A stretch of DNA of 64,000 bases, taken from the IMG/VR virus record IMGVR_UViG_3300033388_000803, positions 343 through 64,342 of that record. One strand, 5' to 3'. Positions 1-64,000 of this stretch are shown here, piece by piece (within the stretch, counting starts at the first letter, position 1; every line of letters begins with the position of its first letter). Made by a program: the position numbers and the translations under genes. This DNA is from a virus (lineage: Duplodnaviria; Caudoviricetes). The notes beneath the pieces were generated by a model, which saw nothing but the letters and a program-made list of their open reading frames with translations, was not told where the DNA came from and did no database searches.

Positions 1-102
1 GGAGTAGCTTCAGGAGTAGTTAGAGGCGTTAAAGAAAAAGTGAAAAAGCTTAGAAACAAAATGAGAAATAGAAAAAAGAATCCTAATAGAAAAAGATTAT
101 AA
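1..102 (+). CDS. 3' end of small basic (Lys/Arg-rich) protein, partial
   Basis: Open frame GVASGVVRGVKEKVKKLRNKMRNRKKNPNRKRL*, TAA overlaps next ATG (TAATG). Confidence 0.7.
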   Translation, partial: GVASGVVRGVKEKVKKLRNKMRNRKKNPNRKRL

Positions 103-419
103 TGCCAGATCCTAAAAAGAAAAAAAGTAAAAAAAGCATATACAACGCTATAGGTTTTAGCAATAAAGATATTGATAAAATAAAAGGTGTAGGTAAAAAA
201 ATAGGTAACACTAAAATAAAAGACGTACCAAAACACACAAAGCGTATTGTAAAAAATGTTGCTAAAGGAGCTAAAGAACTTTATACTGTTATCAAAGATG
301 AATATAAGTATCAAAAGAAAGAGGCTGCAAGAGATTATGCTAAAAAGGTTGATAAGGTTAGAAGAAAGTATAGGCCAAAAGATTATGATAGTAAAGGAAA
401 ATTAAAAAAGAATCACTAA
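102..419 (+). CDS. Lys-rich small basic protein
   Basis: 105 aa ORF, very Lys-rich, coupled to upstream stop. Confidence 0.8.
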   Translation: MPDPKKKKSKKSIYNAIGFSNKDIDKIKGVGKKIGNTKIKDVPKHTKRIVKNVAKGAKELYTVIKDEYKYQKKEAARDYAKKVDKVRRKYRPKDYDSKGKLKKNH

Positions 420-420
420 T

Positions 421-594
421 ATGCCGACAGTAAAATATAAATGCCCAGATACGGGTAAAACGATGAAGAAGCAATTTCCTTATAATGCAGTTGGAAAAGC
501 ACAAGCTGGACAATTTGCAAAGGAAAGCGGAGGGAGTAAAAAAGGAAACCCAGGATATCACAGTGAAGTGAAGATGGGAAGAAAAATGTATTAA
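421..594 (+). CDS. small basic protein (57 aa, not in ORF track)
   Basis: Manual translation MPTVKYKCPDTGKTMKKQFPYNAVGKAQAGQFAKESGG...; fills gap between co-oriented genes. Confidence 0.75.
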   Translation: MPTVKYKCPDTGKTMKKQFPYNAVGKAQAGQFAKESGGSKKGNPGYHSEVKMGRKMY

Positions 595-612
595 CTATTA
601 AATTTTATAATT

Positions 613-807
613 ATGAAACAAGGATATAATTCAAGATTAGACGAGTCATTAGGAGCTCGTAATGGAAAAAAATCTCAGTCTTATAAAGACAGAAGAGATG
701 AGTCTAAAGCTATGTCAAAAAAAATGTATGATCATTCATATGGTGCTGACAAGTCAATGTCATATAGACACACAAACAAGATAGTAAAGCACGATCATTT
801 AAAATAA
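613..807 (+). CDS. small basic protein
   Basis: 64 aa MKQGYNSRLDESLG..., AT-rich leader, TAATG coupling downstream. Confidence 0.8.
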   Translation: MKQGYNSRLDESLGARNGKKSQSYKDRRDESKAMSKKMYDHSYGADKSMSYRHTNKIVKHDHLK

Positions 808-1004
808 TGGCTGGGCGTACTAAAAAATTTCCTGAAATAAAAAAAGGAAATGAAGGAAAATTTACGGCATGGGCAAAACGTAATGGCTATAGCGATGCGT
901 GTAGTGCTGCAAATGCTGTAATGAAAAACACAAAAAAACATTCAGAGTCTGTAGTAAAAATGGCAAACTATGCTAAAAACTTTGGATGCAGTATGAAATC
1001 TTAA
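807..1004 (+). CDS. small basic protein (MAGRTKK / AWAKR motif)
   Basis: 65 aa, IKKGNEGKFTAWAKR...MANYAKN motif of phage basic proteins. Confidence 0.8.
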   Translation: MAGRTKKFPEIKKGNEGKFTAWAKRNGYSDACSAANAVMKNTKKHSESVVKMANYAKNFGCSMKS

Positions 1005-1019
1005 TTAAAATATATTATA

Positions 1020-1238
1020 ATGGCAAAAAAGAAATCAACTAAAAAGAATTTATTAAAGAAAGAACCCAAGGCTCCTAAAAACATGACGTATGAAGAAAAG
1101 GTTGCCTTAAAAACTTCAGGTGTTCCTGGAAAAACAAAAACAGTAGAGCCTCCTAAAGAGGTAAAACCAGATTCTCATGTGCAATTTATAACTGCTCGTC
1201 CTGCGACACCAGTTAACTCAAGAGATCGAAATAGATAA
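1020..1238 (+). CDS. small Lys/Pro-rich basic protein
   Basis: 72 aa MAKKKSTKK... Confidence 0.75.
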   Translation: MAKKKSTKKNLLKKEPKAPKNMTYEEKVALKTSGVPGKTKTVEPPKEVKPDSHVQFITARPATPVNSRDRNR

Positions 1239-1246
1239 CTAAAAAA

Positions 1247-1366
1247 ATGATTGAAAAATTAATATCTTTGTATAGCTATTTAAAATGTAAATGGAATAGT
1301 TTAATGAACTTCTTATCTTTTAATGTAGATGAGTGTCCAAATGAAACTTGCTCATGCAAAATGTAA
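1247..1366 (+). CDS. 39 aa Cys-containing peptide (not in ORF track)
   Basis: MIEKLISLYSYLKCKWNSLMNFLSFNVDECPNETCSCKM*, A-rich leader. Confidence 0.55.
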   Translation: MIEKLISLYSYLKCKWNSLMNFLSFNVDECPNETCSCKM

Positions 1367-1527
1367 ACAGACCGTCTAGAGGATTAGGCGATACAATAGC
1401 GAAAGTAACTAAGGCAACTGGGTTAGACAAGGTGGCTGATAGAATGGCAAAAGCAGCTGGCAAAGAAGACTGTGGTTGTGGAGAAAGAAGAGATACTTTA
1501 AATAGAGTGTTTCCATATAAAAAATAA
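1354..1527 (+). CDS. 57 aa protein with GLGDT...DCGC..R...LN..FPY motif (not in ORF track)
   Basis: Manual translation; motif recalled from Bacteroidota phage hypothetical proteins. Confidence 0.75.
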   Translation: MQNVNRPSRGLGDTIAKVTKATGLDKVADRMAKAAGKEDCGCGERRDTLNRVFPYKK

Positions 1528-1532
1528 AAAAA

Positions 1533-2315
1533 ATGGCATATCAAAAAATAGTAGTAAACACAGGCATGTCCGCAGCAGTTCTTGCTAGTGACACTAACCA
1601 TATACCTAATCTACCAAATGTATCTATAGTGACAGGTACTGGTGATCCCGTTGACAGTGGTACAACAACGGCTGCAAACACAAATACTTTAGTAGATACA
1701 GGAGCAAACTTTGTAGCAACAACAGCACCATTTCCAGTTGTGGCAGGAGATCTTGTTTTTAATACAACTAATACTGGAAACTCAACAGCTGTTTCTGCAA
1801 CAGCAACCTCAGTAGTAATGGGTGCCAACATATTTACTCAAGCAGCTGGTGGTGAAAACTATGTAATTTTAAGAGCAAACACTTTAATTGATACAAGTAG
1901 AGACTTCCAAGCTTTAGGCGTTCAGGGTGGAGACATAGTTTACAATACAGCAACAAATACTCAAGCGGTAATTCAGTTTGTAAATGGAAGCTTGTTATCT
2001 TTAGATACTGATATTTTTGGATCGTTAACATCTTATAATAATGCATATAAAATTTTCGTTGCAGGAGGTAGTAAAGGTGGTGCAACTGTAATGAAATCTG
2101 CTGATTGTTGCTTATTGTATGTAGGCACAGACACAGCTAATGATGCGATGGGTGACGCTACTCAATATGTAGATGTAAGAGTTTTAACTTGTGCAGACAA
2201 TGAGGTTATATTTAAAAACTTTAAAGTTGGAGAATATTTACCAGTTCAAATCAAACAACTTTTCGAAACAGGAACTTCAGTTTCTGCAAGAGAATCATGT
2301 CTAGCTATTTGGTAA
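1533..2315 (+). CDS. putative virion structural protein with two internal beta-rich repeats
   Basis: 260 aa; duplicated ANTL.DT...F....V..GD.V.NT module. Confidence 0.7.
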   Translation: MAYQKIVVNTGMSAAVLASDTNHIPNLPNVSIVTGTGDPVDSGTTTAANTNTLVDTGANFVATTAPFPVVAGDLVFNTTNTGNSTAVSATATSVVMGANIFTQAAGGENYVILRANTLIDTSRDFQALGVQGGDIVYNTATNTQAVIQFVNGSLLSLDTDIFGSLTSYNNAYKIFVAGGSKGGATVMKSADCCLLYVGTDTANDAMGDATQYVDVRVLTCADNEVIFKNFKVGEYLPVQIKQLFETGTSVSARESCLAIW

Positions 2316-2316
2316 T

Positions 2317-2583
2317 ATGACAGTTATTTCTGAAAACACAAGGTTTAGCTTAAGCCCTAAAAATTTTCTTACCATTCTTGTGTTAGTAGGAAGTATGGTA
2401 GGCATGTATTATTCCTTACAGGCTCAGATTGAAATAGCTAAAGAATTGCCTGAACCAAGTCAAACTCCTACAGAGCAAATGATAGAAATACAAAAAGAGT
2501 TGGTTTTTATTAAAACAGAAATGTTAGAAATGAAAGAAACTCTAAATAGGCTAGACGATAGAATTTATCAACTAAGAAAATAA
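2317..2583 (+). CDS. membrane-anchored coiled-coil protein (lysis-associated?)
   Basis: One TM segment plus C-terminal coiled coil, directly upstream of amidase. Confidence 0.6.
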   Translation: MTVISENTRFSLSPKNFLTILVLVGSMVGMYYSLQAQIEIAKELPEPSQTPTEQMIEIQKELVFIKTEMLEMKETLNRLDDRIYQLRK

Positions 2584-2586
2584 TGA

Positions 2587-3000
2587 ATGAGAGCAATAAA
2601 AAAAATTATTGTTCATTGTTCTGCTACTCCACGAAATAAAGATTTTTCAGCAGAAGATATAAGAGACTGGCATGTTAAAGGAAACGGCTGGGACGATATA
2701 GGATATCATTTTGTTGTAAGGCTAAATGGACAAATAGAATATGGCAGAATGGTTGACAAGTATGGTGCCCATGTTTCGGGACATAACTATGATAGTTTGG
2801 GAATATGTTATATCGGTGGTATGGATAAAGAAATGAAGTGTTGGGAAGACACCAGAACTGATCAACAAAAAGAATCTTTACTTTTACTTCTTAAAACATT
2901 AAAAAAATTTCACCCCGATGCAGTTGTTTATGGTCATAGAGATTTTTCAAGCAAAGAGTGTCCTAGTTTTGATGCAACAAAAGAATATAATGAATTATGA
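2587..3000 (+). CDS. N-acetylmuramoyl-L-alanine amidase (T7 lysozyme-like endolysin)
   Basis: IIVHCSAT, GWDDIGYH, GAHVSGHN, GICYIGG, GHRDF, K.CPSFD motifs. Confidence 0.95.
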   Translation: MRAIKKIIVHCSATPRNKDFSAEDIRDWHVKGNGWDDIGYHFVVRLNGQIEYGRMVDKYGAHVSGHNYDSLGICYIGGMDKEMKCWEDTRTDQQKESLLLLLKTLKKFHPDAVVYGHRDFSSKECPSFDATKEYNEL

Positions 3001-3401
3001 ATATATGGAGTAAGATATTTGGATCAGCAGGGTTGGAAGTGGCAGACAAGGTTAGTAATGTGGTTGATAGGTTTGTTCAAACTCCTGATGAAAAAATAGC
3101 GTTTAAAAAAGAAATGTTAGAAATATTTAATAACGCTGCTATTGATGAACAAAAGAATGTAACCGAACGCTGGAAAAGCGATATGTCATCAGATAACTAT
3201 CTGTCTAAAACAGTTAGACCAGCTGTTTTAATATTTTTGATTTTTAGTACAATCTTGCTTATTTTTATTGATTCAGGATTTATTACCTTTGTAGTTGACG
3301 ATGAGTGGAAGGATCTTTTAAAAGTTTTGCTAGTTACAGTAGTGGCTGCATACTTTGGAGGACGCTCATATGAAAAGGGAACTAAAATCAAAAATAAGTA
3401 A
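2997..3401 (+). CDS. holin (GTA 3TM-holin-like)
   Basis: RW.SDM.SD..LSK.VRP, two TM helices, YFGGRS.EK; follows amidase. Confidence 0.8.
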   Translation: MNIWSKIFGSAGLEVADKVSNVVDRFVQTPDEKIAFKKEMLEIFNNAAIDEQKNVTERWKSDMSSDNYLSKTVRPAVLIFLIFSTILLIFIDSGFITFVVDDEWKDLLKVLLVTVVAAYFGGRSYEKGTKIKNK

Positions 3402-4123
3402 TGGCAAAAATATCATCGTATCCAATACAGTCTGTAATAGTAGGAACTGATAAAGTTATAGGTAGTGATGCTATAAACGCCATGGCAACAAAGAATTTTA
3501 CTTTTGATGATATTGCTATATTTTTAAACACAAACAATAAAATAGAAAGTAACGCTTTAAGGTATCAATATCAAAACTGGAACACAGGAGATGTAAGAAG
3601 ATCGGGAACTATATCTTTTGCTAACTCAGGAGCAGGAACACCAGCCTTTTCTTCTTTAACAACTTTTATGTTAAGTAAGTTTATGTTAAAATCAAACATA
3701 GACATATCTTCTTATTACTCAGTGCCATTAATATCTTCAGTAGTTTTAATTTCACAAACAGATAATCCATCAAACTTTGGTGTATATGATTGGAATTCAG
3801 CAGTGCAAGATGGGGTAGAGACTGATTTTTTTGACATTGGAGTAACATTTAAAGCGGGTGCTGGTAACCTACAAAACGATAAAGATTATTTCATATCTTT
3901 GCTAACGTATGGCGGAGCAGTTTCTGGAGATAAAAACTATGTGTTTTCTCAGAATGTAGCTGCTAATCCTTGGGTAATAAATCATGGATTAAATAAGTAT
4001 CCGTCAGTATCTGTTGTTAACTCAGCGTTAGAAACAGTATACGGAGATGTAGAGTATGATAGTTTAAACCAAGTAACAATAACTTTTAACGGCCCACAAA
4101 CAGGAAAGGCCTTTTTTAACTAA
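3401..4123 (+). CDS. tail fibre adaptor/hub protein
   Basis: N-term MAKISSYP...DKVIG.D shared with 11047 fibre; C-term W.INHGLNKYPSVSVV domain. Confidence 0.7.
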   Translation: MAKISSYPIQSVIVGTDKVIGSDAINAMATKNFTFDDIAIFLNTNNKIESNALRYQYQNWNTGDVRRSGTISFANSGAGTPAFSSLTTFMLSKFMLKSNIDISSYYSVPLISSVVLISQTDNPSNFGVYDWNSAVQDGVETDFFDIGVTFKAGAGNLQNDKDYFISLLTYGGAVSGDKNYVFSQNVAANPWVINHGLNKYPSVSVVNSALETVYGDVEYDSLNQVTITFNGPQTGKAFFN

Positions 4124-4137
4124 CTAAAAAACAAAAC

Positions 4138-4530
4138 ATGAGAAAAATATTTTTAACATCAATATTAAGTTTATTTACAATTTTAGCTTCAGCACAATTT
4201 ATGGTAACTAGCACGCTTAGTTCACCAGCAGATGGAGAAGAAGTAAGTCTAGATAACTTAACAGATAACATAGGAGTAATGTATTCTATGGATAAAATAA
4301 GTGCAGGAATAATGATGGATGGAGATGATTATAATTTAGTAGCAAGATATACTTTTGGAGAACACTTGTTTGCATATGGATTAATGACTGAAGAAGAAGA
4401 AATTTCTTTAGGAGTGGGGTATGCATTAAATGTGTGGAACGAGTTATATATTGAGCCATCTTATCTATTAGATATGGAATCAGAAGATAGTGAAGGAGAA
4501 CTTAAATTAAGTTTAACTTATAAATTTTAA
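4138..4530 (+). CDS. small outer-membrane beta-barrel-like protein
   Basis: Sec signal peptide (…ASA-Q), alternating amphipathic strands, C-terminal YKF (BAM-type signal). Confidence 0.7.
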   Translation: MRKIFLTSILSLFTILASAQFMVTSTLSSPADGEEVSLDNLTDNIGVMYSMDKISAGIMMDGDDYNLVARYTFGEHLFAYGLMTEEEEISLGVGYALNVWNELYIEPSYLLDMESEDSEGELKLSLTYKF

Positions 4531-4550
4531 CAATATAAAACACAGATAAC

Positions 4551-7190
4551 ATGGCAATTAATTTTTTACAAAATGTCTCGCTCAATAATACAGAGCTACA
4601 AAACTTTAAAGTACAGAACGTAACTTCTGATCCAACCGTAACTGGAGAGGGTCAGTTAATATATAGATCAGACTCTAATGTTCTTAAATTTTATAATGGC
4701 TCTAATTGGATTACTTTAGATAGTAACGCAGGTACCGTAACTTCTGTTGGAGTATCTAGTAATTACTTAACTATTGGTAGTTCACCAATAACAAGTAGCG
4801 GAACAATATCAGTTAATATGCCAAACTCTGGCGTTACAGCTGCATCATATACTCACGCAAGTATTACTGTAAATGCACAGGGTATTGTAACAGCCGCATC
4901 AAATGGAACGGCTACATTAGGAGTAACATCATTCACTAATTCTAACGGAACATTTGTTTCTGCTGGAACTGCAAACTCTAGTGCTACAGGAGCAGTAACT
5001 ATGGGTACCATAGATTTATCAGCAACTGGTTCTCCAAGTAGTTCTACTTTCTTAAGAGGTGATAATGTATGGGCAGCGATTCCAGGGGGATATACTTCAT
5101 GGACACTTCAAGGTGATTCAGGATCAAATTTATCAGTTACAAATGGAGTGACTGTAGATATAGCTGGTGGTACTGGAATTTCTACTGCAACAACAGCAAC
5201 AGGAATGACTTTAACAAACACTGGTGTAACATCAGCTGTAGCAGGGTCAAACATATCTGTAAGTAGTGCAACAGGAGCGGTAACAATAGCGTATACTGGA
5301 GGAACAGGAACAATGAGTTCATGGAATTTGGTTGGGGACACAGGAAGTCAGTCTATAACAAATGGAAACAATGCTACTTTTATTGGAGGAACTGGTATTA
5401 CAACGGCAGCAAGTGCAACTGATGATTTAACAATTACTCTTGATGATACATCGGTTACTGCTGGTTCTTATACTTCGGCTAACTTTACGGTTGATGCACA
5501 AGGTAGAATAACTGCCGCATCTAATGGTGGTGCAGGAACAATGACATCATGGACTATTGGATCAACGTCAGGATCAAATCAAACTGTAAGTAATGGCGAG
5601 GTTGTAGACATAGTAGGTGGTACATATATAAGTGGAACTATTGGAGGAACAAGAACTGTTACTCTTTCTCACGACACTACTTCAAGAAGTGATACTACAA
5701 GTTCATCTTCACCAGGTTCAGCAGGAACATTTACAGCAGTTGATTCGGTTACTACAAATTCTACAGGTCACATTACAGCTCTTAATGTAAAGACTGTTAC
5801 AATGCCAACATCTCCTACTGTTTATGCAGGGTGGACTTTAGATGGCGATTCAGGATCAGCACAAACTATAGCATCTGGAAATACAGCAACATTTATTGGA
5901 GGGTCAGGTATAACAACTGCTGTTAGTGCGACAGATGATTTAACTATAACTAACTCAGGAGTTCTAAGTAATGTAGCTGGAACAGGTATTGGAGTAAGTG
6001 GGGCAACAGGAAACGTAACAATATCTAACACAGGGGTAACAGCGGTTTCAGCTGGAACAGGAATTAGTGTTAGTGGCTCAACAGGATCAGTAACAATAAC
6101 AAATACAGTTACTAATACAGATGCAAATTATGCATTAAGTGTAGGTGCTGTATCATCAAATGAATCTACATTATCATTAGTTGGTTCAAGTGGTGGTTCA
6201 ACAACAACAGCTAAATTCTCAGGAACTACTTCTGAGATAGAAATAACAACTCCATCAACTGGTAATGGTGGTGATATTACTATTGGATTACCAAGTAATG
6301 TTACTGTAACCACAAGTTTAAATGTAGGGACTGGAGGAATAGAAACAACAGGAGCATTAAATGTAACAGGAACAGGTCAATCAGCTTTTGCTGGTCAAGT
6401 AACTGTACCAACAACACCTTCAGCTTCAACAGATGCAGCTTCGAAAGCTTATGTATTAGCACAAGTTGGAGGAGTAGGGGCATTTCAGGGAGGATATAAT
6501 GCAAGTACAAACTCTCCTGCATTATCTGGAGCTGCCAACGTAGCTTTAAATAATGGTGACTTCTTTGTAGTTACAGTAGCAGGTTCAGCATTCTTTAGTA
6601 CGCAATTAGAACCAGGAGATTTATTATTTGCAAATGCAGATATTGCAGCAAGTTCATCTCCAGCTAAGTCTGACTATACGGTTGTTATAGCTGACGAAAA
6701 CATTGCAGGTGCTGGAGCAACTGATGGTGCAACAGCAAAAGGGGTTGCAGGATTTGATTCAGCAAACTTTGGTGTAACAGCAAATGGATTTGTAACAATA
6801 GATAACTCTGGTGTAACAGCAGCATCATATGGTGGTGTAACTAAATCTTTAAATGCAACAGTTGACGCTAAAGGATTTGTTACTGCAATGTCTGAAAATA
6901 CTATTGCAATACCAGCTTCACAAATAACAGACTTTTGTCAAGCAGTTACAACTTGTATTGGAAACAATCATAATGCAGTTGCAAATATTGGTAACAACTC
7001 AGCAACAACATACACTGTAACTCATAATTTAGGAACAAGAGATGTTATGGTGCAAGTTTATCGTAACGAATCTCCTTTTGATACTATTTTTGTGGGTGTT
7101 GAAAGAACGTCTACATCTGCCGTAACTCTTAGTACAGTAGAAGCTTTAGATACAAATGAGGCAAGAGTATTGATTACTGAGATACTTTAA
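4551..7190 (+). CDS. tail fibre protein (Gly/Thr-rich repeats)
   Basis: Repeated W.L.GD(S/T)G...GG.GI.T and VTAGSYT..TVDAQGRITAASNG fibre motifs; C-term VTHNLGTRDV.VQVY. Confidence 0.85.
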   Translation: MAINFLQNVSLNNTELQNFKVQNVTSDPTVTGEGQLIYRSDSNVLKFYNGSNWITLDSNAGTVTSVGVSSNYLTIGSSPITSSGTISVNMPNSGVTAASYTHASITVNAQGIVTAASNGTATLGVTSFTNSNGTFVSAGTANSSATGAVTMGTIDLSATGSPSSSTFLRGDNVWAAIPGGYTSWTLQGDSGSNLSVTNGVTVDIAGGTGISTATTATGMTLTNTGVTSAVAGSNISVSSATGAVTIAYTGGTGTMSSWNLVGDTGSQSITNGNNATFIGGTGITTAASATDDLTITLDDTSVTAGSYTSANFTVDAQGRITAASNGGAGTMTSWTIGSTSGSNQTVSNGEVVDIVGGTYISGTIGGTRTVTLSHDTTSRSDTTSSSSPGSAGTFTAVDSVTTNSTGHITALNVKTVTMPTSPTVYAGWTLDGDSGSAQTIASGNTATFIGGSGITTAVSATDDLTITNSGVLSNVAGTGIGVSGATGNVTISNTGVTAVSAGTGISVSGSTGSVTITNTVTNTDANYALSVGAVSSNESTLSLVGSSGGSTTTAKFSGTTSEIEITTPSTGNGGDITIGLPSNVTVTTSLNVGTGGIETTGALNVTGTGQSAFAGQVTVPTTPSASTDAASKAYVLAQVGGVGAFQGGYNASTNSPALSGAANVALNNGDFFVVTVAGSAFFSTQLEPGDLLFANADIAASSSPAKSDYTVVIADENIAGAGATDGATAKGVAGFDSANFGVTANGFVTIDNSGVTAASYGGVTKSLNATVDAKGFVTAMSENTIAIPASQITDFCQAVTTCIGNNHNAVANIGNNSATTYTVTHNLGTRDVMVQVYRNESPFDTIFVGVERTSTSAVTLSTVEALDTNEARVLITEIL

Positions 7191-7200
7191 TCTAAATCAC

Positions 7201-7252
7201 ATATACGAGTTTAAATATTAGTTAAACACTTTTATTTAAATTCGTATATTTG
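7201..7252 (+). promoter_or_regulatory. 17-bp-arm inverted repeat overlapping TATATTTG -7 promoter box
   Basis: ATATACGAGTTTAAATA (7201-7217) / TATTTAAATTCGTATAT (7233-7249); TATATTTG 7245-7252. Confidence 0.65.
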
Positions 7253-7272
7253 TAAAAATCTAATTTCTCAAT

Positions 7273-9807
7273 ATGCCTGTATTTTTTCAAGACAATACTT
7301 ACGATGATAATACCAAAGTAATTTTTGGTCAAACTACTGGTGCTACTACTTTTCCACATATAAGATGGTTCAATGACACAAATGCCGATTATTGGCATTT
7401 TGATAATTCGTCAAACGGCTGTATTTGGGAAAACGGAAATATGCTTTGGATGCAAAACGCAGGCCTTAACTCTGGTTTTGGAATGCAGATAGAATCAGGA
7501 ATAGTTAAATTATTTAACTCTGAAGGTTTAGGTAATGGGGGTACAATTAGATTAACGACAACAACTTCTGGAGTTGATATTAATGGTAAGTTTGTTACAT
7601 CTGCCGTTTCCGACTGTGCAGGTTTAAATATGACTGATGACTTAGACATGAATGCTAATGATTTTATAGATTCAAATAATTCAACAGGATCAGCAAATCA
7701 AGTGTTAATATCAAAAGGAACGGGAAATGGAACAGAATGGATAACGCTTCCTGGAAGCTCAGGAGCTGGAACCGTTACTAGCGTTGCGGCATTAACATTA
7801 GGAACTTCAGGAACTGACTTATCTAGTACAGTAACAAACTCAACTACTACTCCTGTAATAACCTTAAATGTTCCTACAGCATCAGCAGCTAATAGGGGTG
7901 CTTTGTCATCAACAGACTGGGCAACATTTAACGGTAAAATGCAGTCTTTTACTATACAAGGTGACTCAGGGAGTTCTACAGTTACAGGCTTACAAACAGT
8001 AGATATTGCAGGAGGAACTGGTATTACTACAGCGGAAAGCTCAAGAACCGTAACAATCACAAATTCTAAGCCTTTTGATGGAATAACTGTTTCAGGAACT
8101 ACAGGAGGTGGTACAGTAATATCAAATAACGGATTTATAGCAATAGCCGCTGGTTCAGGTATAACAACAACAAATAGTAACGGAACAATAACAATAGCTG
8201 CAACGGGTGGAGGTGGTTCAATGTCAAACTGGATTTTGCAAGGAGATTCTGGAACTAATCTAACGGTTACCAATGGTAACACAATAGATATTGCTGGAGG
8301 AACAAATATTTCAACTGCCACTACAGCGACTGGAATAACCATAAATAATGGTATAACAAACAATAATCAATTAACAAACGGAGCAGGGTATACAACAAAT
8401 ACAGGAACAGTTACTGCTGTAAATGGTACTGCACCAGTAGTTTCGTCAGGAGGTACGGCCCCTACTATTTCTATGGCAGCGGCAACTACTTCGGTTGACG
8501 GTTATTTAACAGCAGGAAACTTTACAACTTTCAATAATAAAATGACTAATTTCACTATTGAGGCTGACACTGGTGGTGCGGCAACAATAGATAATGGTGA
8601 TGCTATAGATATAATTGGAGGTACAAATATAACAACACATCGTTCAGGAAATAATATAACTATAAATTCAAGTGCATCAGGTACAGTTGTTAGTGTTGGC
8701 TTAGCTGTTCCATCGGCCTTTACAGTTACGGGGACACCTATAACAACAACAGGGACATTTACAATAGCAGGTGCAGGAACTTCATCTCAATATGTAAGAG
8801 GAGACGGAGGTTTAGCTACCTTCCCAACTATACCGCCAGCAGGAGTAACTTCAGTAGCTACTGGAAGTGGACTAACTGGTGGAACAATAACAAGTACAGG
8901 AACTGTATCAGTTGATTATGGTTCATCAGGATTAATTAATGATGCACCAGGAGGTACAGGGTCAATAAGTGAGAATGATTTTATATTAATAGGTAAAGAC
9001 GAGTCTGGTTCTGGAGAAACAAGATCTTATGAGGTGCAAGAGCTTAGTTCAGTATTAGGAGGAGTAACTTCTGTAGGTATTACTGCGGGTACAGGAATTA
9101 GTGTTTCTGGCTCACCGATAACTTCTTCAGGAAGTATTACTGTAACAAATACTATTACAAACAACAATCAATTAACAAACGGAGCAGGATATACAACTAA
9201 TACTGGTACTGTAACTACAGTTGGTGCAGCCAACCCAACTTCTGGTGGTGCGGCAGGATTTCCACTTTTTATTACCAGTACAGCTTCAACAACACCAGTA
9301 GTAAACTTAAACCAAGGACAGATAACAGGAACTAAAGTATCTACAGCCGCAGGTGGAGGAGTTACAAGTGGAACTTGGAATGCTAATACTCAATTAGATA
9401 AAACAGATAATACAGATAATTCGTATCAAGGAGAAATAGTATATTTTGGTACTGCCGCAAGTTCTCCTTTAGCTCAAGGAAAGCTATATGTTTATACTGC
9501 AACGGATGGGGAATGGGCAGCTGCAAAAGCAGATGCTGTAGGAACATCCGCAGGGCTATTAGCCATTGCATTAGGAACAACTGTTTCGGCAGGAATGTTT
9601 ACAAGAGGTATGTATACTAATAGTTACACAACAACAGGAAGTTCTAATGGAAGTATTTTGTATATTGATAGTGTAAATGCGGGTTCTATGACACATGAAC
9701 CACCATCAGGCACAGGTAAATTTGTAAGAATTGTAGGTACACAGTTAGACTCATCTAATGGTCAAATATTTTTTCATCCAGACAATACATTTATAGAGCT
9801 ATCATAA
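7273..9807 (+). CDS. tail fibre protein
   Basis: Same GDSG/GGTGIT repeats; duplicated ITNNNQLTNGAGYTTNTGTVT. Confidence 0.85.
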   Translation: MPVFFQDNTYDDNTKVIFGQTTGATTFPHIRWFNDTNADYWHFDNSSNGCIWENGNMLWMQNAGLNSGFGMQIESGIVKLFNSEGLGNGGTIRLTTTTSGVDINGKFVTSAVSDCAGLNMTDDLDMNANDFIDSNNSTGSANQVLISKGTGNGTEWITLPGSSGAGTVTSVAALTLGTSGTDLSSTVTNSTTTPVITLNVPTASAANRGALSSTDWATFNGKMQSFTIQGDSGSSTVTGLQTVDIAGGTGITTAESSRTVTITNSKPFDGITVSGTTGGGTVISNNGFIAIAAGSGITTTNSNGTITIAATGGGGSMSNWILQGDSGTNLTVTNGNTIDIAGGTNISTATTATGITINNGITNNNQLTNGAGYTTNTGTVTAVNGTAPVVSSGGTAPTISMAAATTSVDGYLTAGNFTTFNNKMTNFTIEADTGGAATIDNGDAIDIIGGTNITTHRSGNNITINSSASGTVVSVGLAVPSAFTVTGTPITTTGTFTIAGAGTSSQYVRGDGGLATFPTIPPAGVTSVATGSGLTGGTITSTGTVSVDYGSSGLINDAPGGTGSISENDFILIGKDESGSGETRSYEVQELSSVLGGVTSVGITAGTGISVSGSPITSSGSITVTNTITNNNQLTNGAGYTTNTGTVTTVGAANPTSGGAAGFPLFITSTASTTPVVNLNQGQITGTKVSTAAGGGVTSGTWNANTQLDKTDNTDNSYQGEIVYFGTAASSPLAQGKLYVYTATDGEWAAAKADAVGTSAGLLAIALGTTVSAGMFTRGMYTNSYTTTGSSNGSILYIDSVNAGSMTHEPPSGTGKFVRIVGTQLDSSNGQIFFHPDNTFIELS

Positions 9808-9808
9808 T

Positions 9809-10699
9809 ATGGCTACTATAGATAAACTAAATACTGTATCGATGACTGGTATTAACAAAGTTGATACCATTTCGTTATCTACTATAGAAGAAATTAATAC
9901 TATTGCAGTTCCAGCAGGTTTTACTACAGATTATTCTGTTGAATTAAACGGTACTTCACAATATATTAATTTAGGAGATCAAAGAAATACTTCGTTAAAT
10001 CCATCTCAATCTTCTATTAATAGCACAGGATTTACTTTAACGGCCTGGATATATCTTGATGTTCTTGCATCTCCGACAGATTATATTTATGATTTAGGAA
10101 ATTGTTGTTCTAATAATTACTATGGATTAAAAATGGGGGTTAACGCAAATGGAGCTTTAATATTTCATGTTATGGGATTAAACTCAGGCTTTGCAGGGGC
10201 TGGTAGTAACAACAGAAATACTACAAGAACAGCAAATTCAACTATTTCAGCAGGACAATGGTATCATGTAGCTGCTGTTGTACCATCAGGTAGTATGGGT
10301 TCTACAATGGATAGAAACGATTGGATATTATATATTAATGGCTCTGCTTATAGTGGTACTTATACAAGGTCAGGAAATCAAGGTCTTACATTAACTTACA
10401 ATGGTAATTCAAGTTTAGGGGTTTGGAGAAGAGTAAGCAATGGAAACTTTTTTGATGGAGAGTTAAATAATCTTGCTGTATTTAACACAGCGTTAAATGC
10501 TACAAATATTTCAGCTATTTATAATTCAGGAACACCTATAGATTTAAGCACAAATTCTGGTAACTATAATCAGTCGGCTAACTTAACAGCATGGTGGAGA
10601 TTTAATGAAGGAACTGGCACTTCTTACACTGATAGTTCAGGTAATGGATTTACAGGCTCTGGAGTTAATACACCTACTTGGAGTACAAATACTCCATAA
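9809..10699 (+). CDS. LamG/concanavalin A-like receptor-binding protein
   Basis: FTLTAWIY, GQWYHVAAV, LYING, FDGELNNLAVFNTAL, WWRFNEGTGT motifs. Confidence 0.9.
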   Translation: MATIDKLNTVSMTGINKVDTISLSTIEEINTIAVPAGFTTDYSVELNGTSQYINLGDQRNTSLNPSQSSINSTGFTLTAWIYLDVLASPTDYIYDLGNCCSNNYYGLKMGVNANGALIFHVMGLNSGFAGAGSNNRNTTRTANSTISAGQWYHVAAVVPSGSMGSTMDRNDWILYINGSAYSGTYTRSGNQGLTLTYNGNSSLGVWRRVSNGNFFDGELNNLAVFNTALNATNISAIYNSGTPIDLSTNSGNYNQSANLTAWWRFNEGTGTSYTDSSGNGFTGSGVNTPTWSTNTP

Positions 10700-10721
10700 C
10701 AATTACATAAAAAAACTTTTG

Positions 10722-10729
10722 TATCTTTG
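10722..10729 (+). promoter_or_regulatory. Bacteroidota sigma-A -7 element TATCTTTG
   Basis: Matches TAnnTTTG in intergenic gap upstream of 10762. Confidence 0.65.
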
Positions 10730-10761
10730 TTACTTTAATAACCCTAAATAAATATAATTAA

Positions 10762-11034
10762 ATGGAAGATAATAAGAAAAAACTAACGGAAGAAGAATTA
10801 ACATTACTTCAAGGATTGCAAGCAGAATTCAACACTATAAAAATGAATTTGGGCGATACTATTTTACAACAAAATCAACTTATGGAAAAGGTTGAAGAAG
10901 TTAAAGCAAAGTTTCAGAAAGAAGAAGTTTCTTTAATGCAAAAATATGGTGATAACGCTACAATTAATTTAGAAACTGGAGAGGTTACAGACGCTCCAAA
11001 AGAAGAGGCTGCTGACTTGAAGATAGAAAAATAA
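10762..11034 (+). CDS. small acidic coiled-coil protein (possible fibre chaperone)
   Basis: 90 aa, KYG...INLETGE motif, lies between fibre genes. Confidence 0.7.
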   Translation: MEDNKKKLTEEELTLLQGLQAEFNTIKMNLGDTILQQNQLMEKVEEVKAKFQKEEVSLMQKYGDNATINLETGEVTDAPKEEAADLKIEK

Positions 11035-11046
11035 AAATGCAACCCT

Positions 11047-14000
11047 ATGGCTAAAATAAAAAATACTACTGCCTACCCAACGGTAGCACCTGCTGCAAAT
11101 GATTTAATTATTGGAACAGATGTTAGCGATAACAAAAAGACAGTAACATTTCTAGTTAGCTCAATAGGGGGAGGAGGAGGAGTTCCTCAAGATCTTAATT
11201 CTGTATTAGGAGTAGGAAATACTTCTGCTCTTAATATAGAGTTAAATGGAAACGCCTCTGCATTAGGATCAAGTATATCTGTAATAGATATATTTCCAAC
11301 AACAATTTCAGCTGGAGGATTAGGTTCTCATGGTACAGCAGGTCAAGTATTAAGTTCTACAGGAACTGGATTGGCTTGGATTGCAGCACCAGGAACAACG
11401 CAGTCTTGGAATGACACATTAGCGGTAAGCCCAGTAGCTACAGCAAATCCAAACTTAACAGGAACATTTACAATTCAAACAGGCGGTGGATTATCTTTAT
11501 TAGGTAATTCAACTTTATCTGTTAGTGGTACCTCTATATTTTATAGCAATGTAACTTTAAGTGATGGTGTAAATTTAAAAGTTAGTGATCAGTCACAAAT
11601 AGGTATAGATGATGGAACAGGAACTTATGTGTATGGTACTCCTGGACAGTTTTTAAGTGCAACGGCTAATGGTTTGGCTTGGAGTAGTGCAGGAACACTT
11701 ACAACTCCAACCTTACAACAAGTTGTAACTGCTGGTAATACTTTATTAAATAGCAGTATAGTTTTTACAGGAACTGGTGGAATTACATTAAGTGGAACCA
11801 ACACAATAACAGGACAAGGAGTTATAAATTTTAATGGTAATGGAACTCCAACATCCTCAGCAACACAAGGAAGATTAATAATAAGTCAAGGGTCAATAAC
11901 CTTGTCTGGAGCTAATAGTCAAATATTATTGGCAGGTAACCCTGGTGCAGCAGGACAAGTGTTAACATCAAACGGGCCTTTTATTACTCCAACATGGCAA
12001 GCTGGATCTGGTGGTGGAAGCTCTAATTTGCAACAAGTATTAGACAACGGCAATACAGCAACACAAAACATAAACTTAACAGGAGATATAAATTTAGCTG
12101 CTGGAGGATTAAAATTAGCAGCAAATGCATTTATAGAGTTAAATACAGATAGAGGAACATTAGGTCAGGTGTTAATTTCAGGAGGGCCAGCAGGTTTTCC
12201 TACATGGGCAAGTGCAGGTACAGGAACCGTAACGGCTGTAAACGCATCTGACACAACATATATAGATATGTCTGTAGATGCTACAGCTCCAGCCACACCA
12301 ATAGTTTCATCTCAATTAATAACAACAGGAACAGTTGTAACAGGCCCAGGAGGATTAACACAAGCATTTTATGATGATGATACAACAGGAACAAATTATA
12401 CTGTTCAGCAGGGTCTAACTACAACAGCAACTATAGGAAGTGGTTCAGGTATTATAGTGTCCATAAATTCAACATCAGGAGGTAATGTGGTTTTATCTGA
12501 TTTATCATTTGTTTCTGGTGGATCAGGATATGCATCAGGAGATAAATTTAGAGTAAATCAAACAGGGTCAGATAATAATTTAATTATAGAAGTTGATACT
12601 ATAGCTAGTGGAACATATTATGACCAGACGGGTAAGTTTTCATCACCTTCTGGTAATGACTGGGATTTAGCTGTAACTAATGCAGGGAACTTAATAACTG
12701 TAACAAATTCAGATGGTGCTCGTTCTAGCTCATTTACCTTACAAGGTTCGGGTGGTGCTGTGTTTACTAACGCAGGAAGTAATAATATAGAGCTAAACTT
12801 TACTGGCTCAGGTACGGGTACAGTACAAAGTATTAGCTTAACAGATTCAACTGGGTCGGCAGGTACAGCAATTACCTCTTCTGGTACATTTACTTTTGCT
12901 GAACAAGCGGCCAATGGTACATATTTAAGAACAACATCTGCGGTAAGTGGAACATCAATAACTTTATCAACTGAAACACCAACTATTCAGGTAGTAGCTA
13001 CAAAAGGCGGTACATTACTTGATACGCCTTTAACTATTCAAAACTCAAACGGAACAACAAACAATTCATTTGTATTAGGAACAACAGCTGCACCATCGGT
13101 AGCTACAGCAGGACAGGTTCTTGCCTTTAATAGTGCTAATGGTGGTTATATGGAATGGGTCGCACAAGCAGGAGGAGGTAATATGACTTCTTGGAATATT
13201 GATGCAGACACAGGTGGGCCTGGAACAGTTTCTGATGGAGAGACTGTAAACATCGTAGGAGGAAATGGAATAAGCACAGTAAGCACTCCAGGAACTAGAA
13301 CAATATCTATTGGCAACACAGGTGTTCTTCAAGTAAATTCATTTGCTGGTAACATTACATTAAATGGTAATGCAAATTCAACAGTTGGTTCAAAAGCAGT
13401 ATTAACTGCTAATATAACTGCGGCAGGTACAGGATATGTTGCTAATAATTACTATCCAACTACTAAAGTTACTTCAAGTATCGGAACAGCTACTGGTGTA
13501 ATAATAAGAGTTACGAGTGTGGGTGGATCAGGAAATATAACAGGTATACAGGTTTATGGTGGAGGTAAAGATTGGACTGTAGGTGATACTTTTACAGTTG
13601 ATTTTGGAACCACTTTAGCTACATTAACTGTTGCTTCAGTCGGAGCAAATGGAACAGTAACAACTACAACTTGGAGAGGATTGTCGGGAACAGATTCAAA
13701 TAAACAAACTGGATATATAGCTAATACGGTTTCTAGGTTTGAATCTATACAATCTGCATATAGTAGTAAAATAGTAGAATATATTGCTACTGGTACTGAA
13801 GCAGATTTTACAGCGGATGGATATTTCTTAGCACTCAATACAACAGTATTCAATCCTCAAGACGGATATAATTTATATTGTGCAAAAGACATTGGTATTA
13901 AAACAACAAAAAATAATGCTAACATAAAGTTTGGTACGTCATCAGGTACATGGGATTATACAAATGCACAAAACACAATAGCAATAGGAGATGATGCAGG

Positions 14001-15018
14001 AGACGCTATTACAACTGGTGATGATAATATATTTATTGGGCGTCAAGCAGGTGCAGGAATAACCACAACTGATGATAATATAGGAATAGGAGCCTTAGCA
14101 GGAAATAGAGCTGGTTTGCAACAATATTCAATTTGGATAGGAGATTCGGCAGGTACTTATGCACTTACAGGTAATGATATATGTATAGGGAAATCAGCTG
14201 GAACATATTTATCTAATGATACAGATGATCCAGCAGTTCAACAATTTACAGGTAGAATTGCTATTGGTCAACTTGCTATGGCGGGGCCGTCATCACCAAG
14301 ACAGTTTAACCCATTCGAGGTTGCTATTGGTGATCAAGCATCTACACTACAAAACACAACACTTACAACGTCTTCTGGACAGGGTGTATATATAGGTGCT
14401 AATGCAGGTAGAGGCCCATTTTCATCTGGAAAGTCAGCTGTTGAAAGTGGTTTTCATGTAGCTTTGGGTGCTAGCTCTATGTATTATGGAGGGACTGCTA
14501 GGGAAGGTCAGATAGCTATAGGTTATAAAGCGTCTATAGGTCATCAAAGTATAGTTACAGAAACCTACAACACATCAATATATGGTATTGCTATTGGTTA
14601 CGAGTCCGAAGGAATAGCTGCTGTTTATAGTCTAATTACAAGATCTGGTGAAGGAAACATAGCGATAGGTTATCAAGCCGCAGGAACAAATGGTTCTGTA
14701 ATAGAAGGAGGTACCATTGCAATAGGTACAGCAGCATCAGCACAAGGACAGAACTCGATAGCTATTGGTAAAGATTCAGATGCTTCTTCAGGAACAGGAG
14801 TTAATAATTCTATAGCTATAGGTTTTGGGGCTCAAGCAACATTTGCAAATTCAGTAGCAATAGGGCCAAACGCAACAACAGCAGCAGTTAACACTATAGC
14901 TTTTGGATCTTCTACAGAGAACTTAGGTGTAGTCACAACCTCTGCATCAACACCATCAACACACAAATGGCCAGTTAGAATAAATGGCGTTAACTATAAT
15001 ATATTATTGACAACCTAA
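11047..15018 (+). CDS. long tail fibre/adhesin with YadA-head-like repeats
   Basis: LQQV..GNT repeats, G.AGQVL.S motifs, C-terminal NSIAIG/NTIAIG repeats. Confidence 0.85.
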   Translation: MAKIKNTTAYPTVAPAANDLIIGTDVSDNKKTVTFLVSSIGGGGGVPQDLNSVLGVGNTSALNIELNGNASALGSSISVIDIFPTTISAGGLGSHGTAGQVLSSTGTGLAWIAAPGTTQSWNDTLAVSPVATANPNLTGTFTIQTGGGLSLLGNSTLSVSGTSIFYSNVTLSDGVNLKVSDQSQIGIDDGTGTYVYGTPGQFLSATANGLAWSSAGTLTTPTLQQVVTAGNTLLNSSIVFTGTGGITLSGTNTITGQGVINFNGNGTPTSSATQGRLIISQGSITLSGANSQILLAGNPGAAGQVLTSNGPFITPTWQAGSGGGSSNLQQVLDNGNTATQNINLTGDINLAAGGLKLAANAFIELNTDRGTLGQVLISGGPAGFPTWASAGTGTVTAVNASDTTYIDMSVDATAPATPIVSSQLITTGTVVTGPGGLTQAFYDDDTTGTNYTVQQGLTTTATIGSGSGIIVSINSTSGGNVVLSDLSFVSGGSGYASGDKFRVNQTGSDNNLIIEVDTIASGTYYDQTGKFSSPSGNDWDLAVTNAGNLITVTNSDGARSSSFTLQGSGGAVFTNAGSNNIELNFTGSGTGTVQSISLTDSTGSAGTAITSSGTFTFAEQAANGTYLRTTSAVSGTSITLSTETPTIQVVATKGGTLLDTPLTIQNSNGTTNNSFVLGTTAAPSVATAGQVLAFNSANGGYMEWVAQAGGGNMTSWNIDADTGGPGTVSDGETVNIVGGNGISTVSTPGTRTISIGNTGVLQVNSFAGNITLNGNANSTVGSKAVLTANITAAGTGYVANNYYPTTKVTSSIGTATGVIIRVTSVGGSGNITGIQVYGGGKDWTVGDTFTVDFGTTLATLTVASVGANGTVTTTTWRGLSGTDSNKQTGYIANTVSRFESIQSAYSSKIVEYIATGTEADFTADGYFLALNTTVFNPQDGYNLYCAKDIGIKTTKNNANIKFGTSSGTWDYTNAQNTIAIGDDAGDAITTGDDNIFIGRQAGAGITTTDDNIGIGALAGNRAGLQQYSIWIGDSAGTYALTGNDICIGKSAGTYLSNDTDDPAVQQFTGRIAIGQLAMAGPSSPRQFNPFEVAIGDQASTLQNTTLTTSSGQGVYIGANAGRGPFSSGKSAVESGFHVALGASSMYYGGTAREGQIAIGYKASIGHQSIVTETYNTSIYGIAIGYESEGIAAVYSLITRSGEGNIAIGYQAAGTNGSVIEGGTIAIGTAASAQGQNSIAIGKDSDASSGTGVNNSIAIGFGAQATFANSVAIGPNATTAAVNTIAFGSSTENLGVVTTSASTPSTHKWPVRINGVNYNILLTT

Positions 15019-15027
15019 TTAAATTAA

Positions 15028-15162
15028 ATGAGAGTAGAATTAAATGAAGAATCTATTAAACATATAAATCGACTATTACAATCACTTCCAATAAGTACAC
15101 TACATATTGTTGAAGAAATCACAAAGGAGATTAATAAAGGTTTAGTAGAAGAAAAAAAATAA
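15028..15162 (+). CDS. 44 aa hypothetical (not in ORF track)
   Basis: MRVELNEESIKHINRLLQSLPISTLHIVEEITKEINKGLVEEKK*. Confidence 0.65.
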   Translation: MRVELNEESIKHINRLLQSLPISTLHIVEEITKEINKGLVEEKK

Positions 15163-15168
15163 AATAAA

Positions 15169-15393
15169 ATGGATATTAGAAAAATTTCAGTTGGTTCTGA
15201 TTATAAATCAGGATCTATGCACTATATAGTAAATCAACCCGTATTAGGTGGAGACTATAAAATACATTTAATACAAGCTAACGAAAAGACGCAGTCATAT
15301 AAACTTTGGGTTATTAAAGATCAAGAAGTTTTAATATGGAAAGAGTTTTTGTATACGCTTCCAATAACTTTAGAATACAACATAAACTTTTAA
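15169..15393 (+). CDS. conserved hypothetical phage protein
   Basis: IRKISVG.DYK...MHY.V.Q.V motif; coupled to next gene. Confidence 0.75.
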   Translation: MDIRKISVGSDYKSGSMHYIVNQPVLGGDYKIHLIQANEKTQSYKLWVIKDQEVLIWKEFLYTLPITLEYNINF

Positions 15394-15962
15394 TGAGGTC
15401 GGTGCACTCGTTTATTGTAGAGCCTGTAAACAACAGGAGATATGATAATATAAAAGAATTTGGTGACACACAGTTTATAACTAGCGTATCTGAAGAAGAT
15501 CATAAAGCATCTAATCGATTTGGAATAGTAAAAGAACTGCCTTTAAATTATAAGGGTGAAGTCCAAAAAGGTGACACTCTTTTAGTTCATCACAATGTAT
15601 TTAAGTTTTATAATGATATGTATGGTAGACGTAAAAGCGGTAGAAGTTTTTTTAAAGATAATTTATTTTTTGTAGAGCACGATCAGTTTTTTTTATTTAA
15701 AAATAAAGATGGATGGAAGTCTCATGGTAAGTATTGTTTTATAAAACCTCTGTTAGCAAAAAAAGCATTTTTAGAAAAGGGTGCTAAATACGAAAGACTA
15801 CAAGGAACTATAAAATATATCAACGAAGAATTAATATCTTTAGGTTTTTCAGTTGGAGATGTTGTTATATATCAACCTGAAAGCGAATATGAATTTACTG
15901 TAGATGGTGAATTGCTTTATCGAATGTTTACTAATAATTTAACAACTATACTAAATGAATAA
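15393..15962 (+). CDS. tandem GroES-like-fold protein
   Basis: Likely start ATG 15393 (TAATG); two FIV.P...G.V....V..GD.V units resembling the GroES barrel. Confidence 0.6.
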   Translation: MRSVHSFIVEPVNNRRYDNIKEFGDTQFITSVSEEDHKASNRFGIVKELPLNYKGEVQKGDTLLVHHNVFKFYNDMYGRRKSGRSFFKDNLFFVEHDQFFLFKNKDGWKSHGKYCFIKPLLAKKAFLEKGAKYERLQGTIKYINEELISLGFSVGDVVIYQPESEYEFTVDGELLYRMFTNNLTTILNE

Positions 15963-16230
15963 AGAATTAAAGTTACAAATAATAGAAGCTGGAGAAAAGG
16001 CCGTAAAACAATTAGTTAAGGTGGCTAAAGAAGATATTATTAAGTTTGATGCCGAGGATGAATTAGCCGCTGATAGATTAAAAAATGCCGCTGCCACTAA
16101 AAAACTTTGTATTATGGATGCATTTGAAATAGTAAAAAAAATAGAAGAAGAAAGAAACCTACTTGAAGGAATAACAACAGAAACAAAAAACACAACACCT
16201 AAAGGATTTGCAGAATCACGATCAAAATAG
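15955..16230 (+). CDS. putative terminase small subunit
   Basis: 91 aa helical protein immediately upstream of and overlapping TerL. Confidence 0.55.
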   Translation: MNKELKLQIIEAGEKAVKQLVKVAKEDIIKFDAEDELAADRLKNAAATKKLCIMDAFEIVKKIEEERNLLEGITTETKNTTPKGFAESRSK

Positions 16231-18454
16231 TATTTACAGGGTATTAAAAAACTACATCCCTAAAAATGTTATTGCTAATAAAAACAGAGCAAAAACATGG
16301 CTGTATGGATATAATGAAAAATACGATGTAATTATTATTTCTAAAGATGGAACTCTTGGTGAGGTGTATGAAGTTAGTAATATTAAAATAGGATTACCTA
16401 AGGCTCCTGTAAAATTTATTAATGATAAAGAAAAAAAAGAAGATCAAACTTGGGAGGTAACTCTAATACCTAAAATATTAAAAAGAATACAAACTATTTT
16501 TCAATGGCATGAAGCACCTCCACACTTTAAATCAGAGTGGGTTGATTATATAGAAAGCGAATTTGATAAAAGAGAGCAAGGGCATTGGTTTAAAAATAAC
16601 GGAATTCCTACTTACATTACAGGAACACACTATATGTATTTACAGTGGACTAAGATTGATGTTGGAAACCCAGACTTTAGAGAAGCAAACAGAATTTTTT
16701 ATTTATTCTGGGAAGCCTGTAAGGCAGACAAAAGAAGTTTTGGAATGTGTTATTTGAAAATAAGACGGTCAGGGTTTTCGTTTATGAGTTCTTCTGAAGG
16801 TGTTAATCAGGCGACAATAACAAGAGATGCTCGTATAGGTATACTATCTAAAACAGGAGCTGATGCTAAAAAAATGTTTACCGATAAAGTAGTTCCAATA
16901 TCTAACAATTACCCGTTCTTTTTTAAACCCATACAAGATGGTATGGACAAACCAAAAACAGAATTGGCTTATAGAGTTCCTGCATCTAAGATAACTAAAA
17001 AAAATATGTATGACATTGGTGTTGAGGAGCTTGACGGATTAGACACAACAATAGATTGGAAGAATACATCAGACAACTCTTATGATGGTGAAAAATTACA
17101 ATACTTATTACATGATGAAAGTGGTAAGTGGGAAAGGCCTGAAAACATTTTAAACAACTGGAGAGTAACTAAGACTTGTTTAAGGCTTGGTAGTAAAGTT
17201 ATTGGAAAATGTATGATGGGTTCAACATCAAACGCATTGGACAAGGGTGGTGAAAACTTTAAAAAATTATTTGAAGATTCTGATGGTGGAAAAAGAAATC
17301 AGAACGGACAAACTAAGTCAGGATTATATAATTTATTTATTCCAATGGAGTGGAATTTTGAAGGGTATATAGATAAGTATGGAATGCCTGTTTTACATTC
17401 TCCTGACAAACCTGTTCTTGGTATTGACGGAGAATACATTACAACTGGTGCTATTGATTATTGGGAAAACGAGGTGTCATCTTTATCAAATGATCCTGAT
17501 GCATTAAATGAATTTTACAGACAATTTCCACGAACTGAATCTCATGCCTTTAGAGATGAGTCAAAACAATCACTGTTTAATTTAACAAAAATTTACCAAC
17601 AAATTGATTATAATGATTCATTAATGTTAGGTCAGCATATTACTCGAGGATCTTTTTCTTGGCAAGACGGTGTAAAGGATACTAAGGTTATTTTTAGCCC
17701 AAACAAAAGTGGTAGATTTTTAGTATCTTGGACTCCAGGAGTCGGTTTACAAAATAGAGTAATTGTTCGTAATGGTATTAGGTATCCAGCCAACGAGCAC
17801 CTAGGATCTTTTGGTTGTGACTCTTATGATATTTCTGGAGTAGTTGTTGGTAAAGGTTCTAATGGAGCTTTGCATGGATTAACAAAGTTTAATATGGATG
17901 ACGCTCCTTCTAATACATTTTTTTTAGAATACATAGCCAGACCACAAACGGCTGAAATATTTTTTGAAGAAGTTTTAATGGCTTGTGTTTTTTATGGAAT
18001 GCCTATATTATGTGAAAACAACAAACCAAGATTATTGTATCATTTTAAAAACAGAGGATATAGAGGTTATAGTATGAATAGACCAGATAAAAGATTTAAC
18101 AAATTATCAAAAACAGAAAGAGAGTTAGGCGGCATACCTAACACTTCAGAAGACGTAAAGCAATCTCATGCAGCTGCAATTGAATCTTATATAGAAAAGT
18201 ATATAGGTTTTGATTTTGAAGGTCATTACAGAGATTCTGAAACCATAGGAGATATGCCATTTCAAAAAACTTTAATAGACTGGGCAAAGTTTGATATTAG
18301 TAAAAGAACAAAGTTTGATGCTGCTATTAGTTCTGGTTTAGCTATCATGGCTAATCAGAAGCACTTATACACACCATCTAAACAAAAATCAAAAATAAGT
18401 ATTAACTTTGCACGATATAACAACAAGAATTCCTTGAGTCAAATAATAAGATAA
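16208..18454 (+). CDS. terL: terminase large subunit
   Basis: Walker A-like KIRRSGFS, Walker B LLHDESGK, RNase H-like nuclease GCDSYD and C-terminal FDAAISSG; TTG start. Confidence 0.92.
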   Translation: MQNHDQNSIYRVLKNYIPKNVIANKNRAKTWLYGYNEKYDVIIISKDGTLGEVYEVSNIKIGLPKAPVKFINDKEKKEDQTWEVTLIPKILKRIQTIFQWHEAPPHFKSEWVDYIESEFDKREQGHWFKNNGIPTYITGTHYMYLQWTKIDVGNPDFREANRIFYLFWEACKADKRSFGMCYLKIRRSGFSFMSSSEGVNQATITRDARIGILSKTGADAKKMFTDKVVPISNNYPFFFKPIQDGMDKPKTELAYRVPASKITKKNMYDIGVEELDGLDTTIDWKNTSDNSYDGEKLQYLLHDESGKWERPENILNNWRVTKTCLRLGSKVIGKCMMGSTSNALDKGGENFKKLFEDSDGGKRNQNGQTKSGLYNLFIPMEWNFEGYIDKYGMPVLHSPDKPVLGIDGEYITTGAIDYWENEVSSLSNDPDALNEFYRQFPRTESHAFRDESKQSLFNLTKIYQQIDYNDSLMLGQHITRGSFSWQDGVKDTKVIFSPNKSGRFLVSWTPGVGLQNRVIVRNGIRYPANEHLGSFGCDSYDISGVVVGKGSNGALHGLTKFNMDDAPSNTFFLEYIARPQTAEIFFEEVLMACVFYGMPILCENNKPRLLYHFKNRGYRGYSMNRPDKRFNKLSKTERELGGIPNTSEDVKQSHAAAIESYIEKYIGFDFEGHYRDSETIGDMPFQKTLIDWAKFDISKRTKFDAAISSGLAIMANQKHLYTPSKQKSKISINFARYNNKNSLSQIIR

Positions 18455-20892
18455 TGGATAACGTAACTATTGACATAAAATCAGCATCATTTCCCGATCA
18501 ATTTGCACCTGATTCAGAAAAAAAAACTAAAGAGTTTGGGTTACAAGTAGGTCAGGCTATTCAATACGAGTGGTTTAGAAAAGAAGGAGTTAATCAATGT
18601 AGGTTTTACAGTCAGTGGTTAGAGTTTAATAGATTAAGATTATATGCTAGAGGAGAACAATCAATTGCTAAATATAAAAACGAATTAGCTGTAGATGGAG
18701 ACTTATCATATTTAAATCTTGATTGGACGCCAGTACCTATTATACCTAAGTTTGTAGATATTGTTGTAAACGGTATGAGTGATAGATTATTCACAATAAA
18801 GACATATGCACAAGATGCAATGTCATCAGAAAAAAGAGGTAAGTTTCAGCAAATGGTTGAAACAAATGTTATAGCCAAACCTTTATTCAAACAAATAGAA
18901 CAAGATTTTGGGATGGATGTGTTTCAGGTTAATCCTGACGAGCTACCAGAAAGTGATTTAGAGATGGAGCTTTATATGCAAATGAATTACAAGCCAGCTG
19001 TAGAGATGGCAAATGAAATTGCTATTAACACAATGTTAGAAGAAAATCATTATGACCAGATTCGTAAAAGATGTGACATGGACTTAATGACCTTAGGAGT
19101 TTCTATGGTAAAACACGAGTTTCAGTTAGGCGATGGTATTAAAGTAAAATATGTAGACCCAGCAAATGTTGTTTATAGCTATACTGAAGACCCATACTTT
19201 AAAGATTGTTTTTATTGGGGAGAAGTTAAGACAATACCTATAACAGAAGTTTTAAAAATAAATCCTGATTTAACTCAGGAGGATATGAAAGAAATATCTA
19301 AGTATAGTCAGTCATGGTATGACTATTATAATGTTGCTCAGATGTACGAAAACAGTATGTTCTATAGAGATACTTGTACTCTTTTGTACTTTAACTACAA
19401 ATCAACTGAAAGTTTTGTTTACAAAAAGAAACAAACTTCCGAAGGAAATTATACAACCGTCCCTAAAGATGATCAATTTAATCCACCAGAAGAAATGATG
19501 GAGGAAGGTAAATTTGAAAGAGTAGAAAAAAGAATTGATGTTTGGTATGAGGGTGTTATGGTAATGGGAACAAATATTATATTAAAGTGGGAGATGGCTA
19601 AAAATATGGTTAGACCGCAATCTGCTAGTCAATATGCAATGCCTAATTATGTAGCAACAGCACCAAGAATGTACAAGGGTAACATAGAGTCATTAGTTAG
19701 ACGGATGATACCTTTTGCTGACCTAATACAGTTAACTCATTTAAAACTACAACAGGTTATTTCTAAGGTTGTGCCAGACGGTGTGTTTATAGATGCAGAT
19801 GGAATGAATGAAGTAGATTTAGGAACTGGAAATGCATATGATCCATCTGACGCTTTAAGATTATATTTTCAAACTGGTAGCGTTGTTGGTAGAAGTTATA
19901 CTCAAGATGGAGACTTTAATCAAGCAAGAGTACCTATTACACAGTTAACCTCATCTAGTGGTTCTCAAAAAATGCAAATGTTAATTGGTAATTATAATCA
20001 TTATTTAGATATGATTAGGCAGGTTACTGGATTAAATGAAGCAAGAGATGGTTCTACGCCTGATGCTTACTCTTTAGTAGGTGTGCAAAAATTAGCTGCA
20101 CTAAATTCAAATACTGCAACAAGACATATTTTAGAAGGTAGTTTGTTTTTAACACAAACACTAGCCGAAGCATTATCAATAAGAACGGCTGATGTATTAG
20201 AGTATTCAGATTTTGCTGATGAGTTTGCAATGCAAATAGGTAAATATAATATAGGGTTATTAGAAGATATTAAAAATTTATACCTATATGACTTTGGTAT
20301 ATTTATTGAAATGTCACCAGATGCAGAAGAAAAAGCAATGTTAGAACAAAACATTCAAATGGCTTTATCAAAAGGGGGAATAGACCTTGAGGATGCTATT
20401 GATATTAGAGAAATTAAAAATATCAAAATGGCTAACCAGTTATTAAAAGTAAAGCGTAAGCAAAAACAACAACAAGAACAACAGCAAAAAGCTACTGAGA
20501 TGCAGATGCAACAACAAAATAATATGCAATCTCAACAAGCTGCTGCTCAAATTCAAATGCAAAAAATTCAGATGGAGACTCAATCTAAAATGCAGGTTAA
20601 GCAAGCAGAGATAGGTTTTGAAATAGAAAAGCTTAAAAATGAGGCTGCATTGAAAGAACAATTAATGTTAACTGAATTCCAATTCCAAATGCAATTAAAA
20701 GGAAGAGAGGAACAGGCGATAAACAATAGAGAACAAAATAGAGAGAAGGCTAAAGATAAAAGAATTACTCAACAGTCTACTCAGCAGTCTCAAATGATTA
20801 CTCAGAGAAAAAACAATTTACCTCCTATAACTTTCGAATCTAATGAAGATAGTTTAGATGGTTTTGATATGGCTGAGTTTGATCCAAGATAA
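18454..20892 (+). CDS. portal protein
   Basis: 812 aa after TerL; PIIPKFVDIVVNG motif; Gln-rich coiled-coil tail typical of podoviral portals. Confidence 0.88.
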   Translation: MDNVTIDIKSASFPDQFAPDSEKKTKEFGLQVGQAIQYEWFRKEGVNQCRFYSQWLEFNRLRLYARGEQSIAKYKNELAVDGDLSYLNLDWTPVPIIPKFVDIVVNGMSDRLFTIKTYAQDAMSSEKRGKFQQMVETNVIAKPLFKQIEQDFGMDVFQVNPDELPESDLEMELYMQMNYKPAVEMANEIAINTMLEENHYDQIRKRCDMDLMTLGVSMVKHEFQLGDGIKVKYVDPANVVYSYTEDPYFKDCFYWGEVKTIPITEVLKINPDLTQEDMKEISKYSQSWYDYYNVAQMYENSMFYRDTCTLLYFNYKSTESFVYKKKQTSEGNYTTVPKDDQFNPPEEMMEEGKFERVEKRIDVWYEGVMVMGTNIILKWEMAKNMVRPQSASQYAMPNYVATAPRMYKGNIESLVRRMIPFADLIQLTHLKLQQVISKVVPDGVFIDADGMNEVDLGTGNAYDPSDALRLYFQTGSVVGRSYTQDGDFNQARVPITQLTSSSGSQKMQMLIGNYNHYLDMIRQVTGLNEARDGSTPDAYSLVGVQKLAALNSNTATRHILEGSLFLTQTLAEALSIRTADVLEYSDFADEFAMQIGKYNIGLLEDIKNLYLYDFGIFIEMSPDAEEKAMLEQNIQMALSKGGIDLEDAIDIREIKNIKMANQLLKVKRKQKQQQEQQQKATEMQMQQQNNMQSQQAAAQIQMQKIQMETQSKMQVKQAEIGFEIEKLKNEAALKEQLMLTEFQFQMQLKGREEQAINNREQNREKAKDKRITQQSTQQSQMITQRKNNLPPITFESNEDSLDGFDMAEFDPR

Positions 20893-20918
20893 CCTTAAAA
20901 AAGGTGTATTATAATTAT

Positions 20919-20926
20919 TAACTTTG
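20919..20926 (+). promoter_or_regulatory. -7 element TAACTTTG
   Basis: TAnnTTTG upstream of scaffold gene. Confidence 0.6.
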
Positions 20927-20946
20927 TATAAATTAAATTAAATAAA

Positions 20947-22080
20947 ATGGAAATTAAAGTAAAAGAAGTTTCAAAAGAAGAAAAGTCAACACAACAAATT
21001 GAAAAAGAACTTTTAGAAAAGCATGAAGAAAAGTTTGAAAATGTTGAAAAAGTTGATGAAACAGAAAAAATAAATGTTCCTGTTAATCAGGAAACACCAG
21101 CAACTGAAGAGAAAGTTGCTGAACCAGAAACAACTCCATCGTTAGAGTTAAATGACGAAGACGTTCTTAAATATATTAAAAACAGGTATGATAAAGAAAT
21201 ATCGTCTGTTGATGAATTGTTTGCACAAAAAGAAGCAAACATAGAATTACCAGAAGATGTTTCTGCATATATGGAGTATAAAAAAGAAACAGGGCGTGGT
21301 ATTGAAGACTTTTATAAATTACAAAAAGACTTTGGTGCTATGGACTCTGATCAACTATTAGCTGAATATTATAATGCAACTGAAGAAGGTTTAGATGCTG
21401 TTGATATTCAAGATTTAATTGATGATAACTTTGGTTATGATGAAGAGATAGATGAACCAAAAACTATTAAGAAATTAAATTTAGCTAAAAAAAGAGAACT
21501 TGCGAAAGCAAAAAAATATTTCAATGAACAGAAAGATAAATATAAAATTCCTCTTGAGTCAAGTGGGAGTGGATTATCTGACGCAGACAAAGAAAGTTTA
21601 AATGCTTATAAAAGTTACATCGAGGAATCTAATACTGCAAAAGAGGCTAATGCAAAAAGATACAATTATTTTCTCAAGAAAACTGATGAGGTTTTCAGCA
21701 ATGAGTTCAAAGGTTTTGAGTTCAATGTAGGGGAAAAGAGTTTTACTTTTAAGCCTGGAGATTCGGCTGAATTAAAAAACAAGCAATCTGATGTCAATAC
21801 ATTTTTAAATAAATTTATGGATAAAGATGGTTTAATGATAGATGCAGCTGGTTACCATAAAGCAATATCTATGGCAATGAATCCAGAAAAGTATGCAAAG
21901 TTTTTTTACGACCAAGGTGTTTCTGATACTGTAGACAATGTTTCAAAAAAATCAAAAAACATTAATATGGATATTAGACAAGCACAACAAAGCGTAACAA
22001 AAGATGGTAGAACCATACGAGCAGTAAAATCTAATGATAGTGGAAGAGGACTCAAAATTAGAAGTATAAAACGAGTATAA
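20947..22080 (+). CDS. capsid scaffolding protein
   Basis: Acidic, helical, located between portal and MCP. Confidence 0.7.
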   Translation: MEIKVKEVSKEEKSTQQIEKELLEKHEEKFENVEKVDETEKINVPVNQETPATEEKVAEPETTPSLELNDEDVLKYIKNRYDKEISSVDELFAQKEANIELPEDVSAYMEYKKETGRGIEDFYKLQKDFGAMDSDQLLAEYYNATEEGLDAVDIQDLIDDNFGYDEEIDEPKTIKKLNLAKKRELAKAKKYFNEQKDKYKIPLESSGSGLSDADKESLNAYKSYIEESNTAKEANAKRYNYFLKKTDEVFSNEFKGFEFNVGEKSFTFKPGDSAELKNKQSDVNTFLNKFMDKDGLMIDAAGYHKAISMAMNPEKYAKFFYDQGVSDTVDNVSKKSKNINMDIRQAQQSVTKDGRTIRAVKSNDSGRGLKIRSIKRV

Positions 22081-22099
22081 ATTTTAAAAAAAATTAATT

Positions 22100-23566
22100 A
22101 TGTCAGTACAAGCAGTCCCTGGCTTTGACTTGCAGCCAAGTGCTCAGCAAGTAGCCACAAGAACAAACTACATAACAAACTTTGACTTTCTAAGTCAGTA
22201 TCTACCAGATACTTATGAGAAAGAATTTGAGCGTTATGGAAATAGATCAGTTGCATCATTCTTAAGAATGGTAGGAGCTGAGATGCCAACTAACTCAGAT
22301 TTGATAAAGTGGGCAGAACAAGGAAGATTACATAGTAAGTATACAGCAATGACAACTCCAGCAGCAGCAGGAGCTAACACAGCAGTATGGACTATTCCTT
22401 TAGCACAAGTAAATCCACCGTCACCACCTGCATCTTCTGCACCAGCTAATGGTTTTGCAGCAATAAGAGTTGGTCAGACAGTTATGATTTCACTTGAAAC
22501 AAATGGAACGACTTTATATAACAAAGCTATCGTAACAGCAGCACCTACAGCAGCAGCACCAAACGTATTCACAGTTGGATACTATGAGGCTACTGGACAG
22601 GCGTGGGCAGGAGCAGGAACAACAGCTTCTATGTTTATATACGGTTCTGAATTTGCAAAAGGAACACCTGGAATGGCTGGTTCTAACGAATCTCAAGATT
22701 TCATTTTTGATAACAAGCCTATTATTATTAAAGATCAGTATACAGTAAATGGTTCTGATATGGCTCAAATCGGTTGGATTGAAGTTACAACTGAAAATGG
22801 AGCAAATGGATACCTATGGTATTTAAAATCAGAGCATGAAACTAGAATGCGTTTCGAAGATTACTTAGAAACTGCAATGGTAGAAACTGTACCAGCAGAT
22901 GCACTTTCTGGAGCTGGAGATTTTATTCAGAACGCACCTGGAGCATCGGTAGCAAACCAATCTGGATCTGATGGTATTTTCTGGGCAGTTGAAAACAGAG
23001 GAAACGTATGGAGTGGTGGTAACCCAGTTACTCTAGCAGGTTTTGATTCTGTAATTCAGAGATTAGACAGACAAGGTTCTATCGAAGAAAATGTTCTTTT
23101 TGTAAATAGAAATTTCTCATTTGACATTGATGATATGTTAGCAGCACAAAACTCTTACGGAGCTGGTGGTACTTCATATGGTCTTTTTGATAATGATAAA
23201 GAAATGGCTTTAAATTTAGGTTTCACAGGATTCCGTAGAGGATATGACTTCTACAAGTCTGACTGGAAATACCTAAACGATCCTACAATGAGAGGTGATA
23301 TTGAAGGAGGACGAGTTAATGGACTTATGGTTCCAGCTGGTTCAACTACTGTATATGACCAAATCTTAGGAAAGAATGCAAAGAGACCATTCCTTCATGT
23401 AAGATATAGAGCTTCAGAAACAGAAGACAGACGTTATAAAACTTGGATTACTGGTTCTGCTGGTGGTGCAAGAACAAACACGACTGATAGTATGACTGTA
23501 AACTTCTTATCTGAAAGAGCTGTATGTACTTTAGGAGCGAATAACTTCTTTATATTCCAGCAATAA
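22100..23566 (+). CDS. major capsid protein
   Basis: 488 aa, synteny, strong codon bias, followed by strong terminator. Confidence 0.88.
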   Translation: MSVQAVPGFDLQPSAQQVATRTNYITNFDFLSQYLPDTYEKEFERYGNRSVASFLRMVGAEMPTNSDLIKWAEQGRLHSKYTAMTTPAAAGANTAVWTIPLAQVNPPSPPASSAPANGFAAIRVGQTVMISLETNGTTLYNKAIVTAAPTAAAPNVFTVGYYEATGQAWAGAGTTASMFIYGSEFAKGTPGMAGSNESQDFIFDNKPIIIKDQYTVNGSDMAQIGWIEVTTENGANGYLWYLKSEHETRMRFEDYLETAMVETVPADALSGAGDFIQNAPGASVANQSGSDGIFWAVENRGNVWSGGNPVTLAGFDSVIQRLDRQGSIEENVLFVNRNFSFDIDDMLAAQNSYGAGGTSYGLFDNDKEMALNLGFTGFRRGYDFYKSDWKYLNDPTMRGDIEGGRVNGLMVPAGSTTVYDQILGKNAKRPFLHVRYRASETEDRRYKTWITGSAGGARTNTTDSMTVNFLSERAVCTLGANNFFIFQQ

Positions 23567-23585
23567 GCAGGTAGTATAATTACTT

Positions 23586-23618
23586 AGAATAGGGGGGATA
23601 AACTCCCCCCTTTCTTTT
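23586..23618 (+). terminator. intrinsic terminator after MCP
   Basis: AGGGGGGA-TAAAC-TCCCCCCT followed by TTCTTTT. Confidence 0.85.
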
Positions 23619-23647
23619 AACTTAAATTAAAATTAAAATTAAATAAA

Positions 23648-24397
23648 ATGAAACCAATATTTGAAAATAAAGCCTATAGGCTTGTGAGTAACAAAAGACC
23701 TTTAGCTTTTATGTTAGCCTCACGCCACAACAAAAGATCCCCATTATTACACTTTGATGAAGAAACAGGAGTTAACAGACCTCTTCGTTATGCAAGAAAT
23801 CAAAAAAGCCCATTTGAAGATGAGCAAGATGGAAATGCAATATTAGAGCCTATAGTATTTGAGGATGGAATGCTAGTCGTTCAAAAACAAAATCAAGTTC
23901 TACAAAAATTTTTACATCTACACCCAGGTAATGGGACTATCTTTTACGAAATAAATGAAAAACAAGATGCTGTTAATCAATTAGAATATGTTGAAGCAGA
24001 ATTAGATGCACAAATTTTAGCCAGAGAATTAGAAACCGAAAAACTTATTACTGTATGTAGAGTATTTTTAGGTGCAGCTGTAGATAAAATGTCTATACCT
24101 GAGCTTAAAAGAGATGTATTAATGTATGCTAAAAATCAACCTTTTGAGTTTTTAGAAATATTAGATGATCCTATGTTAGAAGTGCAGGATCATGTAGCTC
24201 AATTCTTTGCTCAATCTTTATTAATTTACAAAAACAATAATAAAGATGTATACTTTAATTTACCTAAAAACAAAAGTAAAATGTTGACAGTTCCTTTTGG
24301 TGAAGAAGGAGTTTATATTGTTGCATCTTATATGCAGTCTGATGATGGTATTGAAACATACAAGCTATTGAAAAAAGCCTTAAAGAAAGACAAATAG
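23648..24397 (+). CDS. conserved head-associated protein
   Basis: 249 aa after MCP; LRYARNQKSPF.DEQ motif. Confidence 0.7.
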   Translation: MKPIFENKAYRLVSNKRPLAFMLASRHNKRSPLLHFDEETGVNRPLRYARNQKSPFEDEQDGNAILEPIVFEDGMLVVQKQNQVLQKFLHLHPGNGTIFYEINEKQDAVNQLEYVEAELDAQILARELETEKLITVCRVFLGAAVDKMSIPELKRDVLMYAKNQPFEFLEILDDPMLEVQDHVAQFFAQSLLIYKNNNKDVYFNLPKNKSKMLTVPFGEEGVYIVASYMQSDDGIETYKLLKKALKKDK

Positions 24398-24403
24398 ATT
24401 AAG

Positions 24404-24411
24404 TATATTTG
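24404..24411 (+). promoter_or_regulatory. -7 element TATATTTG
   Basis: TAnnTTTG in intergenic gap. Confidence 0.65.
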
Positions 24412-24452
24412 CACTACAAGTAATATTTTTTTTTAACTTAAAATTTTTTAAA

Positions 24453-24773
24453 ATGGTAAAATATCTAGAAATCCCAATGTCAGGTACAGGGGAAACTTTT
24501 CAATTAGTAGGAATTAACGGAGTAATTGCTGTTGAACAAGCAAGTACAACTACAGTAACATTAGCTTATAATGCAGCAGGGCCAGTCGTTGCAACACTAA
24601 CTTTAGGAGCAGCTATGGCTGCAAATGATAATACGGTTAGAGATGCTGTGCAAGACGCTATGATTACGGCTTTACAAACAGGATGGACTTCTCCGAAGTT
24701 TAGACTAAGTTTAGCAGGTCTTGAAGATGCAGCAGGTGCTGCTGTAACAGTTACAGGAATAGCAGTTGCGTAA
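24453..24773 (+). CDS. small virion protein (decoration-like)
   Basis: 106 aa Ala/Thr-rich, has own promoter and terminator. Confidence 0.7.
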   Translation: MVKYLEIPMSGTGETFQLVGINGVIAVEQASTTTVTLAYNAAGPVVATLTLGAAMAANDNTVRDAVQDAMITALQTGWTSPKFRLSLAGLEDAAGAAVTVTGIAVA

Positions 24774-24792
24774 CAATTATTCTTAAGTATTT

Positions 24793-24828
24793 AAGAGAGG
24801 TCACAAAAAAAGTGACCTCTTTTTTTTT
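24793..24828 (+). terminator. intrinsic terminator
   Basis: AGAGGTCAC-A7-GTGACCTCT plus T-run. Confidence 0.9.
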
Positions 24829-24830
24829 GC

Positions 24831-24838
24831 TATATTTG
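24831..24838 (+). promoter_or_regulatory. -7 element TATATTTG
   Basis: Immediately after terminator, upstream of tail genes. Confidence 0.65.
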
Positions 24839-24861
24839 TAAATATTTAAAATGTATTTTCT

Positions 24862-25845
24862 ATGGCTATGATCAATAACGTAAGGAATACAGTATTGGCA
24901 ATTATAAATAAAAATAATTACGGATACTTATCTCCTCAAGACTTCAATCTGTATGCTCAACAGGCACAGATGGATTTATTTGAAGATTATTTTTATCAAT
25001 ACAATCAATATATAAATAGAGAAAACTTAAGGCAGTCAGGAACTGGGTATGCAGATATAGTAAAAGGATTAGAAGAAGTAATAGATTCTTTTTCAGTACA
25101 AACATTTTTAACATCGGGAGGTGCAAATACATGGACACTACCATCGGACTATTATTTAGTAAACAAAATATTTCACTACCCTAGACTATTAACTTCTGGA
25201 ACTACTACGTCAACTAACCCAAATCAGCTTATAAATGCGGCTTTAATAGGACAGACATCCCCACCTCGTTTTGATACAGGTGTAACAGGATTTACAATTT
25301 TTCCCGCAACAGGTAGCTTGGTGGTAAACACAGATACATTAAAACAATCTTTTGTAAATAATGTTGTAAGTTCTACTACATTAAACTTAGCAACAGATAT
25401 TTTTCAATCAGCTGTTATACCACCAAATGAAAACTACAGTATATTTGATGCTAACACAATAGTAGAGGTAGAAAGAGTAAGTCAAAATAAGTTGTTTTAT
25501 TTAACAAGCTCTACACTAACAGCACCAACCTCATTATTTCCTGCTTATGTATTAGATGGAAATACTATAACAGTATATCCAAGCAGTATACAGGCAACTG
25601 GTGCAATTAAAACACAATACGTTAGATATCCTAAGCCACCAAAATGGACTTTTGCAACTATTACTTTAGGAGAACCTTTGTTTGATGCAACCGCAGCTGA
25701 CTTTCAAGATTTTGAATTACCTCTTTCTGATGAGCCAGGATTAATTGCAAAGATATGTCAGTATGTAGGGGTTGAAATAAGAGAGGCTGACGTTTATAAT
25801 TTTGGATCTACAGAAGAGGTTCAAGAAAACCAAATACAAGTATAA
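24862..25845 (+). CDS. tail ring / tubular protein A-like
   Basis: NKNNYGY.SP.DFN..A.QAQ, LPSDYY, YVRYP..P.W motifs of crAss-like ring proteins. Confidence 0.75.
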   Translation: MAMINNVRNTVLAIINKNNYGYLSPQDFNLYAQQAQMDLFEDYFYQYNQYINRENLRQSGTGYADIVKGLEEVIDSFSVQTFLTSGGANTWTLPSDYYLVNKIFHYPRLLTSGTTTSTNPNQLINAALIGQTSPPRFDTGVTGFTIFPATGSLVVNTDTLKQSFVNNVVSSTTLNLATDIFQSAVIPPNENYSIFDANTIVEVERVSQNKLFYLTSSTLTAPTSLFPAYVLDGNTITVYPSSIQATGAIKTQYVRYPKPPKWTFATITLGEPLFDATAADFQDFELPLSDEPGLIAKICQYVGVEIREADVYNFGSTEEVQENQIQV

Positions 25846-25848
25846 CAC

Positions 25849-26769
25849 ATGGCATATATTACTGACTATCAATATTATGAAAACAACGGAGTATCTCCTT
25901 TAGAAAAAAACTGGGGGTCATATCAGTATGTAAGTTTAGAAGATATAGTTCAAAACTTTATGCTAATATATAATGGAAATAACGAAATACTAAACAACGT
26001 AGAAAGATACCAAGTTTTGTTTCATGCCAAAAGAGGAATACAAGAATTAAACTATGATGCAATGAAGGAGATTAAAATCCTTCAGTTAACTGTAGATTCT
26101 CAAATAAGATTTGTATTGCCACAAGACTATGTTAATTATGTAAGAATATCTTATTATAGAGATGGGGTTCTTTATCCTATGACTGAAAACATTCAGACTA
26201 TGTGGAGTGGAGCATACTTGCAAGATAATGACGCTAAAATATTATTTGATATTAATGGTAACGTACTAAAGCCTGAAAACTCACAGGTTGATTTGTCTAG
26301 ACAAGGAGGTGGTATGACGCAAATGTATTTAGGTGGCGGCCCTTATCATGGTCAAATGGGATATTGTTGTGACGGAGAGTGGTATTTTGATTACGCAATA
26401 GGCACAAGGTATGGTTTAAACACAGAGACAGCTAATGCAAATCCATTGTTTACAATCAACAAACAAGAAGGTGCTATATATTTTAGTTCAGATATGAGTG
26501 GCAAATCAGTTGTTTTAGAGTATGTTTCTGACGGAATGAAAAATGGTAATGATTCTGAAATAAATGTAAATAAATTATTTGAAGAGTTTATATATGCATA
26601 CATAAGATACTCTTTATTAAACAGTAAGTTTGGCGTACAAGAATACATAGTTAATAGAGCAAGAAAAGAAAAGTCAGCACTATTAAGAAATGCTAAGTTA
26701 AGATTAAGTAATATGCATCCAGGCAGATTGCTAATGAACATGAGAGGTCAGGATAAATGGATAAAATAG
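25849..26769 (+). CDS. second tail ring protein
   Basis: KRGIQELNYD, LPQDYVNYVRIS, LEYVSDG motifs. Confidence 0.75.
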   Translation: MAYITDYQYYENNGVSPLEKNWGSYQYVSLEDIVQNFMLIYNGNNEILNNVERYQVLFHAKRGIQELNYDAMKEIKILQLTVDSQIRFVLPQDYVNYVRISYYRDGVLYPMTENIQTMWSGAYLQDNDAKILFDINGNVLKPENSQVDLSRQGGGMTQMYLGGGPYHGQMGYCCDGEWYFDYAIGTRYGLNTETANANPLFTINKQEGAIYFSSDMSGKSVVLEYVSDGMKNGNDSEINVNKLFEEFIYAYIRYSLLNSKFGVQEYIVNRARKEKSALLRNAKLRLSNMHPGRLLMNMRGQDKWIK

Positions 26770-26770
26770 T

Positions 26771-29700
26771 ATGGATATTAACACTAATTTTATAGCAGGT
26801 AAAATGAATAAAAGCGTTGATGAACGCTTAATACCTAAAGGACAATACATAGACGCACTTAATGTTAGACTAGGATCAACAGAAACAACCGAAATAGGTG
26901 CAGTTGAAAATTCAAAAGGAAATACTATATTAACTGACATTGGGTATCAGGGAGTAACTCTTTCAAGCAATGCAACCTGTATAGGTGCTTTTGAAGATGG
27001 GGTTAATGAAAATATATATTGGTTTGTTCACGACCCTACTTCGGCCTTATCAGCTTCTGGTAAGATAGACATGATATTGTCTTATAATGTTTCTGGCCAA
27101 TCTACAACATATCATGTTGTTAGTGAAACTGTTTTAAATTTTAATCCTCTTTATTTAATTACTGGTATTGATTTAATTGAAGATTTATTGTTTTTTACAG
27201 ACGATATAAATCCACCTAGAAAAATAAATATTAATAGAAATTATCCTGAGCCAAATGTTTCAGGAGATCAAATAACTGAAGAAGAGTTAAATGTAATTGT
27301 GAAACCACCAGGGTTTAGTTCATACACAAATAGTTTAGGAGTTGTAGAAGAAGAATTACCTGCACCAACACTTGTTTTATCTAATGTCGTTGGTGATGAA
27401 AATTATATAAAAGATAAATTTATATGTTTTGCATATAGATATCAATATAGAGAAAATGAATATAGTGCTACTTCTTTGTTTACCACACCATCTTTTGAGC
27501 CAGGTCTATTTAAATACGATAAGGCAAATCAAAATAATGCTGGAATGGAAAACGTTTATAATAGCGTTGACATTACTTTTAATACAGGTGGCTCACTTGT
27601 TATAGCTATAGAGTTGCTATTTAAAGAATCGGCTACCAACACTATAAATGTAATTGAAAGGTTTGATAAGTCTGATTTAGGCTGGTCTGACAACGACCAA
27701 CAAACATTTCGTTTTACAAATTCTAAAATATATACTGTTTTAGGAAGCGATGAGTTATTGAGACTGTATGATAATGTTCCTAGATTTGCTAAGTCTCAAA
27801 CTATAATGGGCAACAGATTAATTTATGGACACTATATAGATCAATACGATATAGAAACAGCAGACGGACAACAAATACCTATAGACTTTAGAACAACGGG
27901 TTCTTCTGTAGGAATTGAAAGTGAAGTAGTATCTTTTGATTTATTAGGAATAGGTGATGCTAATCAAATAGACCCCGCAGTGGGAACATCTTTTTTTGTA
28001 CCGTTTTCTTATGGTAGATGGAATTTACCTAGCTCTAACATACCATTACCTATACTAAAAAATGCTGAGTTTAATGTAAAGGTAAAGATAACATCAACGG
28101 CTGCATATGCTCCTGGAGCACCTGGATATTTAGATTTAGGAGGAGATACAGCAGATCCTTTATTTCCTACTGGATTTAAAACTAACACTTTATCTAGTCA
28201 ACCCGAAATTTCTGTACGAATAATTGCTAGAAATAACTACGCTACATATATAGACTTTACTAATTCATTAGAGTTTCAAGAGGCTTTTGGAGTTGGAGTG
28301 CCTGGAACACCTGGTTCAACTATAACTCCCATTACCCCTGGAGCATCTTATGGGTTTTCTTTGTCTGATCAATTTTATGCATTAATACAACCCCCTACAA
28401 CTCCAACTTATGCTGTGGATTATGTTTTTAAAACAGCTGGTAAATGGGATCCAGGATCAGGAGCTCCTATACCAGCTCAAGAAGGGTATAAAATGGAATC
28501 GTTTTCTACAGGAGTAAGATTACAACAACCGTCAGTTCAATATCAGTATGATGACGGGGTGGGTAATATAGTTAATGTTTACGAATATTTTGCTTTTTCT
28601 GTTACATCAATTACTGTTGCTGGGCCTCCTGCTATTGGAACGTCTACCGACTGTACTATTTCTTTTTCAAATATATCTAACTCTGCCAGTTTACATAGTA
28701 ATAGAAATTTTGAAACAGGAATTATGTATATGGATGATTATGGAAGATCTACTACCGTTCTTGTTTCTCCTAATAATACTGTGTTTTTTCCAGCAGCCGA
28801 CTCTGTAAGTATAAATACTATTATTGCTACTGTAAATAATAAGCCTCCTTTTTGGGCTAGTCGTTATAAATTTTTTGTGAAACCATCTTTAGGTGCTTAT
28901 AATATAATTTATAGTGACGCAATATTTACCGATCAATTTGATCAAGGATTAGCATGGGTAAGGCTTGAAGGAGATGCTACCTCTATAGTTAATAAGAACG
29001 ATATATTAACTGTAAAAATACAGTCAGATGGACAAGTAGTTCCTAGGCTTGTTACTACTACAGTATTAGAAGTTGAAGCAAAAAATAGAGGAGGTACAGG
29101 TACAGGACAAGATAACAATTTACCTGCTGGAGCACCTGCTGGTTTATATATGTTAATACGCCCACAAGGATTTCGTGCATCAACCTCCGCTAATGCACTT
29201 ATAGATAACGGATATAAAAGTGTAGACGCAACTTCAGGTTTTGGAACTGTAGAGTATCCATGTTTTACTACAGATAGTGCAGGTAATCCATTAGTATACA
29301 ATTTACCACAGGGGTCTGAGGTATCACTGACTTTTAGAACATGGAGAGGATATGCGTGGTTTGCTAAATGCGATATGAATTATGAAACAGTTCCGTTTAA
29401 GTTTGAAGTAACTGCCTCTAGCACTGCACAAAATCTTAAAGACTTTTTTGATCAAGAAGGAATAAACCCTAACAACTTTATGCAAAACACAGAGTGTGTT
29501 GACGATATGAAGGCAGTTTATTATCCAACACAATATGCTATTGGACAAGGGCCATCAGACAGCTCTAGCCTTATACCAGAATTACAGTTTTGGTTTACTT
29601 CTGACAATTATTCTTCATCTTCAAGTGAATTATTTTTAAACGTAAGATCAATATTTCCAGTGGCTACTGGTTTTCTTAGAACCGACATAAGACCTGTAAA

Positions 29701-31723
29701 TACAGAAGTTCAAATTGAAGTAAATAGAAATAATAATTTTATGGCTTTTGAAACTAAAGCTGCTGTGTCTGATGCAGATTTATTTTTTGAGTCTTCTGAA
29801 TCTTACTCTATAAAACCAGATATTAATGGAGACTTAGCTCACTTTTCTAATAATAAAACAGGAGCACAAAATCAGGTTATTTCAACCAACACTCCAGCTA
29901 TTATTGAATTACCATTTTCTGATTGTTATAGTTTTGGTAATGGTATTGAAAGTTTCAGATATAAAGATCTTTCTACTTCTAACTTTTTTGTTATAGGAGA
30001 AAGGGTTTCTGCTGTTAGTAACACTTTGTTTGAGGAAGCAGATAGATTTGCTGGACTAACGTATAGTGGTGTTTTTAGCGGCCCATCTAATGTAAATAAT
30101 TTAAACGAATTTAATTTAGGGCTAGTAAACTTTAAAGACTGTGAATTAGTATATGGGCCTATAATGAAATTACACGCAAGACAAACAGATATATTAGTTT
30201 TACAAGAAGATAGAATATCATATGTTTTAGCTAACAAAAACTTAATAAGCGACTCTACTGGTGGGGGAGCTATAGTTTCTGTTCCAGAAATATTAGGGCA
30301 ACAAATAGCAAGAATAGAGGAGTATGGTATAAGCTTTAACCCAGAAAGTTTTACAAGCTGGGGGAGAGATATGTACTTTAGTGACACAAAAAGAGGAGCG
30401 GTAATAAAGTTGACTGGTGCTGGATTGGAAAGCGATACACTTGAGGTTGTGTCAGCTTTAGGAATGAGGTCTTATTTTAGAAATAAATTTGCGGATCAAT
30501 TAAACACACAAAAGCTTGGAGGCTATGACCCTTATATGGATGAATATGTTTTTTCCACAAACAATAAATTAGTTCCATTCCCTGTGCCAAATATAGAGTG
30601 TGGTACTCAAATTCAAAAAACCAACACCTCTTCACCATTAAGTTTTGTCGTAGATGTAACGGTAGCGACAGGAACTTTTGATATTGTTATTAATCCTGTA
30701 GGGTCTATGGATGTAAATGTTGTAGTTGTATACAATAATATTACCACAACAAATAATAATTTAACAGGGCCTACTACTATTTCTATAACTAAAGCCCAAC
30801 AATATCCAACTACCGCAACAGTAACGGTTACACCTAACGAGGAATCATCATTTAGGTTGTTTCCAAATTGCGTAGCTACACAAACATTAAATGTAGTGTC
30901 GGTTGTTTTAGGGTCGCCAATAAGTGGATTAATAGGAACTGGTGCTCAAACTATACATTATGAGTATAGTTGGACAAATGGTTCTTTTACAAGCCCGTTA
31001 GAGTCAAATCAAGTAACATTTAGCGGAACAGAAAATGTAAGCGAGTATATTATAAATACAGGACAAACCTCAATAGGCATGTATCCAGGTACTGGATCTA
31101 CAGTTACAATGAGAAGTAATAAAATTAATCCAGACACTTTTGTTTTTACAGACACAGAAAACAGGTTCTATGCAATAACAAGTAATTCGTTACCAGCAAC
31201 ATCTGGAGCTACATTTGATTTAACATTATTAACCAATCCATTAGCACCAATAGTAGGCTCTAATCCTGACCCTGTAACTAATGTAGATAATATTTATACA
31301 GCTATATCCCCAGCTCTTAATATAACATCAAGTACACAAACACTTTATTTAGTTTGGGACTTTAGAGATAGAAGAAATGAAGATTTTTGTTACTCAACAA
31401 TAGATGCAACTGACGCTTGTATAGGATGTACACCAGTATCAGGTTGTACAGAGTTTTCATCATCCGATGTGCAAGGGTCGTTTCCACAAGCTTGTAATGG
31501 TGGGGCTGGTATACCTATGAGATCAACTAATTTTTTCCATGACGGTACGGGAACTTTCCCACAAGTAGGAGATAAGGTTTACAAAACTCCAGGGCCTAAC
31601 CCAACAATACCTTGTAATCAAGGAGTTATAGCAGACCCTGGATATTATTATTTACAAAATGGAGATATTATGTTTATACAATCTATAACCTCTAATGTGA
31701 CAAGCATTTTACCTTGTCCTTAA
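26771..31723 (+). CDS. tail stabilization/muzzle protein, N-terminal part
   Basis: GKMNKSVDERL.P.GQY.DALNVR, LFFTDD.NPPRKIN, YGISFNPESF, GGYDP motifs. Confidence 0.8.
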   Translation: MDINTNFIAGKMNKSVDERLIPKGQYIDALNVRLGSTETTEIGAVENSKGNTILTDIGYQGVTLSSNATCIGAFEDGVNENIYWFVHDPTSALSASGKIDMILSYNVSGQSTTYHVVSETVLNFNPLYLITGIDLIEDLLFFTDDINPPRKININRNYPEPNVSGDQITEEELNVIVKPPGFSSYTNSLGVVEEELPAPTLVLSNVVGDENYIKDKFICFAYRYQYRENEYSATSLFTTPSFEPGLFKYDKANQNNAGMENVYNSVDITFNTGGSLVIAIELLFKESATNTINVIERFDKSDLGWSDNDQQTFRFTNSKIYTVLGSDELLRLYDNVPRFAKSQTIMGNRLIYGHYIDQYDIETADGQQIPIDFRTTGSSVGIESEVVSFDLLGIGDANQIDPAVGTSFFVPFSYGRWNLPSSNIPLPILKNAEFNVKVKITSTAAYAPGAPGYLDLGGDTADPLFPTGFKTNTLSSQPEISVRIIARNNYATYIDFTNSLEFQEAFGVGVPGTPGSTITPITPGASYGFSLSDQFYALIQPPTTPTYAVDYVFKTAGKWDPGSGAPIPAQEGYKMESFSTGVRLQQPSVQYQYDDGVGNIVNVYEYFAFSVTSITVAGPPAIGTSTDCTISFSNISNSASLHSNRNFETGIMYMDDYGRSTTVLVSPNNTVFFPAADSVSINTIIATVNNKPPFWASRYKFFVKPSLGAYNIIYSDAIFTDQFDQGLAWVRLEGDATSIVNKNDILTVKIQSDGQVVPRLVTTTVLEVEAKNRGGTGTGQDNNLPAGAPAGLYMLIRPQGFRASTSANALIDNGYKSVDATSGFGTVEYPCFTTDSAGNPLVYNLPQGSEVSLTFRTWRGYAWFAKCDMNYETVPFKFEVTASSTAQNLKDFFDQEGINPNNFMQNTECVDDMKAVYYPTQYAIGQGPSDSSSLIPELQFWFTSDNYSSSSSELFLNVRSIFPVATGFLRTDIRPVNTEVQIEVNRNNNFMAFETKAAVSDADLFFESSESYSIKPDINGDLAHFSNNKTGAQNQVISTNTPAIIELPFSDCYSFGNGIESFRYKDLSTSNFFVIGERVSAVSNTLFEEADRFAGLTYSGVFSGPSNVNNLNEFNLGLVNFKDCELVYGPIMKLHARQTDILVLQEDRISYVLANKNLISDSTGGGAIVSVPEILGQQIARIEEYGISFNPESFTSWGRDMYFSDTKRGAVIKLTGAGLESDTLEVVSALGMRSYFRNKFADQLNTQKLGGYDPYMDEYVFSTNNKLVPFPVPNIECGTQIQKTNTSSPLSFVVDVTVATGTFDIVINPVGSMDVNVVVVYNNITTTNNNLTGPTTISITKAQQYPTTATVTVTPNEESSFRLFPNCVATQTLNVVSVVLGSPISGLIGTGAQTIHYEYSWTNGSFTSPLESNQVTFSGTENVSEYIINTGQTSIGMYPGTGSTVTMRSNKINPDTFVFTDTENRFYAITSNSLPATSGATFDLTLLTNPLAPIVGSNPDPVTNVDNIYTAISPALNITSSTQTLYLVWDFRDRRNEDFCYSTIDATDACIGCTPVSGCTEFSSSDVQGSFPQACNGGAGIPMRSTNFFHDGTGTFPQVGDKVYKTPGPNPTIPCNQGVIADPGYYYLQNGDIMFIQSITSNVTSILPCP

Positions 31724-31735
31724 AAAAACAAAACT

Positions 31736-31903
31736 ATGGCAACAACAGTAACTAAATGGCATGATGGAAGCAACTTTGTTTTTGCATATGCCGTATATGA
31801 TGATCAAGCTCTAACAGTCCCAGCAGCTGATGGGTTTTATCAGTTTGGTGGATATGTAAGACAACAATTAAATGGAAAACTAGAACCTTATACACAATGT
31901 TAA
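31736..31903 (+). CDS. 55 aa beta-module peptide (not in ORF track)
   Basis: MATTVTKWHDGSNFVFAYAVYDDQALTVPAADGFYQFGGYVRQQLNGKLEPYTQC*. Confidence 0.7.
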   Translation: MATTVTKWHDGSNFVFAYAVYDDQALTVPAADGFYQFGGYVRQQLNGKLEPYTQC

Positions 31904-31904
31904 A

Positions 31905-32657
31905 ATGGCAATAAAAGAAACTTTATCATATAGCGATGGAGTAAAAGGATGGCCATCTTTTTATTCTTTTTTACCCGATTATTTAATTGGAATGAATAGC
32001 TTTTTCTATTCGTTTCATCAAGGCCAACTTTATAGACACAATACTAATGAGCTTAGAAATAATTACTATGGTGTTCAGTATAACTCCAATATAACAGGAG
32101 TATTTAATGTTCAGCCACAGACTATTAAATTATTTAAAACAATATCTTTAGAAAGTGACGCTGCCTGGGGTGTGGAAACTTTAGAAACAGATTTAGGAAA
32201 TGGAGATATGTTAAGCACTTATTTTGAGCAAAAAGAAGGTGAGTGGTTTTCTTTTATTAGAAACAAAAGTACAACAGTCAACTTTAAACTAAGATCGGCT
32301 AACGGAATAGGGCAGATTGCAGCTGTTAACGTAGCTTTTGTAGGTATTGATGTAGTGTTTAATGTAAGCCTGGGAAGTATAATTAGTATTGGAGACACAT
32401 TATATCATCAGGTAACCCCAACATCTTCTCGACCTACAGGAATAATTACAGCTATTAATCAAGCAACAAACACAGTAACTATTGCAGTAGTATTAAATAT
32501 GCCCTTAGCAAATCAGTTTGCCTTTTATTATAAAGACCCTGTTGCTGAATCGCATGGAGCTCGTGGATATTTTATGAGATTTAAGTTAGAAAACACAGAC
32601 ACGACTCCAGTTGAACTGTTTTCTGTAGGTAGTAGTGTGATGAAAAGTTATCCATAG
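31905..32657 (+). CDS. tail stabilization/muzzle protein, C-terminal part
   Basis: TLSYS..VKGWPSFYSF.PD, K.FKTISLES, KEGEWF, G.RGYF motifs. Confidence 0.7.
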   Translation: MAIKETLSYSDGVKGWPSFYSFLPDYLIGMNSFFYSFHQGQLYRHNTNELRNNYYGVQYNSNITGVFNVQPQTIKLFKTISLESDAAWGVETLETDLGNGDMLSTYFEQKEGEWFSFIRNKSTTVNFKLRSANGIGQIAAVNVAFVGIDVVFNVSLGSIISIGDTLYHQVTPTSSRPTGIITAINQATNTVTIAVVLNMPLANQFAFYYKDPVAESHGARGYFMRFKLENTDTTPVELFSVGSSVMKSYP

Positions 32658-32664
32658 ATTTTAC

Positions 32665-32672
32665 TATCTTTG
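32665..32672 (+). promoter_or_regulatory. -7 element TATCTTTG
   Basis: TAnnTTTG 5 nt before ATG 32678 (possibly leaderless mRNA). Confidence 0.5.
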
Positions 32673-32677
32673 CATGG

Positions 32678-33079
32678 ATGGCTTTAAATATTAAACCACT
32701 AAGTGATAACGATTATGATGATATATTATGTGGTTGGTGGAAAGAATGGAAATGGACAGCCCCTAAAAAAGATTTTTTACCAGACATGGGGTACATGGTT
32801 TATTATAATGACGAACCAATTTGTGCTGGGTATATGTATATAACTAACTCTAATGTAGTTTTATTAGAGTGGATTATATCTAGCTTTAAATTTAAAGACA
32901 GAAAGATTAGAAAAGAAGCACTATTAATGTTAGTGCAGACGATAACAAGTCTAGCAACAACATTAGAAAAAAAATATGTATATTCACTTTTAAAAAGTAA
33001 ATCTTTAATTGAGATATACCAAGAGTTAGGCTACAAGAAGGGTGATAGTAACACGCAAGAAATGATTAAAATATTATAA
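32678..33079 (+). CDS. GNAT-fold protein preceding ejection proteins
   Basis: 133 aa; PICAGYMY, LEWIIS, Y..LGY motifs; position analogous to T7 gp13. Confidence 0.6.
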   Translation: MALNIKPLSDNDYDDILCGWWKEWKWTAPKKDFLPDMGYMVYYNDEPICAGYMYITNSNVVLLEWIISSFKFKDRKIRKEALLMLVQTITSLATTLEKKYVYSLLKSKSLIEIYQELGYKKGDSNTQEMIKIL

Positions 33080-33910
33080 ATGGCATTAACAACAGCAACA
33101 ATAATAGCACTTGGGGGAGCAGCCGTAGGTGGTGGAATGAATTTAATTCAAGCTGGAAAAGCAAGAGATGCACAAAAGGATGCAGATAGAGCTGCGGCAA
33201 GACTAATGAATGATGCTAAGGCTAAATTACAAAAAAACTTTTACGAGGGACTAAGGATTCCTACTGAAGCATACGATCAAGCCTACGAAGCAAACGCACA
33301 GGCACAAAGAGAAAGTGTTGAGGCATTGCAACAAGCAGATGCAAGAACTTTAGCAGCTGGTGTAGGTAGAGTTGGAGCCTTGTCAAATCAAAATACACAA
33401 CAAATAAGAGCCCAACAAGCACAAGAAATGTTTGAATTAGATAAGTTTAAGCGTGGAGCTCAAGAGGATATGACACAACAGTTAGCACAATTGGATGTTG
33501 CTCAGGCTCAAGATCAAGCTGCAAGAGCTGCACAAGCTGATGAGCAAGTGGGTATGTTACAGGCTGGAGCAGCGAATGCTTTTATTGGTGGTATTACTTC
33601 TGCGGCACAAGCACAAGAATTAAACACAATGAGTAAGGAAGATAAATTATTATCTAAAAATTATGCTGATAACGAAGCTTTATTTAAAGCTCAAGGCATA
33701 GATAGAAATGTGTATTTACAAAATCCAGGTAATTATAAAATAGAAAATGGAAAGCTAACTATTATTAAACCTCCTGTTGTAACAAATAAGAAGGCTAATA
33801 ACAATGTTGTAGTAGAAGATGATACAGAGGTAATGGATTATTTCGAACCAAGTGTTGATTTTGCATTTAATTTTCAAGATAGAATGAACTCATTAAGACC
33901 AAATGGCTAG
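33080..33910 (+). CDS. internal virion/ejection protein 1
   Basis: Gly/Ala-rich hydrophobic N-terminus, Ala/Gln-rich helices. Confidence 0.7.
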   Translation: MALTTATIIALGGAAVGGGMNLIQAGKARDAQKDADRAAARLMNDAKAKLQKNFYEGLRIPTEAYDQAYEANAQAQRESVEALQQADARTLAAGVGRVGALSNQNTQQIRAQQAQEMFELDKFKRGAQEDMTQQLAQLDVAQAQDQAARAAQADEQVGMLQAGAANAFIGGITSAAQAQELNTMSKEDKLLSKNYADNEALFKAQGIDRNVYLQNPGNYKIENGKLTIIKPPVVTNKKANNNVVVEDDTEVMDYFEPSVDFAFNFQDRMNSLRPNG

Positions 33911-35762
33911 AAAAAATATAAACTTTAACACATACGTTGAAAGAGATTTACAAAAAACTACAGTAGATTGGGGAACTGTAGCTAATAAATTAACTGGAGA
34001 TCTATTAAAAATACGAGAAGATAGAGCGGCTGAAAGAGATAAGATAGCCCAAGACACCATTGACGCTACCGACAAGGTAAACGAAATGGAAGAGTATACA
34101 AGTCAGACCTTACAAAATTTAGCATTAGGAATGTCAGGAGATTCAGCAGAATTTTTAAGAGTACAGCAAGATTTATTTAACAGGGGTCTTATTTCGCAAA
34201 CTGAATTAGCACAAAACAAACAGAGAGTTTTGGGTGACTGGCAACAGTTTGGAAACATAAGTAAAAGATGGGAGTCAGATTATGTAGACATGGTTAAGAG
34301 AGCTGATGATGGAGACGCATCTACTTTTGAGGTTTGGTTTAATAAACAAAATGCTGAGTTTGGTAACTTAAAAGGTGTAACTGGTTTTGTAAATCCCCAA
34401 ACAGGAACGCTTTCTTTGCTTAGAAGAGATGGTAATGGAAATGTTTCAGACGATCCTTCACGCCATGTAAGCTTGAACCAGTTACAAAATAGATTTAACA
34501 CACAAATACAAAACGTATCTAAAGATAATGCTATTGATAAAGACCTTAAAGAGTCAGTTAATCAGTTAGGAAAATTAGTTGTTGCAACTTTAACTACTAC
34601 AGGTGAGGGAGATGATAAAAGACCAGATGGTGGAGTGTTGACTGTTGAAGGACAAAAACAGGCAATGGAGACAGATGAAATTAAAAAATACATTCAAGGT
34701 ACAGTAAATGGATTTTTGTCTAATGACTATAAAATATTTAGTGTACTAGGAGACATTGTAGGTAAAGATAAAAATGGTAATAAGTATGAGCCAACAACCA
34801 GTCTTACTGAAGCAAAAAACGATCCTTCTAAAGTTCTTGTAAGATATGATGAGAGTACAGGAATGCCAGTTCCAGTTGAGGACGCACCAAACTGGGCGGA
34901 TCAAAAAGATGTTGCTGAAAAGGCTGTTAAAAACAGAATGCTTGTAATGCTAGATGACGTAGAGGCAATCAAGCCAGGTGAAACTCTTACTGATTATCAA
35001 AAACAATTACTTGAATTAAAAAGAAGACAGTTAGATCAAGATGATGAAAATATAAATAATGCTATAGACGAGGAGTATGATATGATTAAATACTCACCAG
35101 CTGTATATGGTAGAGATAAATCTAAGAATCAAGTAATGAACGGTATGAGTGCAGCTGATTATATTGATGATAAGCTAGATGAAAACATTACTAAGACTGT
35201 ATTTTTTGATCCAGACAAACAGGTTAAAAAAGTATTTACCAATGTTATTCAAGGAGTGCTAGATCCAAATATGTTTACTGATTTAGAAAGAGGTGAGTAT
35301 CCAGGACAAAAACCTTTCAATCTCCAGTATCGAGATGATGGATCAGACAGATTAGTGGTTGAGTTTGGAGATAGAACTATAACTTATCCACCATTGAAAG
35401 GAGATGATATGTTAAAAGAAAGACCTTTTGATAGAAGTACAGGACAGTATGCTAAAAACATACAGTTGGTGGGTGCTAATGAAGATGATATGAAAACTGC
35501 TAATAGTGGCAAAATACCAGCAGGTTTTTACGGAGTTGACACTACTGGAGATGGTAAAATAGATACGTTTAAGCCAGGGCTTGATAACTACAATACTGGA
35601 GGTAAAGGTGCTAATCAAGATATGTATGACAAAACAAGTGAAATGTTTGATTATGTAAGAAGAAACTTAATCGACCCTGTAGATCAAAACTTAAGAAAAT
35701 TACAGAAAGAAAAGTATGACGAAAAGTCTAAAAAAAGAAAAAGAAAATTACCAGGAATATAG
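33903..35762 (+). CDS. internal virion/ejection protein 2
   Basis: 619 aa helical; synteny. Confidence 0.65.
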   Translation: MARKNINFNTYVERDLQKTTVDWGTVANKLTGDLLKIREDRAAERDKIAQDTIDATDKVNEMEEYTSQTLQNLALGMSGDSAEFLRVQQDLFNRGLISQTELAQNKQRVLGDWQQFGNISKRWESDYVDMVKRADDGDASTFEVWFNKQNAEFGNLKGVTGFVNPQTGTLSLLRRDGNGNVSDDPSRHVSLNQLQNRFNTQIQNVSKDNAIDKDLKESVNQLGKLVVATLTTTGEGDDKRPDGGVLTVEGQKQAMETDEIKKYIQGTVNGFLSNDYKIFSVLGDIVGKDKNGNKYEPTTSLTEAKNDPSKVLVRYDESTGMPVPVEDAPNWADQKDVAEKAVKNRMLVMLDDVEAIKPGETLTDYQKQLLELKRRQLDQDDENINNAIDEEYDMIKYSPAVYGRDKSKNQVMNGMSAADYIDDKLDENITKTVFFDPDKQVKKVFTNVIQGVLDPNMFTDLERGEYPGQKPFNLQYRDDGSDRLVVEFGDRTITYPPLKGDDMLKERPFDRSTGQYAKNIQLVGANEDDMKTANSGKIPAGFYGVDTTGDGKIDTFKPGLDNYNTGGKGANQDMYDKTSEMFDYVRRNLIDPVDQNLRKLQKEKYDEKSKKRKRKLPGI

Positions 35763-35765
35763 GAA

Positions 35766-38700
35766 ATGAACAACGAAGCTATTAAAAAATTATACGAAGC
35801 TTTAGCTGCTGATTATGAATTAGGCAGTATAGAGGAATTTACCGCTTATCTTCAAGATGATAATAAGCGTAAGTTGTTTTACGAGCAAGTTATTGAACCA
35901 AATTTTGAGATTGAAAGTTATGAAGTTTTTGAACAAGCCTATGGCTTAAAAAAAAAAGACGTATCCGAACCTACTGGGGATCAGGAGCCTATGGAATCTC
36001 CTTCACAACCAAATCAAGATCCTTTTTCTTCGGACTCTTCAAACGAACCAACAGCCCCAATAGATCCAACAACGGGACTTCCATTTAAGGATGATGATAC
36101 TCAGGTAATAGAAGAAGATATTAGTATCGATGATATTGAAGGGGGTGATACTGGAATTACCAGTATAAATCCCGTAGAAAGAGATCAAACTACAGAGCTA
36201 TACAACAGAGGAGAATTTTTTATAGAAGGTTCTCAAGAAAAAGATACATACCTAGAACAGTTAGTAGGTAAAAATTCCGTAACCGATCTTATTGGAGATA
36301 TATATCGTGCTGGTAAACAAGGACTTATGCAGGGTAACACAGCTGATGAGGCAGCTTCTTTAATGATTAGTGGTAGTGATGCTACTGATGAGCAGGTAGA
36401 AGCGTTTTTGCAATCTCAAGAAGCATTACAAAATCAAGGAACTACAGATGAGATGATGAATTTTAACAGAATTTATGATCAAGCTGATAATAAGTTTGCT
36501 GGTTTTTTAGAAGCTTTAGCAAAAAACCCGTCAGCTATTTTACAGATAGGTGCACAAACAATTACTCAGTTAATGAACCCTGCATCCTTAGCTGCTGGTG
36601 GGGCCACTATAGCAGCTGGGGCTGCATATGGTGCTGGTACAGGAGCGTTTGCTGGAGGAGTAGGAGCAGCCCCTGGAGCATTAATAGGAGCATTTAATCC
36701 AGGAACATTAAGAACAGCATTTGCTATGGCTTCAGGAGCACTAGAATCTAGCTTGTCATTTGCTGAATTTATAAAAGAAGAGATAGACAAAAGAGATGAC
36801 TTAGAGTTTAATGAAGATGGTATAAAGGCTATTTTAAGAAACGAAGATGCCTTTAATAGAATATGGAGAAAGTCTGTAGGTAGAGGAGCTGCAATAGGTA
36901 TTATAGACAGATTGTCATTAGGAGTAGGGGGCCGAATTATAAAAGCAAAAAAATTAACTGGCAAGGCTGCTGTTGGTACAACATTAGCAACCGAAATGAT
37001 TGGAGGTGGTGTAGGTGAATCGGCAGCTAGGGCGTTGGTAGGACAAGAACAAGATGTAAGAGAGATAGGTTTTGAAACTATTGGAGGTGCTGGTAAGGCA
37101 CCAATAAGTTATGCTATTAATAAAGTATCAGACCCAGTTACAACTCCAATTAAAAAGGCAATGTTAAACAAAGCAGAAAGCTTTTTATTTCCACCAACTT
37201 ATAAGTTAATTGACGCACAAGGTGAAAGTGTTGCTCAAACCAAAGAGGATGTTATTGAAACGATTGACAATACAGACGATGTAACATTTATGGGATTAAA
37301 TTATAAAATCTCTAATGATCCTGAATTGAAAAAAAGATACGATGATAGAAAGATGCGTATTATTACAGGGGAAAATATAAGACAAAAAATAGAAGCTGCT
37401 GGTATAACTAATCAAGCAAATATTGATAAGATAGTTGATTTAGAAATAGAAAAAAACAATTTTATAGGTAACGACACTGAGGCTGGCAAAAAAAGATTAA
37501 AAGAAATAAAAGAAGAGATATCAAAGTTAAGTGGTATAACTGATGACGAAACTGTTACTGATGAGGTTGAGGCCCCAGTAATTGATGGTCTTGGAGGAGA
37601 CGGAAGAAGAGCTGGAAGTAATACGGTAGTTTTAAATGATGATGGTACTATAATTTTAAATACATTTGATAGAGATGGAACGAATACTACTAGAAATAAA
37701 AAATTACCACAAAGAGTTATAGACAAACAAAATTCAGAACGTAAAGGAAAAAAATCTTTAAAAGGAGTTCAAAGCAAAGTAAGCGACAGAGTATATATTG
37801 TAGAAGACCAAGAGAGTAAAGGGAGACCTGATGAGGCTTATTCCGAAAAATATGCTGAGGGGTATAGTGCACGAACAAAAGATAAAGACGGTAATCTTAA
37901 TAACAAAGAGGCTAATGAAAAAGTATTAATTACAAGAGCTGAAAATGCTGCTAAGGCAATGGCTAAACTTTTACCAGGAACCAATATCGTACTGCACAAA
38001 ACACAAAAGAGTTATCAAAGAGGTTATGGGTTTGGAAGTAACCCATCTTCAAGGGGTCACTACAGTTCGTCTTCAAATGACATTCATATTAATATGCCAT
38101 ATGCAACTGAACAGACTATTGCACACGAAGTTTTTCATGCCTTATTAGCAAACCAGTTTGCCAAGCTAACTAATGTTACTAAAAATATGGCGGAGACTTT
38201 AAAAAGACAAATTAAAGATCCAAAACTTAGTAAGGAAATAGATACATTCATAAAAATGTATAAACCAAAACAGCGTAATGAAGAAGTTCTTACAAAGTTT
38301 ATAGGTAAAATGGCACAAAATTTTGACACCTTAAAGGCACCTGAGAAAAAAACAGTTAAGACATGGGTAGAAAAAGTAGTAGACTTTTTTGCTCCGTCTA
38401 CTCCTGAAATAAAAGAAGTAACAAGAGATTTTGTAGCTACTGATGAAAATTTAAAAGAACTTTTAACGTCTCTAGCTGAAGACATAACACAAGGTACTGA
38501 AGTTGAAAGTGTTGACTTTAGTGCATTTGATGTTGCAGATATGGGTAGACCAGTTGAGGGAGCTGACGGGCCGATACCGAGTAATATAAATAATGAGGGG
38601 CCACCTATAGAAGTTAATGCAGAGCAAATAGATAGAGGAGGTATTGATGTAAACACCATCAAGAGAGGTGATATAAATGAACTAGAAGGAGCAAATGCTT

Positions 38701-41700
38701 TTGTTTTTGCAGCAGACCAAGCAACATACGGTATGATTGAAAGTCCATCAGGAACTAGATTTATGTTTAATGGTGGGTTTATGTATCCATACGGTTCACA
38801 GTCACAGGGTGGTAATTCAGCATGGGTTTTTTCTAACGAGACAGCTGCAAAAAAAGTTTTACAAAAAATAACATCAAGTGACGGTGTTGGTTTGGTTATG
38901 TCACAAGCACCAGCAGGAGTATCAGGCAACCTACAGTTTTATGATTTCTTAAATGCAGAGATAGCAAACGCAATAGAAAAAGGAGCTTCACCTAAAGAAA
39001 TGGTTGACTTTATAAATCAGAAACTAAAGCTGACAAAAGTTGCACAAGGGCTACAAAAGAAAGGTTTGCCAACACAAATTAAAGACTATCAAGAACTGCA
39101 AGATTTATTTAAAACAACAAATTTTGAAGTAAGAGGCGAGTTTGCAAGAACATTTATGAGTAAAGAATCTTTTGAAAAATTTGGAATATATCCATTTTCT
39201 CCTCTTAAAACTATTGATGGTAATATAGAAAGTATTGTTAATGACCCAGCATTAAAAAACATAAACTACGGTGATGTAGTGTCAGCCATTCAGTTTGATA
39301 AAGATGGCGAGGTGGTAAGATTAAATGAAGATGATCCTGGATATCACCCAGCTTATCCTTTTTCTTTACCAGGGAAACCTATTATGGTATTTAACAATGG
39401 TATAGACGTAAGAAATATTTATCCTAAAGCAAAACCAGCTAACCCTAAAATGAATCAAACACCTTTAGGAGAAAGAGGTAAAAGTGTTGCGGCTCGATCA
39501 GCTATGGGTGGTCAATACATATCTAATGTTCCAAAAGATGTACAATCAGAAGATGCGTCTATAGATATATCACAAGAAAAAATAGATAAGAAAAAAATAA
39601 TAGGTAAGAAAAAAACTACAGAAGAAACTCAAACAAAAGATGAAAACCAAACTTACTTATTTATATCTCAAGACCCCCAGTTAGTTGCAGAAGTAGAGAC
39701 AAATATTTTAAAAGGATTAAATCAAGGATTCAAAAAAGGTTTAGGAACAATAAGAGAATATTTAAAAACTTTAAAAAACGATGGTAGGCTTGGCAATAAA
39801 GAAGTAGGTAAAATATTAGAGCTTGTTGTTGAGGAAGATGCTTTTGCAAATAAAGAGGCAAGAAATGAAACGGTAGATAAAATTAAAAAAATACTTACTA
39901 ATGCCGACAAACAAGCTGAATTTAGTAAGTTAAGAACTAAAGCAAAAAGAGCTGCTAAAAATTTAAAAAGAAGTATTGGTAGAATTATTTCAGACGCTAT
40001 TAGTGGTAAAGACGTAACTCTAGAAAGTTTACTTAGAGATGTGGTTACTATAGACCCGTCAGTAGTACCAGAAGAAGTGTATCAAGATTATAAAGATATA
40101 ATAGAAGGTTTAGGCGATAGACTTGTAATGTTAGACAATGCCGAGGACGCTGGTTTGGTTGCTGTAAAATCTCGTAGGGTATTAGAAGCCATGAATAATG
40201 TATACTCTAGAATACCTCAGCTGATAGCTTTATTCTTAGACAATGTAATTATAAGTCCAAAGGGAACTGTGGCTTATAAAAAAACTATAGACTTTTTATT
40301 AGAGAATGATTTAATAACAGAAAGTGATGTTTCTATTATGAGAGTATATAGAGACACAATAAACCCTAGAGTAAAGACTGTAAAGACTGATAAACAAAAA
40401 GCAGCTGAAAGAAAAAAACTTATTGAAGGAATTAAAAAAATTAAAATAAAGAAAGAAAGAATAGATTCGGGATTAACATCATTTCCTTTTAGAAAAACAA
40501 GAGAGGATATCAGAGAGTTTATAAAGTTAATTAAAGATCAAAAGGCTTTGGAAGGGTTACCTAATGAAGACTTAAATAATATAATTAGACTTGCCAACAC
40601 TATTAATAATGGTTATGCCCCAGGTATAATGTCTAGATTAATATCTAAAATAAAAGCTCAAAGAGATGCAGCTCCAATTATTAGTGATATAAAAAGTAAA
40701 AAACTAAAGCTACCAACTGTAGAGGGTATATATTCTAAGCTTAAAACCTTTAATCCTTTTAATAAGCAATCTAAATTTTATAACGCATTAGAAAGAGGAC
40801 AGCTTTTTAACATAGACAGATTGTTTGGAAATTTTGACACAAAGAAAATGTTTAATGCTTTCTTTAATGACATGGCTGTTAACCAACAGCAAATGGAAGT
40901 TAGTAATAAAAAAGAAAGTAAATTAAGAGATAATGCTAGAAAACTGTTAGAAAAAGCATACACTAAGTTAGGAGTTGTTTCACAAAACAAGGTTGCTGAA
41001 GCTGATGCAAGACTAATGTTTTATAGAATACAACTCGAGTATGATACAAATAGACTTACAGATAAAAAAGTAAAACCAGCAATAGAATGGTTAGATGCCA
41101 CTATTCAATACTTAGAGGCCAACCAACTATACGATCCTCAAAGCAAAAGAGAGGTTGAAGTATTAAAAAAGATTAGAAAAGACTATGATAAAAAAGATGT
41201 TAGTGTAAGTAGTATATATAACAAGTTTAATAAAGAAGAAAAAGAGGCTTTAAAAATATTACAACAAATTGATATTGATAACACAGCAAAGGCAGTATAC
41301 GCTGCTCAACAAAGAGACGCTGCATTTATAGCACGACAAAACTATACACACATATCTGTAAGGCCAAAGAGTAGAGAGAGAGTCGATATAAATAAAGATG
41401 TAATAAATGACTTTATAAATAGCACAGACGCAAACAGAAGACCATCTACAAAATCTAAGTCAGGAATTGAAAGAACAGGATTAGTAAGTCCGATTTATAC
41501 CAGTGCAATAAACGCATCAGAGAGAGGATCTAAGTTTACAAATTTAGATTACTACATGACTACACCAGTTAGAAAAGCTAAACAAACATTTAAAGCGTTG
41601 AAAGATAAGCTTATAGAAGACTATAAAGGAAGTCCACCAGCAGAAGTTCAAATGTTTTTAGACTCTTTGGATAAAGGAATTAGTCAGTCAGTTCAAAATG

Positions 41701-43292
41701 TTTTAGGAAGTAATTTTGTAGAAAATAGTTTTATGCAAATGGTTTCATCGTCACTACAAAAACTAGGATATAGAACAATGCTAGTTAGTGCACCTAGAGC
41801 TGCGGTAGAGTATTTATCAAACATGATGTTTGCTGCCGTCCACCCAAAGACTTTTGCTTCAGGAGTGTCAAAAAAGAATAATCTATCTAGAGAAGAATTA
41901 GTAAATGTTTTAACTAATTTGGGTAGTAAAGTTATTACCAGGGTTACTGGAAACAATTTAATGTCTTCTAAGGTTGACTTGGAATTGCTTAATAAAAAAT
42001 CATATAAAGGAGAAAGATTTGTAAGTGCAGCTAAAGAAAAAGTAATGGGTGTGTGGGATGCTACAGGTAAAAAAATACAAAACTTTACAGCTCTTATAGC
42101 CGATACTTTGATAAGTAGTCCTGATAAGATGGTAATGAAACCTTTTTTATTAGGTAAGCTGTCTGATACCTTTAAAGAAATAACTGGAAAGGATATAGAC
42201 TATAATAAAATTGCCGCTAATGATGAGGCTTATATAACAGAAAACAAAGAAGCTTTAGATACTGCTATGAAAGAAGCTGATGAGTTTGTTACTTTAATTG
42301 GAGCAACAGATAATCCATTTATGTCAAGGCTACAAGGAAAAGACGCAAAAGGAGTAGAAGAGATTTGGGTAAACTTTAATAATTTTATGACTACATTTTT
42401 AAAGCAGGAGTACGATACATCAGTAGTTGGCTTAGCTGGAGTTATGCAAAATACCTTTACTTATGGTGACAGTAGTATATCAAGAGCTGAGGGAGCTAAA
42501 TTATTAGCTGCGGTAACAATGAGAATGACTGCTTATTCATTAGGAATTAAAGTAGCAGGAGAGTTACTGTTAGAGGCATTTGGAGTAGAAAGTGAAGACG
42601 AAGAAAAAGATCTTGAATTACAAGTTGGGCAAGCATTGGCAACAACCTTTACCTCTTTAATAGTCGGAAGAAACTTTGGTAATGCTTTTAAAACAATACA
42701 AAATTATAATATAGAATTGTTAAATGCAGAGTTTGGGGACGCACTTCGTGATGGTGAGTACGATCAGTATAGAGATGCAATACAGTATAACATCATTCCA
42801 TTAGTTAGAACAGGACAAGATTATAAGTCAGGAAGAGGTATGGATGCTGGTAAAATAGTACCAAACTTTTTAGGCCCTTACTCTCCTCCAGTAAAATCAG
42901 CTGCTTTTGCTTTAAGAAAACTTACTGAGCCTGATAGAAAAACTTCAGAGGCTAGAAGAAGACAGATAAGGGAAAGAGAAGAAAGAATACCTGTAGAACT
43001 TTTAGGCAACACAGGGTTTATACCTTTATACAGAGATGTTAGAAAAGTTTTGTTAGCTGACATATATAAAGACTTAAGAAAGAAAAAAGAAAAAACATAT
43101 AACAGAGAAGAATTAGAAGAGCTTAAAAAAACAAACCCAAGAGAATATCGAAAAGTTGTTTTTGATAAAAAGATGTTAAGATATGAAAAGGCTTTAGAAA
43201 AATATAAGACATATCTTCGTGACAAGAGAGGATGGAGAGATGCAAATCCTGGTAAAAGAAAACCAACTAAACCTAAAAGACCTAGAAAATGA
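35766..43292 (+). CDS. giant ejection/polyvalent protein with zincin metallopeptidase motif
   Basis: 2508 aa; Gly/Ala hydrophobic segment; IHIN...TIAHEVFH (HExxH). Confidence 0.8.
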   Translation: MNNEAIKKLYEALAADYELGSIEEFTAYLQDDNKRKLFYEQVIEPNFEIESYEVFEQAYGLKKKDVSEPTGDQEPMESPSQPNQDPFSSDSSNEPTAPIDPTTGLPFKDDDTQVIEEDISIDDIEGGDTGITSINPVERDQTTELYNRGEFFIEGSQEKDTYLEQLVGKNSVTDLIGDIYRAGKQGLMQGNTADEAASLMISGSDATDEQVEAFLQSQEALQNQGTTDEMMNFNRIYDQADNKFAGFLEALAKNPSAILQIGAQTITQLMNPASLAAGGATIAAGAAYGAGTGAFAGGVGAAPGALIGAFNPGTLRTAFAMASGALESSLSFAEFIKEEIDKRDDLEFNEDGIKAILRNEDAFNRIWRKSVGRGAAIGIIDRLSLGVGGRIIKAKKLTGKAAVGTTLATEMIGGGVGESAARALVGQEQDVREIGFETIGGAGKAPISYAINKVSDPVTTPIKKAMLNKAESFLFPPTYKLIDAQGESVAQTKEDVIETIDNTDDVTFMGLNYKISNDPELKKRYDDRKMRIITGENIRQKIEAAGITNQANIDKIVDLEIEKNNFIGNDTEAGKKRLKEIKEEISKLSGITDDETVTDEVEAPVIDGLGGDGRRAGSNTVVLNDDGTIILNTFDRDGTNTTRNKKLPQRVIDKQNSERKGKKSLKGVQSKVSDRVYIVEDQESKGRPDEAYSEKYAEGYSARTKDKDGNLNNKEANEKVLITRAENAAKAMAKLLPGTNIVLHKTQKSYQRGYGFGSNPSSRGHYSSSSNDIHINMPYATEQTIAHEVFHALLANQFAKLTNVTKNMAETLKRQIKDPKLSKEIDTFIKMYKPKQRNEEVLTKFIGKMAQNFDTLKAPEKKTVKTWVEKVVDFFAPSTPEIKEVTRDFVATDENLKELLTSLAEDITQGTEVESVDFSAFDVADMGRPVEGADGPIPSNINNEGPPIEVNAEQIDRGGIDVNTIKRGDINELEGANAFVFAADQATYGMIESPSGTRFMFNGGFMYPYGSQSQGGNSAWVFSNETAAKKVLQKITSSDGVGLVMSQAPAGVSGNLQFYDFLNAEIANAIEKGASPKEMVDFINQKLKLTKVAQGLQKKGLPTQIKDYQELQDLFKTTNFEVRGEFARTFMSKESFEKFGIYPFSPLKTIDGNIESIVNDPALKNINYGDVVSAIQFDKDGEVVRLNEDDPGYHPAYPFSLPGKPIMVFNNGIDVRNIYPKAKPANPKMNQTPLGERGKSVAARSAMGGQYISNVPKDVQSEDASIDISQEKIDKKKIIGKKKTTEETQTKDENQTYLFISQDPQLVAEVETNILKGLNQGFKKGLGTIREYLKTLKNDGRLGNKEVGKILELVVEEDAFANKEARNETVDKIKKILTNADKQAEFSKLRTKAKRAAKNLKRSIGRIISDAISGKDVTLESLLRDVVTIDPSVVPEEVYQDYKDIIEGLGDRLVMLDNAEDAGLVAVKSRRVLEAMNNVYSRIPQLIALFLDNVIISPKGTVAYKKTIDFLLENDLITESDVSIMRVYRDTINPRVKTVKTDKQKAAERKKLIEGIKKIKIKKERIDSGLTSFPFRKTREDIREFIKLIKDQKALEGLPNEDLNNIIRLANTINNGYAPGIMSRLISKIKAQRDAAPIISDIKSKKLKLPTVEGIYSKLKTFNPFNKQSKFYNALERGQLFNIDRLFGNFDTKKMFNAFFNDMAVNQQQMEVSNKKESKLRDNARKLLEKAYTKLGVVSQNKVAEADARLMFYRIQLEYDTNRLTDKKVKPAIEWLDATIQYLEANQLYDPQSKREVEVLKKIRKDYDKKDVSVSSIYNKFNKEEKEALKILQQIDIDNTAKAVYAAQQRDAAFIARQNYTHISVRPKSRERVDINKDVINDFINSTDANRRPSTKSKSGIERTGLVSPIYTSAINASERGSKFTNLDYYMTTPVRKAKQTFKALKDKLIEDYKGSPPAEVQMFLDSLDKGISQSVQNVLGSNFVENSFMQMVSSSLQKLGYRTMLVSAPRAAVEYLSNMMFAAVHPKTFASGVSKKNNLSREELVNVLTNLGSKVITRVTGNNLMSSKVDLELLNKKSYKGERFVSAAKEKVMGVWDATGKKIQNFTALIADTLISSPDKMVMKPFLLGKLSDTFKEITGKDIDYNKIAANDEAYITENKEALDTAMKEADEFVTLIGATDNPFMSRLQGKDAKGVEEIWVNFNNFMTTFLKQEYDTSVVGLAGVMQNTFTYGDSSISRAEGAKLLAAVTMRMTAYSLGIKVAGELLLEAFGVESEDEEKDLELQVGQALATTFTSLIVGRNFGNAFKTIQNYNIELLNAEFGDALRDGEYDQYRDAIQYNIIPLVRTGQDYKSGRGMDAGKIVPNFLGPYSPPVKSAAFALRKLTEPDRKTSEARRRQIREREERIPVELLGNTGFIPLYRDVRKVLLADIYKDLRKKKEKTYNREELEELKKTNPREYRKVVFDKKMLRYEKALEKYKTYLRDKRGWRDANPGKRKPTKPKRPRK

Positions 43293-43537
43293 CATTTGAC
43301 GAGGACAAATGTATGAATAACTCTTACCTATTGGTAACTGGAAAGAAAAAGTTAGAAGATTTTTTTAAGACAGATGATGATGTTTACTTTGTACACAATC
43401 CTGACGAGCCTATATTAAGCTCAGATCATCCAGTATATGAAATCTTAATGGATCATTTTATATACACAGAAGAATATGAAAAATGTCAGGTACTTTATGA
43501 AATGAAAAAACAGTCTCAGGGTTTATTTTGGAATTAA
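43289..43537 (+). CDS. hypothetical protein with UVR-like EEYEKC motif
   Basis: 82 aa, ATGA overlap. Confidence 0.7.
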   Translation: MTFDEDKCMNNSYLLVTGKKKLEDFFKTDDDVYFVHNPDEPILSSDHPVYEILMDHFIYTEEYEKCQVLYEMKKQSQGLFWN

Positions 43538-43672
43538 ACGAATGAGATCCCAACTTTCAAGGTCTCTATTTCTTTCATATTGAAACAAAGAATTGAATAG
43601 ATCGTTAGTTTCTATTGTTATACTTTCTTGCTTACCACTTCTTAAAGTGTATAATATAAAATAAGTTTTCAT
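43523..43672 (-). CDS. 49 aa hypothetical (not in ORF track)
   Basis: MKTYFILYTLRSGKQESITIETNDLFNSLFQYERNRDLESWDLIRLIPK*. Confidence 0.55.
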   Translation of the reverse strand: MKTYFILYTLRSGKQESITIETNDLFNSLFQYERNRDLESWDLIRLIPK

Positions 43673-43695
43673 TTAACTAGGCCAGATTATTATCA

Positions 43696-44799
43696 TTAAA
43701 AATAATGTGTTAAGCGAGCAACTTGCCCTGTTAATCTACTATGAATAAATCCTTCACAGGCCAAAGGTGCTCCAGTAAAACCTTTTCGAGAATGCCAGCT
43801 ATCAGATGATGATGGACTTCTCATGTACTCTACAGTTACACCAATATAATCTTTTGCGTCTAACCACTTATGCTTTACTTTATGGTGTATATGGTGTAAG
43901 TAAAAATATCTATGTGTAGTTTTCGACCATAGTAAAGGCTGCTCTTGTGCCATCAACAAGGGTAAGTTTACCATCTTAGCACCATCCCCATGCTCCAAGC
44001 CAATTAAATTGCTACCATACTGATAGTATTTACGATGTGCAACACTAATATCAAAAGTGACATCAGTAGCTTTTCTAAACCAACTTCTTAATGTATGAGC
44101 TAAATGATAGCCAGACTGATAGTCATGATTACTCATGCTGTGAAGGACATCTACTGGAGCAATCTTTCTAAGCATCTCAACACATTTAACATATAGCATT
44201 AAGGCTATCTCATAGTGCTCCCACCACTTACCATCTGTATCCTGATAAGTTCCCTTCGTGGTGGTTGAATATACATTGTCGATATGGAGTACATCATTAC
44301 CAATACAAAACAATACTCTATCTATATCAAACCCTTTAGCTTTGTCAATAAGTCCTTTAACGCCCTCTATTACCCTTGAAACAGCAATATCATTATTATA
44401 TTCTTGATTTGTTTCCTTCTCATGAGCATACTTTCCTATGTGTATATCAGAAGGATTTACAACCAGCAAGTGACCACCCTTACGCTCTCTGTAATTTTTA
44501 AGAGGAATATAATCTGGTGAGTAGTTAGAAATAAAATCATTTACCTTGCTAAACAATTGCTCTTCATCTAATCCTAAATTTTCTTTAGTTACAATAGAAA
44601 ACCTGTATTCACCGCTACCACTTTGCCAGTGCTTAACACTAACTATGTCTTTCTTATCTATACCACGCTCTTCACAATGAACATCTAAAGCTGTGTTATT
44701 ATTTATATTGTCCAGATTAGTAGCTCTCTTTTGTAATATATAGTCAACTTCTTCAGGAGAAAGCCTTAGTCTTTTGCCGTACTCTTTGTTAGATTTCAT
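43696..44799 (-). CDS. calcineurin-like metallophosphoesterase
   Basis: DIHIGK, GND..H.D, SNHD, HGD, HHIHH metal-binding motifs. Confidence 0.88.
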   Translation of the reverse strand: MKSNKEYGKRLRLSPEEVDYILQKRATNLDNINNNTALDVHCEERGIDKKDIVSVKHWQSGSGEYRFSIVTKENLGLDEEQLFSKVNDFISNYSPDYIPLKNYRERKGGHLLVVNPSDIHIGKYAHEKETNQEYNNDIAVSRVIEGVKGLIDKAKGFDIDRVLFCIGNDVLHIDNVYSTTTKGTYQDTDGKWWEHYEIALMLYVKCVEMLRKIAPVDVLHSMSNHDYQSGYHLAHTLRSWFRKATDVTFDISVAHRKYYQYGSNLIGLEHGDGAKMVNLPLLMAQEQPLLWSKTTHRYFYLHHIHHKVKHKWLDAKDYIGVTVEYMRSPSSSDSWHSRKGFTGAPLACEGFIHSRLTGQVARLTHYF

Positions 44800-44980
44800 C
44801 GGATAGGGATTGAATTAGATCAGCCAATAATTTTATTAGCTCTTGAGCATTTTTTTTTGCCTCTTCATGATCTCTCTCCATTAAATCCTCGTATAGATTG
44901 TCTCCAAAGTTATGAATACTTTCACTTACATACTTAATATGTGTAATGGTTGATATGTCTTCTGGAGCTACTCGTGGCAT
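44789..44980 (-). CDS. hypothetical protein
   Basis: 63 aa, downstream of promoter at 44997-45004. Confidence 0.7.
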   Translation of the reverse strand: MPRVAPEDISTITHIKYVSESIHNFGDNLYEDLMERDHEEAKKNAQELIKLLADLIQSLSDEI

Positions 44981-44996
44981 TTATACTTGATTTAAT

Positions 44997-45004
44997 CAAA
45001 TATA
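44997..45004 (-). promoter_or_regulatory. -7 element TATATTTG (minus strand)
   Basis: Plus strand CAAATATA in intergenic gap. Confidence 0.6.
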
Positions 45005-45018
45005 AATAAAAAAATGAA

Positions 45019-45363
45019 TTATCCTAATTTTTCTAGAGGTTTTATATAACAATCTAATAACATCAAATCTAAATACTCATCCATGTCTATTAATTTAACA
45101 TCAGTCAAGGTAGTATAGTAGTTTTGTTTGCGTACCATTTCTATTACAAAAGTTATAGGTTCCCCAATACTATGAACAATACAGCCTCCTAAAACAACAG
45201 AGCGTAGCTTTGTAACTTTAATGCTTTGTAAATTTTTTTCTATAAAGGTTGCAATTTTTAATGCAGTATATAAATTCATTTCAGAAAGATTATCCATAAA
45301 ATAATCTTCTACGTCATAACCTTTAGCCTCTATAAATTTCTGTCTGTATTCCGTATTCTTCAA
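45019..45363 (-). CDS. hypothetical protein
   Basis: 114 aa ORF in operon. Confidence 0.65.
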   Translation of the reverse strand: MKNTEYRQKFIEAKGYDVEDYFMDNLSEMNLYTALKIATFIEKNLQSIKVTKLRSVVLGGCIVHSIGEPITFVIEMVRKQNYYTTLTDVKLIDMDEYLDLMLLDCYIKPLEKLG

Positions 45364-45562
45364 GTTCTTTTATTCTAAATTTTTGTAACTCTGATAACTT
45401 ACCCTTTGGTTTTTTAATTTCTGAAAACAAAACATTTGATCCTTTTGGGATTGCTATAAGATCAGGGATGCCGTTTTTGTTTGTGACTGTTAGTTTGATA
45501 ACGTAATAACCCTCGCTTTCTAATTGAGCTATTCGTTTTTTTTGTATCTGCTGCTCAGTCAT
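45323..45562 (-). CDS. VRR-NUC domain nuclease (resolvase-like)
   Basis: E..IQ, GIPDL, F.EIK.P.GKLS.LQ motifs. Confidence 0.9.
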   Translation of the reverse strand: MTEQQIQKKRIAQLESEGYYVIKLTVTNKNGIPDLIAIPKGSNVLFSEIKKPKGKLSELQKFRIKELEEYGIQTEIYRG

Positions 45563-45563
45563 A

Positions 45564-46796
45564 TTACAAATCTAATAAATCTCTTTTAAAATGAGAAAGG
45601 GTGTAGTCCTTCTTTTTAACAACAGCTTTGTATATATCGTTTTCAATCCCATCCTTACTAAATATCCAAAAAATATTATTATGCGTTCTGTTTTTTGTTG
45701 TCATTCTATCTCTGCTTTGCCAATAAGATGTAGCACTAAAATCAATATTGTAGTAAACCAAACACGATGCCTCTTTTAAACTTATGCCCTCTCTTCCAGA
45801 AACAATTTGTAAAGCAATACATTTGTCTGTAGTTTTAAATTCTTCTAAGTCATTAGTAATCTTGTCTTTATATATTTCTTTTAAAGCTTTGTACTCTTGA
45901 GTAAACTTATAAAATATTGCTATCTTTTTATCTTTAAAATATTTGTGTATAAATTTTGCCTTAGTAAAATCTATTGTCATAGCGTTGCCACTTTCAAACT
46001 TCACAGTACCTGAGCAAAGCTGATGTACTTTAGTCATTAACTTTGCAGGAGTATCTGCCAGTAAAAGCTCCCCATCTCCCTCTATAACTCTATCTTTTTT
46101 TAAGCGAGTTATTAACCCTTGAGTAATTCTATTTAAATTAACATAAAGTATCTTTTCATTGGTTTCTGTTTTAAATCCTGCCGATTTTTTCGTGTAACTT
46201 ATTTTAAATCTAGAAATATCGTCTAGTATAGACCTTAAACCTTTAGAGTAGTCATTAATAAACATACCGTTAATTTTTCTTTGTTTAACCAAAACATACT
46301 GTTTTGAGAATGCATAAAAATTTTTAAATCTTTTAAAGGGACTATTAGTTATACCATACAGCTGATGATACATTTGACTGTAAGATTCTGGTGTTGGTGT
46401 TCCACTAAGCAGTATAACATAAGGATTAGATCTACTCAATATTTCCTTAACTTGCTTAGCTCTTTTGTTTGGCTTTGGAAAAGCTCCCAGAGTATGAGCC
46501 TCATCACAAACTACTAAATCCCAGCCTGTTTGTTTTACTTTATGTAGCGACTCATAATTAATAACTACAATATTAAACTTAGCTTTTAATAATTTATAAT
46601 CATTTTCAATGCTTGATATTGCTTTCTTCTTTGTTATAAACAAAACTTCTTTACAATCTATAAGACTGGCAATCCCTAAACTTGTTAAAGTCTTGCCAGT
46701 TCTTACTTCCATAGCTAAATATAAAAATTTATAAACGGATATAATCTCTACACCCTTATTTATAATGTCCGCTTGATAGTCTCTAAAATTAAACAT
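45564..46796 (-). CDS. SNF2/SF2 helicase
   Basis: Likely start MFNFRDYQ; TGKT, INYE, DEAH, LSGTP, EGISL, QSRDR. Confidence 0.9.
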   Translation of the reverse strand: MFNFRDYQADIINKGVEIISVYKFLYLAMEVRTGKTLTSLGIASLIDCKEVLFITKKKAISSIENDYKLLKAKFNIVVINYESLHKVKQTGWDLVVCDEAHTLGAFPKPNKRAKQVKEILSRSNPYVILLSGTPTPESYSQMYHQLYGITNSPFKRFKNFYAFSKQYVLVKQRKINGMFINDYSKGLRSILDDISRFKISYTKKSAGFKTETNEKILYVNLNRITQGLITRLKKDRVIEGDGELLLADTPAKLMTKVHQLCSGTVKFESGNAMTIDFTKAKFIHKYFKDKKIAIFYKFTQEYKALKEIYKDKITNDLEEFKTTDKCIALQIVSGREGISLKEASCLVYYNIDFSATSYWQSRDRMTTKNRTHNNIFWIFSKDGIENDIYKAVVKKKDYTLSHFKRDLLDL

Positions 46797-49173
46797 CAAT
46801 AGTTTTAAAATAAAAATATCTACCACCTAAATCTTTACCCTCTTCAGCCTCTACTTTATAATAATATAAGCAGAATTTTTTAACCCATTGATAAAACTTA
46901 ATTCTTGAAACAGTATCTTTTGATCTAGGTGCAAAGTCTGGATTCTCTTCTATAAAATCTTTATAGAGGTCAGGCTTGTATATTCTGCTATCAGGTTTTA
47001 GCTTGTCATTAAATTTGCCACCACCAATTAATCCGCACCATTCAATAAACACATGGTCGGTACTTCTTATTAAATTTTTCATCTTTAAATTAACAAACTC
47101 GCTTTTTAACATACCATGCTCTAAATACATTTGTAAATTTTTTATCATGTAATTATCAAACTGACACCACTCGTTGTCATCCCACTCTCCAAACATAAGT
47201 CTACCAAACTCTACAAGAGGTGTAAAGTCTTTAGTGTAATGTTGAGCCAACTCTAACTCCCACTTTCTTCTTTCAAAAGAAGAGCCTTCTCCTTTGATAG
47301 CATAGTTTGTAGTCAGAGCAACTTTTGGAGATTTAGAAAAAGGAATTTTAATTGCATCCTTATTTTTCTTTTCTAATGTTAGTCCCTCAGTAATAACACT
47401 AAACAATCTTTCAAAGTCAAATGATTTTTTTACATCATCAAAACAAAGTATTTGTGTGTCGGCAGAAACTAACTGATAAGCAAAAGACCTTTCAAAAGTA
47501 AAACTCTTTCCATCTATAGTTACATTCTTTTTCATTTTAGATAATCCATTCATAAACAGCCCTTTACCCGTTCCACCTTCAGGGTTTGCAGATATAACTT
47601 CATCGTTTAATATTACTGCTGGACAATAAGATAAGTTTTTCCAACCATGTAATAAGTATCCGATAGTAGACTCCATTGAATTTATTCTGTTTTTATCATC
47701 CGCACAAATATTTGATATAAAAGTTTTATAATCACATTCCCCAACCTTACAAAGTGTAAATGACCTATCAATGACATGATCTCTCCAAACATAACCACCT
47801 AAATCTAAGTAATCTATAAGCACAATGTCATCTTTTGTAATTTTAACAGCACAATTCATGTAATACAAATAAGCTGTATCTTTAGTGTCTGCAATAAAAA
47901 AAACATTTATAGAAGATAATAATGTAAGAAATTCTTCCCTAAAGTATCTAGTGTGTTCCGCAAAGTAATTGTATACAGACAAATCATCAACAGATAAAAG
48001 ATATGTTAAAACAAAATCTTTAATTTCTTTTTCAGATGTATGGTCTATAAGATTATTAGTAACTCTTACAAAAACATAACTTTTACTTCCCTCAGGATTA
48101 AATTTGTAAAAACCATTATCTTCTAAAAAGTTCTTAAAAAGTATGTGAACTATTTTTATTACTCCCTTTTCGTTTTTTGTCCAAAACTTATAATTAGACT
48201 GCTCTTCTTCAAGACGAACTATTACGTTATCTATATCTCCGACATCAATTTTTTCGTCTTCTAATTGACATCGGATTTCTTTTTTTGATACCCCTCGTCT
48301 TAATTGTTGTTTGACTTTGTTTACTTTGTCTTCGTCTTCGTAGTATTTAGTTCCAAAGTTTTGCACTTGTGCGTAAGCTGAGTCTATTGTTCTTTTAATT
48401 TCATGATGTTTAAAATCACTACTACTAAAATTACCCATAACATATTCAGCTAAATTTTTTGGCACTCCAAAATCATTAAAGGCAGCTGCCAGTATATAAA
48501 CATTATTGTTTCTCTCTCCACTAACCAACCCATACTTGTTCTCCCACCATTTCAGTAAAATTTCTACAATTTTATTTTCATCTGTGACTGGTATGGTTGG
48601 TTTGTCTTTGTACTTGTTAAACTCTACAAACTCTGGAGCATCTATTTTGTCCCAAACACTAGATGTTAAGTTTATAAAAATTAAGGGATCATAACTTTCA
48701 TAACATACTCTTGATATGTTTTTAGATGTAGTGTCAAAGTATGGTGAGTTAAAGTGTTTGTTTAAAGAATTAAAATAGTTTTTGTGGTTGTCTACTTCTT
48801 TAGGTATTTTCACTAATGCCTTTAAACCTTTTCCGCTTGGAGAAATAAAAACTGCAAATATAAATTTGTTTTTAGCTAACTTCTCTTTTTCTTCTAGTAA
48901 ATCTTTATCAGTTTTGTACCCATCAAAATCTAAACAAATTAATCCACTATGTTGTGTTAAGGATGTGTCATTACGTTTTGTAAACTTACCACTAAAACAA
49001 ATTGCTGGTAAAAGTTTTTTTAATTCGTTTCTTTTTTCTTTATCTTTTTCTGCTCTAATCTTTTTTACTATGTCTTTTGAATTTCCCTGCTCTATTCTGT
49101 TTAGAACTAATTCTACATTTCTGTAAAAAGGTTGAGATGTATTTTTTATGTCTTTGAATATTGTTATCTCCAT
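46789..49173 (-). CDS. primase-helicase (VirE-N/BT4734-like primase, PriCT, SF3-like ATPase)
   Basis: LPAICFSGKF, ICLDFD, FISPSGKGLK, G.RNN, GGTGKG, FDDV, TTN. Confidence 0.88.
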   Translation of the reverse strand: MEITIFKDIKNTSQPFYRNVELVLNRIEQGNSKDIVKKIRAEKDKEKRNELKKLLPAICFSGKFTKRNDTSLTQHSGLICLDFDGYKTDKDLLEEKEKLAKNKFIFAVFISPSGKGLKALVKIPKEVDNHKNYFNSLNKHFNSPYFDTTSKNISRVCYESYDPLIFINLTSSVWDKIDAPEFVEFNKYKDKPTIPVTDENKIVEILLKWWENKYGLVSGERNNNVYILAAAFNDFGVPKNLAEYVMGNFSSSDFKHHEIKRTIDSAYAQVQNFGTKYYEDEDKVNKVKQQLRRGVSKKEIRCQLEDEKIDVGDIDNVIVRLEEEQSNYKFWTKNEKGVIKIVHILFKNFLEDNGFYKFNPEGSKSYVFVRVTNNLIDHTSEKEIKDFVLTYLLSVDDLSVYNYFAEHTRYFREEFLTLLSSINVFFIADTKDTAYLYYMNCAVKITKDDIVLIDYLDLGGYVWRDHVIDRSFTLCKVGECDYKTFISNICADDKNRINSMESTIGYLLHGWKNLSYCPAVILNDEVISANPEGGTGKGLFMNGLSKMKKNVTIDGKSFTFERSFAYQLVSADTQILCFDDVKKSFDFERLFSVITEGLTLEKKNKDAIKIPFSKSPKVALTTNYAIKGEGSSFERRKWELELAQHYTKDFTPLVEFGRLMFGEWDDNEWCQFDNYMIKNLQMYLEHGMLKSEFVNLKMKNLIRSTDHVFIEWCGLIGGGKFNDKLKPDSRIYKPDLYKDFIEENPDFAPRSKDTVSRIKFYQWVKKFCLYYYKVEAEEGKDLGGRYFYFKTIDV

Positions 49174-49184
49174 TATATTTTATT

Positions 49185-49217
49185 AAAAAAAAAGGAGGTC
49201 TTTCGACCTCCTCTTCA
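49185..49217 (-). terminator. intrinsic terminator (GAAA loop)
   Basis: Minus strand AGGAGGTC-GAAA-GACCTCCT plus T-run, between SSB and primase. Confidence 0.85.
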
Positions 49218-49223
49218 CAATTA

Positions 49224-49475
49224 TTAGAAAGGCAAGTCTTTTTCTTCTTGTACTTCATCTTTCTTGGGTTCGGGTTTCCAAGTGTCAACAGCAACATAAT
49301 GAGTCTTGCCATACTCATCAGCTTGCTTTTTCTTTTGCACATTAAGTTTAATATACTTCTTTCCGCTATATTCAAAAATATGCTCAGAAGGAAGGTCACT
49401 TAAACATAAACTGCAAGAAACTAGGTTGCCGTCAAACTTTTCAGTTCCGCTACCTACATAAATTTTATCTTCCAT
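49224..49475 (-). CDS. single-stranded DNA-binding protein (putative)
   Basis: 83 aa beta-rich, D.YGKTH...DTWKP, acidic C-terminal DLPF tail. Confidence 0.75.
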   Translation of the reverse strand: MEDKIYVGSGTEKFDGNLVSCSLCLSDLPSEHIFEYSGKKYIKLNVQKKKQADEYGKTHYVAVDTWKPEPKKDEVQEEKDLPF

Positions 49476-49697
49476 TTATTTTAATTTAATTTGTTGCTCC
49501 AAAATTTCTAAAACCTCAGCCATTAACTTTTGTTTTTGCTGCTCGTTTTCCATAGTAGTTGGAACTTCTACTATAAATATTTCTCTTTTCCAAGATAGCC
49601 TTGAAAGATAATATTTTATTACCTTATAAACTATTTTTAAAACAAAAAATATTTTTCGATGAATCAATATGTTTCTAAAGTGTTTCATGTAAAACAA
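49476..49697 (-). CDS. hypothetical protein
   Basis: 73 aa ORF in operon. Confidence 0.55.
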   Translation of the reverse strand: MFYMKHFRNILIHRKIFFVLKIVYKVIKYYLSRLSWKREIFIVEVPTTMENEQQKQKLMAEVLEILEQQIKLK

Positions 49698-50439
49698 ATT
49701 GATTTATATTTTCTTCTGAATCTTTACTAAAGTATGTATTGTAGATAAAGACTGCGTTTTCAACTTTCTCCTTGCCTTTTTGAATAAATTCTTCAGAAGG
49801 TTTAAAAATAGCTAACTGATATGTTGACTTGTCTATTACATAGAATTCCAGAGGCAAACCAAACAACTCTTGATATATATATGCCTGACTATCATAATTA
49901 TAACGATATGCACTTGATCTAAACTTGTTTATATCAGATGTCGTTTTTAAATCAATTAGCTTATCATAACAAACTATGTCAGCCTTGCCTTTCCAATTCA
50001 ATCCCATAATCATTTTTACCATTGGAACTTCATATTTATTTCCTACCTTGTAAATCTCATCGTACATTTCTAAATTGCATAACATTGCATCGACTAAATC
50101 TTTTAATGCTTCAACTTCATGATAAAGAAGAGACATTTTGTTGTCATTGTATGCTATATGTTCTTTGTATGCTTTTGTGTTTCGACTAGACACATCTACA
50201 ATATCAAAATCTTTTAGTTTATCTTTTTCTAAAATAGCAGTATGAAAATACCTTCCCTCTAACATTGCTTTTGTTTCAGCCTGAGGCTTTCCAAACATTC
50301 TTGGATTGTCTAGTAAGTTTTTTATATCTGAATTTGACAACCATTGCTTTCCGTACTCTCCATAATATGATGAGTCATCTTTTAGTTTCTCTGCAATTTT
50401 AGAGACAACTTTGTCGGTGTAATTAATAGGAACTATCAT
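49675..50439 (-). CDS. PD-(D/E)XK exonuclease (RecE/DUF3799-like)
   Basis: LSNSDIK, G..FH..ILE, KGKAD, DLKTT, Y.Y..QA..Y. Confidence 0.88.
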   Translation of the reverse strand: MIVPINYTDKVVSKIAEKLKDDSSYYGEYGKQWLSNSDIKNLLDNPRMFGKPQAETKAMLEGRYFHTAILEKDKLKDFDIVDVSSRNTKAYKEHIAYNDNKMSLLYHEVEALKDLVDAMLCNLEMYDEIYKVGNKYEVPMVKMIMGLNWKGKADIVCYDKLIDLKTTSDINKFRSSAYRYNYDSQAYIYQELFGLPLEFYVIDKSTYQLAIFKPSEEFIQKGKEKVENAVFIYNTYFSKDSEENINQFVLHETL

Positions 50440-50975
50440 TATTTAATGTGTTTTGAAAGTTCTTTCTTTACTGATGTCTTAATTGAATACTTTTGTTCTA
50501 AGTTGTTGACAAGCTTGTCCAAGCCTAATGCTTTGTTTTGAGCCATGTACTTTAAAACCTTATCCCAATTATCATCATCAACAACCAATTTTAATTTAGT
50601 TGTTTTTGCTGGTGCCTTTGCTTTAGTTGTTTGATTCTTAATTGCATTGGCAACTTCATCATAAGATGCTACTGAGGTGTCTAAGCCTATTCCGAAATTA
50701 CCTAATGCTCTACCCCATGCAGATGTTTCACAGTTCTCTACATAAGAATTTTTATTAATAAAGTTAGATCCACTTCTTTCTTTTGCCGTTCCTGATGCAA
50801 TTAAACGTCCCTCTTCATTTAATATGAAAGCTTTAAATGTAATAGAGTCTTCTGTAATTTGTATTACTTCTGTATCTAATGTGTACTGAGGATATACCTC
50901 TCTAAAATATTGAAGCCTTGTGTTAACTTCAACATAGTCTTTACCTTGTATGTTTACTGTTTTTAATTTTTTCAT
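50439..50975 (-). CDS. single-strand annealing protein (Sak/Rad52-like)
   Basis: IQGKDYVEV..R, ENCETSAWGRAL...GIG; adjacent to exonuclease. Confidence 0.75.
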   Translation of the reverse strand: MKKLKTVNIQGKDYVEVNTRLQYFREVYPQYTLDTEVIQITEDSITFKAFILNEEGRLIASGTAKERSGSNFINKNSYVENCETSAWGRALGNFGIGLDTSVASYDEVANAIKNQTTKAKAPAKTTKLKLVVDDDNWDKVLKYMAQNKALGLDKLVNNLEQKYSIKTSVKKELSKHIK

Positions 50976-51369
50976 TTTGATTTAGTTTAATTAGTTTTTG
51001 ACTATAATAAGAATATTTATTCATAACAAACTCCCGTTTTGTTTTTAAATTTTTAATAAACTTATCGTTTTTTCTTTGATTTACTTCTTCTTGCATTTTA
51101 ACCTTAATCATATTTAACTTTCTTACGCAGTTAGATATGGCTAATATAATGCAGCCTACATACCATCCATGAGTATAAAACATATTATATTCTTTAGATG
51201 TTATTTCTTGAAAGTAGTCTCCGTTTTTAGAACAATTTAAAATTTCTGTTTTGCTAGGATACTTACTTATTTTAACTCCAACATTAATAAAGCTAACATT
51301 AGAATTTCTTTCAATTCTCATTGATTCATCATTTGATGCTTGTGTATATATGTCGTCAATGTTATACAT
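50941..51369 (-). CDS. hypothetical protein
   Basis: 142 aa ORF in operon. Confidence 0.7.
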   Translation of the reverse strand: MYNIDDIYTQASNDESMRIERNSNVSFINVGVKISKYPSKTEILNCSKNGDYFQEITSKEYNMFYTHGWYVGCIILAISNCVRKLNMIKVKMQEEVNQRKNDKFIKNLKTKREFVMNKYSYYSQKLIKLNQNEKIKNSKHTR

Positions 51370-51655
51370 TCTTAAGTTGGCTAACTACTTCAGCATAGTC
51401 ACTGTCATTATCAACATGATCCTTTGCTATATTGTAACCATGAATTATTGTAGAGTGTGAAACTGTGTGTCCGTTCTCTTCCATAAACTTTTGTATATAT
51501 GATATTCTAATAGGACGTTCTCTTGATAAAAAGTATAGCATTTGTCTTGCGTCAACTATCTCTCTCTTCTTACTCTTAGTAAACATTTCATCCAGTGTTA
51601 AGTGAAACCTATCTGCTATTGCAGTAGCATACTTGTCAAATATTTCTCTTTTCAT
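51362..51655 (-). CDS. DnaA C-terminal (domain IV)-like HTH protein
   Basis: SKKREIVDARQMLYFLSRE...HSTIIHG, matching the DnaA DNA-binding signature. Confidence 0.8.
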   Translation of the reverse strand: MKREIFDKYATAIADRFHLTLDEMFTKSKKREIVDARQMLYFLSRERPIRISYIQKFMEENGHTVSHSTIIHGYNIAKDHVDNDSDYAEVVSQLKNV

Positions 51656-51897
51656 TTTATTTTATTTTCTTTTTTTAAATTTTTTATTTCATACTGAAGA
51701 TGGTGTATTGCTTTTTCTAAATCTTCTATATGTTTCTGTACAATACTCATTCCCTCTTCTCTCTTCTTTCCAGCCCTTAAAAGATAGGTAACTGCATTAC
51801 CTACATTATATGAACAAGAGAATCCGTAAACTACTTGTTCTGCTTCATAACCATTTTTACCTATATAATAATTAGGCTTATTTCTTATTTCTTTCAT
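51652..51897 (-). CDS. DUF3310/SaV-like protein
   Basis: P.YY, GNAV.Y..RAGKK, EDLEKA..L. Confidence 0.8.
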   Translation of the reverse strand: MKEIRNKPNYYIGKNGYEAEQVVYGFSCSYNVGNAVTYLLRAGKKREEGMSIVQKHIEDLEKAIHHLQYEIKNLKKENKIK

Positions 51898-52150
51898 ATC
51901 TATTTATAAATTCTTCTGTTAGTGTTTTATTTAATTTATACTTACTCATATCGTTTTTGACAATAACTCTTTCAGGTATGGGCATAGGATATTTACAAGC
52001 AGATACAAATCTACCTTTTATTTCTATTTTATCTGTTTCTTTAAAGAAATTATTTAGATCAATAAAATTTCTTCTATTATATATATTGTCTAATTTTATT
52101 TGTCTTTCCTTAACTAGAGACTCTACAAGATATGATGCTGATTCGTTCAT
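51878..52150 (-). CDS. hypothetical protein
   Basis: 90 aa with AT-rich leader. Confidence 0.7.
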   Translation of the reverse strand: MNESASYLVESLVKERQIKLDNIYNRRNFIDLNNFFKETDKIEIKGRFVSACKYPMPIPERVIVKNDMSKYKLNKTLTEEFINRYERNKK

Positions 52151-52167
52151 TTAATTTAATTTAATTT

Positions 52168-52306
52168 TTATAAGGAGGTAGCTAACAGTATTAACGTATT
52201 GTTGGCTTATGCCTTTTTAACTACCCCCCTATAACATAAAGAGTAAACATTTAATATTAAGGTATCTTACACCTATAAAATTATTGGGATTATTCCCACT
52301 CCTTAT
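52168..52306 (-). ncRNA. two adjacent multi-stem RNA structures with AUAA-loop hairpins
   Basis: 18-bp stem (52168-85/52217-34) with 3 G-U pairs only on minus strand; GGC-AUAA-GCC; UGGGA-AUAA-UCCCA; AGGUG/UACCU. Confidence 0.6.
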
Positions 52307-52437
52307 TTTGTTTTGTAATTGTTGATGATGATTTGCTTAAGAATTTGTTCGTTAAGCTTTTGTAACCACTGAATATATATTTTATTTGGTTTGTCCTTCA
52401 ACTTCTCTCTTAAAATTAATTCATGTACTTCCTTCAT
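52303..52437 (-). CDS. 44 aa hypothetical (not in ORF track)
   Basis: MKEVHELILREKLKDKPNKIYIQWLQKLNEQILKQIIINNYKTK*, TAATG coupling. Confidence 0.6.
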   Translation of the reverse strand: MKEVHELILREKLKDKPNKIYIQWLQKLNEQILKQIIINNYKTK

Positions 52438-52613
52438 TACCAATTAAAATTTAATGGTGTGTCTTTAAGCTGCTCTCTTTCTTTCTTCTGTCTTGTCTTA
52501 AGATTTTTCTCTCTCATCTTTTTGTACTCGCTTTTAACATACTCGCTCCAAGAATTGTAGTCTAATACTCTGTACTTGTAATTACTTAAAAATTTTCTAT
52601 AATCTTTATCCAT
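52437..52613 (-). CDS. small basic hypothetical protein
   Basis: Likely start MDKDYRKF (A-rich leader); upstream extension is structured RNA. Confidence 0.65.
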   Translation of the reverse strand: MDKDYRKFLSNYKYRVLDYNSWSEYVKSEYKKMREKNLKTRQKKEREQLKDTPLNFNW

Positions 52614-52631
52614 TTTTTTTTGTTTAAGTTT

Positions 52632-52831
52632 AAAAAAAACGAGGAAGAAACACGCCATACAGTTTCTAATTACATTGTTGATTTCGCCTAACATCAACTC
52701 GTATCTAAATAAATAAGTTGGCTTTGTTTATCCTTGTATCTACAAGTGTCTCATCCGTACATCACTATTTCAGACTGTGAATGTTCTTAGCTTGTAGAGT
52801 AGTTCAGGTATAACTTAGTTTATGTACCTGA
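52632..52831 (-). ncRNA. candidate structured small RNA / leader
   Basis: UCAGGUA/UACCUGA, UCUACAAG/CUUGUAGA, ACGAG/CUCGU junction with two GGCG-loop hairpins, U-tract. Confidence 0.5.
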
Positions 52832-52916
52832 TTTAATCATAAATACCTACCTATATTATATTTAGTTCAATTAGTGTGTAATATTACAACAAATTTTGAT
52901 TAATACCTAATGTTTT

Positions 52917-53786
52917 CTAAAAAAGTTTTGTCAAATCGTCTTCACTTCTAAGAATTGTCACTAATAATGCGTCTTCTTTGTGTTTTTCTTCAGCATAATC
53001 TTTGTTTGTGTACTCAATAACTTCTCCTGAATTCATATCGTAATCATTGTAGTCTAGCTTTTCTTTAGGAAAGTAATAGCTTACTGGACACAAGAATTCG
53101 TTAAACTCTTGTAGTTTTCTTGTATATCTATTGTATCGTTCTGTCTTTATCTTACTAGCTAATCTAAAATTCTTTATCTCTCCCCTTGTAGTTTGATTAA
53201 ACACATAAAAATTATCTACATGCTGACATTCTCTTTCGTAATGATATCTCCAAAGGTTTGTGTAATGATCTTTTTTTTCCTCTTCGGTATAATAATACTT
53301 ATCAATTACTTGCTCTTCGTACAACTGTGTGACAAGCCATAAGTTATCTAATAACTTCATTGATACTTCTTTGTTTAAGATGTGTACGTCATTTGAATTA
53401 AGAGCAGAAACTAATACACAGTCTTTACTTTTTAGTTCTGCAATTTTAACGCACAGTCTATATATTTCCCCATGCTCTTCATACCATGCTACAGAGCAGT
53501 TTTTATAATGAATTAAATATCCATTATGTTCAGTTCTTACTCTTGAAAATAGATGCCTAATATACTCTTCAGATTCAATCCAATCTATTGGCTTTACTTC
53601 TACCAATGTATTAGTGTTTATACTAACTATTGGAAACACATAATCATTTATATATTCTTGGGTATTTAAAACAAAATCAGCTAGAGAGATGTTACTGTCT
53701 ACTACTTGTACACAGTTTTTCTCTAAGCTGATGTCGTTTGAAAAATTTTTGCTACTTACTTCAGAAGATATAACAAATTGTTTCAT
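52917..53786 (-). CDS. hypothetical early protein
   Basis: 289 aa ORF. Confidence 0.75.
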   Translation of the reverse strand: MKQFVISSEVSSKNFSNDISLEKNCVQVVDSNISLADFVLNTQEYINDYVFPIVSINTNTLVEVKPIDWIESEEYIRHLFSRVRTEHNGYLIHYKNCSVAWYEEHGEIYRLCVKIAELKSKDCVLVSALNSNDVHILNKEVSMKLLDNLWLVTQLYEEQVIDKYYYTEEEKKDHYTNLWRYHYERECQHVDNFYVFNQTTRGEIKNFRLASKIKTERYNRYTRKLQEFNEFLCPVSYYFPKEKLDYNDYDMNSGEVIEYTNKDYAEEKHKEDALLVTILRSEDDLTKLF

Positions 53787-53802
53787 AAGTTTTTTTACAA
53801 AG

Positions 53803-54198
53803 TTAACTTATTATTTCTTTTATTTTTTGAATTGCTACCCATGAATCTTCGTTACCATATTCAACATTATCAATTACTTTGTTAATGTCTCTAATAGTAT
53901 AGTATCCATCATCTATTCTTACGTCAATATCCTCTTCTATATTAGCTTCAAGAACACTAACAATCCACTTTCCCTTATCTACTGCATTACATAGTTGTTG
54001 AATTTGGTCGCAATCGTCTGATGCCTCCCAACTATCTTCTTTTCCATTTCCAAGTACCCAATTTGCTAGTTCTTCTAATCCGTTTTTACTTACGAATCCG
54101 TATGTACTCATGTATCTGTCTTCAGTAATATCTATTAATTCTTCCTGAATTATTTTGTTTATTGCAAGATCTTTTTTATTCATTTTTTCTGTTTTCAT
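53803..54198 (-). CDS. acidic hypothetical early protein
   Basis: 131 aa ORF. Confidence 0.75.
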   Translation of the reverse strand: MKTEKMNKKDLAINKIIQEELIDITEDRYMSTYGFVSKNGLEELANWVLGNGKEDSWEASDDCDQIQQLCNAVDKGKWIVSVLEANIEEDIDVRIDDGYYTIRDINKVIDNVEYGNEDSWVAIQKIKEIIS

Positions 54199-54212
54199 TT
54201 TATTATTTTTAA

Positions 54213-54453
54213 TTAATTACTAATTGAGAATCTAATTGTTCCGTCCTTTACACTACGGTATCCAGCATAGACGGTTTCTTCTGTTATTTGCTCCACTTCT
54301 TTTATTATTTCATGACTACCAAAACCTAATCCTCTTGGAATAGAGTAGTGAAAATGTTCTATTCCGTTTGTAGCTTTTTGCTTTGCTATTTCAATAATAG
54401 TCCAAACTGTTTTTCTAAATTTTTTGCTGATTTTTATTTACTTTTATTTTCAT
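54213..54453 (-). pseudogene. frameshifted 79 aa gene (extra A in A6 run)
   Basis: ATG frame MKIKVNKNQQKI* stops; +1 frame continues FRKTVWTIIEIAK...FSISN* without its own start; span 241 nt. Confidence 0.55.
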
Positions 54454-54769
54454 TTAATTGTTTTTTATATTCATAATCATTTATCAATTCTTCTAAACTT
54501 CCCTCAGACAATTCTTCATAGTCTTTTGGATTAAAGGATTCGTCTCTTAAATCAAAGTTGAGATAGGTTTGTCCCCCATGCCCATCATTCCAAATAGATA
54601 CACCTTTAAAATTTGTTTTGCATTCGTATCCTAATCCTCTTCGTGTTTCGAAATAACGCACACCTTTTACTTTTAATTCAGGAGATAAGCATTCATGTTC
54701 CATAACCTCTCCCTCACTATCTAAAATATCGTAGCAACATTTGTCGCAAGTTATATACTCTTTTTTCAT
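54434..54769 (-). CDS. hypothetical early protein (CxxC...HxC)
   Basis: Likely start MKKEYITCDKC; NDGHGG motif. Confidence 0.7.
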   Translation of the reverse strand: MKKEYITCDKCCYDILDSEGEVMEHECLSPELKVKGVRYFETRRGLGYECKTNFKGVSIWNDGHGGQTYLNFDLRDESFNPKDYEELSEGSLEELINDYEYKKQLNENKSK

Positions 54770-54770
54770 A

Positions 54771-55274
54771 TTAATCAATATTAAATTCAACACTATCATA
54801 CTCTAGTCTTCCGTCATCTATTATCGCTTGTTCGATATCCTTATTCTCAGGAAACTCTTTTTCAATCATTTGAATGCTTATTGATTCAATCTCTAACTCA
54901 TGCCCTGAATCTAAAACTTCAAACAATCTACAGATGTATGAGTGTTTGTGAGTATAGTATCTTTTTAGTAAAGTCTTTAACAACTTGTAGTCTTCATGTT
55001 GTTGACAATCAAAGTTTTTCATCCTCAATGTAAATGAATGATAATCCCCTTGACAATATCCTGATGCAAATACACTATCAACACAATTATACTCTTCTTT
55101 GTCCCATCCTAAATAACACGCATAACTTCTTTTTGGAAGAATATGTTTATGTCTGCTGACGTCTTGCTCTATTAGTATTGGCAAGTCTTCTGTAATGTTT
55201 TGAATTAGTTCGGCATACAACTCCCAAACCATTGTATTATCATAATCGTTTTCTACTCTTATTACTTTTTTCAT
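54771..55274 (-). CDS. hypothetical early protein
   Basis: 167 aa, GYCQGD motif. Confidence 0.75.
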   Translation of the reverse strand: MKKVIRVENDYDNTMVWELYAELIQNITEDLPILIEQDVSRHKHILPKRSYACYLGWDKEEYNCVDSVFASGYCQGDYHSFTLRMKNFDCQQHEDYKLLKTLLKRYYTHKHSYICRLFEVLDSGHELEIESISIQMIEKEFPENKDIEQAIIDDGRLEYDSVEFNID

Positions 55275-55302
55275 ATTATATTATATTAATTAATAACTTC
55301 GG

Positions 55303-55333
55303 TAAATATACATTTAAATATTTAATAAACAAA
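55303..55333 (-). promoter_or_regulatory. Bacteroidota-type promoter variant TTTG-N19-TATATTTA
   Basis: Minus strand, upstream of 55274. Confidence 0.45.
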
Positions 55334-55380
55334 ATTTAAACATGTTACCTTCCTTTCGTAAAATGGGAATACTTAATACC

Positions 55381-55884
55381 TTATAAGTCTGTATATATTT
55401 TGTGTGCGTCTTTGAAGACGTATGCAGTCTTCTCTCTTCTGTATTTAAAGTCTACTGTCTCAATATGCATTATTAACATTTTTTCTTCAGGAGGATATCC
55501 TATTTCTTCTGCTGCTCTTTCAACTACAAGTCTTCCCATATCATTATCCCCATCATCTCCTTTCCACTCTAATTCTCCCTCAGCATATATGTCTTTAGTT
55601 TTACTCCACTTAATTAGTTTTTTCAAGAAGAATATTGTCCATTCTTTACCTTGATATGTTTTTTCATATCCCATACATCTGAATACTCCATAAGTTCCTG
55701 AATCATCATTATAGTTTTTAATCTCGAATCCACACCATATTGATGGAAACTCTCTTCTTTGGTCTCCGAATTCAAATTCACTGTCATGTCTCTCATCTGT
55801 TATTCCTTCCCATTCTTTTAATTCTTGTGTGGTAAACGGTCTGTTTGTTCTTAACTGTCCGTTCCAATCTGTATTGTATCCCAT
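55381..55884 (-). CDS. hypothetical early protein (MGY.T.W.G family)
   Basis: True start likely MGYNTDWNG at 55884; P..WC...., W.G.D..D.G motifs. Confidence 0.75.
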   Translation of the reverse strand: MGYNTDWNGQLRTNRPFTTQELKEWEGITDERHDSEFEFGDQRREFPSIWCGFEIKNYNDDSGTYGVFRCMGYEKTYQGKEWTIFFLKKLIKWSKTKDIYAEGELEWKGDDGDNDMGRLVVERAAEEIGYPPEEKMLIMHIETVDFKYRREKTAYVFKDAHKIYTDL

Positions 55885-55975
55885 TTGTTTAGTTTTAATT
55901 ATGACACTATTGTCTTCTACTACGAAATCCCCACTACTTTCATAGTGAGGCATCTCGCAGAACAAACAACACAAA
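55885..55975 (-). ncRNA. intergenic hairpin element E1 plus AUAG hairpin
   Basis: CUGCGAGAU-G-CCUCACUAU-GAAA-GUAGUGGGG-AUUUCGUAG-UAGA-A-GACA-AUAG-UGUC; G-U pairs give strand. Confidence 0.75.
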
Positions 55976-56182
55976 TTAACGATGTAAATCTTTTATATCT
56001 GTAATATCTATAGTTCCGTATTTCTTCTTAACTCTTTTTAATTGAGACATTGCATTTGTATACTCTTTGTACTCATCTTGAGTGCAACTTTTAAACATGC
56101 TCCTCGAGATCTTTTTGTGTATGGTTTGGTATGTGTAGTACCAATGCTGTATATTCTTTTCTAACTCTTCAAATTCTGTCAT
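55976..56182 (-). CDS. hypothetical early protein
   Basis: 68 aa. Confidence 0.7.
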   Translation of the reverse strand: MTEFEELEKNIQHWYYTYQTIHKKISRSMFKSCTQDEYKEYTNAMSQLKRVKKKYGTIDITDIKDLHR

Positions 56183-56187
56183 TTTAT

Positions 56188-56679
56188 TTATTTTAAATTA
56201 GTAATTAGTCTAAATTGATAATCGTAATCATCTACAAGAGAACAATAATATTTATCTCCATTCTCTTCTGTATCAGAATACTCTTCTAAATCTTCTCCGT
56301 ACTCTTTGTCTAGCCATTCTATTTGCTCTTCATATTGTTTCTTTGTGAGCATTGCACAATCATTTACATTGCATAGAATCATAAACGCATAAGCATCTTT
56401 TATTTCCCATACTTGATAGCTACCACAATTATCGTCATAGGCATCCCAAAAGTATCCGTCTCCATCTACTCCCTTGTCTATTTGTGCATACTCATCAGAG
56501 TATCTTGTTACATCTTTTGCGTCTCCATTAGCATTGCTCAATGCTCTTTTATATGCCCATTTGAATGCTGATTTTTTGTATGCAAATTGTTTTGTATCTA
56601 TTCCATTTTCTGAAGAATATCCATCTCCGTTCCATGTATCGATAACTATATATTTTTTAATGTTGTTTTTTAGTCTCAT
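56188..56679 (-). CDS. acidic hypothetical early protein
   Basis: 163 aa, IDTWNGDGYS motif. Confidence 0.75.
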   Translation of the reverse strand: MRLKNNIKKYIVIDTWNGDGYSSENGIDTKQFAYKKSAFKWAYKRALSNANGDAKDVTRYSDEYAQIDKGVDGDGYFWDAYDDNCGSYQVWEIKDAYAFMILCNVNDCAMLTKKQYEEQIEWLDKEYGEDLEEYSDTEENGDKYYCSLVDDYDYQFRLITNLK

Positions 56680-56918
56680 TATTGTAATTGGTTTTCGTTA
56701 ATATAATCTACTATATCATCCCATATTCCCTCTAACTTCTCTGTCACATCGTCATTGTTTAGCATCAGTTTTGCTATCTCAATGTTGTGGTATCTAGGTG
56801 TACTTCTGTCCTCTGCTTCAGGGCAATCTGTCTCCCAATAAGTCACTCCAAGAACATTGTTCTTGCTTAACTCATAACAAGTATATTTAGTTTGTGTGTA
56901 GCTGTTTGTTGTAATCAT
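56679..56918 (-). CDS. hypothetical early protein
   Basis: Likely start MITTNSY (56918); the upstream extension in the ORF track reads through the ribozyme. Confidence 0.7.
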   Translation of the reverse strand: MITTNSYTQTKYTCYELSKNNVLGVTYWETDCPEAEDRSTPRYHNIEIAKLMLNNDDVTEKLEGIWDDIVDYINENQLQ

Positions 56919-56944
56919 GTTATTTAATTTAATTGGTATCTTAT

Positions 56945-56998
56945 GATACTGACGAGCATTTCTGCTCGTTTCGGACATTGAGTCCTCATCAGAGTATC
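56945..56998 (-). ncRNA. hammerhead ribozyme, type I
   Basis: GAUACU-CUGAUGA-GGAC-ucaau-GUCC-GAA-ACGAGCA-gaaa-UGCUCGU-C^AGUAUC: complete catalytic core and three perfect stems. Confidence 0.95.
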
Positions 56999-57267
56999 TA
57001 GCTATTGTAATCCTCAAGCTGAGTCTTGAATCCCTCTAAGCATTCTAATAGTCCATGCTTGTCGTACCCCATTTTCTCTAGCCCAAAGTATGCTTTAACA
57101 CCTTTGAGAGTGTAATGTCTGTGTGGCTTTAATCCCCTTATAAACATCTTTAGTTCTGCGATAGATAATACTAGATTGTACCATCCTTTATTACCATCTC
57201 TACCATTGATGTTCATCGGCTTGTCAAAGTCCTTACCGAATTGTGTATCTCTTACTGTGTATTCCAT
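56998..57267 (-). CDS. hypothetical early protein
   Basis: 89 aa; stop codon overlaps first base of hammerhead. Confidence 0.75.
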   Translation of the reverse strand: MEYTVRDTQFGKDFDKPMNINGRDGNKGWYNLVLSIAELKMFIRGLKPHRHYTLKGVKAYFGLEKMGYDKHGLLECLEGFKTQLEDYNS

Positions 57268-57353
57268 TTGTTATTGTTTAATTATGACACTATTGTCGTC
57301 TACCTAGAAAACCCCAATGCGATGAGCATTGAGGCACTAGGAGTGAGACTAGA
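57268..57353 (-). ncRNA. intergenic hairpin element E2 plus AUAG hairpin
   Basis: CCUAG-UG-CCUCAAUGC-UCAUC-GCAUUGGGG-UUUU-CUAGG-UAGA-C-GACA-AUAG-UGUC. Confidence 0.78.
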
Positions 57354-57656
57354 TTAAGCTAGAGTGATAGCTAGATTAACTGTTCTTGATGGGGTACCGT
57401 TAATCTTTGTTGCTAGGTGTAGGTAACCACTATTACCAACAATCCATTTAGGAGAATCAGCATCTTCCTCATCGATATTGAATACCTTGTTAAGTTTAAA
57501 AACTAAATCAGATGTGTAGTCTGCTTGTATTCTTAATGCTGCTCTGTCTCCATCCCTACTACAATCGTAATCCGTTATTGATATTGAGTAAAACTTATCT
57601 AGTGTTTCAGTTGATAATACCTTGTCTAAGGTTTGGATAATTTCTATTTTTGTCAT
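57354..57656 (-). CDS. hypothetical early protein
   Basis: 100 aa. Confidence 0.75.
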   Translation of the reverse strand: MTKIEIIQTLDKVLSTETLDKFYSISITDYDCSRDGDRAALRIQADYTSDLVFKLNKVFNIDEEDADSPKWIVGNSGYLHLATKINGTPSRTVNLAITLA

Positions 57657-57744
57657 CGTTTGTTTGTTTAATTTGTGGAGGATTATTCCTCTACCTAGAA
57701 AAGCCCATAGCGATTAACTATGAGCTACTAGGAGTAAGGTAAGG
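57657..57744 (-). ncRNA. intergenic hairpin element E3 plus AUAA hairpin
   Basis: CCUAG-U-AGCUCAUAG-UUAAUCG-CUAUGGGCU-UUU-CUAGG-UA-GAGGA-AUAA-UCCUC. Confidence 0.78.
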
Positions 57745-57933
57745 TTAGATGTTATCGTAAACCATGTCTTCATGCATCAAGACTATCTTGGTTTGTAGTC
57801 CTCTCATTGCCTGAAATTCAGGAGTATTGTAGTGAATATTATCATCTCTCATATCTCTGATTCTATCTGCGATAGTCATTCTTAGTGTTTCTATCTCGTT
57901 TAACGTCCATTCGGTAGTGATTTCTCTAGTCAT
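57745..57933 (-). CDS. first early gene, hypothetical
   Basis: Likely start MTREITT downstream of promoter. Confidence 0.7.
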   Translation of the reverse strand: MTREITTEWTLNEIETLRMTIADRIRDMRDDNIHYNTPEFQAMRGLQTKIVLMHEDMVYDNI

Positions 57934-57963
57934 AATTTGTTTAATTTTTGTTTGATTTATGTG

Positions 57964-57996
57964 CAAATATATATAAATTAATTATTATAAAACAAA
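57964..57996 (-). promoter_or_regulatory. early promoter TTTG-N21-TATATTTG
   Basis: Full Bacteroidota -33/-7 consensus on minus strand. Confidence 0.8.
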
Positions 57997-58015
57997 TAAA
58001 TAGACATCTAATTTT

Positions 58016-58028
58016 TAATGTATTGATT
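58016..58028 (-). promoter_or_regulatory. IHF-like binding site
   Basis: Minus strand AATCAA-TACA-TTA = WATCAANNNNTTR. Confidence 0.45.
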
Positions 58029-58227
58029 GTCAGTCAGTTACACAGGTGTGTTTCACTGCTTTTTGTTTGCTATTTGCACACTTCGATGGGGTATAAAGAC
58101 GCAGTTCTTTGTCCCTTAAAACAATGATCATTGTATTTTATGCTCTCATATCTAGTGGAATGTGGGGTAATGTAGGGGAAAATCCCCCTGAATCTGCACA
58201 ACTATGCAGTTTGAAATGGGAACGATG

Positions 58228-58262
58228 CTGGACGCAGCCAGTACGACACTGGACGCAGCCAG
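58228..58262. repeat. 14-bp direct repeat CTGGACGCAGCCAG x2 (21-bp period)
   Basis: 58228-58241 and 58249-58262; related TGCGTCAGCCA near 58292. Confidence 0.85.
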
Positions 58263-58425
58263 ATGAAAACAAAAAGCCAAAAAAATCCGAGTGCGTCAGC
58301 CATATCTAGTACCCCCCCTAGTGAAAAAAATCGGTTTTAATTTTAAAAAAAATGCTGTGTAGTGTAGTATTATCCTCAACCTCTAAATGTCTAACAAAAA
58401 TTTATTATCTTTACAAAAAAAAGTC

Positions 58426-58641
58426 ATGGAATACAACAGTAACACTTCAGATTATGTAAATGGCCTATACGTTAAGGACGGTAGGTTAATCAATGGACGC
58501 CCAGATGGTGTGTCAGGTATTGAGGAAGCATCGATGTATAGAAAACAAATGAAGAAGCAATACAAAATAGATTGTATAGCTGATGGTATTGAGAGAGCTA
58601 AGATGCGAATGAATAATGACAGAGATATATACGAGTATTAA
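58426..58641 (+). CDS. hypothetical protein, stand-alone unit
   Basis: Likely start MEYNSN after TATCTTTA (58406-13); followed by terminator. Confidence 0.7.
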   Translation: MEYNSNTSDYVNGLYVKDGRLINGRPDGVSGIEEASMYRKQMKKQYKIDCIADGIERAKMRMNNDRDIYEY

Positions 58642-58670
58642 AGAGATCCCGTTTAGTTTGATTAGTAGTG

Positions 58671-58705
58671 AAAGAGAGAAGACATAAAGTTTTCTCTTTT
58701 TTTTT
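58671..58705 (+). terminator. intrinsic terminator
   Basis: AGAGAAGAC-ATAAA-GTTTTCTCT plus T-run. Confidence 0.7.
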
Positions 58706-58731
58706 GTAAAAGACAGGTAAAAGACAACAAA

Positions 58732-58836
58732 TGGCAGACTTATGGCAGACTTTTGGCAGACCTTATTGTTTAGATAACTTACTTTAACTTATTGATTCTC
58801 AGTTATTTATATTTATATTATTTATTTATGGCAGAC
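58732..58836. repeat. iteron-like TGGCAGAC repeats (putative origin)
   Basis: 58732, 58743, 58754 (11-bp period) and 58829; IHF-consensus at 58785-58797; AT-rich tract 58850-58910. Confidence 0.75.
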
Positions 58837-58940
58837 TTTTAGTAGTCAAAATAGAATATAATAAAAAAAATATATATAGAAAAATATATATAGCTATAAA
58901 AACAAAAAAATTCCTGTCCTTGTCATATAATAAATTTTGT

Positions 58941-58948
58941 TATATTTG
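58941..58948 (+). promoter_or_regulatory. -7 element TATATTTG of groEL operon
   Basis: TAnnTTTG 25 nt upstream of ATG. Confidence 0.7.
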
Positions 58949-58973
58949 TGTCTAATTTAATTAAATATACTTT

Positions 58974-60590
58974 ATGAAATCTCAGGGATACATACCAAAG
59001 GACTTGTCGTTTGACGATGAAGCTCGCCACAAATTAATTCAAGGAATAACTAAAATTTCAAAAGCCGTAAAGAGCACATTAGGGCCTTTAGGTAAGACTG
59101 TGCTTATAGAATCTGCCGATCATTTAAAAGGGATTACTATAACTAAAGACGGAGTTACTGTAGCACAGTCAGTATTCTTAGATGATCCAATAGAAAACCT
59201 TGCAATACAAATGATGAAGGATGCAGCTAGTCGAACGGCTAATACAGCTGGTGACGGAACAACTACAGCTATTGTATTGACAGAAGCTATTGTAATGGCA
59301 GGACAAAAGTATTTAGAAAAAGGATGCAACATAACTGAAGTTATAAAATACATTAATGACTATACTAAAGAAATTGTAAAAAGTTTAACTAAGAACTCAA
59401 AGAAAGTAACTCCAGCAAGACTATTAGACGTAGCTTGTATATCAGCTAATAATGACAAGGCGATTGGTAAGATAATTGCTGACGCTTATAATAAGGTGGG
59501 TGTAAACGGTATTGTTACTGTGGAGAACTCAATGACATCAGAAACATATGCTGAGGTTACAAACGGTATAAAGATTGCCAGAGGATACACATCTAATATG
59601 TTTATCAATAATCAAAAGAAAGATGAGTGTGTATTAGAGGGGGTTAAGATATTAGTTTGTGATGCTGAGATAAGTAGTGTGTTACAAATTGAGAATATAC
59701 TAAAACCTATTATACAAAACCAAGACAAGCTTTTAATTATAGGCCCATGTCATGGTAATGTTATTAATACCTTAGCAGCTAATGTTGTTCGTAATGGACT
59801 AAAGTTCTGTAATATTATACCACCAAACTTTGGATATAAGTCAACTGAGCTAATGAGTGATATTGCTTTTGCTGTTAATGCAAAGTTCTTTAGCGAGAAG
59901 ACTGGTGATGATTTAAGTTTAATCAGAATGGAGGACTTAGGTTATGCTGATAAAATAGTATCTAGTCTAGAGACCACTATTATATTTAAGGAAGATGAGA
60001 AACCCGAAGAAACTAACAAACGTATATTTCAACTAAAGGTACAGCAAGAAAACACCACGATAAAGCATGAGCGTGAGTTTATTAATGAGCGTATAGCTAG
60101 TTTAGCTGGAGCAATAGGATGTATATTTGTAGGAGGTAACTCTGATGTAGAGCAAAAAGAATTGTATGACAGGGTTGATGACTCAGTGTGTGCAGTAAGA
60201 TCAGCTTTAGATGAAGGTATAATTGCTGGTGGAGGACTAGCACTACTAAGAGAGTCGATTAGTTTATTAAATAAATCTAAAGTAGACAGTAAGGAAAATG
60301 AAAACTTAGCCAGGCTAATACTGTCAACTGCCTTACAAGCTCCAATAAATCAAATATGCAATAATGCTGAGATAGAAATTGAATGGATTATGGAGCACAT
60401 ATATAATAATAAACATAACTTTGGGTTTGATGTAAAGAACGAAGAGTATGGTGATATGTTTAAGATGGGAATTATAGATCCTTTAAAGGTAACCAAGAAT
60501 GCCTTGCTAAATGCAGTAAGTGTAGCTACAACTATATTAAGTACCAATGCTATTATAACCCATAAAAGACAAAGTCAAAGTGATGATTAA
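58974..60590 (+). CDS. groEL: chaperonin GroEL (phage type)
   Basis: TLGP.G, ITKDGVTVA, AGDGTTTA, ISAN, GI.AGGG, GIIDP.KV; no GGM tail. Confidence 0.97.
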   Translation: MKSQGYIPKDLSFDDEARHKLIQGITKISKAVKSTLGPLGKTVLIESADHLKGITITKDGVTVAQSVFLDDPIENLAIQMMKDAASRTANTAGDGTTTAIVLTEAIVMAGQKYLEKGCNITEVIKYINDYTKEIVKSLTKNSKKVTPARLLDVACISANNDKAIGKIIADAYNKVGVNGIVTVENSMTSETYAEVTNGIKIARGYTSNMFINNQKKDECVLEGVKILVCDAEISSVLQIENILKPIIQNQDKLLIIGPCHGNVINTLAANVVRNGLKFCNIIPPNFGYKSTELMSDIAFAVNAKFFSEKTGDDLSLIRMEDLGYADKIVSSLETTIIFKEDEKPEETNKRIFQLKVQQENTTIKHEREFINERIASLAGAIGCIFVGGNSDVEQKELYDRVDDSVCAVRSALDEGIIAGGGLALLRESISLLNKSKVDSKENENLARLILSTALQAPINQICNNAEIEIEWIMEHIYNNKHNFGFDVKNEEYGDMFKMGIIDPLKVTKNALLNAVSVATTILSTNAIITHKRQSQSDD

Positions 60591-60655
60591 GTTTATTTTA
60601 ATTCTTTTAGGAATAAAAACAGAAAATAATAATTTAATAGATAACATGAAGAAAT

Positions 60656-60787
60656 ATGAAGAAAAGAAAACTAGGGTCTAAAAATCCGAAACTCCAACCT
60701 GCGGTTGTCGTTTCAAAAGAAAAAGTTGAAAAAAAATTAATTAATAATAAAGACGGTGTAAAAATTTATGCTATATTTAAACACTAA
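60656..60787 (+). CDS. 43 aa basic hypothetical (not in ORF track)
   Basis: MKKRKLGSKNPKLQPAVVVSKEKVEKKLINNKDGVKIYAIFKH*, TAATG coupling. Confidence 0.55.
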   Translation: MKKRKLGSKNPKLQPAVVVSKEKVEKKLINNKDGVKIYAIFKH

Positions 60788-61041
60788 TGTATTTAGATAA
60801 AGAAATTTTAATGGAAGAGCTAGAAAACAATGGATGTTTATTAGCTGATGGGTATGAAAGTGCACTGATAGGTATATCTGAGGGCCCTAATCCTGTAGCT
60901 GTATACGACACTGAGCTATGCATTAAAAGCTTAATGGATAATGACAAGATGAGTCAAGAGGATGCCGTAGAGTATTTTTACTATAATACCGTAGGATGTT
61001 TTATTGGAGACAAGACTCCTTTATTTATAAAAACAGTATAA
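60787..61041 (+). CDS. conserved phage hypothetical protein
   Basis: ADG...ALIG, VAVYD, EDAVEYF.YN..G...G..TP.F family motif. Confidence 0.8.
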   Translation: MYLDKEILMEELENNGCLLADGYESALIGISEGPNPVAVYDTELCIKSLMDNDKMSQEDAVEYFYYNTVGCFIGDKTPLFIKTV

Positions 61042-61298
61042 TGAAACCAATAGGAAAGTATATTATTATACAAACAATAGAAGAACAGTTAAAAACAAAA
61101 TCTGGACTACTGTTAACAGCAACAGATGCTAATGAGTTTAGGTATAAAAAAGGAAAGGTAATTAAGCCTGGAACAAATGTAAATGAGATCTCAGAACAAG
61201 ACACTGTATATTATGATAAGTCTGCTGGCTTTAGCCTGCTTCTCAATGATATTACTTATACTGTTATTACTGAGAGAGATGTCGTTGTTGTTTTATAA
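61041..61298 (+). CDS. groES: co-chaperonin GroES
   Basis: Start MKPIGKYIII; TKSGLLL mobile loop; G.V..PG, ERDV. Confidence 0.9.
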   Translation: MKPIGKYIIIQTIEEQLKTKSGLLLTATDANEFRYKKGKVIKPGTNVNEISEQDTVYYDKSAGFSLLLNDITYTVITERDVVVVL

Positions 61299-61707
61299 AT
61301 TCATTCATTTTTTTTATAGAGTTACGATAAATTTTTTGCATATATGTGGCGTCAAACCTAAATAAAGGATTGACATTTGCTGACTCAGCGATCTCTTCAC
61401 CACTTAATTTTTTGTAAATTGTTGCCACGACTCGCTTCCCTTTATAGGAAAGCTCGTATAGTGTAGCGTGTTTACCAGATTTTTTTCTCCACACTTTTAT
61501 CCAGCCATCTTTTAATAAAGAACTAAACCTATTTACATCCCAAGACATTAGCTCTTCAAACTCACGAAACTTTGTTTTATTGAAATACTCTTCGCTGTAT
61601 AGAAAAAGCATCATTTCTAGCTCAGGTGTACTAAGATTGTGCTTAGCTTTTACCCAAAACCTTACTACTCTCCAGTATTTAAGGTAGTTATTATCTGTAT
61701 TAAGCAT
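61267..61707 (-). CDS. MarR-like winged-helix regulator
   Basis: LS.PELEM..FL, L.KDGWI, Y.LS.KGK motifs; lone minus-strand gene divergent from promoter 61721. Confidence 0.65.
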   Translation of the reverse strand: MLNTDNNYLKYWRVVRFWVKAKHNLSTPELEMMLFLYSEEYFNKTKFREFEELMSWDVNRFSSLLKDGWIKVWRKKSGKHATLYELSYKGKRVVATIYKKLSGEEIAESANVNPLFRFDATYMQKIYRNSIKKMNEFIKQQRHLSQ

Positions 61708-61720
61708 TTAATTAAATTTA

Positions 61721-61728
61721 TATCTTTG
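61721..61728 (+). promoter_or_regulatory. -7 element TATCTTTG
   Basis: TAnnTTTG upstream of 61743. Confidence 0.65.
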
Positions 61729-61742
61729 TAAAAATACAAAAA

Positions 61743-61946
61743 ATGAACATAATAAAAGGCTCTAAAGAGTATTACGAGTATGTACAAAGGTATATGATAC
61801 CTAATGGTGAAGAACTTTATGAAATATTTACACTTGATGATGATTTATTTGTAGACATGGTAGATACAGACACATCTTATACGTTTACAGACGAACAAGT
61901 TGCAGAAAGCATGCAAGAAAACGGTGATACTTTAATAATAGAATGA
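61743..61946 (+). CDS. acidic hypothetical protein
   Basis: 67 aa. Confidence 0.65.
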   Translation: MNIIKGSKEYYEYVQRYMIPNGEELYEIFTLDDDLFVDMVDTDTSYTFTDEQVAESMQENGDTLIIE

Positions 61947-62158
61947 AATCACCTATAGATTTTAAAGACTTTGCTGCTAATCCAGTAACAGGCCTGTTGT
62001 TTTTTTGTTTAATAGCCATAGGTTACCTATATATTGACAATAAAACTACCCTTACCAACCAAATTAAAGCTTTACAGGAAGAGGTTATAATATTACGAAG
62101 TGATTACAAGAAACTTAACGATAAATTTATAGAAACCCTACAAGAGATCAATGAATAG
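61943..62158 (+). CDS. TM plus coiled-coil protein (i-spanin/holin-like)
   Basis: One TM helix then coiled coil; overlaps lipoprotein gene. Confidence 0.6.
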   Translation: MKSPIDFKDFAANPVTGLLFFCLIAIGYLYIDNKTTLTNQIKALQEEVIILRSDYKKLNDKFIETLQEINE

Positions 62159-62576
62159 GCTTTTTATTATATTATTAGTTGGACTTATGTCGTGTACGGA
62201 ACCAGATAAACTAATTATAGAGGTAGAAGAGTCTACTATTAATATAGATAGTTTAGCTGACGCCACCATACAACAAGTAAACAAACAGAAGAAACAAAAA
62301 GTTTTACTTGAACAAGATCTTTGGCGTAAAAAAAGAGATATAAAAGAAATAGAAAAAAAATTTAACGAAAGTGTCTATGAGTTAAACAACTTAAAACTTA
62401 TAAGTGAAGACAGCTTAGTGTTTGATTATAAGATAGTTGTAAAAGAAATAGTAGACAGCGTTAGGATTACTGTTAGCGACTCTCTGTGTGTAAACTGTAG
62501 AGCAATACAAAAGAAAAAAGAAAACACTCTTGTTAGTAAAGCATTTAAGTGGCTGCAAAAAAATATAAAATTATAA
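62151..62576 (+). CDS. lipoprotein (o-spanin-like)
   Basis: Signal peptide with lipobox LMSC, coiled coil, CxxC. Confidence 0.6.
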   Translation: MNRLFIILLVGLMSCTEPDKLIIEVEESTINIDSLADATIQQVNKQKKQKVLLEQDLWRKKRDIKEIEKKFNESVYELNNLKLISEDSLVFDYKIVVKEIVDSVRITVSDSLCVNCRAIQKKKENTLVSKAFKWLQKNIKL

Positions 62577-62577
62577 T

Positions 62578-62585
62578 TATCTTTG
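62578..62585 (+). promoter_or_regulatory. -7 element TATCTTTG heading the basic-protein cluster
   Basis: TAnnTTTG upstream of 62605. Confidence 0.65.
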
Positions 62586-62604
62586 TTTAAATAAAAAAAA
62601 CATC

Positions 62605-63039
62605 ATGCCTAAAAAAACTTCAGCAGAAAAATTAAAAAAACTTGTTACGAAAAGAAATAAGACTGTACAAAGAATTAAAAAACTTAAAACAAAAAAGACA
62701 GTTCCTTTAAGAAAAGTAAGAACTAAGATTCAAGAGGCTAAGTATAAAAAAACTCAAAAGAAAATCAACGCTAATCCAACAGCACAGGCAAATCGTAAAT
62801 CTAAAGCAGCAGAGGCAGCAAATCGTTTGGCAAAAAAAAGACGGTCAGAAAAAATGAGTAAGATTGAAAAAGATTTTATATCTAAAAGATATAAAAATAA
62901 AAAAACAACAAGGGAAGAAGAGATTAAGAGACAAAGAATGAATCAAAGAAATATGATGTTGAAAAAATTAAACGAGAAAAATAAGCCAACAAAACCAAGA
63001 TTAAAGCAGGTAAAAAGAACTGTAAGAAGAACAAGGTAA
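62605..63039 (+). CDS. extremely Lys/Arg-rich protein
   Basis: 144 aa, histone H1/protamine-like composition. Confidence 0.75.
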   Translation: MPKKTSAEKLKKLVTKRNKTVQRIKKLKTKKTVPLRKVRTKIQEAKYKKTQKKINANPTAQANRKSKAAEAANRLAKKRRSEKMSKIEKDFISKRYKNKKTTREEEIKRQRMNQRNMMLKKLNEKNKPTKPRLKQVKRTVRRTR

Positions 63040-63200
63040 TGGCGGGAAGAACAAAAAAGAAAGGTAATAAAATTTGTGCAGCGGGTATTGCTTGGGCTAA
63101 AAGAACATTTGACACTTATCCAAGTGCTTATGCAAACATGGCTGCTAGTAAGTATTGTAAAGACCCTAACTATGGGAAGGGCTCTAAAAAGAAAAAGTAA
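63039..63200 (+). CDS. 53 aa basic protein with F..YPSAYAN motif (DUF5872-like; not in ORF track)
   Basis: MAGRTKKKGNKICAAGIAWAKRTFDTYPSAYANMAASKYCKDPNYGKGSKKKK*, TAATG at both ends. Confidence 0.8.
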   Translation: MAGRTKKKGNKICAAGIAWAKRTFDTYPSAYANMAASKYCKDPNYGKGSKKKK

Positions 63201-63439
63201 TGGGAGCATTAAAGAATTGGGTTAAACAAGACTGGGTTCGTATTGGTTCTGATGGTAAGATCAAAGGAAAGTGTGGAACGTCTAAGGATAAGAAAAATCC
63301 AGACAGATGTTTACCTAGGTCAAAAGCTGAGAGTTTGTCCAGAAGGCAATTAGCGTCTACAGCACGAAAAAAGAAAAAGGCAGGAGCAAAAGGAAAAACG
63401 GTAGTTAGTAATACTAAAGCAGCAAAAGTAAGGTCATAA
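63200..63439 (+). CDS. basic protein (DUF5872-like L..W....WV motif)
   Basis: LKNWVKQDWV...CG......RCLP..KA. Confidence 0.8.
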   Translation: MGALKNWVKQDWVRIGSDGKIKGKCGTSKDKKNPDRCLPRSKAESLSRRQLASTARKKKKAGAKGKTVVSNTKAAKVRS

Positions 63440-63576
63440 TGGGAAAACATATATTATTGGTTTTTTATATTCTAATATTTTTTACTGGATGTATGGTAAT
63501 AAAAGATAGTAAAAAAAAAGATGACAGACCTCCATTAAATAAAGTAGAAACAGAAAATAAATGTTGTAAAAAATAA
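63439..63576 (+). CDS. 45 aa small lipoprotein (not in ORF track)
   Basis: MGKHILLVFYILIFFTGC... lipobox; TAATG at both ends. Confidence 0.65.
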   Translation: MGKHILLVFYILIFFTGCMVIKDSKKKDDRPPLNKVETENKCCKK

Positions 63577-63830
63577 TGGCAACACCAAGAAAAGGAAAAG
63601 CAAAAGTAAAAATCACTGCAAGTGGTAAAAAGGTTAGCTATGGTCAAGCTGGTAAGGCAAAAGGTGGAGGGCCAAGAGTAAAACCTGGTACATCTAAGGG
63701 TGACTCATATTGTGCAAGAAGCTACGGAATAAAAATGGGATTACCTATAGGAAAAAGAAACGATCCTAATTCACCTAATAACCTATCTCGTAAGAGATGG
63801 AAGTGTGTAGGTAAGAAGTCAAGACGATAG
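63576..63830 (+). CDS. basic protein (DUF6321-like)
   Basis: KKVSYGQAG...SYCARS...DPNSP...SRKRWKC. Confidence 0.8.
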   Translation: MATPRKGKAKVKITASGKKVSYGQAGKAKGGGPRVKPGTSKGDSYCARSYGIKMGLPIGKRNDPNSPNNLSRKRWKCVGKKSRR

Positions 63831-63858
63831 CAGCTGAAGATGATAATTAATTAATTAT

Positions 63859-63866
63859 TATATTTG
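63859..63866 (+). promoter_or_regulatory. -7 element TATATTTG
   Basis: TAnnTTTG upstream of 63879. Confidence 0.6.
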
Positions 63867-63878
63867 TAAAAAAAAATT

Positions 63879-64000
63879 ATGCCTGAAGTAAAAACCAGAA
63901 GTACAAAAAAAAGAAAAGACGGATCTGTAAGAAAAACATCAACTACAAGTTCAGACGGAACTAGAACAGTTGTTAAAAAGAGAAGAGACGGTTCTGTAAA
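63879..64000 (+). CDS. 5' part of basic protein, partial
   Basis: MPEVKTRSTKKRKDGSVRKTSTTSSDGTRTVVKKRRDGSV..., runs off window. Confidence 0.7.
   Translation, partial: MPEVKTRSTKKRKDGSVRKTSTTSSDGTRTVVKKRRDGSV

Follow-up and report, generated by a model that had tools for sequence, protein, structure and literature searches.

Why would a phage place a hammerhead ribozyme at one gene junction of its early operon and a different structured RNA at three others? To our knowledge, the reason for the abundance of hammerheads in bacteria and phages is still an open question, and one suggestion, that operon RNA is cut into messages of one gene each, has seen hardly any tests. According to the part of PMC3088659 available to us (Perreault et al., 2011), type I hammerheads flank genes in prophages and phages, the cutting of long phage transcripts into single-gene mRNAs was proposed, and polycistronic constructs of about 2 kb were cleaved in vitro. 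The locus analysed here belongs to a marine phage of the Flavobacteriia-phage type, and the whole stretch of DNA studied (64 kb, hereafter the window) covers nearly the entire genome.

Results

Layout of the early operon

The early operon runs on the minus strand in the order gA, E3, gB, E2, gC, hammerhead, gD, gE, gF, E1, gG, in which E1 to E3 are copies of one hairpin motif, E (Table 1). An earlier note had placed structured RNAs at four of the first six junctions of this operon, and its coordinates agreed with the minus strand and the ORF list; the two element-free junctions have no room, as gD and gE overlap by 1 nt and gE and gF are separated by 5 nt. The four junction RNAs fold at −25, −27, −20.2 (the hammerhead) and −31.3 kcal/mol, with z-scores of −5.4, −5.6, −4.0 and −6.0 in the same order, and 0 of 200 shuffles of each RNA reached the native folding energy.

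Table 1. Features of the early operon and its junctions in the window.
Feature	Coordinates	Strand	Basis or parts
Candidate host-type (Bacteroidota) early-operon promoter: TTTG, 21 nt, TATATTTG	57964..57996	−	position only
gA	57933-57745	−	ORF list
E3 junction module	57657..57744	−	P1 57732-57728/57698-57694; P2 57726-57717/57711-57702; UUU 57701-57699; UA 57693-57692; AUAA hairpin 57691-57678; leader 57677-57657; E model R2 match 57687-57740, 69 bits
gB	57656-57354	−	ORF list
E2 junction module	57268..57353	−	P1 57341-57337/57307-57303; P2 57335-57326/57320-57311; UUU 57310-57308; UA 57302-57301; AUAG hairpin 57297-57286; leader 57285-57268; E model R2 match 57296-57349, 64.5 bits
gC	57267-56998	−	ORF list
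Type I hammerhead	56945..56998	−	core, three helices, fold
Leader predicted to be released by the hammerhead	56919..56949	−	GUAUC-AUAA-GAUAC hairpin 56949-56936; 17-nt leader to AUG 56918
gD	56918-56679	−	ORF list
gE	56679-56188	−	ORF list
gF	56182-55976	−	ORF list
E1 junction module	55885..55975	−	P1 55960-55955/55925-55920; P2 55951-55942/55937-55929; UUU 55927-55925; UA 55919-55918; AUAG hairpin 55914-55903; leader 55902-55885; E model R2 match 55913-55968, 58.6 bits
gG	55884-55381	−	ORF list

A candidate promoter of the host type ends 30 nt upstream of the gA start codon. Its motif, which follows what we take to be the Bacteroidota consensus, has 4 matches in the window against 4.4 expected, a count at chance level. 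The −7 word of this promoter, TANNTTTG, is absent from all four junctions, including the space between each element and the AUG. Family searches with the early proteins found no family, and a search for an RNase III domain encoded by the phage itself found none; cleavage by RNase III would therefore need the host enzyme. The phage also encodes, beside its virion genes, a 2508-aa protein of unknown function.

The hammerhead between gC and gD

Type I hammerheads have the core C3-U4-G5-A6-N7-G8-A9 and G12-A13-A14, an A15.1-U16.1 pair and an NUH triplet. The gC/gD junction holds this conserved core, three helices with stem I open, the A15.1-U16.1 pair and the triplet. Stem I is GAUACU/AGUAUC (6 bp), CUGAUGA is followed by stem II (GGAC/GUCC, 4 bp, G-C closed) and GAAA in the correct order and spacing, stem III (7 bp, with a GAAA loop) begins with A-U, and the cleavage triplet is GUC, with the predicted cut between 56951 and 56950. 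A word pattern for the hammerhead matched at one place in the genome and nowhere in the reversed control. By its canonical core and all three helices the element, which the earlier note had called a hammerhead, is a textbook type I hammerhead, and it is predicted to cleave itself.

In the window and nine related loci, 13 type I hammerheads were found at junctions; their stems differ while the core is the same, and the helices are kept by compensatory change, as judged by inspection. Homologous hammerheads precede the gD orthologues in three relatives (L002, L012, and L034), and in L012 and L034 (38–42% protein identity) their stem sequences differ. No Rfam hammerhead family matched in the window at the gathering score or at E up to 10, and RF00163 had no match in the whole genome at E up to 10. 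In 7 related loci, too, this model failed to report the hammerhead copies; we take this to reflect a limit of the 45-position model and do not count it against the assignment.

The 5′ arm of the small GUAUC-AUAA-GAUAC hairpin is at the same time the 3′ strand of stem I. At this junction the minimum-energy fold contains stem I (−20.2 kcal/mol) and the centroid contains the small hairpin (−20.0 kcal/mol), so that the two folds are nearly equal in energy.

The E motif is a conserved RNA structure

In E, a lower stem of 5 bp and an upper stem of 10 bp with a G/C-rich base flank a small asymmetric internal loop, which carries UUU on its 3′ side; UA follows directly 3′ of the lower stem. Run on the whole window with filters off, the E covariance model gave three matches of 58.6–69 bits, the next best reaching 14.3 bits. 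E1–E3 belonged to the training set of this model, and the independent support comes from further copies elsewhere: the model detected E in 14 of 41 sources, with 28 copies in total; every copy is on the operon strand, and 10 of them lie outside the training set. Pair cells were paired in 94.3% of cases versus 70.7% in shuffled sequences, 11 of the 15 pairs carried changes on both sides, and sliding the pair partners by 1–3 columns lowered pairing to 39–49%. UUU is kept in 27–28 and UA in 26–27 of the 28 copies, while lengths vary in the terminal loop (from 4 nt to 14 nt or more) and on the 5′ side of the internal loop (0–7 nt). A further 62 copies, at least 52 of them distinct, occur in other viral contigs. 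E is a real, selected RNA structure, and the covarying hairpins that had been proposed at E1–E3 are copies of one motif.

Past the U run lies the lower stem, in which four of five pairs covary; this indicates that the read-through RNA is under selection. E is retained 3′ of the gF orthologues in L002, L003, and L021, and in two complete relatives it is limited to the early operon. It matches no Rfam family at the gathering score in the window, or at E up to 10 over 52000–59000. No cultured relative carrying E was found: a blastn search of one E copy against phage records gave one chance match only, and the E model had no match in Flavobacterium phage NC_062741.1 or in MW202828.1. Titles and abstract openings in the literature, a scope outside which the 2015 report of pistol, hatchet and twister-sister falls, gave no account of E or of the exchange described below.

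The AUAR hairpin is an optional add-on

All four elements in the window end in the way that had been described for them, namely in a small hairpin with an AUAR loop, a leader with AAUUAAA, and the AUG. The hairpins are GAGGA-AUAA-UCCUC (E3), GACA-AUAG-UGUC (E2), GUAUC-AUAA-GAUAC (hammerhead), and GACA-AUAG-UGUC (E1), and the leaders measure 21, 18, 17, and 18 nt, respectively. The earlier note had every element release the same AUAR-hairpin leader. In relatives, the hairpin follows 12 of 28 E copies; among type I hammerheads it follows 2 of 13, and among tRNA-like matches 4 of 10. The AUAR hairpin is therefore a genuine but optional add-on; as it is absent after most elements in relatives, it cannot be essential. 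Likewise, the alternative pairing of its 5′ arm with the upstream structure is possible in the window but not conserved across the family (−1.66 versus −1.68 kcal/mol for mismatched controls, p = 0.68, 76 elements). A lower helix, P0, between the 5′ flank and the AUAR hairpin arm is present in the E1 subgroup and was rejected as a feature of the family.

Different elements exchange in one slot

In relatives, the junction slot consists of a stop codon, an element, an A/U leader of about 25–35 nt, and the AUG, and it is occupied by hammerheads, E hairpins or tRNA-like minihelices. The median distance to the AUG is 25 nt from the hammerhead cut, 26 nt from the tRNA-like 3′ end, and 35.5 nt (GroEL set) or 25 nt (pattern set) from the end of the E lower stem. 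E starts at a median of 15 nt after the stop codon. In one relative (L124), the AUG lies only 3 nt after the lower stem of E, and this gene would hardly be translatable unless the stem were removed.

The kinds of element are exchanged before orthologous genes in three clean cases. A protein of 223–258 aa (73–78% identical from residue 1) has E upstream in L034, L036, and L059/L139, and a hammerhead in L121. A hammerhead in L003 stands against an E-like element in L029 (downstream proteins 56% identical, 121 aa), and E in L020 stands against a tRNA-like element in L029 (42% identical, 91 aa). The earlier note had asked whether hammerheads and E swap at orthologous junctions in related phages; they do, and the tRNA-like minihelices take part in the exchange. 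Among 46 loci, fetched solely by the E word, there were 17 type I hammerheads (13 distinct), and 17 of 17 lay on the E strand. One relative (L121) carries seven junction elements in 4.3 kb, in the order hammerhead, hammerhead, hammerhead, hammerhead, E, hammerhead, E. The exchange suggests a modular cutting of one long message into single-gene pieces.

The minihelix of the relatives is an acceptor stem plus a T arm (T loop GUUCGAUUC) lying exactly between two genes; the T arm fits the tmRNA/tRNA T-arm consensus and is stacked on the acceptor-like stem. In the relatives, Rfam reported a real tRNA in L034 and a T-arm fragment match to tmRNA, while ARAGORN reported two real tRNA-Met genes only (L020 and L034) and called 0 minihelices tRNA. 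No tRNA-like minihelix was found in the window.

Compared with the hammerheads of PMC3088659, the one described here has the same catalytic core, three-helix layout and intergenic placement near a start codon. Unlike those, it is one of three interchangeable devices, a swapping not described in the part of that paper available to us, and the 3′ strand of its stem I doubles as the 5′-hairpin arm of the product.

RNA contigs

Four RNA runs from two studies contained 16–25% of the words, solely as assembled contigs of relatives 90–99% alike. RNA ends cannot be read from such contigs, and DNA may be present in the libraries, so that nothing about cleavage is concluded from them. One contig spans E1 and has its end at 56977, 27 nt past the hammerhead cut, and another crosses the entire hammerhead (56656–57127). 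Contigs over gF stop inside E1 at 55956, 55949 (next to an adapter), and 55922. The region 57202–57478 had no cover and is uninformative.

Discussion

We propose that host RNA polymerase transcribes the early operon as a single long RNA, which would then be cut at junction modules just 3′ of each stop codon. Between gC and gD, the hammerhead would cut itself after GUC, and the downstream piece would begin one base before the GUAUC-AUAA-GAUAC hairpin; since this hairpin re-uses the 3′ strand of stem I, it should keep the cut from reversing and cap the newly formed 5′ end. At the E3, E2 and E1 junctions, E would do the job of the hammerhead through a host endonuclease, most likely RNase III. Cleavage would be expected within or beside the UUU loop or the UA, so that the upstream message would retain a hairpin at its 3′ end and the downstream message a short A/U-rich leader, here with the optional AUAR hairpin ahead. 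The tRNA-like minihelices of relatives would be cut by RNase P and/or RNase Z. For E as a cut site of a host nuclease, probably RNase III, with the same job as the ribozyme, we estimate a probability of about 50%.

Similar arrangements exist elsewhere. In phage T7, RNase III hairpins (R0.3 to R1.3) lie between the early genes, and after the cut the upstream message ends in a hairpin; similar sites occur in Bacillus phage SP82. These T7 sites are the analogy behind our choice of enzyme: like E, they are irregular hairpins with an internal loop that resemble one another and recur several times in an operon, between early genes transcribed by the host polymerase. Unlike them, E is shorter (15–16 bp plus loop), carries UUU and UA, occurs in Bacteroidota-type phages, and is only a predicted cut site. 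In mitochondrial polycistronic transcripts, tRNAs serve as punctuation and RNase P/Z cut tRNA-like structures; the minihelices of the relatives likewise put a tRNA-type element between two genes, as truncated mimics that lack the cloverleaf with its anticodon arm. Sites of the T7 type are double-stranded over about two helical turns; as a substrate for RNase III, E would offer 15 conserved pairs and a 0–7 by 3 internal loop, with extra flanking pairs in the window that are not family-wide. Two points speak against this enzyme: it needs no sequence such as UUU or UA, so their conservation is left unexplained, and the lower stem has only 5–6 bp, so that the helix is short unless the flanking pairs, which are not conserved, add to it.

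The main rival gives E the role of a leaky intrinsic terminator, or attenuator, in which the upper hairpin and UUU(U) halt part of the polymerases and create a falling expression gradient along the operon, while the lower stem merely stabilises or insulates the read-through RNA. Hairpin terminators and attenuators are a common arrangement in phage early regions, and E has the look of one, with a G/C-rich stem base, U residues directly after it, and a start far enough past the stop codon to be clear of the terminating ribosome. Nevertheless, its U run is only 3–4 long and sits inside a lower stem whose covariation a terminator does not need, followed by UA; E1–E3 are not among the 7 sites of a simple terminator scan, and the canonical terminator of the window (49189–49216) contains nine U, and the E model gives it just 10.4 bits. 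Nor does E stand at the end of a transcription unit or have a promoter word behind it: it is used three times within one operon, in a co-directional gene row and 30–37 nt before an AUG. With no promoter word after E, three successive terminators would starve the downstream genes. E is also exchanged for hammerheads and tRNA-like elements, neither of which can end transcription. We regard termination as a possible but unlikely role.

Rather improbable, in our view, is that E, with or without the AUAR hairpin, remains uncut and is bound by a protein of the phage or the host, acting, for example, as a translational operator or in antitermination or stability. Conserved UUU, UA and AUAR loop with varying stems form a pattern typical of protein-recognised hairpins, and the partner could be among the early proteins, all of which are of unknown family. 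On the other hand, the swapping with a self-cleaving ribozyme and tRNA-like elements points to cleavage as the shared function, and E copies in very different phages would all need the same partner.

Pistol, hatchet and twister-sister reportedly came from this kind of association with hammerheads, and, like E, they are small structured RNAs beside hammerheads in phage-like contexts. E might thus be a new, minimal self-cleaving ribozyme class, interchangeable with hammerheads in Bacteroidota phages, as it occupies hammerhead slots on the same strand in many phages, matches no Rfam family and conserves unpaired UUU and UA.A. We consider this very unlikely: the conserved unpaired bases number only about 6–7, all on the 3′ side, and an internal-loop 5′ side of 0–7 nt and a terminal loop of 4 to at least 14 nt are hard to fit to a precise active site. 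No Rfam model for twister, twister-sister, pistol, hatchet or HDV-like ribozymes matched in the window at the gathering score, or at E up to 10 over 52000–59000. According to the available part of PMC6561176, hatchet is built of four stems, and over a dozen of its loop residues are conserved; E, by contrast, is one hairpin of two stems in which few unpaired bases are conserved.

A last reading, which we consider very unlikely, takes the AUAR hairpins for promoters that act as DNA hairpins and are read by an RNA polymerase carried in the virion, as in phage N4, with E terminating the preceding unit. Varying stems, a kept loop, a fixed distance to the AUG and a 2508-aa protein encoded beside virion genes would suit it, but no polymerase family was matched by that protein, and most elements in relatives lack the hairpin. 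The AUAR loops have 4 nt while those of N4 promoter hairpins have 3 nt, and the arm shared with stem I in the hammerhead module makes sense only at the RNA level.

Whichever way E works, it is a widespread RNA motif new to Rfam, and its enzyme can now be sought. If host cleavage at E is confirmed, modules of about 50–90 nt would serve, as they stand, as insulators in the design of Bacteroidota operons, and the early regions of phages could be better annotated; if E should prove self-cleaving, early operons would be a natural catalogue of ribozyme punctuation. In different phages the same slot, ahead of the same gene, is occupied by a ribozyme, a tRNA look-alike or E. This amounts to a natural swap experiment, which argues that the cut itself is the selected function.

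Phage, host and early operon

The virus record is rated complete and has 64,342 bases, of which the window lacks only 342. Besides a Cpn60-family chaperonin the window encodes a primase-like protein, an SNF2-type helicase and a PDDEXK nuclease. As the closest named relatives of the chaperonin are found in the uncultured podovirus MW202828 (53.5% identity) and in Flavobacterium phages (39-40%), the host is probably a member of the Flavobacteriia. From position 57933 downwards, the minus strand carries a row of small early genes, none of which was placed in a family by PHROGs or Pfam. The sequence TTTG-21 nt-TATATTTG sits 30 nt upstream of the first AUG of this operon and fits the Bacteroidota promoter consensus; since the motif occurs within the window at chance level, it is by position alone that it qualifies as a candidate promoter.

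The first seven genes (gA to gG) and their junctions follow in the order gA, E3, gB, E2, gC, hammerhead, gD, overlap, gE, 5 nt, gF, E1, gG, where E1-E3 are copies of a hairpin motif, E. The junction element coordinates proposed in the earlier note agreed with the gene map of the minus strand, and all four elements indeed finish alike: a hairpin of 4-5 bp whose loop is AUAA or AUAG (the AUAR hairpin) precedes a 17-21 nt AAUUAAA leader and AUG. Compared with shuffled sequences, the four junction RNAs fold with z scores of -5.4, -5.6, -4.0 and -6.0, and in each case 0 of 200 shuffles equalled the RNA.

A conserved structured element of about 150 nt between two genes, also found in the related viral loci L003, L021, L035 and L038, opens with a GGGA-AUAA-UCCC hairpin directly past the stop codon and closes in a 14-bp stem; changes on both sides were seen in 3 of its 24 predicted pairs. 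In the divergent region separating the chaperonin gene from the early operon, a locally G/C-rich stretch contains a direct repeat of GGCTGCGTCCAG with 20 nt spacing and may be an origin or operator; the matching place in L003 is occupied by a long stretch that is G/C-rich and repeat-like. For positions 50000-58300, the share of the sampled words present was 0.25-0.26 in each of a dozen DNA or unlabelled runs and of two RNA runs, which came from several studies, and part of this region seems to be widely circulating in marine samples.

Features of the window and of related viral loci (L numbers)
Feature	Locus	Position	Strand	Remark
Cpn60-family chaperonin	window	58974-60590		Pfam E = 1e-57
Repeat region	window	58210-58260		
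E3	window	57657-57744	minus	
E2	window	57268-57353	minus	
Hammerhead, type I	window	56945-56998	minus	core and three stems read from sequence
E1	window	55885-55975	minus	
Conserved structured element	window	52148-52305	minus	
Canonical intrinsic terminator	window	49189-49216	minus	
E	L124	987-1038	minus	
tRNA-like minihelix	L004	7901-7934		example
tRNA-like minihelix	L006	1478-1519		example
tRNA-like minihelix	L029	2996-3072		example
tRNA-like minihelix	L032	7355-7395		example
tRNA-Met gene	L034	4020-4095	minus	adjoins E copy at 3690-3741
tRNA-Met gene	L020	5712-5785	minus	
tRNA-like element, ~83 nt	L026	4895-4977	minus	
tRNA-like element, ~83 nt	L032	1510-1592	minus	
G/C-rich hairpins	L015	8651-8697, 8217-8269, 7581-7627		
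G/C-rich hairpin	L016			
G/C-rich hairpin	L017	6251-6298		
G/C-rich hairpin	L027	8635-8683		
G/C-rich hairpin	L003	8005-8058		
GAGAAAGUCUCUUAGAACG-type word	L012	1513-1602		
GAGAAAGUCUCUUAGAACG-type word	L013	6632-6784		
GAGAAAGUCUCUUAGAACG-type word	L036	3807-4066		
GAGAAAGUCUCUUAGAACG-type word	L034	2757-2842		for comparison
GAGAAAGUCUCUUAGAACG-type word	L037	4870-4953		for comparison
Hammerhead-like element	L009	7977-8104		
Hammerhead-like element	L039	8118-8241		
Hammerhead-like element	L012	5842-5912		
Hammerhead-like elements	L029	7219-7300, 7601-7677		

A type I hammerhead precedes gD

The element between gC and gD matches the complete type I hammerhead consensus, with, in order, stem I GAUACU, CUGAUGA, stem II GGAC-loop-GUCC, GAAA, a 7-bp stem III with a GAAA loop, GUC and stem I AGUAUC. 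This word pattern occurs only once in the genome. A descriptor scan yielded 13 type I hammerheads in the window and nine related loci, each at or just past a stop codon and with an AUG 20-32 nt downstream. The gD orthologues in L002, L012 and L034 are also preceded by hammerheads, the proteins being just 38-72% identical and the stems different. Rfam did not report the hammerhead at the gathering score, at E values up to 10 or with RF00163 alone, nor did it detect the copies in seven related loci; we take this as a limitation of its models. Further hammerhead-like junction elements in L009, L039, L012 and L029, missed by the descriptor, were spotted by eye; they include type III layouts behind a terminator-like hairpin as well as variants whose stem II is short or mispaired, and are excluded from the hammerhead tallies. 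Because gene-flanking hammerheads had been described in prophages, with single-gene mRNA processing proposed (Perreault et al., 2011; PMC3088659), the hammerhead taken alone is known biology.

E is a covarying hairpin motif

E1-E3 had been put forward as covarying hairpins, and they proved to be one motif. A first model, seeded on E2 and E3, retrieved E1 plus 15 copies from relatives; once rebuilt, the model found 28 copies (10 of them new) in 14 of 41 sources, all 28 on the operon strand. In this alignment 94.3% of the pair cells are paired compared to 70.7% after shuffling, with none of 500 shuffles as high; the alignment was fitted to the model and thereby favours structure, but the margin is nonetheless large. 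Changes on both sides were seen in 11 of 15 pairs, and pairing fell to 39-49% when partners were slid by 1-3 columns. E consists of a 5-bp lower stem with outer pairs C-G and C-G, a 5' spacer of 0-7 nt and a 10-bp upper stem, G/C-rich at its base, whose loop is free and measures at least 4-14 nt. Its 3' side carries an invariant UUU, the 3' strand of the lower stem is mostly GGUGG, and the UA after it is kept in 26-27 of the 28 copies. With filters off, the three copies in the window scored 58.6-69 bits and the next best match 14.3. E matches no Rfam family, and no description of it turned up among the titles and abstract openings searched.

A wider search with the 15-letter word GGGGTTTTGGTGGTA returned at least 120 viral and at least 120 bacterial loci. 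Among the first 100 of the viral loci, 46 contained full E, frequently with two or three copies each, giving 62 matches in all (52 distinct), while among the first 100 bacterial loci just 8 did (9 matches), about half of these copies being from Bacteroidota (5 matches in 4 loci). Two complete relatives have all their E copies on one strand, clustered in a few kilobases; the model detected no E in the two named phages examined (NC_062741.1 and MW202828.1).

Different elements occupy the same junctions

Relatives also carry intergenic tRNA-like minihelices, in which an acceptor-like stem is stacked on a T arm with the loop GUUCGAUUC. ARAGORN called none of them a tRNA, and Rfam sees the T arm alone. 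The minihelix scan gave ten matches in all, of which the one in L034 is a genuine tRNA-Met and the one in L030 looks like chance. The distance to the next AUG agrees across the three kinds of element, with medians of 25 nt from the hammerhead cut, 26 nt from the minihelix end, and 35.5 nt (this phage group) or 25 nt (wider set) from the end of the E lower stem.

Other junction elements were noticed in relatives. Genuine tRNA-Met genes lie within the early operons of L034 and L020. The ~83-nt tRNA-like elements of L026 and L032 have an acceptor-like stem of 7 bp as well as a T arm, and their middle part contains the words CGAAAC and CUGACGAG, which are hammerhead-like but in the wrong order for type I. 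A fourth kind consists of 6-7 bp hairpins that are very rich in G/C and have GNRA-like loops (e.g., GGGAGC-GGAAA-GCUCCC); AAACCA stands before them, and A/U-rich sequence and AUG come after, without a U run. At some junctions an intergenic word close to GAGAAAGUCUCUUAGAACG recurs inside longer hairpins.

The earlier note had proposed that hammerhead and E are used interchangeably, and swaps at orthologous junctions were found. Versions of one protein (223-258 aa) that share 73-78% identity from residue 1 onwards follow E in L034, L036 and L059/L139, but in L121 a type I hammerhead. The gene after a hammerhead in L003 matches one after an E-like hairpin in L029 (56% identity, 121 aa), and the gene after E in L020 matches one after a minihelix in L029 (42%, 91 aa); a fourth, weaker case sets a minihelix in L006 against a hammerhead in L022, with an alignment of only the C-terminal 53 aa. 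Within the 46 loci retrieved through the E word only, type I hammerheads numbered 17 (13 distinct); every one lies on the E strand and none on the opposite one. In L121 seven junction elements follow each other in 4.3 kb: four hammerheads, E, a hammerhead and E. Between close orthologues the kind of element is usually retained, as with E after the gF orthologues of L002, L003 and L021 and the hammerhead before gD orthologues.

The AUAR hairpin is shared but optional

A leader common to all elements had been claimed as well. The AUAR hairpin recurs after E, minihelices and the hammerhead with a constant loop, an AAUUAAA-type leader and at least six different stems (AGGA, GACA, UAUC, GGUA, UGCA, GGCA). 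Not every element has this optional hairpin, however: it follows 12 of 28 E copies, 4 of 52 in the wider set, 2 of 13 hammerheads, namely those in the window and the closely related L002, and 4 of 10 minihelix matches, three of them from near-identical loci. In the hammerhead module a single stretch serves both as the AUAR 5' arm and as the 3' strand of stem I, and the energies of the two folds hardly differ (-20.2 vs. -20.0 kcal/mol). After cleavage the AUAR hairpin would win over the stem I fold, and presumably it locks the cut and caps the new 5' end. Stem-loops at the 5' end protect mRNA; the constant loop suggests a bound factor as well. Upstream pairing of the AUAR arm in E was not family-wide (matched -1.66 vs. 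mismatched -1.68 kcal/mol, p = 0.68, 76 elements).

E as a putative processing site

Because of the swaps and the geometry common to hammerhead, E and minihelix, we argue that E, like the other two, marks a cut; that E is a nuclease-processing site we hold at a probability of about 0.5. The covarying lower stem is located past the U run and forms only in read-through RNA, so read-through RNA is under selection. No promoter word was found downstream of any E at the window junctions. In L124 a conserved gene (MKVKFIKE...) starts only 3 nt past the lower stem of E, while its orthologues in L126, L108, L049 and L101 have a 16-nt leader; the L124 gene could hardly be translated unless the stem is removed. 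RNase III sites stand between T7 early genes, and the shape of E, with its ~10-bp upper stem, small asymmetric loop and lower stem, is reminiscent of them. No phage-encoded RNase III was found, so the enzyme would have to come from the host. On the other hand, RNase III requires no invariant UUU or UA, and a conserved G/C-rich base followed by UUU is the signature of a terminator. E might be a leaky terminator, which we consider rather unlikely. None of E1-E3 passed a simple terminator scan of the window, and the canonical terminator with its nine U scores 10.4 bits with the E model. This terminator, a useful contrast to E, has a 12-pair stem and a GAAA loop and lies inside the minus-strand gene row with the next AUG 14 nt on. 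A protein site without cleavage is less probable still, a new ribozyme is very improbable, and N4-like promoter hairpins are marginally more so.

It is already known, from separate systems, that operon RNA can be cut by means of hairpins, tRNAs or ribozymes; that such devices are interchanged at the same gene junctions in a single phage group appears to be new.

Follow-up and report, generated by a model that had tools for sequence, protein, structure and literature searches.

The strands of viroid and satellite-RNA hammerheads take part in alternative folds that limit self-cleavage or favour the ligated form, and these ribozymes serve the rolling-circle replication of circular RNAs. In bacterial mRNAs of the ompA type, a stabiliser hairpin is located at the 5' terminus, within a nucleotide or two of the end. 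Hammerheads of phages and prophages were described in 2011 as intergenic and tandem elements lying between co-oriented genes in polycistronic RNAs (e.g., HHphage of haloviruses HF1 and HF2, which is found 13 nt upstream of a start codon; PMC3088659). The role proposed for phage hammerheads is mRNA processing (PMC3088659; PMC6765202), and the function of genomic hammerheads in bacteria and phages is still described as an open question (PMC6765202). Engineered relatives include RiboJ, in which the sTRSV hammerhead is directly followed by a 23-nt hairpin (PMC8794103), and hammerhead switches designed around trans oligonucleotides or aptamers, whereby a strand that displaces the proper partner of a ribozyme strand sets the ribozyme on or off (PMC2777235).

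Here, we describe a predicted type I hammerhead between two genes of a phage, in which the 3' strand of stem I is followed by a short complement that could pair with it in place of the ribozyme partner. In contrast to the viroid and satellite hammerheads, it belongs to an mRNA of a phage with double-stranded DNA, and the alternative structure is a minimal local hairpin, which has a 5' position similar to that of the ompA-type hairpin, but at an end that is predicted to be ribozyme-made and to carry a 5'-OH. Like the hammerheads of Perreault et al. (2011), the element lies between co-oriented phage genes and has relatives in tandem copies; however, the tertiary contacts reported there are pseudoknots or loop-loop contacts, stem I consists here of 6 bp with open ends and nothing added, and in the sections of that report cited here no strand of stem I has a conserved hairpin as a competitor (PMC3088659). 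As with RiboJ, the processed mRNA would start with a small hairpin before the translation start, but the RiboJ hairpin is a separate helix (PMC8794103), whereas the hairpin described here is natural, has 5 bp and is made from the stem I 3' strand itself. The principle is also that of the engineered switches (PMC2777235), with the difference that the competitor is in cis and always present.

A literature search that covered published texts rather than their supplementary alignments, and that included a 2026 deep-sea survey (PMC13481778), returned no conserved stem I competitor hairpin in phage hammerheads in the portions of the sources that it reached. Intergenic phage hammerheads are known, and some members of the family described below may already be in the supplementary alignments of Perreault et al. 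(2011); the conserved competitor hairpin on stem I appears to be new. Because the family has many natural copies in which a single clean add-on is present or absent at one and the same gene junction, it provides a ready-made comparison, which bears on whether phages tune the completeness or irreversibility with which a ribozyme cuts a polycistronic message. If the interpretation is true, nature would have its own equivalent of the RiboJ insulator and of switches designed around strand competition.

The hammerhead and its genomic setting

The window (the whole stretch of 64,000 nt that was analysed) comprises nearly all of a 64,342-nt genome with 33% G+C. The contig begins and finishes with the same 20 nt, as would a circular or terminally redundant assembly, and a lysine/alanine-rich repeat is encoded at these ends, which lie 342 nt before the start of the window and at the end of the window. 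Phage gene content includes a BT4734-type primase, GroEL and very large ORFs. The GroEL-type chaperonin (538 aa) is encoded at 58974-60590 (+), and the ORF at 35766-43292 (+) has 2508 aa, with PHROG matches that are all of unknown function. Comparison of the primase places the nearest isolated relatives among phages that infect Flavobacterium, Polaribacter, Cellulophaga and Maribacter.

The site of interest is an 80-nt stretch that separates an 89-aa gene from a 79-aa gene on the minus strand (Table 1). Relatives of the upstream gene were found by tblastn in four viral loci (E 1e-48 to 2e-20), and neither of the small ORFs on the two sides of the hammerhead matched a PHROG or Pfam family. Searches of isolate phage records by blastn, using the 2-kb region and the 87-nt element as queries, returned no match. 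The downstream gene is also present in another locus (L036), preceded there by a hammerhead with other stems II and III. Its frame in the window is open backwards through the ribozyme up to a TTG at 57017, and this open frame was rejected as coding, given that the extension is not conserved and that ribozyme lengths vary by non-multiples of 3. No excess of sigma-70-like promoters and no terminator was detected in the vicinity of the site.

Table 1. Position of the predicted ribozyme elements and flanking genes, in transcript order.
Feature	Position	Strand	Basis
Upstream gene, 89 aa, no family	56998..57267	(-)	ORF list, translation, tblastn
Stem I 5' strand GAUACU	56993..56998	(-)	pairs with 56950..56945 in MFE fold
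Core CUGAUGA (C3-A9)	56986..56992	(-)	sequence
Stem II GGAC/GUCC with loop UCAAU	56973..56985	(-)	sequence, fold
Core G12 A13 A14 (GAA)	56970..56972	(-)	sequence
Stem III ACGAGCA/UGCUCGU, 7 bp from A15.1 to U16.1, GAAA tetraloop	56952..56969	(-)	sequence, fold
Predicted cleavage site, C17 (56951) / A1.1 (56950)	56950..56951	(-)	hammerhead consensus
Stem I 3' strand AGUAUC, common to both folds	56945..56950	(-)	sequence, fold
Add-on: AUAA loop (56944..56941) and GAUAC arm (56940..56936)	56936..56944	(-)	centroid fold
A/U-rich leader without Shine-Dalgarno motif, up to the next start codon	56919..56935	(-)	sequence
Downstream gene, 79 aa from ATG 56918	56679..56918	(-)	ORF list

Judged by its sequence, the segment 56998..56945 (-) is a complete type I hammerhead. 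All core positions are present (CUGAUGA, G10.1-C11.1, GAA, A15.1-U16.1 and C17, so that H17 is not G), and the cleavage position, 56951/56950, is presumed from the established hammerhead consensus; self-cleavage there would leave a 2',3'-cyclic phosphate and a 5'-OH. A purpose-built hammerhead descriptor produced a single match across both strands of the 64,342-nt genome; on 200 dinucleotide shuffles, the same descriptor gave four loose matches, none of which was as good as the real site. The 81-nt fold has a z-score of -3.25, and none of 200 shuffles was equally stable. At gathering score, Rfam models matched nothing in the window and nothing in 10 loci rich in hammerheads (83,101 bases); with E relaxed to 10, searches of 301 nt and of 81 nt likewise yielded no hammerhead family. 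The hammerhead assignment was kept despite this failure because the core and helices are complete, and a large, well-conserved hammerhead family of marine-type phages would appear to be missed by current Rfam models. A covariance model of the family scores the site at 78.8 bits, having been built from that very site, and a search of the window with the family model found no other hammerhead copy.

Fast natural hammerheads need a tertiary contact between stem I and loop II. For a pseudoknot between loop II and the 3' tail, no consistent partner was found among the listed copies that were inspected. It may be speculated that the A/U-rich tails on either side of stem I could make tertiary contacts.

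A family of intergenic hammerheads in phage contigs

Pattern scans revealed a large family of type I hammerheads in phage contigs, the closest isolated relatives of which infect Flavobacteriia. The collection has 144 distinct copies, of which the window contributes 1, viral loci 66 and metagenome loci 77. N7 is U in 133 of them, 138 have C at H17, and stem I is a bare helix of 6 bp in 128. A downstream ORF was called for 137 copies; its ATG is found 12-30 nt past stem I in 135 of these, and 33 and 47 nt past it in the two remaining copies. The longest upstream frame seems to end within the ribozyme in some copies (at the UGA of CUGAUGA in six, at a UAA in loop II in 11), the frame choice being automatic and perhaps wrong for some of them.

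Conservation of the helices was assessed in a gapless alignment of 25 copies, drawn from 113 distinct sequences for their identical 54-nt layout. Both sides have changed in 14 of the 17 pairs, and the covariation score was reached by none of 500 shuffles; in the core columns, CUGAUGA is invariant except for N7, and GAA is invariant. Across the family, changes on both sides are seen in 6/6 pairs of stem I, 3/4 of stem II and 5/7 of stem III. The figure of 100% paired for the 25-copy alignment is circular, since the descriptor requires pairing. A probe that fixed only the 5' strand, the core and GAAAC was followed by the full 3' half in 93 of 104 matches, which provides non-circular support for the hammerhead helices.

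The same element is present in the close relative L001/L005, whose flanking protein is 85% identical. Over the 73 nt that run from UAG to AAUUAAA, it differs from the window at one position, the flanks are about 87% identical, and an 18-nt indel is located directly ahead of the stop; the stem III loop of L001 is GCAA, as against GAAA in the window. More distant homologues of the upstream gene (L002:1650-1950, L003:1650-1950 and L004:1400-1700) have a G+C-rich stem-loop and no hammerhead at the junction, with a run of T after the stem-loop in L004:1400-1700. It may be that the ribozyme takes the place of a transcript-end signal.

Marine-type phage contigs (L007-L030, L150-L251) contain hammerheads of 50-100 nt, often several per contig, e.g., five in 3.6 kb of L030 (L030:1169-3607) and four in L022 (L022:4420-7817). 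Neighbouring copies have the same stem I strand in 10 of 44 adjacent pairs, compared with 8% of random pairs; the idea that stem I shared between neighbours generates circular mRNAs was set aside, this excess being too weak. A class with AAUACU/AGUAUU as stem I and no arm occurs in Flavobacteriales genome bins and single-cell assemblies (L253-L269), including a copy on a 1.39-Mb contig (L263:5191-5240), and recurs between '...GAATTTTAA' and a gene starting MKNFS/MKKT. The family may thus be represented here by a copy in a chromosome or prophage, and this class hints at the host group.

From their sequences, the hammerheads look like recombination junctions. Between L140:8960-9163 and L170:6702-6905, the downstream gene and stem III are alike, and neither the upstream gene nor stem II shows any relationship. 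In an ungapped comparison of copy pairs, in which indels inflate the one-side-only count, 108 pairs were alike on the downstream side only (a shared downstream gene with unrelated upstream 30 nt), 38 on the upstream side only and 19 on both. Mixed stem I strands (GAUACU with AGUAUU or AGUAUA) likewise look like products of exchange.

The competitor arm and its distribution

The competing hairpin, GUAUC-AUAA-GAUAC, takes five of the six nucleotides of the stem I 3' strand and is not a separate helix; the C that follows it (56935) is conserved too. The three strands GAUACU, AGUAUC and GAUAC and the AUAA loop that the initial annotation had listed were all recovered, on the minus strand, which it had left unstated, and the two pairings of AGUAUC that it described as mutually exclusive are so, with matched energies. 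For the 81-nt stretch at 37 °C, the minimum free energy (MFE) structure is the hammerhead fold (-20.2 kcal/mol), and the ensemble centroid has the hairpin replacing stem I (-20.0 kcal/mol). The two folds are thus modelled as mutually exclusive and isoenergetic at 37 °C. The predicted probabilities of stem I and hairpin are 0.32 and 0.66 at 37 °C, 0.06 and 0.94 at 20 °C, and 0.02 and 0.98 at 10 °C, i.e., cold would shift the balance toward the hairpin, in energy predictions that omit hammerhead tertiary folding and Mg2+. The saddle between the folds is about 7.7 kcal/mol above either, and therefore fast exchange is expected, with no trapping. In the 3' product, a 5'-terminal hairpin of -3.9 kcal/mol is predicted, one nucleotide from the 5' end.

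Across 131 of the 144 copies (the other 13 are longer than 75 nt and were left out), the median predicted stem I occupancy at 37 °C is 0.07 with the arm and 0.35 without it, and some arm-less classes have values of 0.04-0.07 that overlap the arm-bearing copies. As a chance background, a compact Watson-Crick hairpin of at least 5 bp is found beside a 6-mer at 1.8% of genome positions, or at 8.7% when G.U is allowed.

Contigs from RNA libraries of two studies span the cleavage site (X16 record 5, X17 record 8). Uncut sequence exists at the site, which fits throttling of the ribozyme and could equally be carried-over DNA; all RNA-library runs are contigs, which are unable to show RNA ends. In X15, two contigs of different depths stop within the ribozyme, one at 56977 and the other, which has adapter letters at its end, at 56995. 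Neither position coincides with the cleavage site, and no conclusion is drawn from these loose ends of a single study. The contig starting at 56995 is six times deeper than the contig over the downstream gene. Another RNA-library contig (X15/X16) matches the ribozyme and continues with unrelated sequence upstream of 57000, and is a relative with a different upstream gene.

The arm is not a family trait and is largely confined to the AGUAUC class. A compact hairpin follows stem I in 57 of the 58 distinct copies with AGUAUC, more than chance would give, compared with 1 of the 86 with other 3' strands. The arm-bearing copies precede 22 gene clusters, 4 of which also contain arm-less copies. The initial annotation had named two things that together would speak against a switch, an arm whose loss has no effect and homologous hammerheads without the arm; of these, the homologues do exist, both with other stem I strands and within the four clusters. 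The arm is not required for the ribozyme as such, on the sequence comparison, because there are homologous hammerheads and orthologous junctions without it.

A probe on the 5' strand and core only, which drew on the 77 metagenome loci and whose matches were counted over all loci, gave 104 matches, of which 93 are hammerheads. AGUAUC is followed by AUAAGAUACC in 73 matches (49 distinct; 32 stem II/III combinations; 43 leaders), so that ATAAGATACC is found in 73 of the 77 hammerheads with 5' GAUACU and 3' AGUAUC. The arm is kept with the next base altered in one match, reads GAUAU (G.U wobble) in two, one of which has a 6-nt loop (L230), and is missing after AGUAUC in one. The arm is also missing from the 10 matches with AGUAUU and the six with AGUAUA. 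Arm-only probes found 5' GAUACU in 12/12 viral loci (7 distinct) and C at the shared position in 13/13 hammerhead-linked loci. An arm with a non-C shared position, or one in bacterial genomes, was rejected, as none of the 22 genome-contig and 7 new viral matches was a hammerhead.

Within the 57 distinct arm-bearing copies, the 10 arm positions are each 95-100% conserved, compared with only 44-91% for leader positions 12-26. The AUAA loop is kept in 56 of the 57, and the C after the arm is 95% conserved. All 79 exact occurrences of GTATCATAAGATAC in 2.06 Mb of loci sit after a hammerhead cleavage site; a DNA palindrome or operator was rejected, given that this sequence is never found apart from a hammerhead there. 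The arm behaves as a pure insertion in these comparisons: an 11-nt allele, C-AUAA-GAUAC-C, replaces the single U or A of arm-less relatives, which have a similar A/U-rich leader directly after stem I. The median distance from stem I to the ATG is 27 nt with the arm (n=52) and 19 nt without it (n=83). In the alignment of L140 and L170, with the downstream gene and stem III in common, there is a 9-nt gap at the arm, and the outer stem I pair differs along with the upstream gene and stem II.

The alternative helix shows no informative covariation of the three-strand kind that the initial annotation called for. At the middle two arm positions and opposite them, all 51 of 51 distinct copies read AT/AT, with no variants, and the sole changes in the alternative helix are arm C to U twice and 5' strand A to G once; three wobble-compatible changes, all of them transitions, are weak evidence. 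A second pattern concerns the outer (sixth) pair of stem I. The arm is always accompanied by a G-C pair at this position, and the 16 matches that combine 5' GAUACU with AGUAUU or AGUAUA (outer G.U or mismatch) are arm-less. This asymmetry is expected if two helices compete. A weakened stem I would be tolerated only without the competitor, as predicted by helix competition, and linkage could also give this pattern.

Pairings of other kinds were not supported. A general family-wide switch was rejected, as 18 of 67 copies have a contiguous complement of at least 5 bp to the stem I 3' strand within 30 nt, compared with 15.9 expected from shuffles. In the non-G stem I classes, a complement to the 3' strand was observed in 10 of 59 copies against 14.7 expected, and long-range pairing with the start-codon region in some arm-less classes was not above chance. 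An extension of stem I through the arm was inconsistent among the copies inspected.

Interpretation of the hairpin

We favour, at a probability of about 0.5, a hairpin under selection, which would first throttle cleavage and afterwards capture the 5' end that the cut creates. The type I hammerhead would cut the phage polycistronic mRNA 48 nt past the stop and 32 nt before the next start, and the 11-nt allele would let the stem I 3' strand fold back on itself. Before the cut, the hairpin would compete with stem I, so that only part of the precursor is active and the ribozyme is throttled, more so in the cold. After the cut, it would capture the freed 5' end and leave the products unable to re-pair and re-join, and the first nucleotide of the downstream mRNA, which carries the 5'-OH, would be directly followed by a hairpin. 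This second effect corresponds to the first inference of the initial annotation, product release and a block on re-ligation, and is plausible. With only 6 bp rich in A/U, stem I should let its product go unaided, and the gain against re-ligation may be small. The three strands, their matched energies, the ribozyme-linked conservation and the G-C dependence are results of the analysis, whereas hairpin formation in the cell is our inference, as is the effect on which selection would act.

The arm might instead have no pairing function, having entered the GAUACU/AGUAUC lineage as a one-time insertion (perhaps by template switching that makes a quasi-palindrome) and spread by recombination of hammerhead cassettes. 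Restriction to one stem I class (57/58 vs 1/86), the lack of covariation and the resemblance of the hammerheads to recombination junctions (L140/L170; 108 copy pairs) are what such a history would leave. However, the arm is near-invariant over 32 stem II/III combinations, 43 leaders and 22 gene clusters, whereas leader positions vary; it never occurs with a non-G 5' strand, though the reverse recombinants exist; and an insertion that roughly halves predicted stem I occupancy should be lost. We regard a purely neutral arm as unlikely.

A more elaborate version of the selected hairpin, which we put forward only tentatively and consider doubtful as a whole, makes the arm a regulatory latch. Most of the precursor would be inactive, the inactive fold being held more in the cold or until a factor or ribosome shifts the balance, and the cut would then lock the 5' end against re-joining by the ribozyme or a host ligase. 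Arm-bearing and arm-less alleles would be exchanged by recombination inside the ribozyme. If this is true, the same junction would be cut to different extents in different phages, and the stem I classes would represent compatibility groups for allele exchange.

Translation could also act on stem I. The UAG stop of the upstream gene (57000..56998) overlaps stem I, as first annotated, with the G at 56998 in common, and a ribosome stopping there might melt stem I so that the ribozyme folds only between terminations. An upstream ORF was called for 140 copies, and in 100 of them its stop has its last base somewhere from 4 nt before stem I to 1 nt into it; since the stop is 5' of the cut, a cleaved message would still terminate normally. 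The adjacency is family-wide and found in arm-bearing and arm-less copies alike, so it is not special to this copy and leaves the arm unexplained, and it may merely reflect tight gene packing. The coupling of cleavage to translation suggested in the initial annotation would, if real, apply to the whole family; it is compatible with the other readings, and we rate it as rather improbable.

Least probable is a phage or host factor that binds the hairpin or its AUAA loop, either stabilising the inactive fold and so switching cleavage off, as the initial annotation also suggested, or recognising the processed 5' end. Loop and stem vary equally little, as expected of a site recognised by its sequence no less than of a simple hairpin (a hairpin alone needs neither AUAA in 56/57 copies nor the C after the arm at 95%), and the motif occurs only beside hammerheads (79/79), but no candidate protein was found, the flanking small ORFs being without PHROG or Pfam match, and L230 is a natural variant with a different 6-nt loop.

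A short segment in the next gene but one (56487-56504, minus strand) resembles both hammerhead ends with the middle absent, GATACTCTGATG directly abutting AGTATG (family model 11.3 bits, E 0.85). This sequence could be a relic or a coincidence. The gene that contains it has a homologue (MKKYIVIDTWNG...) in other phages, where a hammerhead is located in front of it.

Follow-up and report, generated by a model that had tools for sequence, protein, structure and literature searches.

The minus strand of a marine phage genome carries, between two small open reading frames (ORFs), a type I hammerhead with an intact core, whose fold is supported by comparison with a family of related elements in other phages. 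We consider it likely, with a probability of roughly 75%, that this is a genuine hammerhead within a polycistronic minus-strand transcript, which would cut itself between positions 56951 and 56950 and thereby probably insulate the neighbouring cistrons from each other. The virus record comprises 64,342 bases and is rated 100% complete; the window, i.e. the whole stretch of DNA that was analysed, covers 64,000 nucleotides of it. A direct read of the minus strand from 56998 to 56945 gives a complete type I hammerhead, which agrees letter for letter with the one noticed in the first-pass annotation. The parts of the element were read from the sequence and, for the stems, also from the predicted fold (alignments A1 and A2 and model R2 are described below):

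56944..56999, minus strand: full element with flanking adenosines A56999 and A56944, an A.A mismatch that is invariant in the family and closes the 6-bp stem I; 66.1 bits with R2, E 3.9e-17
56993..56998, minus strand: stem I, 5' strand GAUACU; double changes at each of the 6 pairs of this stem within the family
56986..56992, minus strand: catalytic core C3 to A9, CUGAUGA; columns invariant in A1 except N7
56973..56985, minus strand: stem II, 4 bp, with the closing pair G10.1-C11.1 and the 5-nt loop UCAAU; 3 of 4 pairs covary
56970..56972, minus strand: core G12 A13 A14; invariant in A1
56952..56969, minus strand: stem III, 7 bp, A15.1-U16.1 at its base, GAAA loop; 6 of 7 pairs covary in A2
56950..56951, minus strand: predicted scissile bond between C17 (56951) and A1.1 (56950), GUC triplet, from hammerhead numbering applied to the sequence
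56945..56950, minus strand: stem I, 3' strand AGUAUC; predicted new 5' end of the downstream RNA

The topology is that of type I, with stem I open and stems II and III capped by loops. C3 U4 G5 A6 N7 G8 A9, G12 A13 A14, the A15.1-U16.1 pair and an H17 that is not G are all present, so that no core position deviates. The first-pass annotation had claimed exactly this, namely an intact type I hammerhead with all conserved core nucleotides, a GUC triplet and a predicted cut at 56951/56950, and both the sequence read and the hammerhead numbering lead to the same result. The element had also been described as starting inside the stop codon of the upstream gene, and indeed G56998 doubles as the third base of its TAG (57000-56998). 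The hammerhead is both the minimum-energy and the centroid structure of a 64-nt RNA (-20.2 kcal/mol, z -3.5), and only 1 of 200 shuffled sequences folds as well. A structure scanner, which looks for the core together with the three stems, recovered this type I hammerhead and no other from the two strands of the 64-kb window; in 600 Markov-random 64-kb strands it found any relaxed match in one strand and a match with stems of 6/4/7 bp in none. A second or degenerate copy was also considered and rejected: the genome contains one copy, and the best remaining scores are 11.3 bits (R1) and 13.5 bits (R2).

The fold was then compared across the family. In A1, a gap-free alignment of 22 elements including that of the window, 14 of the 17 base pairs are changed on both sides and the unpaired core columns are invariant except N7; since the members were picked by the scanner, which demands pairing, the percentage paired in this alignment is partly circular. 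The model R1, which was built from A1, gave 185 matches at E<=0.001 in 100 viral loci (791,784 bases, with some loci overlapping on the same contig). The 150 best of these 185 matches, leaving out the window and its closest relative (L002), were fitted to the model to obtain A2, which has 136 distinct rows, 99.6% paired cells and double changes in 15 of the 17 pairs. The covariation score of A2 is 0.784, compared to 0.154 for shuffled alignments, of which 0 of 500 reach 0.784, and to at most 0.097 for slid partners. The model R2, built from A2 and hence without the window and L002, recovers the window element with 66.1 bits (E 3.9e-17), while the runner-up scores 13.5 bits.

An independent pattern, consisting of the core and the ends of stem II only, matched at least 119 stretches of viral contigs. 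Among the matches listed, 122 of the 139 with enough flank also possess stem III, H17 and stem I, compared to 70 of 2780 for stems I and III in a control with shuffled flanks; incomplete matches amount to 18 of 143 among those listed and are mostly located in coding sequence. The same pattern occurs at 120 loci in cellular genome contigs, but a complete hammerhead is present in only 9 of them, and the remaining loci fit chance matches according to a rough estimate from the size of the collection. On comparative sequence evidence, we conclude that the window element is a real type I hammerhead and that its subfamily, as sampled, is essentially phage-borne.

The Infernal search against Rfam hammerhead models, which the first-pass annotation had put forward as a check, gave a negative result at every threshold tried. 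No hammerhead was reported by cmscan for the whole window at Rfam gathering thresholds, and no hammerhead or other ribozyme family for 251 nt and 74 nt around the element at E<=10 or for six related loci at E<=1; RF00163 and RF02276 had no match in the whole genome record, and the window element does not reach the RF00163 gathering score of 34 bits. Weak Rfam matches to snoRNA and sRNA families were taken for chance. When the Rfam library was applied to ten related loci, a single element passed (36.2 bits vs the threshold of 34), whereas R1 detects 51 elements in nine of these ten loci. Since RF00163 passes one element as opposed to at least 51 clear relatives, the Rfam negative reflects a narrow type I seed and not a defect of the element. 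The window element shares the three-way junction, the core, G10.1-C11.1, the open stem I and the capped stems II and III with RF00163 (clan CL00010), but remains below the threshold and below E<=10, and it differs from the consensus in stems II and III: in the printed RF00163 consensus, stem II is GUCC/GGAC and stem III has 2 bp, compared to GGAC/GUCC and 7 bp in the window element. According to passages in PMC13725137, helix III is long in bacterial and phage type I hammerheads and short in eukaryotic repeats, and the 2-bp stem III of the consensus fits the latter.

The missing Rfam match and the fact that cleavage is predicted from sequence would both be compatible with a chance match or with a decayed, inactive relic. 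However, none of the 600 random strands contains a match as good, the core is free of deviations, the score with R2 is 66.1 bits, and the element of the closest relative differs by a single loop base, while the flanking proteins are only 72-85% identical. We therefore regard chance or decay as highly improbable.

The family members are uniform in their dimensions. Stem I has exactly 6 bp in 190 of 199 members, the stem II element 13 nt in 186 of 199, and position 17 is occupied by C in 169 and by A in 30 of the 199. Among the 154 members with standard lengths, the base before stem I and the base after it are A without exception (154/154 each), and since the scanner demands only a non-pair at this flank, the A.A mismatch represents real conservation. 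Loop II follows the consensus U-N-A-R-U (U in 154, A in 140 and the final U in 146 of 154), and the window belongs to the 19 of 154 members that carry the loop UCAAU. A tertiary contact between stem I and loop II is needed for fast hammerhead cleavage at physiological Mg2+. The A.A flank is a plausible docking site for loop II, and the candidate contact partners in the window are A56999, A56944 and UCAAU. Elsewhere in the family, stem III insertions reach up to about 90 nt. Two small contigs binned into one metagenome-assembled genome (MAG) carry arrays of nine (L180, 534-4571) and six hammerheads (L204, 432-2516), which fall into two sub-architectures, one with a 6-bp stem I, A..A flanks and a 4-bp stem II, the other with a 7-8-bp stem I, mostly T..T (or G..A) flanks, a 5-bp stem II and a 3-nt loop.

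Regarding the genomic context, plus-strand structural genes including terminase and portal occupy 1.5-43.5 kb and are followed by minus-strand replication and small genes at 43.7-58 kb, with a GroEL-like gene beyond. The nearest named phages, as determined by the primase protein, infect Flavobacteriia. In the minus-strand cluster, three small ORFs precede the hammerhead, which is located about 1 kb downstream of a divergent intergenic region, and the neighbouring ORFs are all encoded on the minus strand, i.e. on the same strand as the hammerhead:

56998..57267, minus strand: upstream ORF of 89 aa, no known family, stop codon overlapping the element; from the ORF list and profile searches, homologues found
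56679..56918, minus strand: downstream ORF of 79 aa, no known family, start codon ATG at 56918; from the ORF list, profile searches and homologues
56919..56950, minus strand: A/U-rich leader of 32 nt, which the predicted cut would leave before the next start codon; from the sequence
57964..57996, minus strand: putative Bacteroidota-type promoter (TTTG, about 21 nt, TATATTTG), from which the small genes on this strand might be transcribed; weakly supported, by a motif match at 57971-57964

The site is located between two ORFs, as had been stated in the first-pass annotation; that these are early genes, as also stated there, can be judged from their position only. The ORF list contains a TTG-started frame of 112 aa (57017-56679), which overruns the hammerhead. 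Homologues of the downstream protein in related phages (82% identical in L006, 72-75% in L007 and L008) start at the ATG equivalent to 56918, which identifies the TTG extension as spurious and confirms the earlier suspicion that it hides the element. The flanking proteins matched no family above threshold in PHROG and Pfam. A HEPN-like match on a 62-aa ORF (16.9 bits) was below the cut-off of 27.1 and was ignored.

Transcription of the cluster may start at the putative promoter. The arrangement TTTG, ~21 nt, TATATTTG is what we take to be the Bacteroidota-type (-7) promoter motif; it is not enriched in the window (105 occurrences vs 99.8 expected), and the putative promoter lies within an AT-rich block that is conserved in two relatives (L006 and L002). 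Sigma-70-like sites are no commoner than in shuffled sequence (15 vs 18.2), and no terminator-like sites were found on the minus strand from 58800 to 55000. The region 57970-58400, about 400 nt of non-coding sequence between the divergent clusters, is conserved at the DNA level far above the neighbouring genes among the window, L006 and L002. It contains a run of seven G between CACTAG and TACTAG, a 12-nt direct repeat in two copies and a G5/C4 hairpin, and the short ORFs called within it are probably spurious. This block may serve as an origin or in regulation, or it may encode an unknown RNA; the Rfam search returned nothing for it. On its far side, a full-length GroEL-like chaperonin gene (58974-60590, plus strand; phrog_5725, E 5.4e-128) is preceded by a TATATTTG motif at 58941-58948.

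The position between a stop and a start codon is a property of the family. In 156 of 174 deduplicated members, the predicted cut is followed within 45 nt by the ATG of an ORF of at least 40 aa, compared to 186 of 870 random positions, and in 167 of the 174 the upstream ORF ends at or near the element, with a median offset of +1 from the end of the stop codon to the first hammerhead base. The leader has a median length of 25 nt (interquartile range 21-29), compared to 32 nt in the window. Members are always located on the gene strand, and in loci with several copies these are all on one strand (37/37). The ORFs behind the elements are small (median 86.5 aa) and mostly orphan, 131 of 150 matching no PHROG family; a named function was assigned to only two of the 150 (DNA methyltransferase and anti-restriction protein), and structural proteins are not among them. 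Overall, the comparisons show an intact core and fold that are under selection and are sited between cistrons on the coding strand.

Related viral contigs were found by searching with the two flanking proteins, and five related genomes contain 1, 2, 1, 2 and 2 copies. In L002, the closest relative, the element is located at the same junction and shows the loop GCAA in place of GAAA. In L006, a hammerhead precedes the same downstream gene behind a different upstream gene; its stem II covaries, and this orthologous element (1344-1439) has stem III enlarged by an insertion of 40 nt, which leaves the base of the stem intact. A second hammerhead with different stems I and III follows 0.6 kb further on. 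L007 has only this second one, and its homologue of the downstream gene has no hammerhead in front, from which it follows that the element is dispensable for that gene. No hammerhead was found in L003-L005, which hold more distant homologues of the upstream gene. Another contig (L051) contains 14 model matches within 6.3 kb (2292-8607) on one strand, each between a stop codon and a start codon led by a Shine-Dalgarno sequence, and most of these copies have the same stem I sequence.

BLAST of the 2-kb region and of the 71-nt element against GenBank phages gave no match. Cultured Flavobacterium phages of the Elemovirus group (L254, L258 and L257), whose host is Flavobacterium sp. BAL314, carry an element of the family at one site. 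In one of the three sequenced isolates, vB_FspP_elemoE_6-9C (L257), it is intact (53.4 bits); in the other two, elemoF_6-3D and elemoE_10-3D (L254 and L258; 42 bits each), two substitutions break 2 of the 4 stem II pairs. In MT497078.1 an annotated 35-aa "hypothetical protein" (27080-27187, plus strand; L254 781-888) lies exactly over the minus-strand hammerhead; this CDS is an annotation artefact like the spurious ORF of the window.

As judged from sequence and position, the most likely role of the element is the co-transcriptional cutting of an early polycistronic mRNA. A polycistronic minus-strand transcript would carry the hammerhead within the tight cluster of small genes, and once the last base of the element (56945) has cleared the polymerase, the three-way junction could form and the RNA would cut itself between C56951 and A56950 by internal transesterification. 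Hammerhead cleavage 3' of C17 generates a 2',3'-cyclic phosphate on the upstream product and a 5'-hydroxyl on the downstream product. Due to the type I topology, the ribozyme would stay on the upstream piece and only a six-base scar on the downstream piece. The upstream fragment with the 89-aa ORF and the preceding ORFs would accordingly end in the whole ribozyme, a structured 3' end with a cyclic phosphate, and the downstream fragment with the 79-aa ORF and the later ORFs would begin with a 5'-hydroxyl and the 32-nt leader. RNases that depend on the 5' end act poorly on a 5'-hydroxyl, and a structured 3' end is protected from exonucleases. The benefit may be that the stability and translation of the neighbouring cistrons are uncoupled, i.e. 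that the element acts as a natural insulator. With its single copy in this genome, the operon is not chopped into single genes. A circular or trans-ligated RNA was rejected, since it would require two compatible copies and the genome has one.

Past the element, the predicted fold is joined by a second structure, which has the following location:

56936..56949, minus strand: alternative hairpin GUAUC-AUAA-GAUAC, which competes with stem I in nearest-neighbour folding; 56949-56945 pairs with 56940-56936

The 16 nt past the element hold a copy of the stem I 5' strand, which can pair with the stem I 3' strand, and the free 3' product is predicted to fold into this hairpin at -3.9 kcal/mol. For transcripts with only 0-6 nt beyond the element, the hammerhead is predicted as the optimal structure, and P(stem I) amounts to 0.76-0.92 for 0-40 nt of upstream context. 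With at least 16 downstream nt added, P(stem I) drops to 0.09-0.41 over the same range of upstream context, and together with at least 20 nt upstream the competitor hairpin is favoured by 0.5-2.1 kcal/mol, a nearest-neighbour estimate that does not count tertiary contacts. In these folding models, the hairpin agrees with a brief phase in which cutting is kinetically possible, after which the snap-back would prevent re-ligation and cap the newly formed 5' end; it agrees equally well with a device that limits cutting. If the first applies, the downstream stem I copy would pair with the released 5' end specifically in the clade of the window, so that the cut becomes irreversible and the end is capped. 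Synthetic insulators such as RiboJ are based on a type III satellite hammerhead, engineered to remove upstream context, which is followed by a hairpin. The window element would likewise remove upstream context and provide a hairpin and a defined short leader before the ribosome-binding region, but unlike in RiboJ its hairpin reuses the stem I 3' strand.

If the hairpin limits cutting, the element could be a regulated or timed switch, in which the competing hairpin and ribosomes terminating at the overlapping stop codon restrict cleavage and set the ratio of joined to separated mRNA. The sharp drop of P(stem I) once 16 downstream nt exist speaks for such a switch, as do an upstream segment that, in a 151-nt context, is able to base-pair to the 5' strand of stem I as well as to a portion of the core, the overlap with the stop codon that recurs as the median offset in the family, and the conservation of the competitor hairpin across the clade of the window. 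However, the energy differences are small and leave out tertiary stabilisation, no ligand-binding or sensor domain is evident, and the hairpin had to be rejected as a general feature of the family, as it is present in only 10 of 172 members (81 of 3440 in shuffled controls), which represent about five lineages. Overall, we consider a switch to be improbable, albeit less so than a chance origin.

The hairpin sequence is part of a larger conserved unit. The block composed of the flanking A, the hammerhead and the 16-nt tail is sharply bounded and invariant in five contexts with unrelated flanks, apart from a covarying stem III; at least three unrelated genes were found after it and four unrelated genes before it. 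This would be expected if the hammerhead and its fixed tail were a portable cassette at gene boundaries, used as a joint for homologous recombination that shuffles small accessory genes, with cleavage being secondary or the ribozyme being a hitch-hiker. In line with this, hammerheads bound gene insertions and deletions between relatives, as L006 and L007 have an extra gene of 103/120 aa and then the second hammerhead where the window has none, and the genes that follow the elements are short and for the most part have no PHROG family. Moreover, stem I is identical in 45% of copy pairs within genomes compared to 7.7% between genomes, and the variable part of stem III in 8.9% compared to 1.2%. 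The sharing of stem I within genomes may be due to recent spread, gene conversion, interchangeable RNA ends or a constraint of the stop codon (…TAA) in the 5' strand. A recombination joint, however, needs no catalytic core, and in the family the unpaired core is invariant while the stems vary with compensation, which is the signature of selection on RNA fold and catalysis. The joint is the highest-rated rival of RNA cutting but still an unlikely one as the main role.

Recombination and RNA cutting are mutually compatible. One could tentatively combine them into a portable cistron-boundary cassette with three jobs, which ends the upstream reading frame, cuts the RNA such that the ribozyme stays upstream and a short 5'-hydroxyl leader downstream (with the snap-back lock in the clade), and serves as recombination joint for small orphan early genes; we find this combination somewhat more plausible than the joint by itself, though on balance doubtful. 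If it holds true, the near-identity of stem I within a genome would reflect selection for interchangeable joints or, more boldly, RNA ends that are able to re-pair with one another.

In two studies, contigs assembled from RNA libraries extend across the element (X2, 56908-57156; X3, 56656-57127). These contigs do not show the strand and the libraries possibly contain DNA, so that they fit uncleaved RNA or contaminating DNA. In another run (X1), one contig ends at 56977 and another begins at 56995 directly after adapter letters, i.e. at a fragment end; this break lies inside the element but off the predicted cut and was seen in one study only. The contig-wide depths in this run are 10.8 and 66.5, and contig depth cannot rank regions. 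A contig from a library whose kind is not on record (X11) runs through the site.

Returning to RNA cutting as the preferred role, the closest precedents are the hammerheads described by Perreault et al. 2011 (PMC3088659), of which, according to passages of that paper, many flank prophage genes. There, processing of long phage transcripts was proposed, cleavage was observed in vitro for three clustered prophage arrangements and in vivo for one, and spliced or circular products were sought without success. Like these, the window element is located in phage DNA, intergenic, on the gene strand and beside small and varied genes, and the proposed role, i.e. the generation of gene-length mRNAs, is the same. 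An anti-restriction gene behind a hammerhead also recurs, with ardA among the cases reported there and one of the 150 downstream ORFs in the family of the window. In contrast to the clusters in these passages, the genome studied here has a single copy, while other phage contigs contain up to 14 in 6.3 kb. A further difference from the hammerheads in these passages is that the subfamily consists of type I elements throughout, with stem I fixed at 6 bp, the A.A flank and the U-N-A-R-U loop.

The same source, in the part relevant here, describes HHphage of the haloviruses HF1/HF2. This hammerhead is part of an early polycistronic transcript, as the window element would be, and precedes a start codon by 13 nt, with a mapped 5' end near the cut. 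It differs in that it belongs to an archaeal virus, has a variant core architecture and is placed ahead of the first ORF and not between ORFs. Among RNA mycoviruses (PMC13725137, as excerpted), type I hammerheads are likewise located in untranslated or intergenic regions shortly before ORFs, e.g. at a distance of 7 nt from the start codon, where the cut creates a subgenomic RNA. These viruses, however, have RNA genomes and eukaryotic hosts, and their hammerheads are proposed to aid cap-independent translation and are said to be without the usual loop-loop contacts.

In the first-pass annotation, phage hammerheads had been called known but of largely unresolved role, which agrees with the respective statements in PMC3088659 and in a 2019 review (PMC6765202), where their purpose is still given as undefined. 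A 2026 paper (PMC13725137) treats, in the section concerned, DNA-phage hammerheads as already described, and a limited full-text literature search found no later study of the function of intercistronic hammerheads in phages. Phage hammerheads of this kind have been known since 2011, and the window element adds a member to them. What is added beyond this is a well-defined phage subfamily that is largely missed by Rfam, the clade-specific snap-back hairpin, and carriers among cultured Flavobacterium phages. As most of the subfamily escapes the Rfam type I model, such elements are overlooked by routine annotation and spurious ORFs are called across them. The window offers a clear example of a single copy within a complete phage genome of 64 kb, and it comes with comparative handles, namely the strict stop-to-start position, relatives with and without the element at the same junction, the clade-specific snap-back, and intact and weakened versions in cultured phages. 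The latter, the Elemovirus isolates, form a natural pair of a weak and a strong element, through which the function would become accessible to experiment.

Follow-up and report, generated by a model that had tools for sequence, protein, structure and literature searches.

Intrinsic terminators are GC-rich hairpins followed directly by a U-rich tract of about 6-9 nt, and they stand at the end of a transcription unit; the slot after a capsid gene is a classic place for a leaky terminator or a 3' stabiliser. RNase III sites of the T7 early type are coaxial double-stranded stems that span about two helical turns and contain an internal loop, and they split the early polycistronic RNA of that phage into single-gene messages. 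We take the early spacers of T7 to be such sites, the one between genes 0.7 and 1, which carries no such annotation in the T7 record, presumably being the RNase III site R1. Self-cleaving RNAs have also been reported from phage messages: hammerhead ribozymes flanking single phage genes are read, in an excerpt of one report (PMC3088659), as processing long transcripts, and an extract of another (PMC4604425) places the discovery of new ribozyme classes in ribozyme neighbourhoods and describes the Pistol ribozyme as a fold of stems P1, P2 and P3 with 10 conserved nucleotides, in which the P1 loop forms a pseudoknot with the P2/P3 junction. T4-like phages carry PeSLs, which are defined as composite terminator/promoter stem-loop cassettes (PMC4122927).

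Here we describe E, an RNA motif family of marine phages that is real, specific to one strand and marked by covariation. E shares with the hammerhead and Pistol ribozymes of phages its strand, its slot between a stop codon and an A-rich leader, and its clade, while it is unlike the hammerhead in having no CUGANGA, GAAA and UH core around a three-stem junction. It also differs from the Pistol, as set out in the extract cited (PMC4604425), in being without P1-P2-P3 and a pseudoknot, and the Pistol model RF02679 is silent in the E region at E-value ≤10. Like the PeSLs (PMC4122927), E recurs as a stem-loop cassette beside small, variable early genes and at indel junctions; unlike them, its cassette contains no recognisable promoter.

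A phage with an early minus-strand operon

The window, a stretch of 64,000 nucleotides, covers almost all of a 64,342-bp record that is rated complete and has a G+C content of 33%. Its structural genes include a terminase, a portal protein and two proteins with Crassvirus muzzle domains (Pfam), and Flavobacterium podophages are its sole distant relatives among GenBank phages. A Shine-Dalgarno-like word is present at -20 to -4 in 2 of the 73 predicted genes, and the gene leaders are 51% A and 7% G with recurrent AAUUAAA-type strings. From the Flavobacterium podophage relatives and these A-rich leaders poor in Shine-Dalgarno words we infer a Bacteroidota-type host; in such hosts translation appears to start without Shine-Dalgarno pairing. 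The minus strand is the gene strand at ~43.5-57.9 kb. Bacteroidetes-type promoters have the consensus TTTG-N-TAnnTTTG, to which the window holds 4 matches against 4.39 expected; the only intergenic one lies 5' of the first minus-strand gene, where its position fits a candidate host-type promoter (Table 1).

Table 1. Coordinates of the elements and genes discussed, numbered along the window
Feature	Position	Strand	Details
Three large ORFs, 844-1323 aa	4551-15018	+	internal direct repeats
Capsid-like gene	22100-23566		
Intrinsic terminator	23591-23611	+	right after the capsid-like gene; long U-rich tail
Intrinsic terminator	24793-24823	+	long U-rich tail
1650-aa protein	26771-31723	+	muzzle-domain match
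250-aa protein	31905-32657	+	muzzle-domain match
Intrinsic terminator in spacer	49174-49223	-	long U-rich tail; nine-U run
Palindromic hairpin	52285-52298		UGGGAAUAAUCCCA; in a 286-nt spacer
Second hairpin after E1	55903-55914	-	GACA AUAG UGUC; ATG at 55884
E1 hairpin	55914-55964	-	lower stem CUGCG/CGUAG extended by AGAU/AUUU; upper stem CCUCACUA/UAGUGGGG; UAGA
Spacer with hammerhead	56919-56997		30 nt from hammerhead to ATG at 56918
Hairpin alternative to hammerhead	56936-56949		GUAUC AUAA GAUAC; stem I 3' strand plus downstream bases
Type I hammerhead	56945-56998	-	stem I GAUACU/AGUAUC, CUGAUGA, stem II, GAAA, stem III, GUC; predicted cleavage 56951/56950
Second hairpin after E2	57286-57297	-	GACA AUAG UGUC; within the 21-nt block common to E1; ATG at 57267
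E2 hairpin	57297-57344	-	lower stem CCUAG/CUAGG; upper stem CCUCAAUGC/GCAUUGGGG with U.G; UUUU, then GUAGA
Second hairpin after E3	57678-57691	-	GAGGA AUAA UCCUC; then A-rich leader, ATG at 57656
E3 hairpin	57688-57735	-	lower stem CCUAG/CUAGG; upper stem GCUCAUAG/CUAUGGGC with U.G; UUUU, UAGA
Divergent AT-rich region	57934-58973		~1 kb
Candidate host-type promoter	57964-57996	-	TTTG-N-TAnnTTTG; 5' of first minus-strand gene
GroEL-like chaperonin gene	58974-60590	+	phrog_5725, 429 bits

Three homologous hairpins separate early genes

E1, E2 and E3 are homologous minus-strand hairpins between co-directional early genes. The initial annotation had described, from the letters of the window, a lower stem, a U-rich internal region, an upper stem bearing a U.G pair and GUAGA, and this layout is found as described when the copies are read on the minus strand. 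Its interval of 57268-57744 is correct for E2 and E3; E1 lies outside it, some distance further along the operon (Table 1). Each copy has a lower stem of 5 bp, which a short asymmetric loop separates from an upper stem of 8-10 bp with the U.G pair; the U-run, the 3' strand of the lower stem and UAGA come next, in that order. E2 and E3 are predicted to fold alike, with 5 bp in the lower stem, 10 bp in the upper stem and a 1/3 loop between them. Whole cassettes fold with z-scores against shuffles of -5.58 (E3), -5.54 (E2) and -5.54 (E1), values equalled by 0 of 200 shuffles, and a small second hairpin and an A-rich leader come between each copy and the next ATG. The RNA-run material, which is uninformative on E, consists of assembled contigs only, from relatives 85-99% alike; these bridge E1, E2 and E3, and single contigs end at 55949, 55922 and 57691.

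E1 and E2 share, as claimed, an identical block of 21 nt, which is part of repeat D13, and more broadly have 59 nt in common at 83% identity, extending into the start of the next gene. E2 and E3 form repeat D14, and the two words reported for them are indeed exact in those two copies only: TCTACCTAGAAAA at 57299 and 57690, and ACTAGGAGT at 57336 and 57727. A search of the genome with CTAGGTAGA returned 0 forward and 2 reverse occurrences, that is, no further copy. Once mismatches are allowed, the short words do not exceed chance (TCTACCTAGAAAA, 5 matches against 4.13 expected; ACTAGGAGT, 11 against 15.24), so the case for E rests on the family and its covariation.

E is a strand-specific, covarying RNA family

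We recruited 80 related IMG/VR loci via the primase gene of the window, hereafter the primase group. A covariance model built from 11 copies, R1, finds 42 sites in the window and these 80 loci, 41 of them on the gene strand. A gapped DNA pattern scanned over viral contigs gave at least 125 matches in the loci examined, and among the matches listed at least 57 have three or more further upper-stem pairs. A second covariance model, R2, finds 88 sites in 88 sources at E-value ≤0.05, nearly all of them on the gene strand and 73 of them distinct, which provides 73 natural variants of an element about 45 nt long; within the primase group, 48 of 49 E copies are on the gene strand. The three window copies score 69.0 (E3), 69.4 (E2) and 54.4 bits (E1) with R1, and 48.9, 52.2 and 49.7 bits, respectively, with R2.

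In the R2 alignment, 87.1% of cells are paired, against 69.7% in shuffles (0 of 500 reach the observed value) and 39-54% when the partners are slid. In the upper helix 97.1% of cells are paired, and both partners have changed in 7 of the 9 pairs. The G.U pairs of E are compatible with the sense strand only, and the earlier proposal of a strand-specific, covarying RNA motif is borne out by these two observations. Compensatory change, sense-only G.U pairs and the gene-strand bias together indicate selection on the transcript, and not merely a repeat.

Sequence conservation is concentrated at the foot of the hairpin, under a stem top that varies freely. Within the 73-element set, part of which was chosen by a pattern containing the conserved words themselves, the near-invariant features are the stem base CCUCA/UGGGG, its U.G wobble (68/73), the UUU columns (72-73/73) and a G-UA box (73/73) that sits five bases after the UUU run. 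The run itself is 3-5 U long and is followed by a conserved G/C-rich GGUGG. The same features appear in the 31 distinct primase-group elements, which were chosen without the pattern: UUU comes right after the G-rich 3' arm in 30 of them, and GTA is present in all 31.

Outside the upper hairpin, support for a common structure is uneven. The shared 5-bp lower stem is present in E1-E3 as the initial annotation had it, and is not a family-wide feature, being fully paired in only 30 of 71 elements. A strict register test counts 4.28 of 5 pairs where permuted partners give 3.97 ± 0.06, a score that none of 300 permutations reached, and a looser pairing test shows no excess (5.38 against 5.33 in shuffles). 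The apparently bulged U, taken at first for a shared feature, does not hold family-wide: the U-A pair of the extension forms in 44 of 73 elements and the next pair in 25 of 72, and we discarded the conserved outer helix since its pairing is not kept across the family. A pseudoknot of the terminal loop was likewise dropped, because complementarity between loop and flank across the family is no higher than for shuffled loops (3.92 against 4.02), and pairing of the U/G-rich upstream flank with the A-rich leader (-7.56 against -7.67 kcal/mol) gives no long-range interaction. A script flagged the second hairpin in 41 of 78 E contexts; its stems covary in relatives (GGCA AUAA UGCC, GAGGG CUAU UCCUC, GAAGCA/UGCUUC). 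The refuting condition of the initial annotation, covariation no greater than in generic terminator hairpins, applies by half: covariation in E is strong, and yet it lies in an upper stem that is itself terminator-like, with that of the lower stem being only modestly above chance.

E lies between a stop codon and the next start

A same-strand ORF stop precedes E by a median of 14 nt in 74 of 78 distinct contexts, a distance at which the start of E is clear of the footprint of the terminating ribosome, and a same-strand ATG ORF starts a median of 26 nt after it in 75 of 78. Distances from E to the ATG cluster around 10 nt and around 25-33 nt, and contexts of the longer kind bear the second hairpin. 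E cassettes contain no sigma-70-type promoter (region count 60, against a shuffle mean of 70.0) and no TAnnTTTG motif. E adjoins small ORFs of unknown function, and a search for a gene partner found no window protein that recurs in more than 10 of 40 E-bearing loci.

E belongs to phages. Its strict 21-base form occurs in 24 viral loci of the set versus 3 stretches in 185,579 prokaryote genomes, and one of those three forms a true hairpin; its contig, at 34% G+C, was binned with an Aliivibrio MAG. The Aliivibrio-labelled contig L213 (35 kb, 34% G+C) carries two E elements scoring 55.2 and 54.2 bits along with homologues of the GroEL region of the window, and is probably a phage contig of the E-bearing clade that was binned with a bacterial MAG. 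A blastn search with one E element against 50,697 GenBank phage records yielded 5 chance-level matches; a match in Vibrio phage LV6, considered as a cultured phage with E, proved to be a plain terminator without an R2 match and was set aside.

A second phage group carries E directly after the gene for the major head protein, which was the upstream ORF in 3 of 3 loci tested; the window has a canonical terminator (23591-23611) in the corresponding slot. In these three (L169, L100 and L202) the protein is of the HK97 type (phrog_10), and an ORF of ~50 aa starts ~16 nt after the G-UA box; two further loci, L177 and L157, have upstream ORFs of the same size. E is thus present in two groups of phages with different capsid families, which suggests that it is read by the host.

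Ribozymes occupy the same slot

The initial annotation linked E to motifs found beside ribozymes, and E does have ribozymes for neighbours. In the window, a type I hammerhead occupies the spacer of another early gene (Table 1); its minimum free energy fold has the three stems, and its centroid fold is the alternative hairpin. A script finds 20 canonical type I hammerheads across the window and related loci; their stems covary, and each lies 15-30 nt before an ATG. A looser version of the script found no antisense hammerheads in the primase group. The early region of a related phage, L083, contains two Pistol ribozymes (1494-1563 and 1760-1830, plus strand; Rfam RF02679) scoring 57.3 and 62.2 bits against a gathering score of 34.5, and each ends ~15-25 nt before an ATG, in the type of slot used by E and the hammerheads. 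One marine phage clade thus places three RNA devices, hammerhead, Pistol and E, in one inter-cistronic slot, a natural experiment on why phage messages are punctuated.

E itself matches none of the ribozymes described so far that we compared it with, in line with what had been noted from the letters: the hammerhead core words are absent from E1-E3, and no ribozyme model matches them. Scanned with Rfam 15, the whole window gives 0 matches at the gathering score (twister, twister-sister, hatchet, HDV-like, RAGATH-6 and RAGATH-18 included), and at E-value ≤10 the intervals 51000-59000, 55850-57800 and 57268-57360 give chance-level matches only (CRISPR-DR25, C0465, IRES_RhPV). These scans found the L083 Pistols and did not report the hammerheads, evident as they are, that of the window being overlooked even on a 96-nt slice. 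E is accordingly without an Rfam family, and Rfam includes only some RAGATH families, of which RF02686 and RF03064 are named (PMC13085918).

Could E, alone or with the second hairpin, be a new minimal class of self-cleaving ribozyme that stands in for the hammerhead and the Pistol? By analogy with these, it would cut the polycistronic phage mRNA just 5' of Shine-Dalgarno-free starts in Bacteroidota-type hosts. Guilt by association speaks for this reading, as the three RNAs occupy equivalent slots in a single clade, and so does the invariance of some unpaired or wobble positions. The architecture is nevertheless very simple, with freely variable terminal loops and few conserved unpaired bases (UUU and G-UA), and offers neither loop-to-flank complementarity nor long-range flank pairing; the second hairpin is flagged in barely more than half of the contexts (41/78), the upper hairpin resembles ordinary host terminators, and no ribozyme covariance model matches. 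We therefore regard self-cleavage by E as quite improbable.

Among the 81 primase-group sources, 33 have E, 15 have hammerheads, 11 have both and 44 have neither, many of the last with little upstream sequence. E is directly followed by a hammerhead core in 1 of 77 E contexts, that of L015. In this phage, 96% related to that of the window, positions 1300-1465 correspond to window positions 56919-57353 and the 89-aa gene at 56998-57267 is absent; E2 is fused to the hammerhead at a shared TAGA, and the hammerhead has a long insertion in stem III. L015 is an example of gene loss or gain at cassette borders. An orthologous gene, 75% identical, is preceded by the hammerhead in the window and by E in L028, and the small second hairpin follows both E and hammerheads.

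The L015 junction, the 59 nt that E1 and E2 share into the start of the next gene, and the small ORFs of unknown function that E flanks would all fit a DNA-level repeat cassette whose main effect is recombination shuffling small early genes, as PeSLs do in T4-like phages (PMC4122927), any role of the RNA being incidental. Against such a cassette, the upper stem stays paired through compensatory change, the G.U pairs suit the sense strand alone, and 48 of 49 primase-group copies lie on the gene strand; of the explanations discussed here we consider it the least probable.

In a further reading, E would be a site for a protein endoribonuclease, either host RNase III or a single-strand cutter (RNase Y/E) acting at the G-UA that lies between E and the second hairpin. 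Cleavage would turn the early polycistronic RNA into messages of one gene each, leaving the upstream product with a 3' hairpin and starting the downstream product at the small second hairpin and leader. E has the slot of the self-cleaving hammerheads and of the L083 Pistols, is rarely found in one spacer with a hammerhead (1/77), has its place taken by a hammerhead next to a 75%-identical orthologue, and shares the second hairpin with hammerhead spacers; the invariant G-UA keeps a set spacing to the hairpin and might be where the bond is cut. E also lies between cistrons of a polycistronic early RNA, like RNase III sites of the T7 early type. The resemblance extends to other aspects of the T7 sites: these too are hairpins between cistrons of an early podophage operon that the host transcribes, their stem bases are kept from site to site, and in both an asymmetric internal loop divides the lower stem from the upper one. 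The predicted fold of the T7 0.7/1 spacer, with 5 bp, a 2/3 loop and 9 bp, has almost the geometry of E2 and E3.

E departs from the T7 early sites, however, in its invariant U-run and G-UA, the former being absent from the T7 spacers, in its shorter total helix, which at 14-18 bp in the window copies is short for RNase III, and in a lower stem that is not kept family-wide (fully paired in 30/71, with 5.38 against 5.33 in shuffles by the looser test). Pfam, moreover, identified no phage nuclease of a known RNA-cutting family. We consider a protein-nuclease site less likely than not.

A terminator-derived punctuation hairpin as a tentative reading

The window also contains intrinsic terminators with long U-rich tails, on both strands (Table 1), with which E can be compared. 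Like intrinsic terminators, E lies just beyond a stop codon and forms a stable hairpin in which U residues follow the G-rich 3' arm without a gap. Unlike them, it has a run of only 3-5 U with GGUGG-UA behind it, its weak lower stem closes over that run, and a co-directional gene starts 10-33 nt on; intrinsic terminators end transcription units, whereas a co-directional ORF comes after E in 75 of 78 contexts. When R2 was run on 151 sampled Bacteroidota genomes at E-value ≤0.001, it returned 5 sites in 5 genomes, all of them ordinary A-tract/hairpin terminators. Four of these have 6-7 U and one has four, and none has GGUGG; 3 of the 5 share with E the CCUC/GGGG base with its U.G wobble. E is set apart from host terminators by its strict pattern, which is essentially absent from the 185,579 prokaryote genomes.

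The structure of E, its conservation, its strand and its constant location, past one stop codon and ahead of the following start, are established. E most likely marks gene boundaries on long messenger RNAs. As to how, our tentative choice, to which we give a probability of roughly 0.42 on the basis of sequence comparison, is that E may be a leaky, terminator-derived punctuation hairpin, both attenuator and 3' cap, in polycistronic phage mRNA, the hairpin being read by host machinery. Of the functions first proposed, RNase III site, attenuator or new ribozyme, the data lean to a terminator-derived attenuator and 3' cap or to a protein-nuclease site, the ribozyme having little beyond association. 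The terminator reading draws on the covarying, 97.1%-paired upper hairpin with UUU directly after its G-rich 3' arm, on the location of E a median of 14 nt past a stop codon and, in the second phage group, after the capsid gene, and on the fact that R2 picks out ordinary Bacteroidota terminators. Hairpin and U-run would form the core of E, given that the lower stem is only modestly supported family-wide, and termination would have to be leaky, because a co-directional ORF begins a median of 26 nt on with no promoter-like motif between.

Under the terminator reading, the upper hairpin, whose 3' arm is G-rich and whose U-run is short, would make host RNA polymerase pause and, in some rounds of transcription, terminate. 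Partial termination could then grade expression along the operon, and the upstream message would keep the hairpin at its 3' end as a protective cap. In rounds of read-through, polymerase would go on to synthesise the lower stem's 3' strand, which may close over the U-run, and would continue through the small second hairpin and the A-rich, Shine-Dalgarno-free leader into the next gene.

Several observations speak against E as a terminator. Its U-run is short, a co-directional gene follows closely, and its slot is also used by hammerhead and Pistol ribozymes, which cut RNA and do not end transcription; the invariant G-UA box, five bases after the U-run, is unaccounted for. A conserved stem base, U.G pair and G-UA under a free stem top indicate a sequence-reading partner that termination would not need, and because neither the G-UA box nor the U.G pair is explained we keep bolder readings of E in consideration.

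In one of these, E binds or recruits a regulatory factor. An antitermination factor, of the NusG family or another, might read the non-template GGTGGTA behind a pause hairpin, or an RNA-binding protein might control the stability or translation of neighbouring genes. Such a factor would make sense of sequence-specific conservation (stem base, U.G, UUU, G-UA and their fixed spacing) beneath a freely varying stem top, and there is a likeness to ops, the RfaH element: the commonest octamers of E, GGTGGTAA/G, agree with the ops core GGCGGTAG at 6-7 of its 8 positions, and the invariant G-T-A corresponds to ops G5-T6-A7, which are contacted by RfaH according to an excerpt of its description (PMC5995543). 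The likeness of an 8-mer to one of many short motifs is weak evidence, however, and the ops C3:G8 pair has no counterpart: T at position 3 goes with G in 21 cases, A in 19, C in 14 and T in 5, so that positions 3 and 8 do not covary. Furthermore, ops occurs once per 5' leader whereas E recurs after single genes, and Pfam found no NusG/KOW protein in the phage. We consider a factor-binding role for E doubtful, and well short of probable.

These readings differ in what they would mean. If E terminates transcription, or if a host enzyme cuts it, then protein-dependent and ribozyme-dependent punctuation would be interchangeable in these phages; if E self-cleaves or recruits a specific factor, it would represent a new RNA class or a new regulatory code.

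Other features of the window

Virion RNA polymerases with hairpin promoters were considered as an origin of the hairpins and rejected, as no ORF of at least 300 aa contains DxDxD, the motif of two-barrel RNA polymerases, and the G.U pairs are sense-only. The two muzzle-domain proteins, of 1650 and 250 aa, match crAss_MUZ and crAss_MUZ_C; a 2508-aa protein adjoining them is without the DxDxD polymerase motif and without an informative family. The palindromic hairpin in the 286-nt spacer resembles the second hairpin after E3. The GroEL-like chaperonin gene points away from the early minus-strand operon, from which it is separated by the AT-rich divergent region. Finally, the three large ORFs near the start of the window have many internal direct repeats in common (families D1-D15), as in repetitive tail-fibre or adhesin-like proteins.
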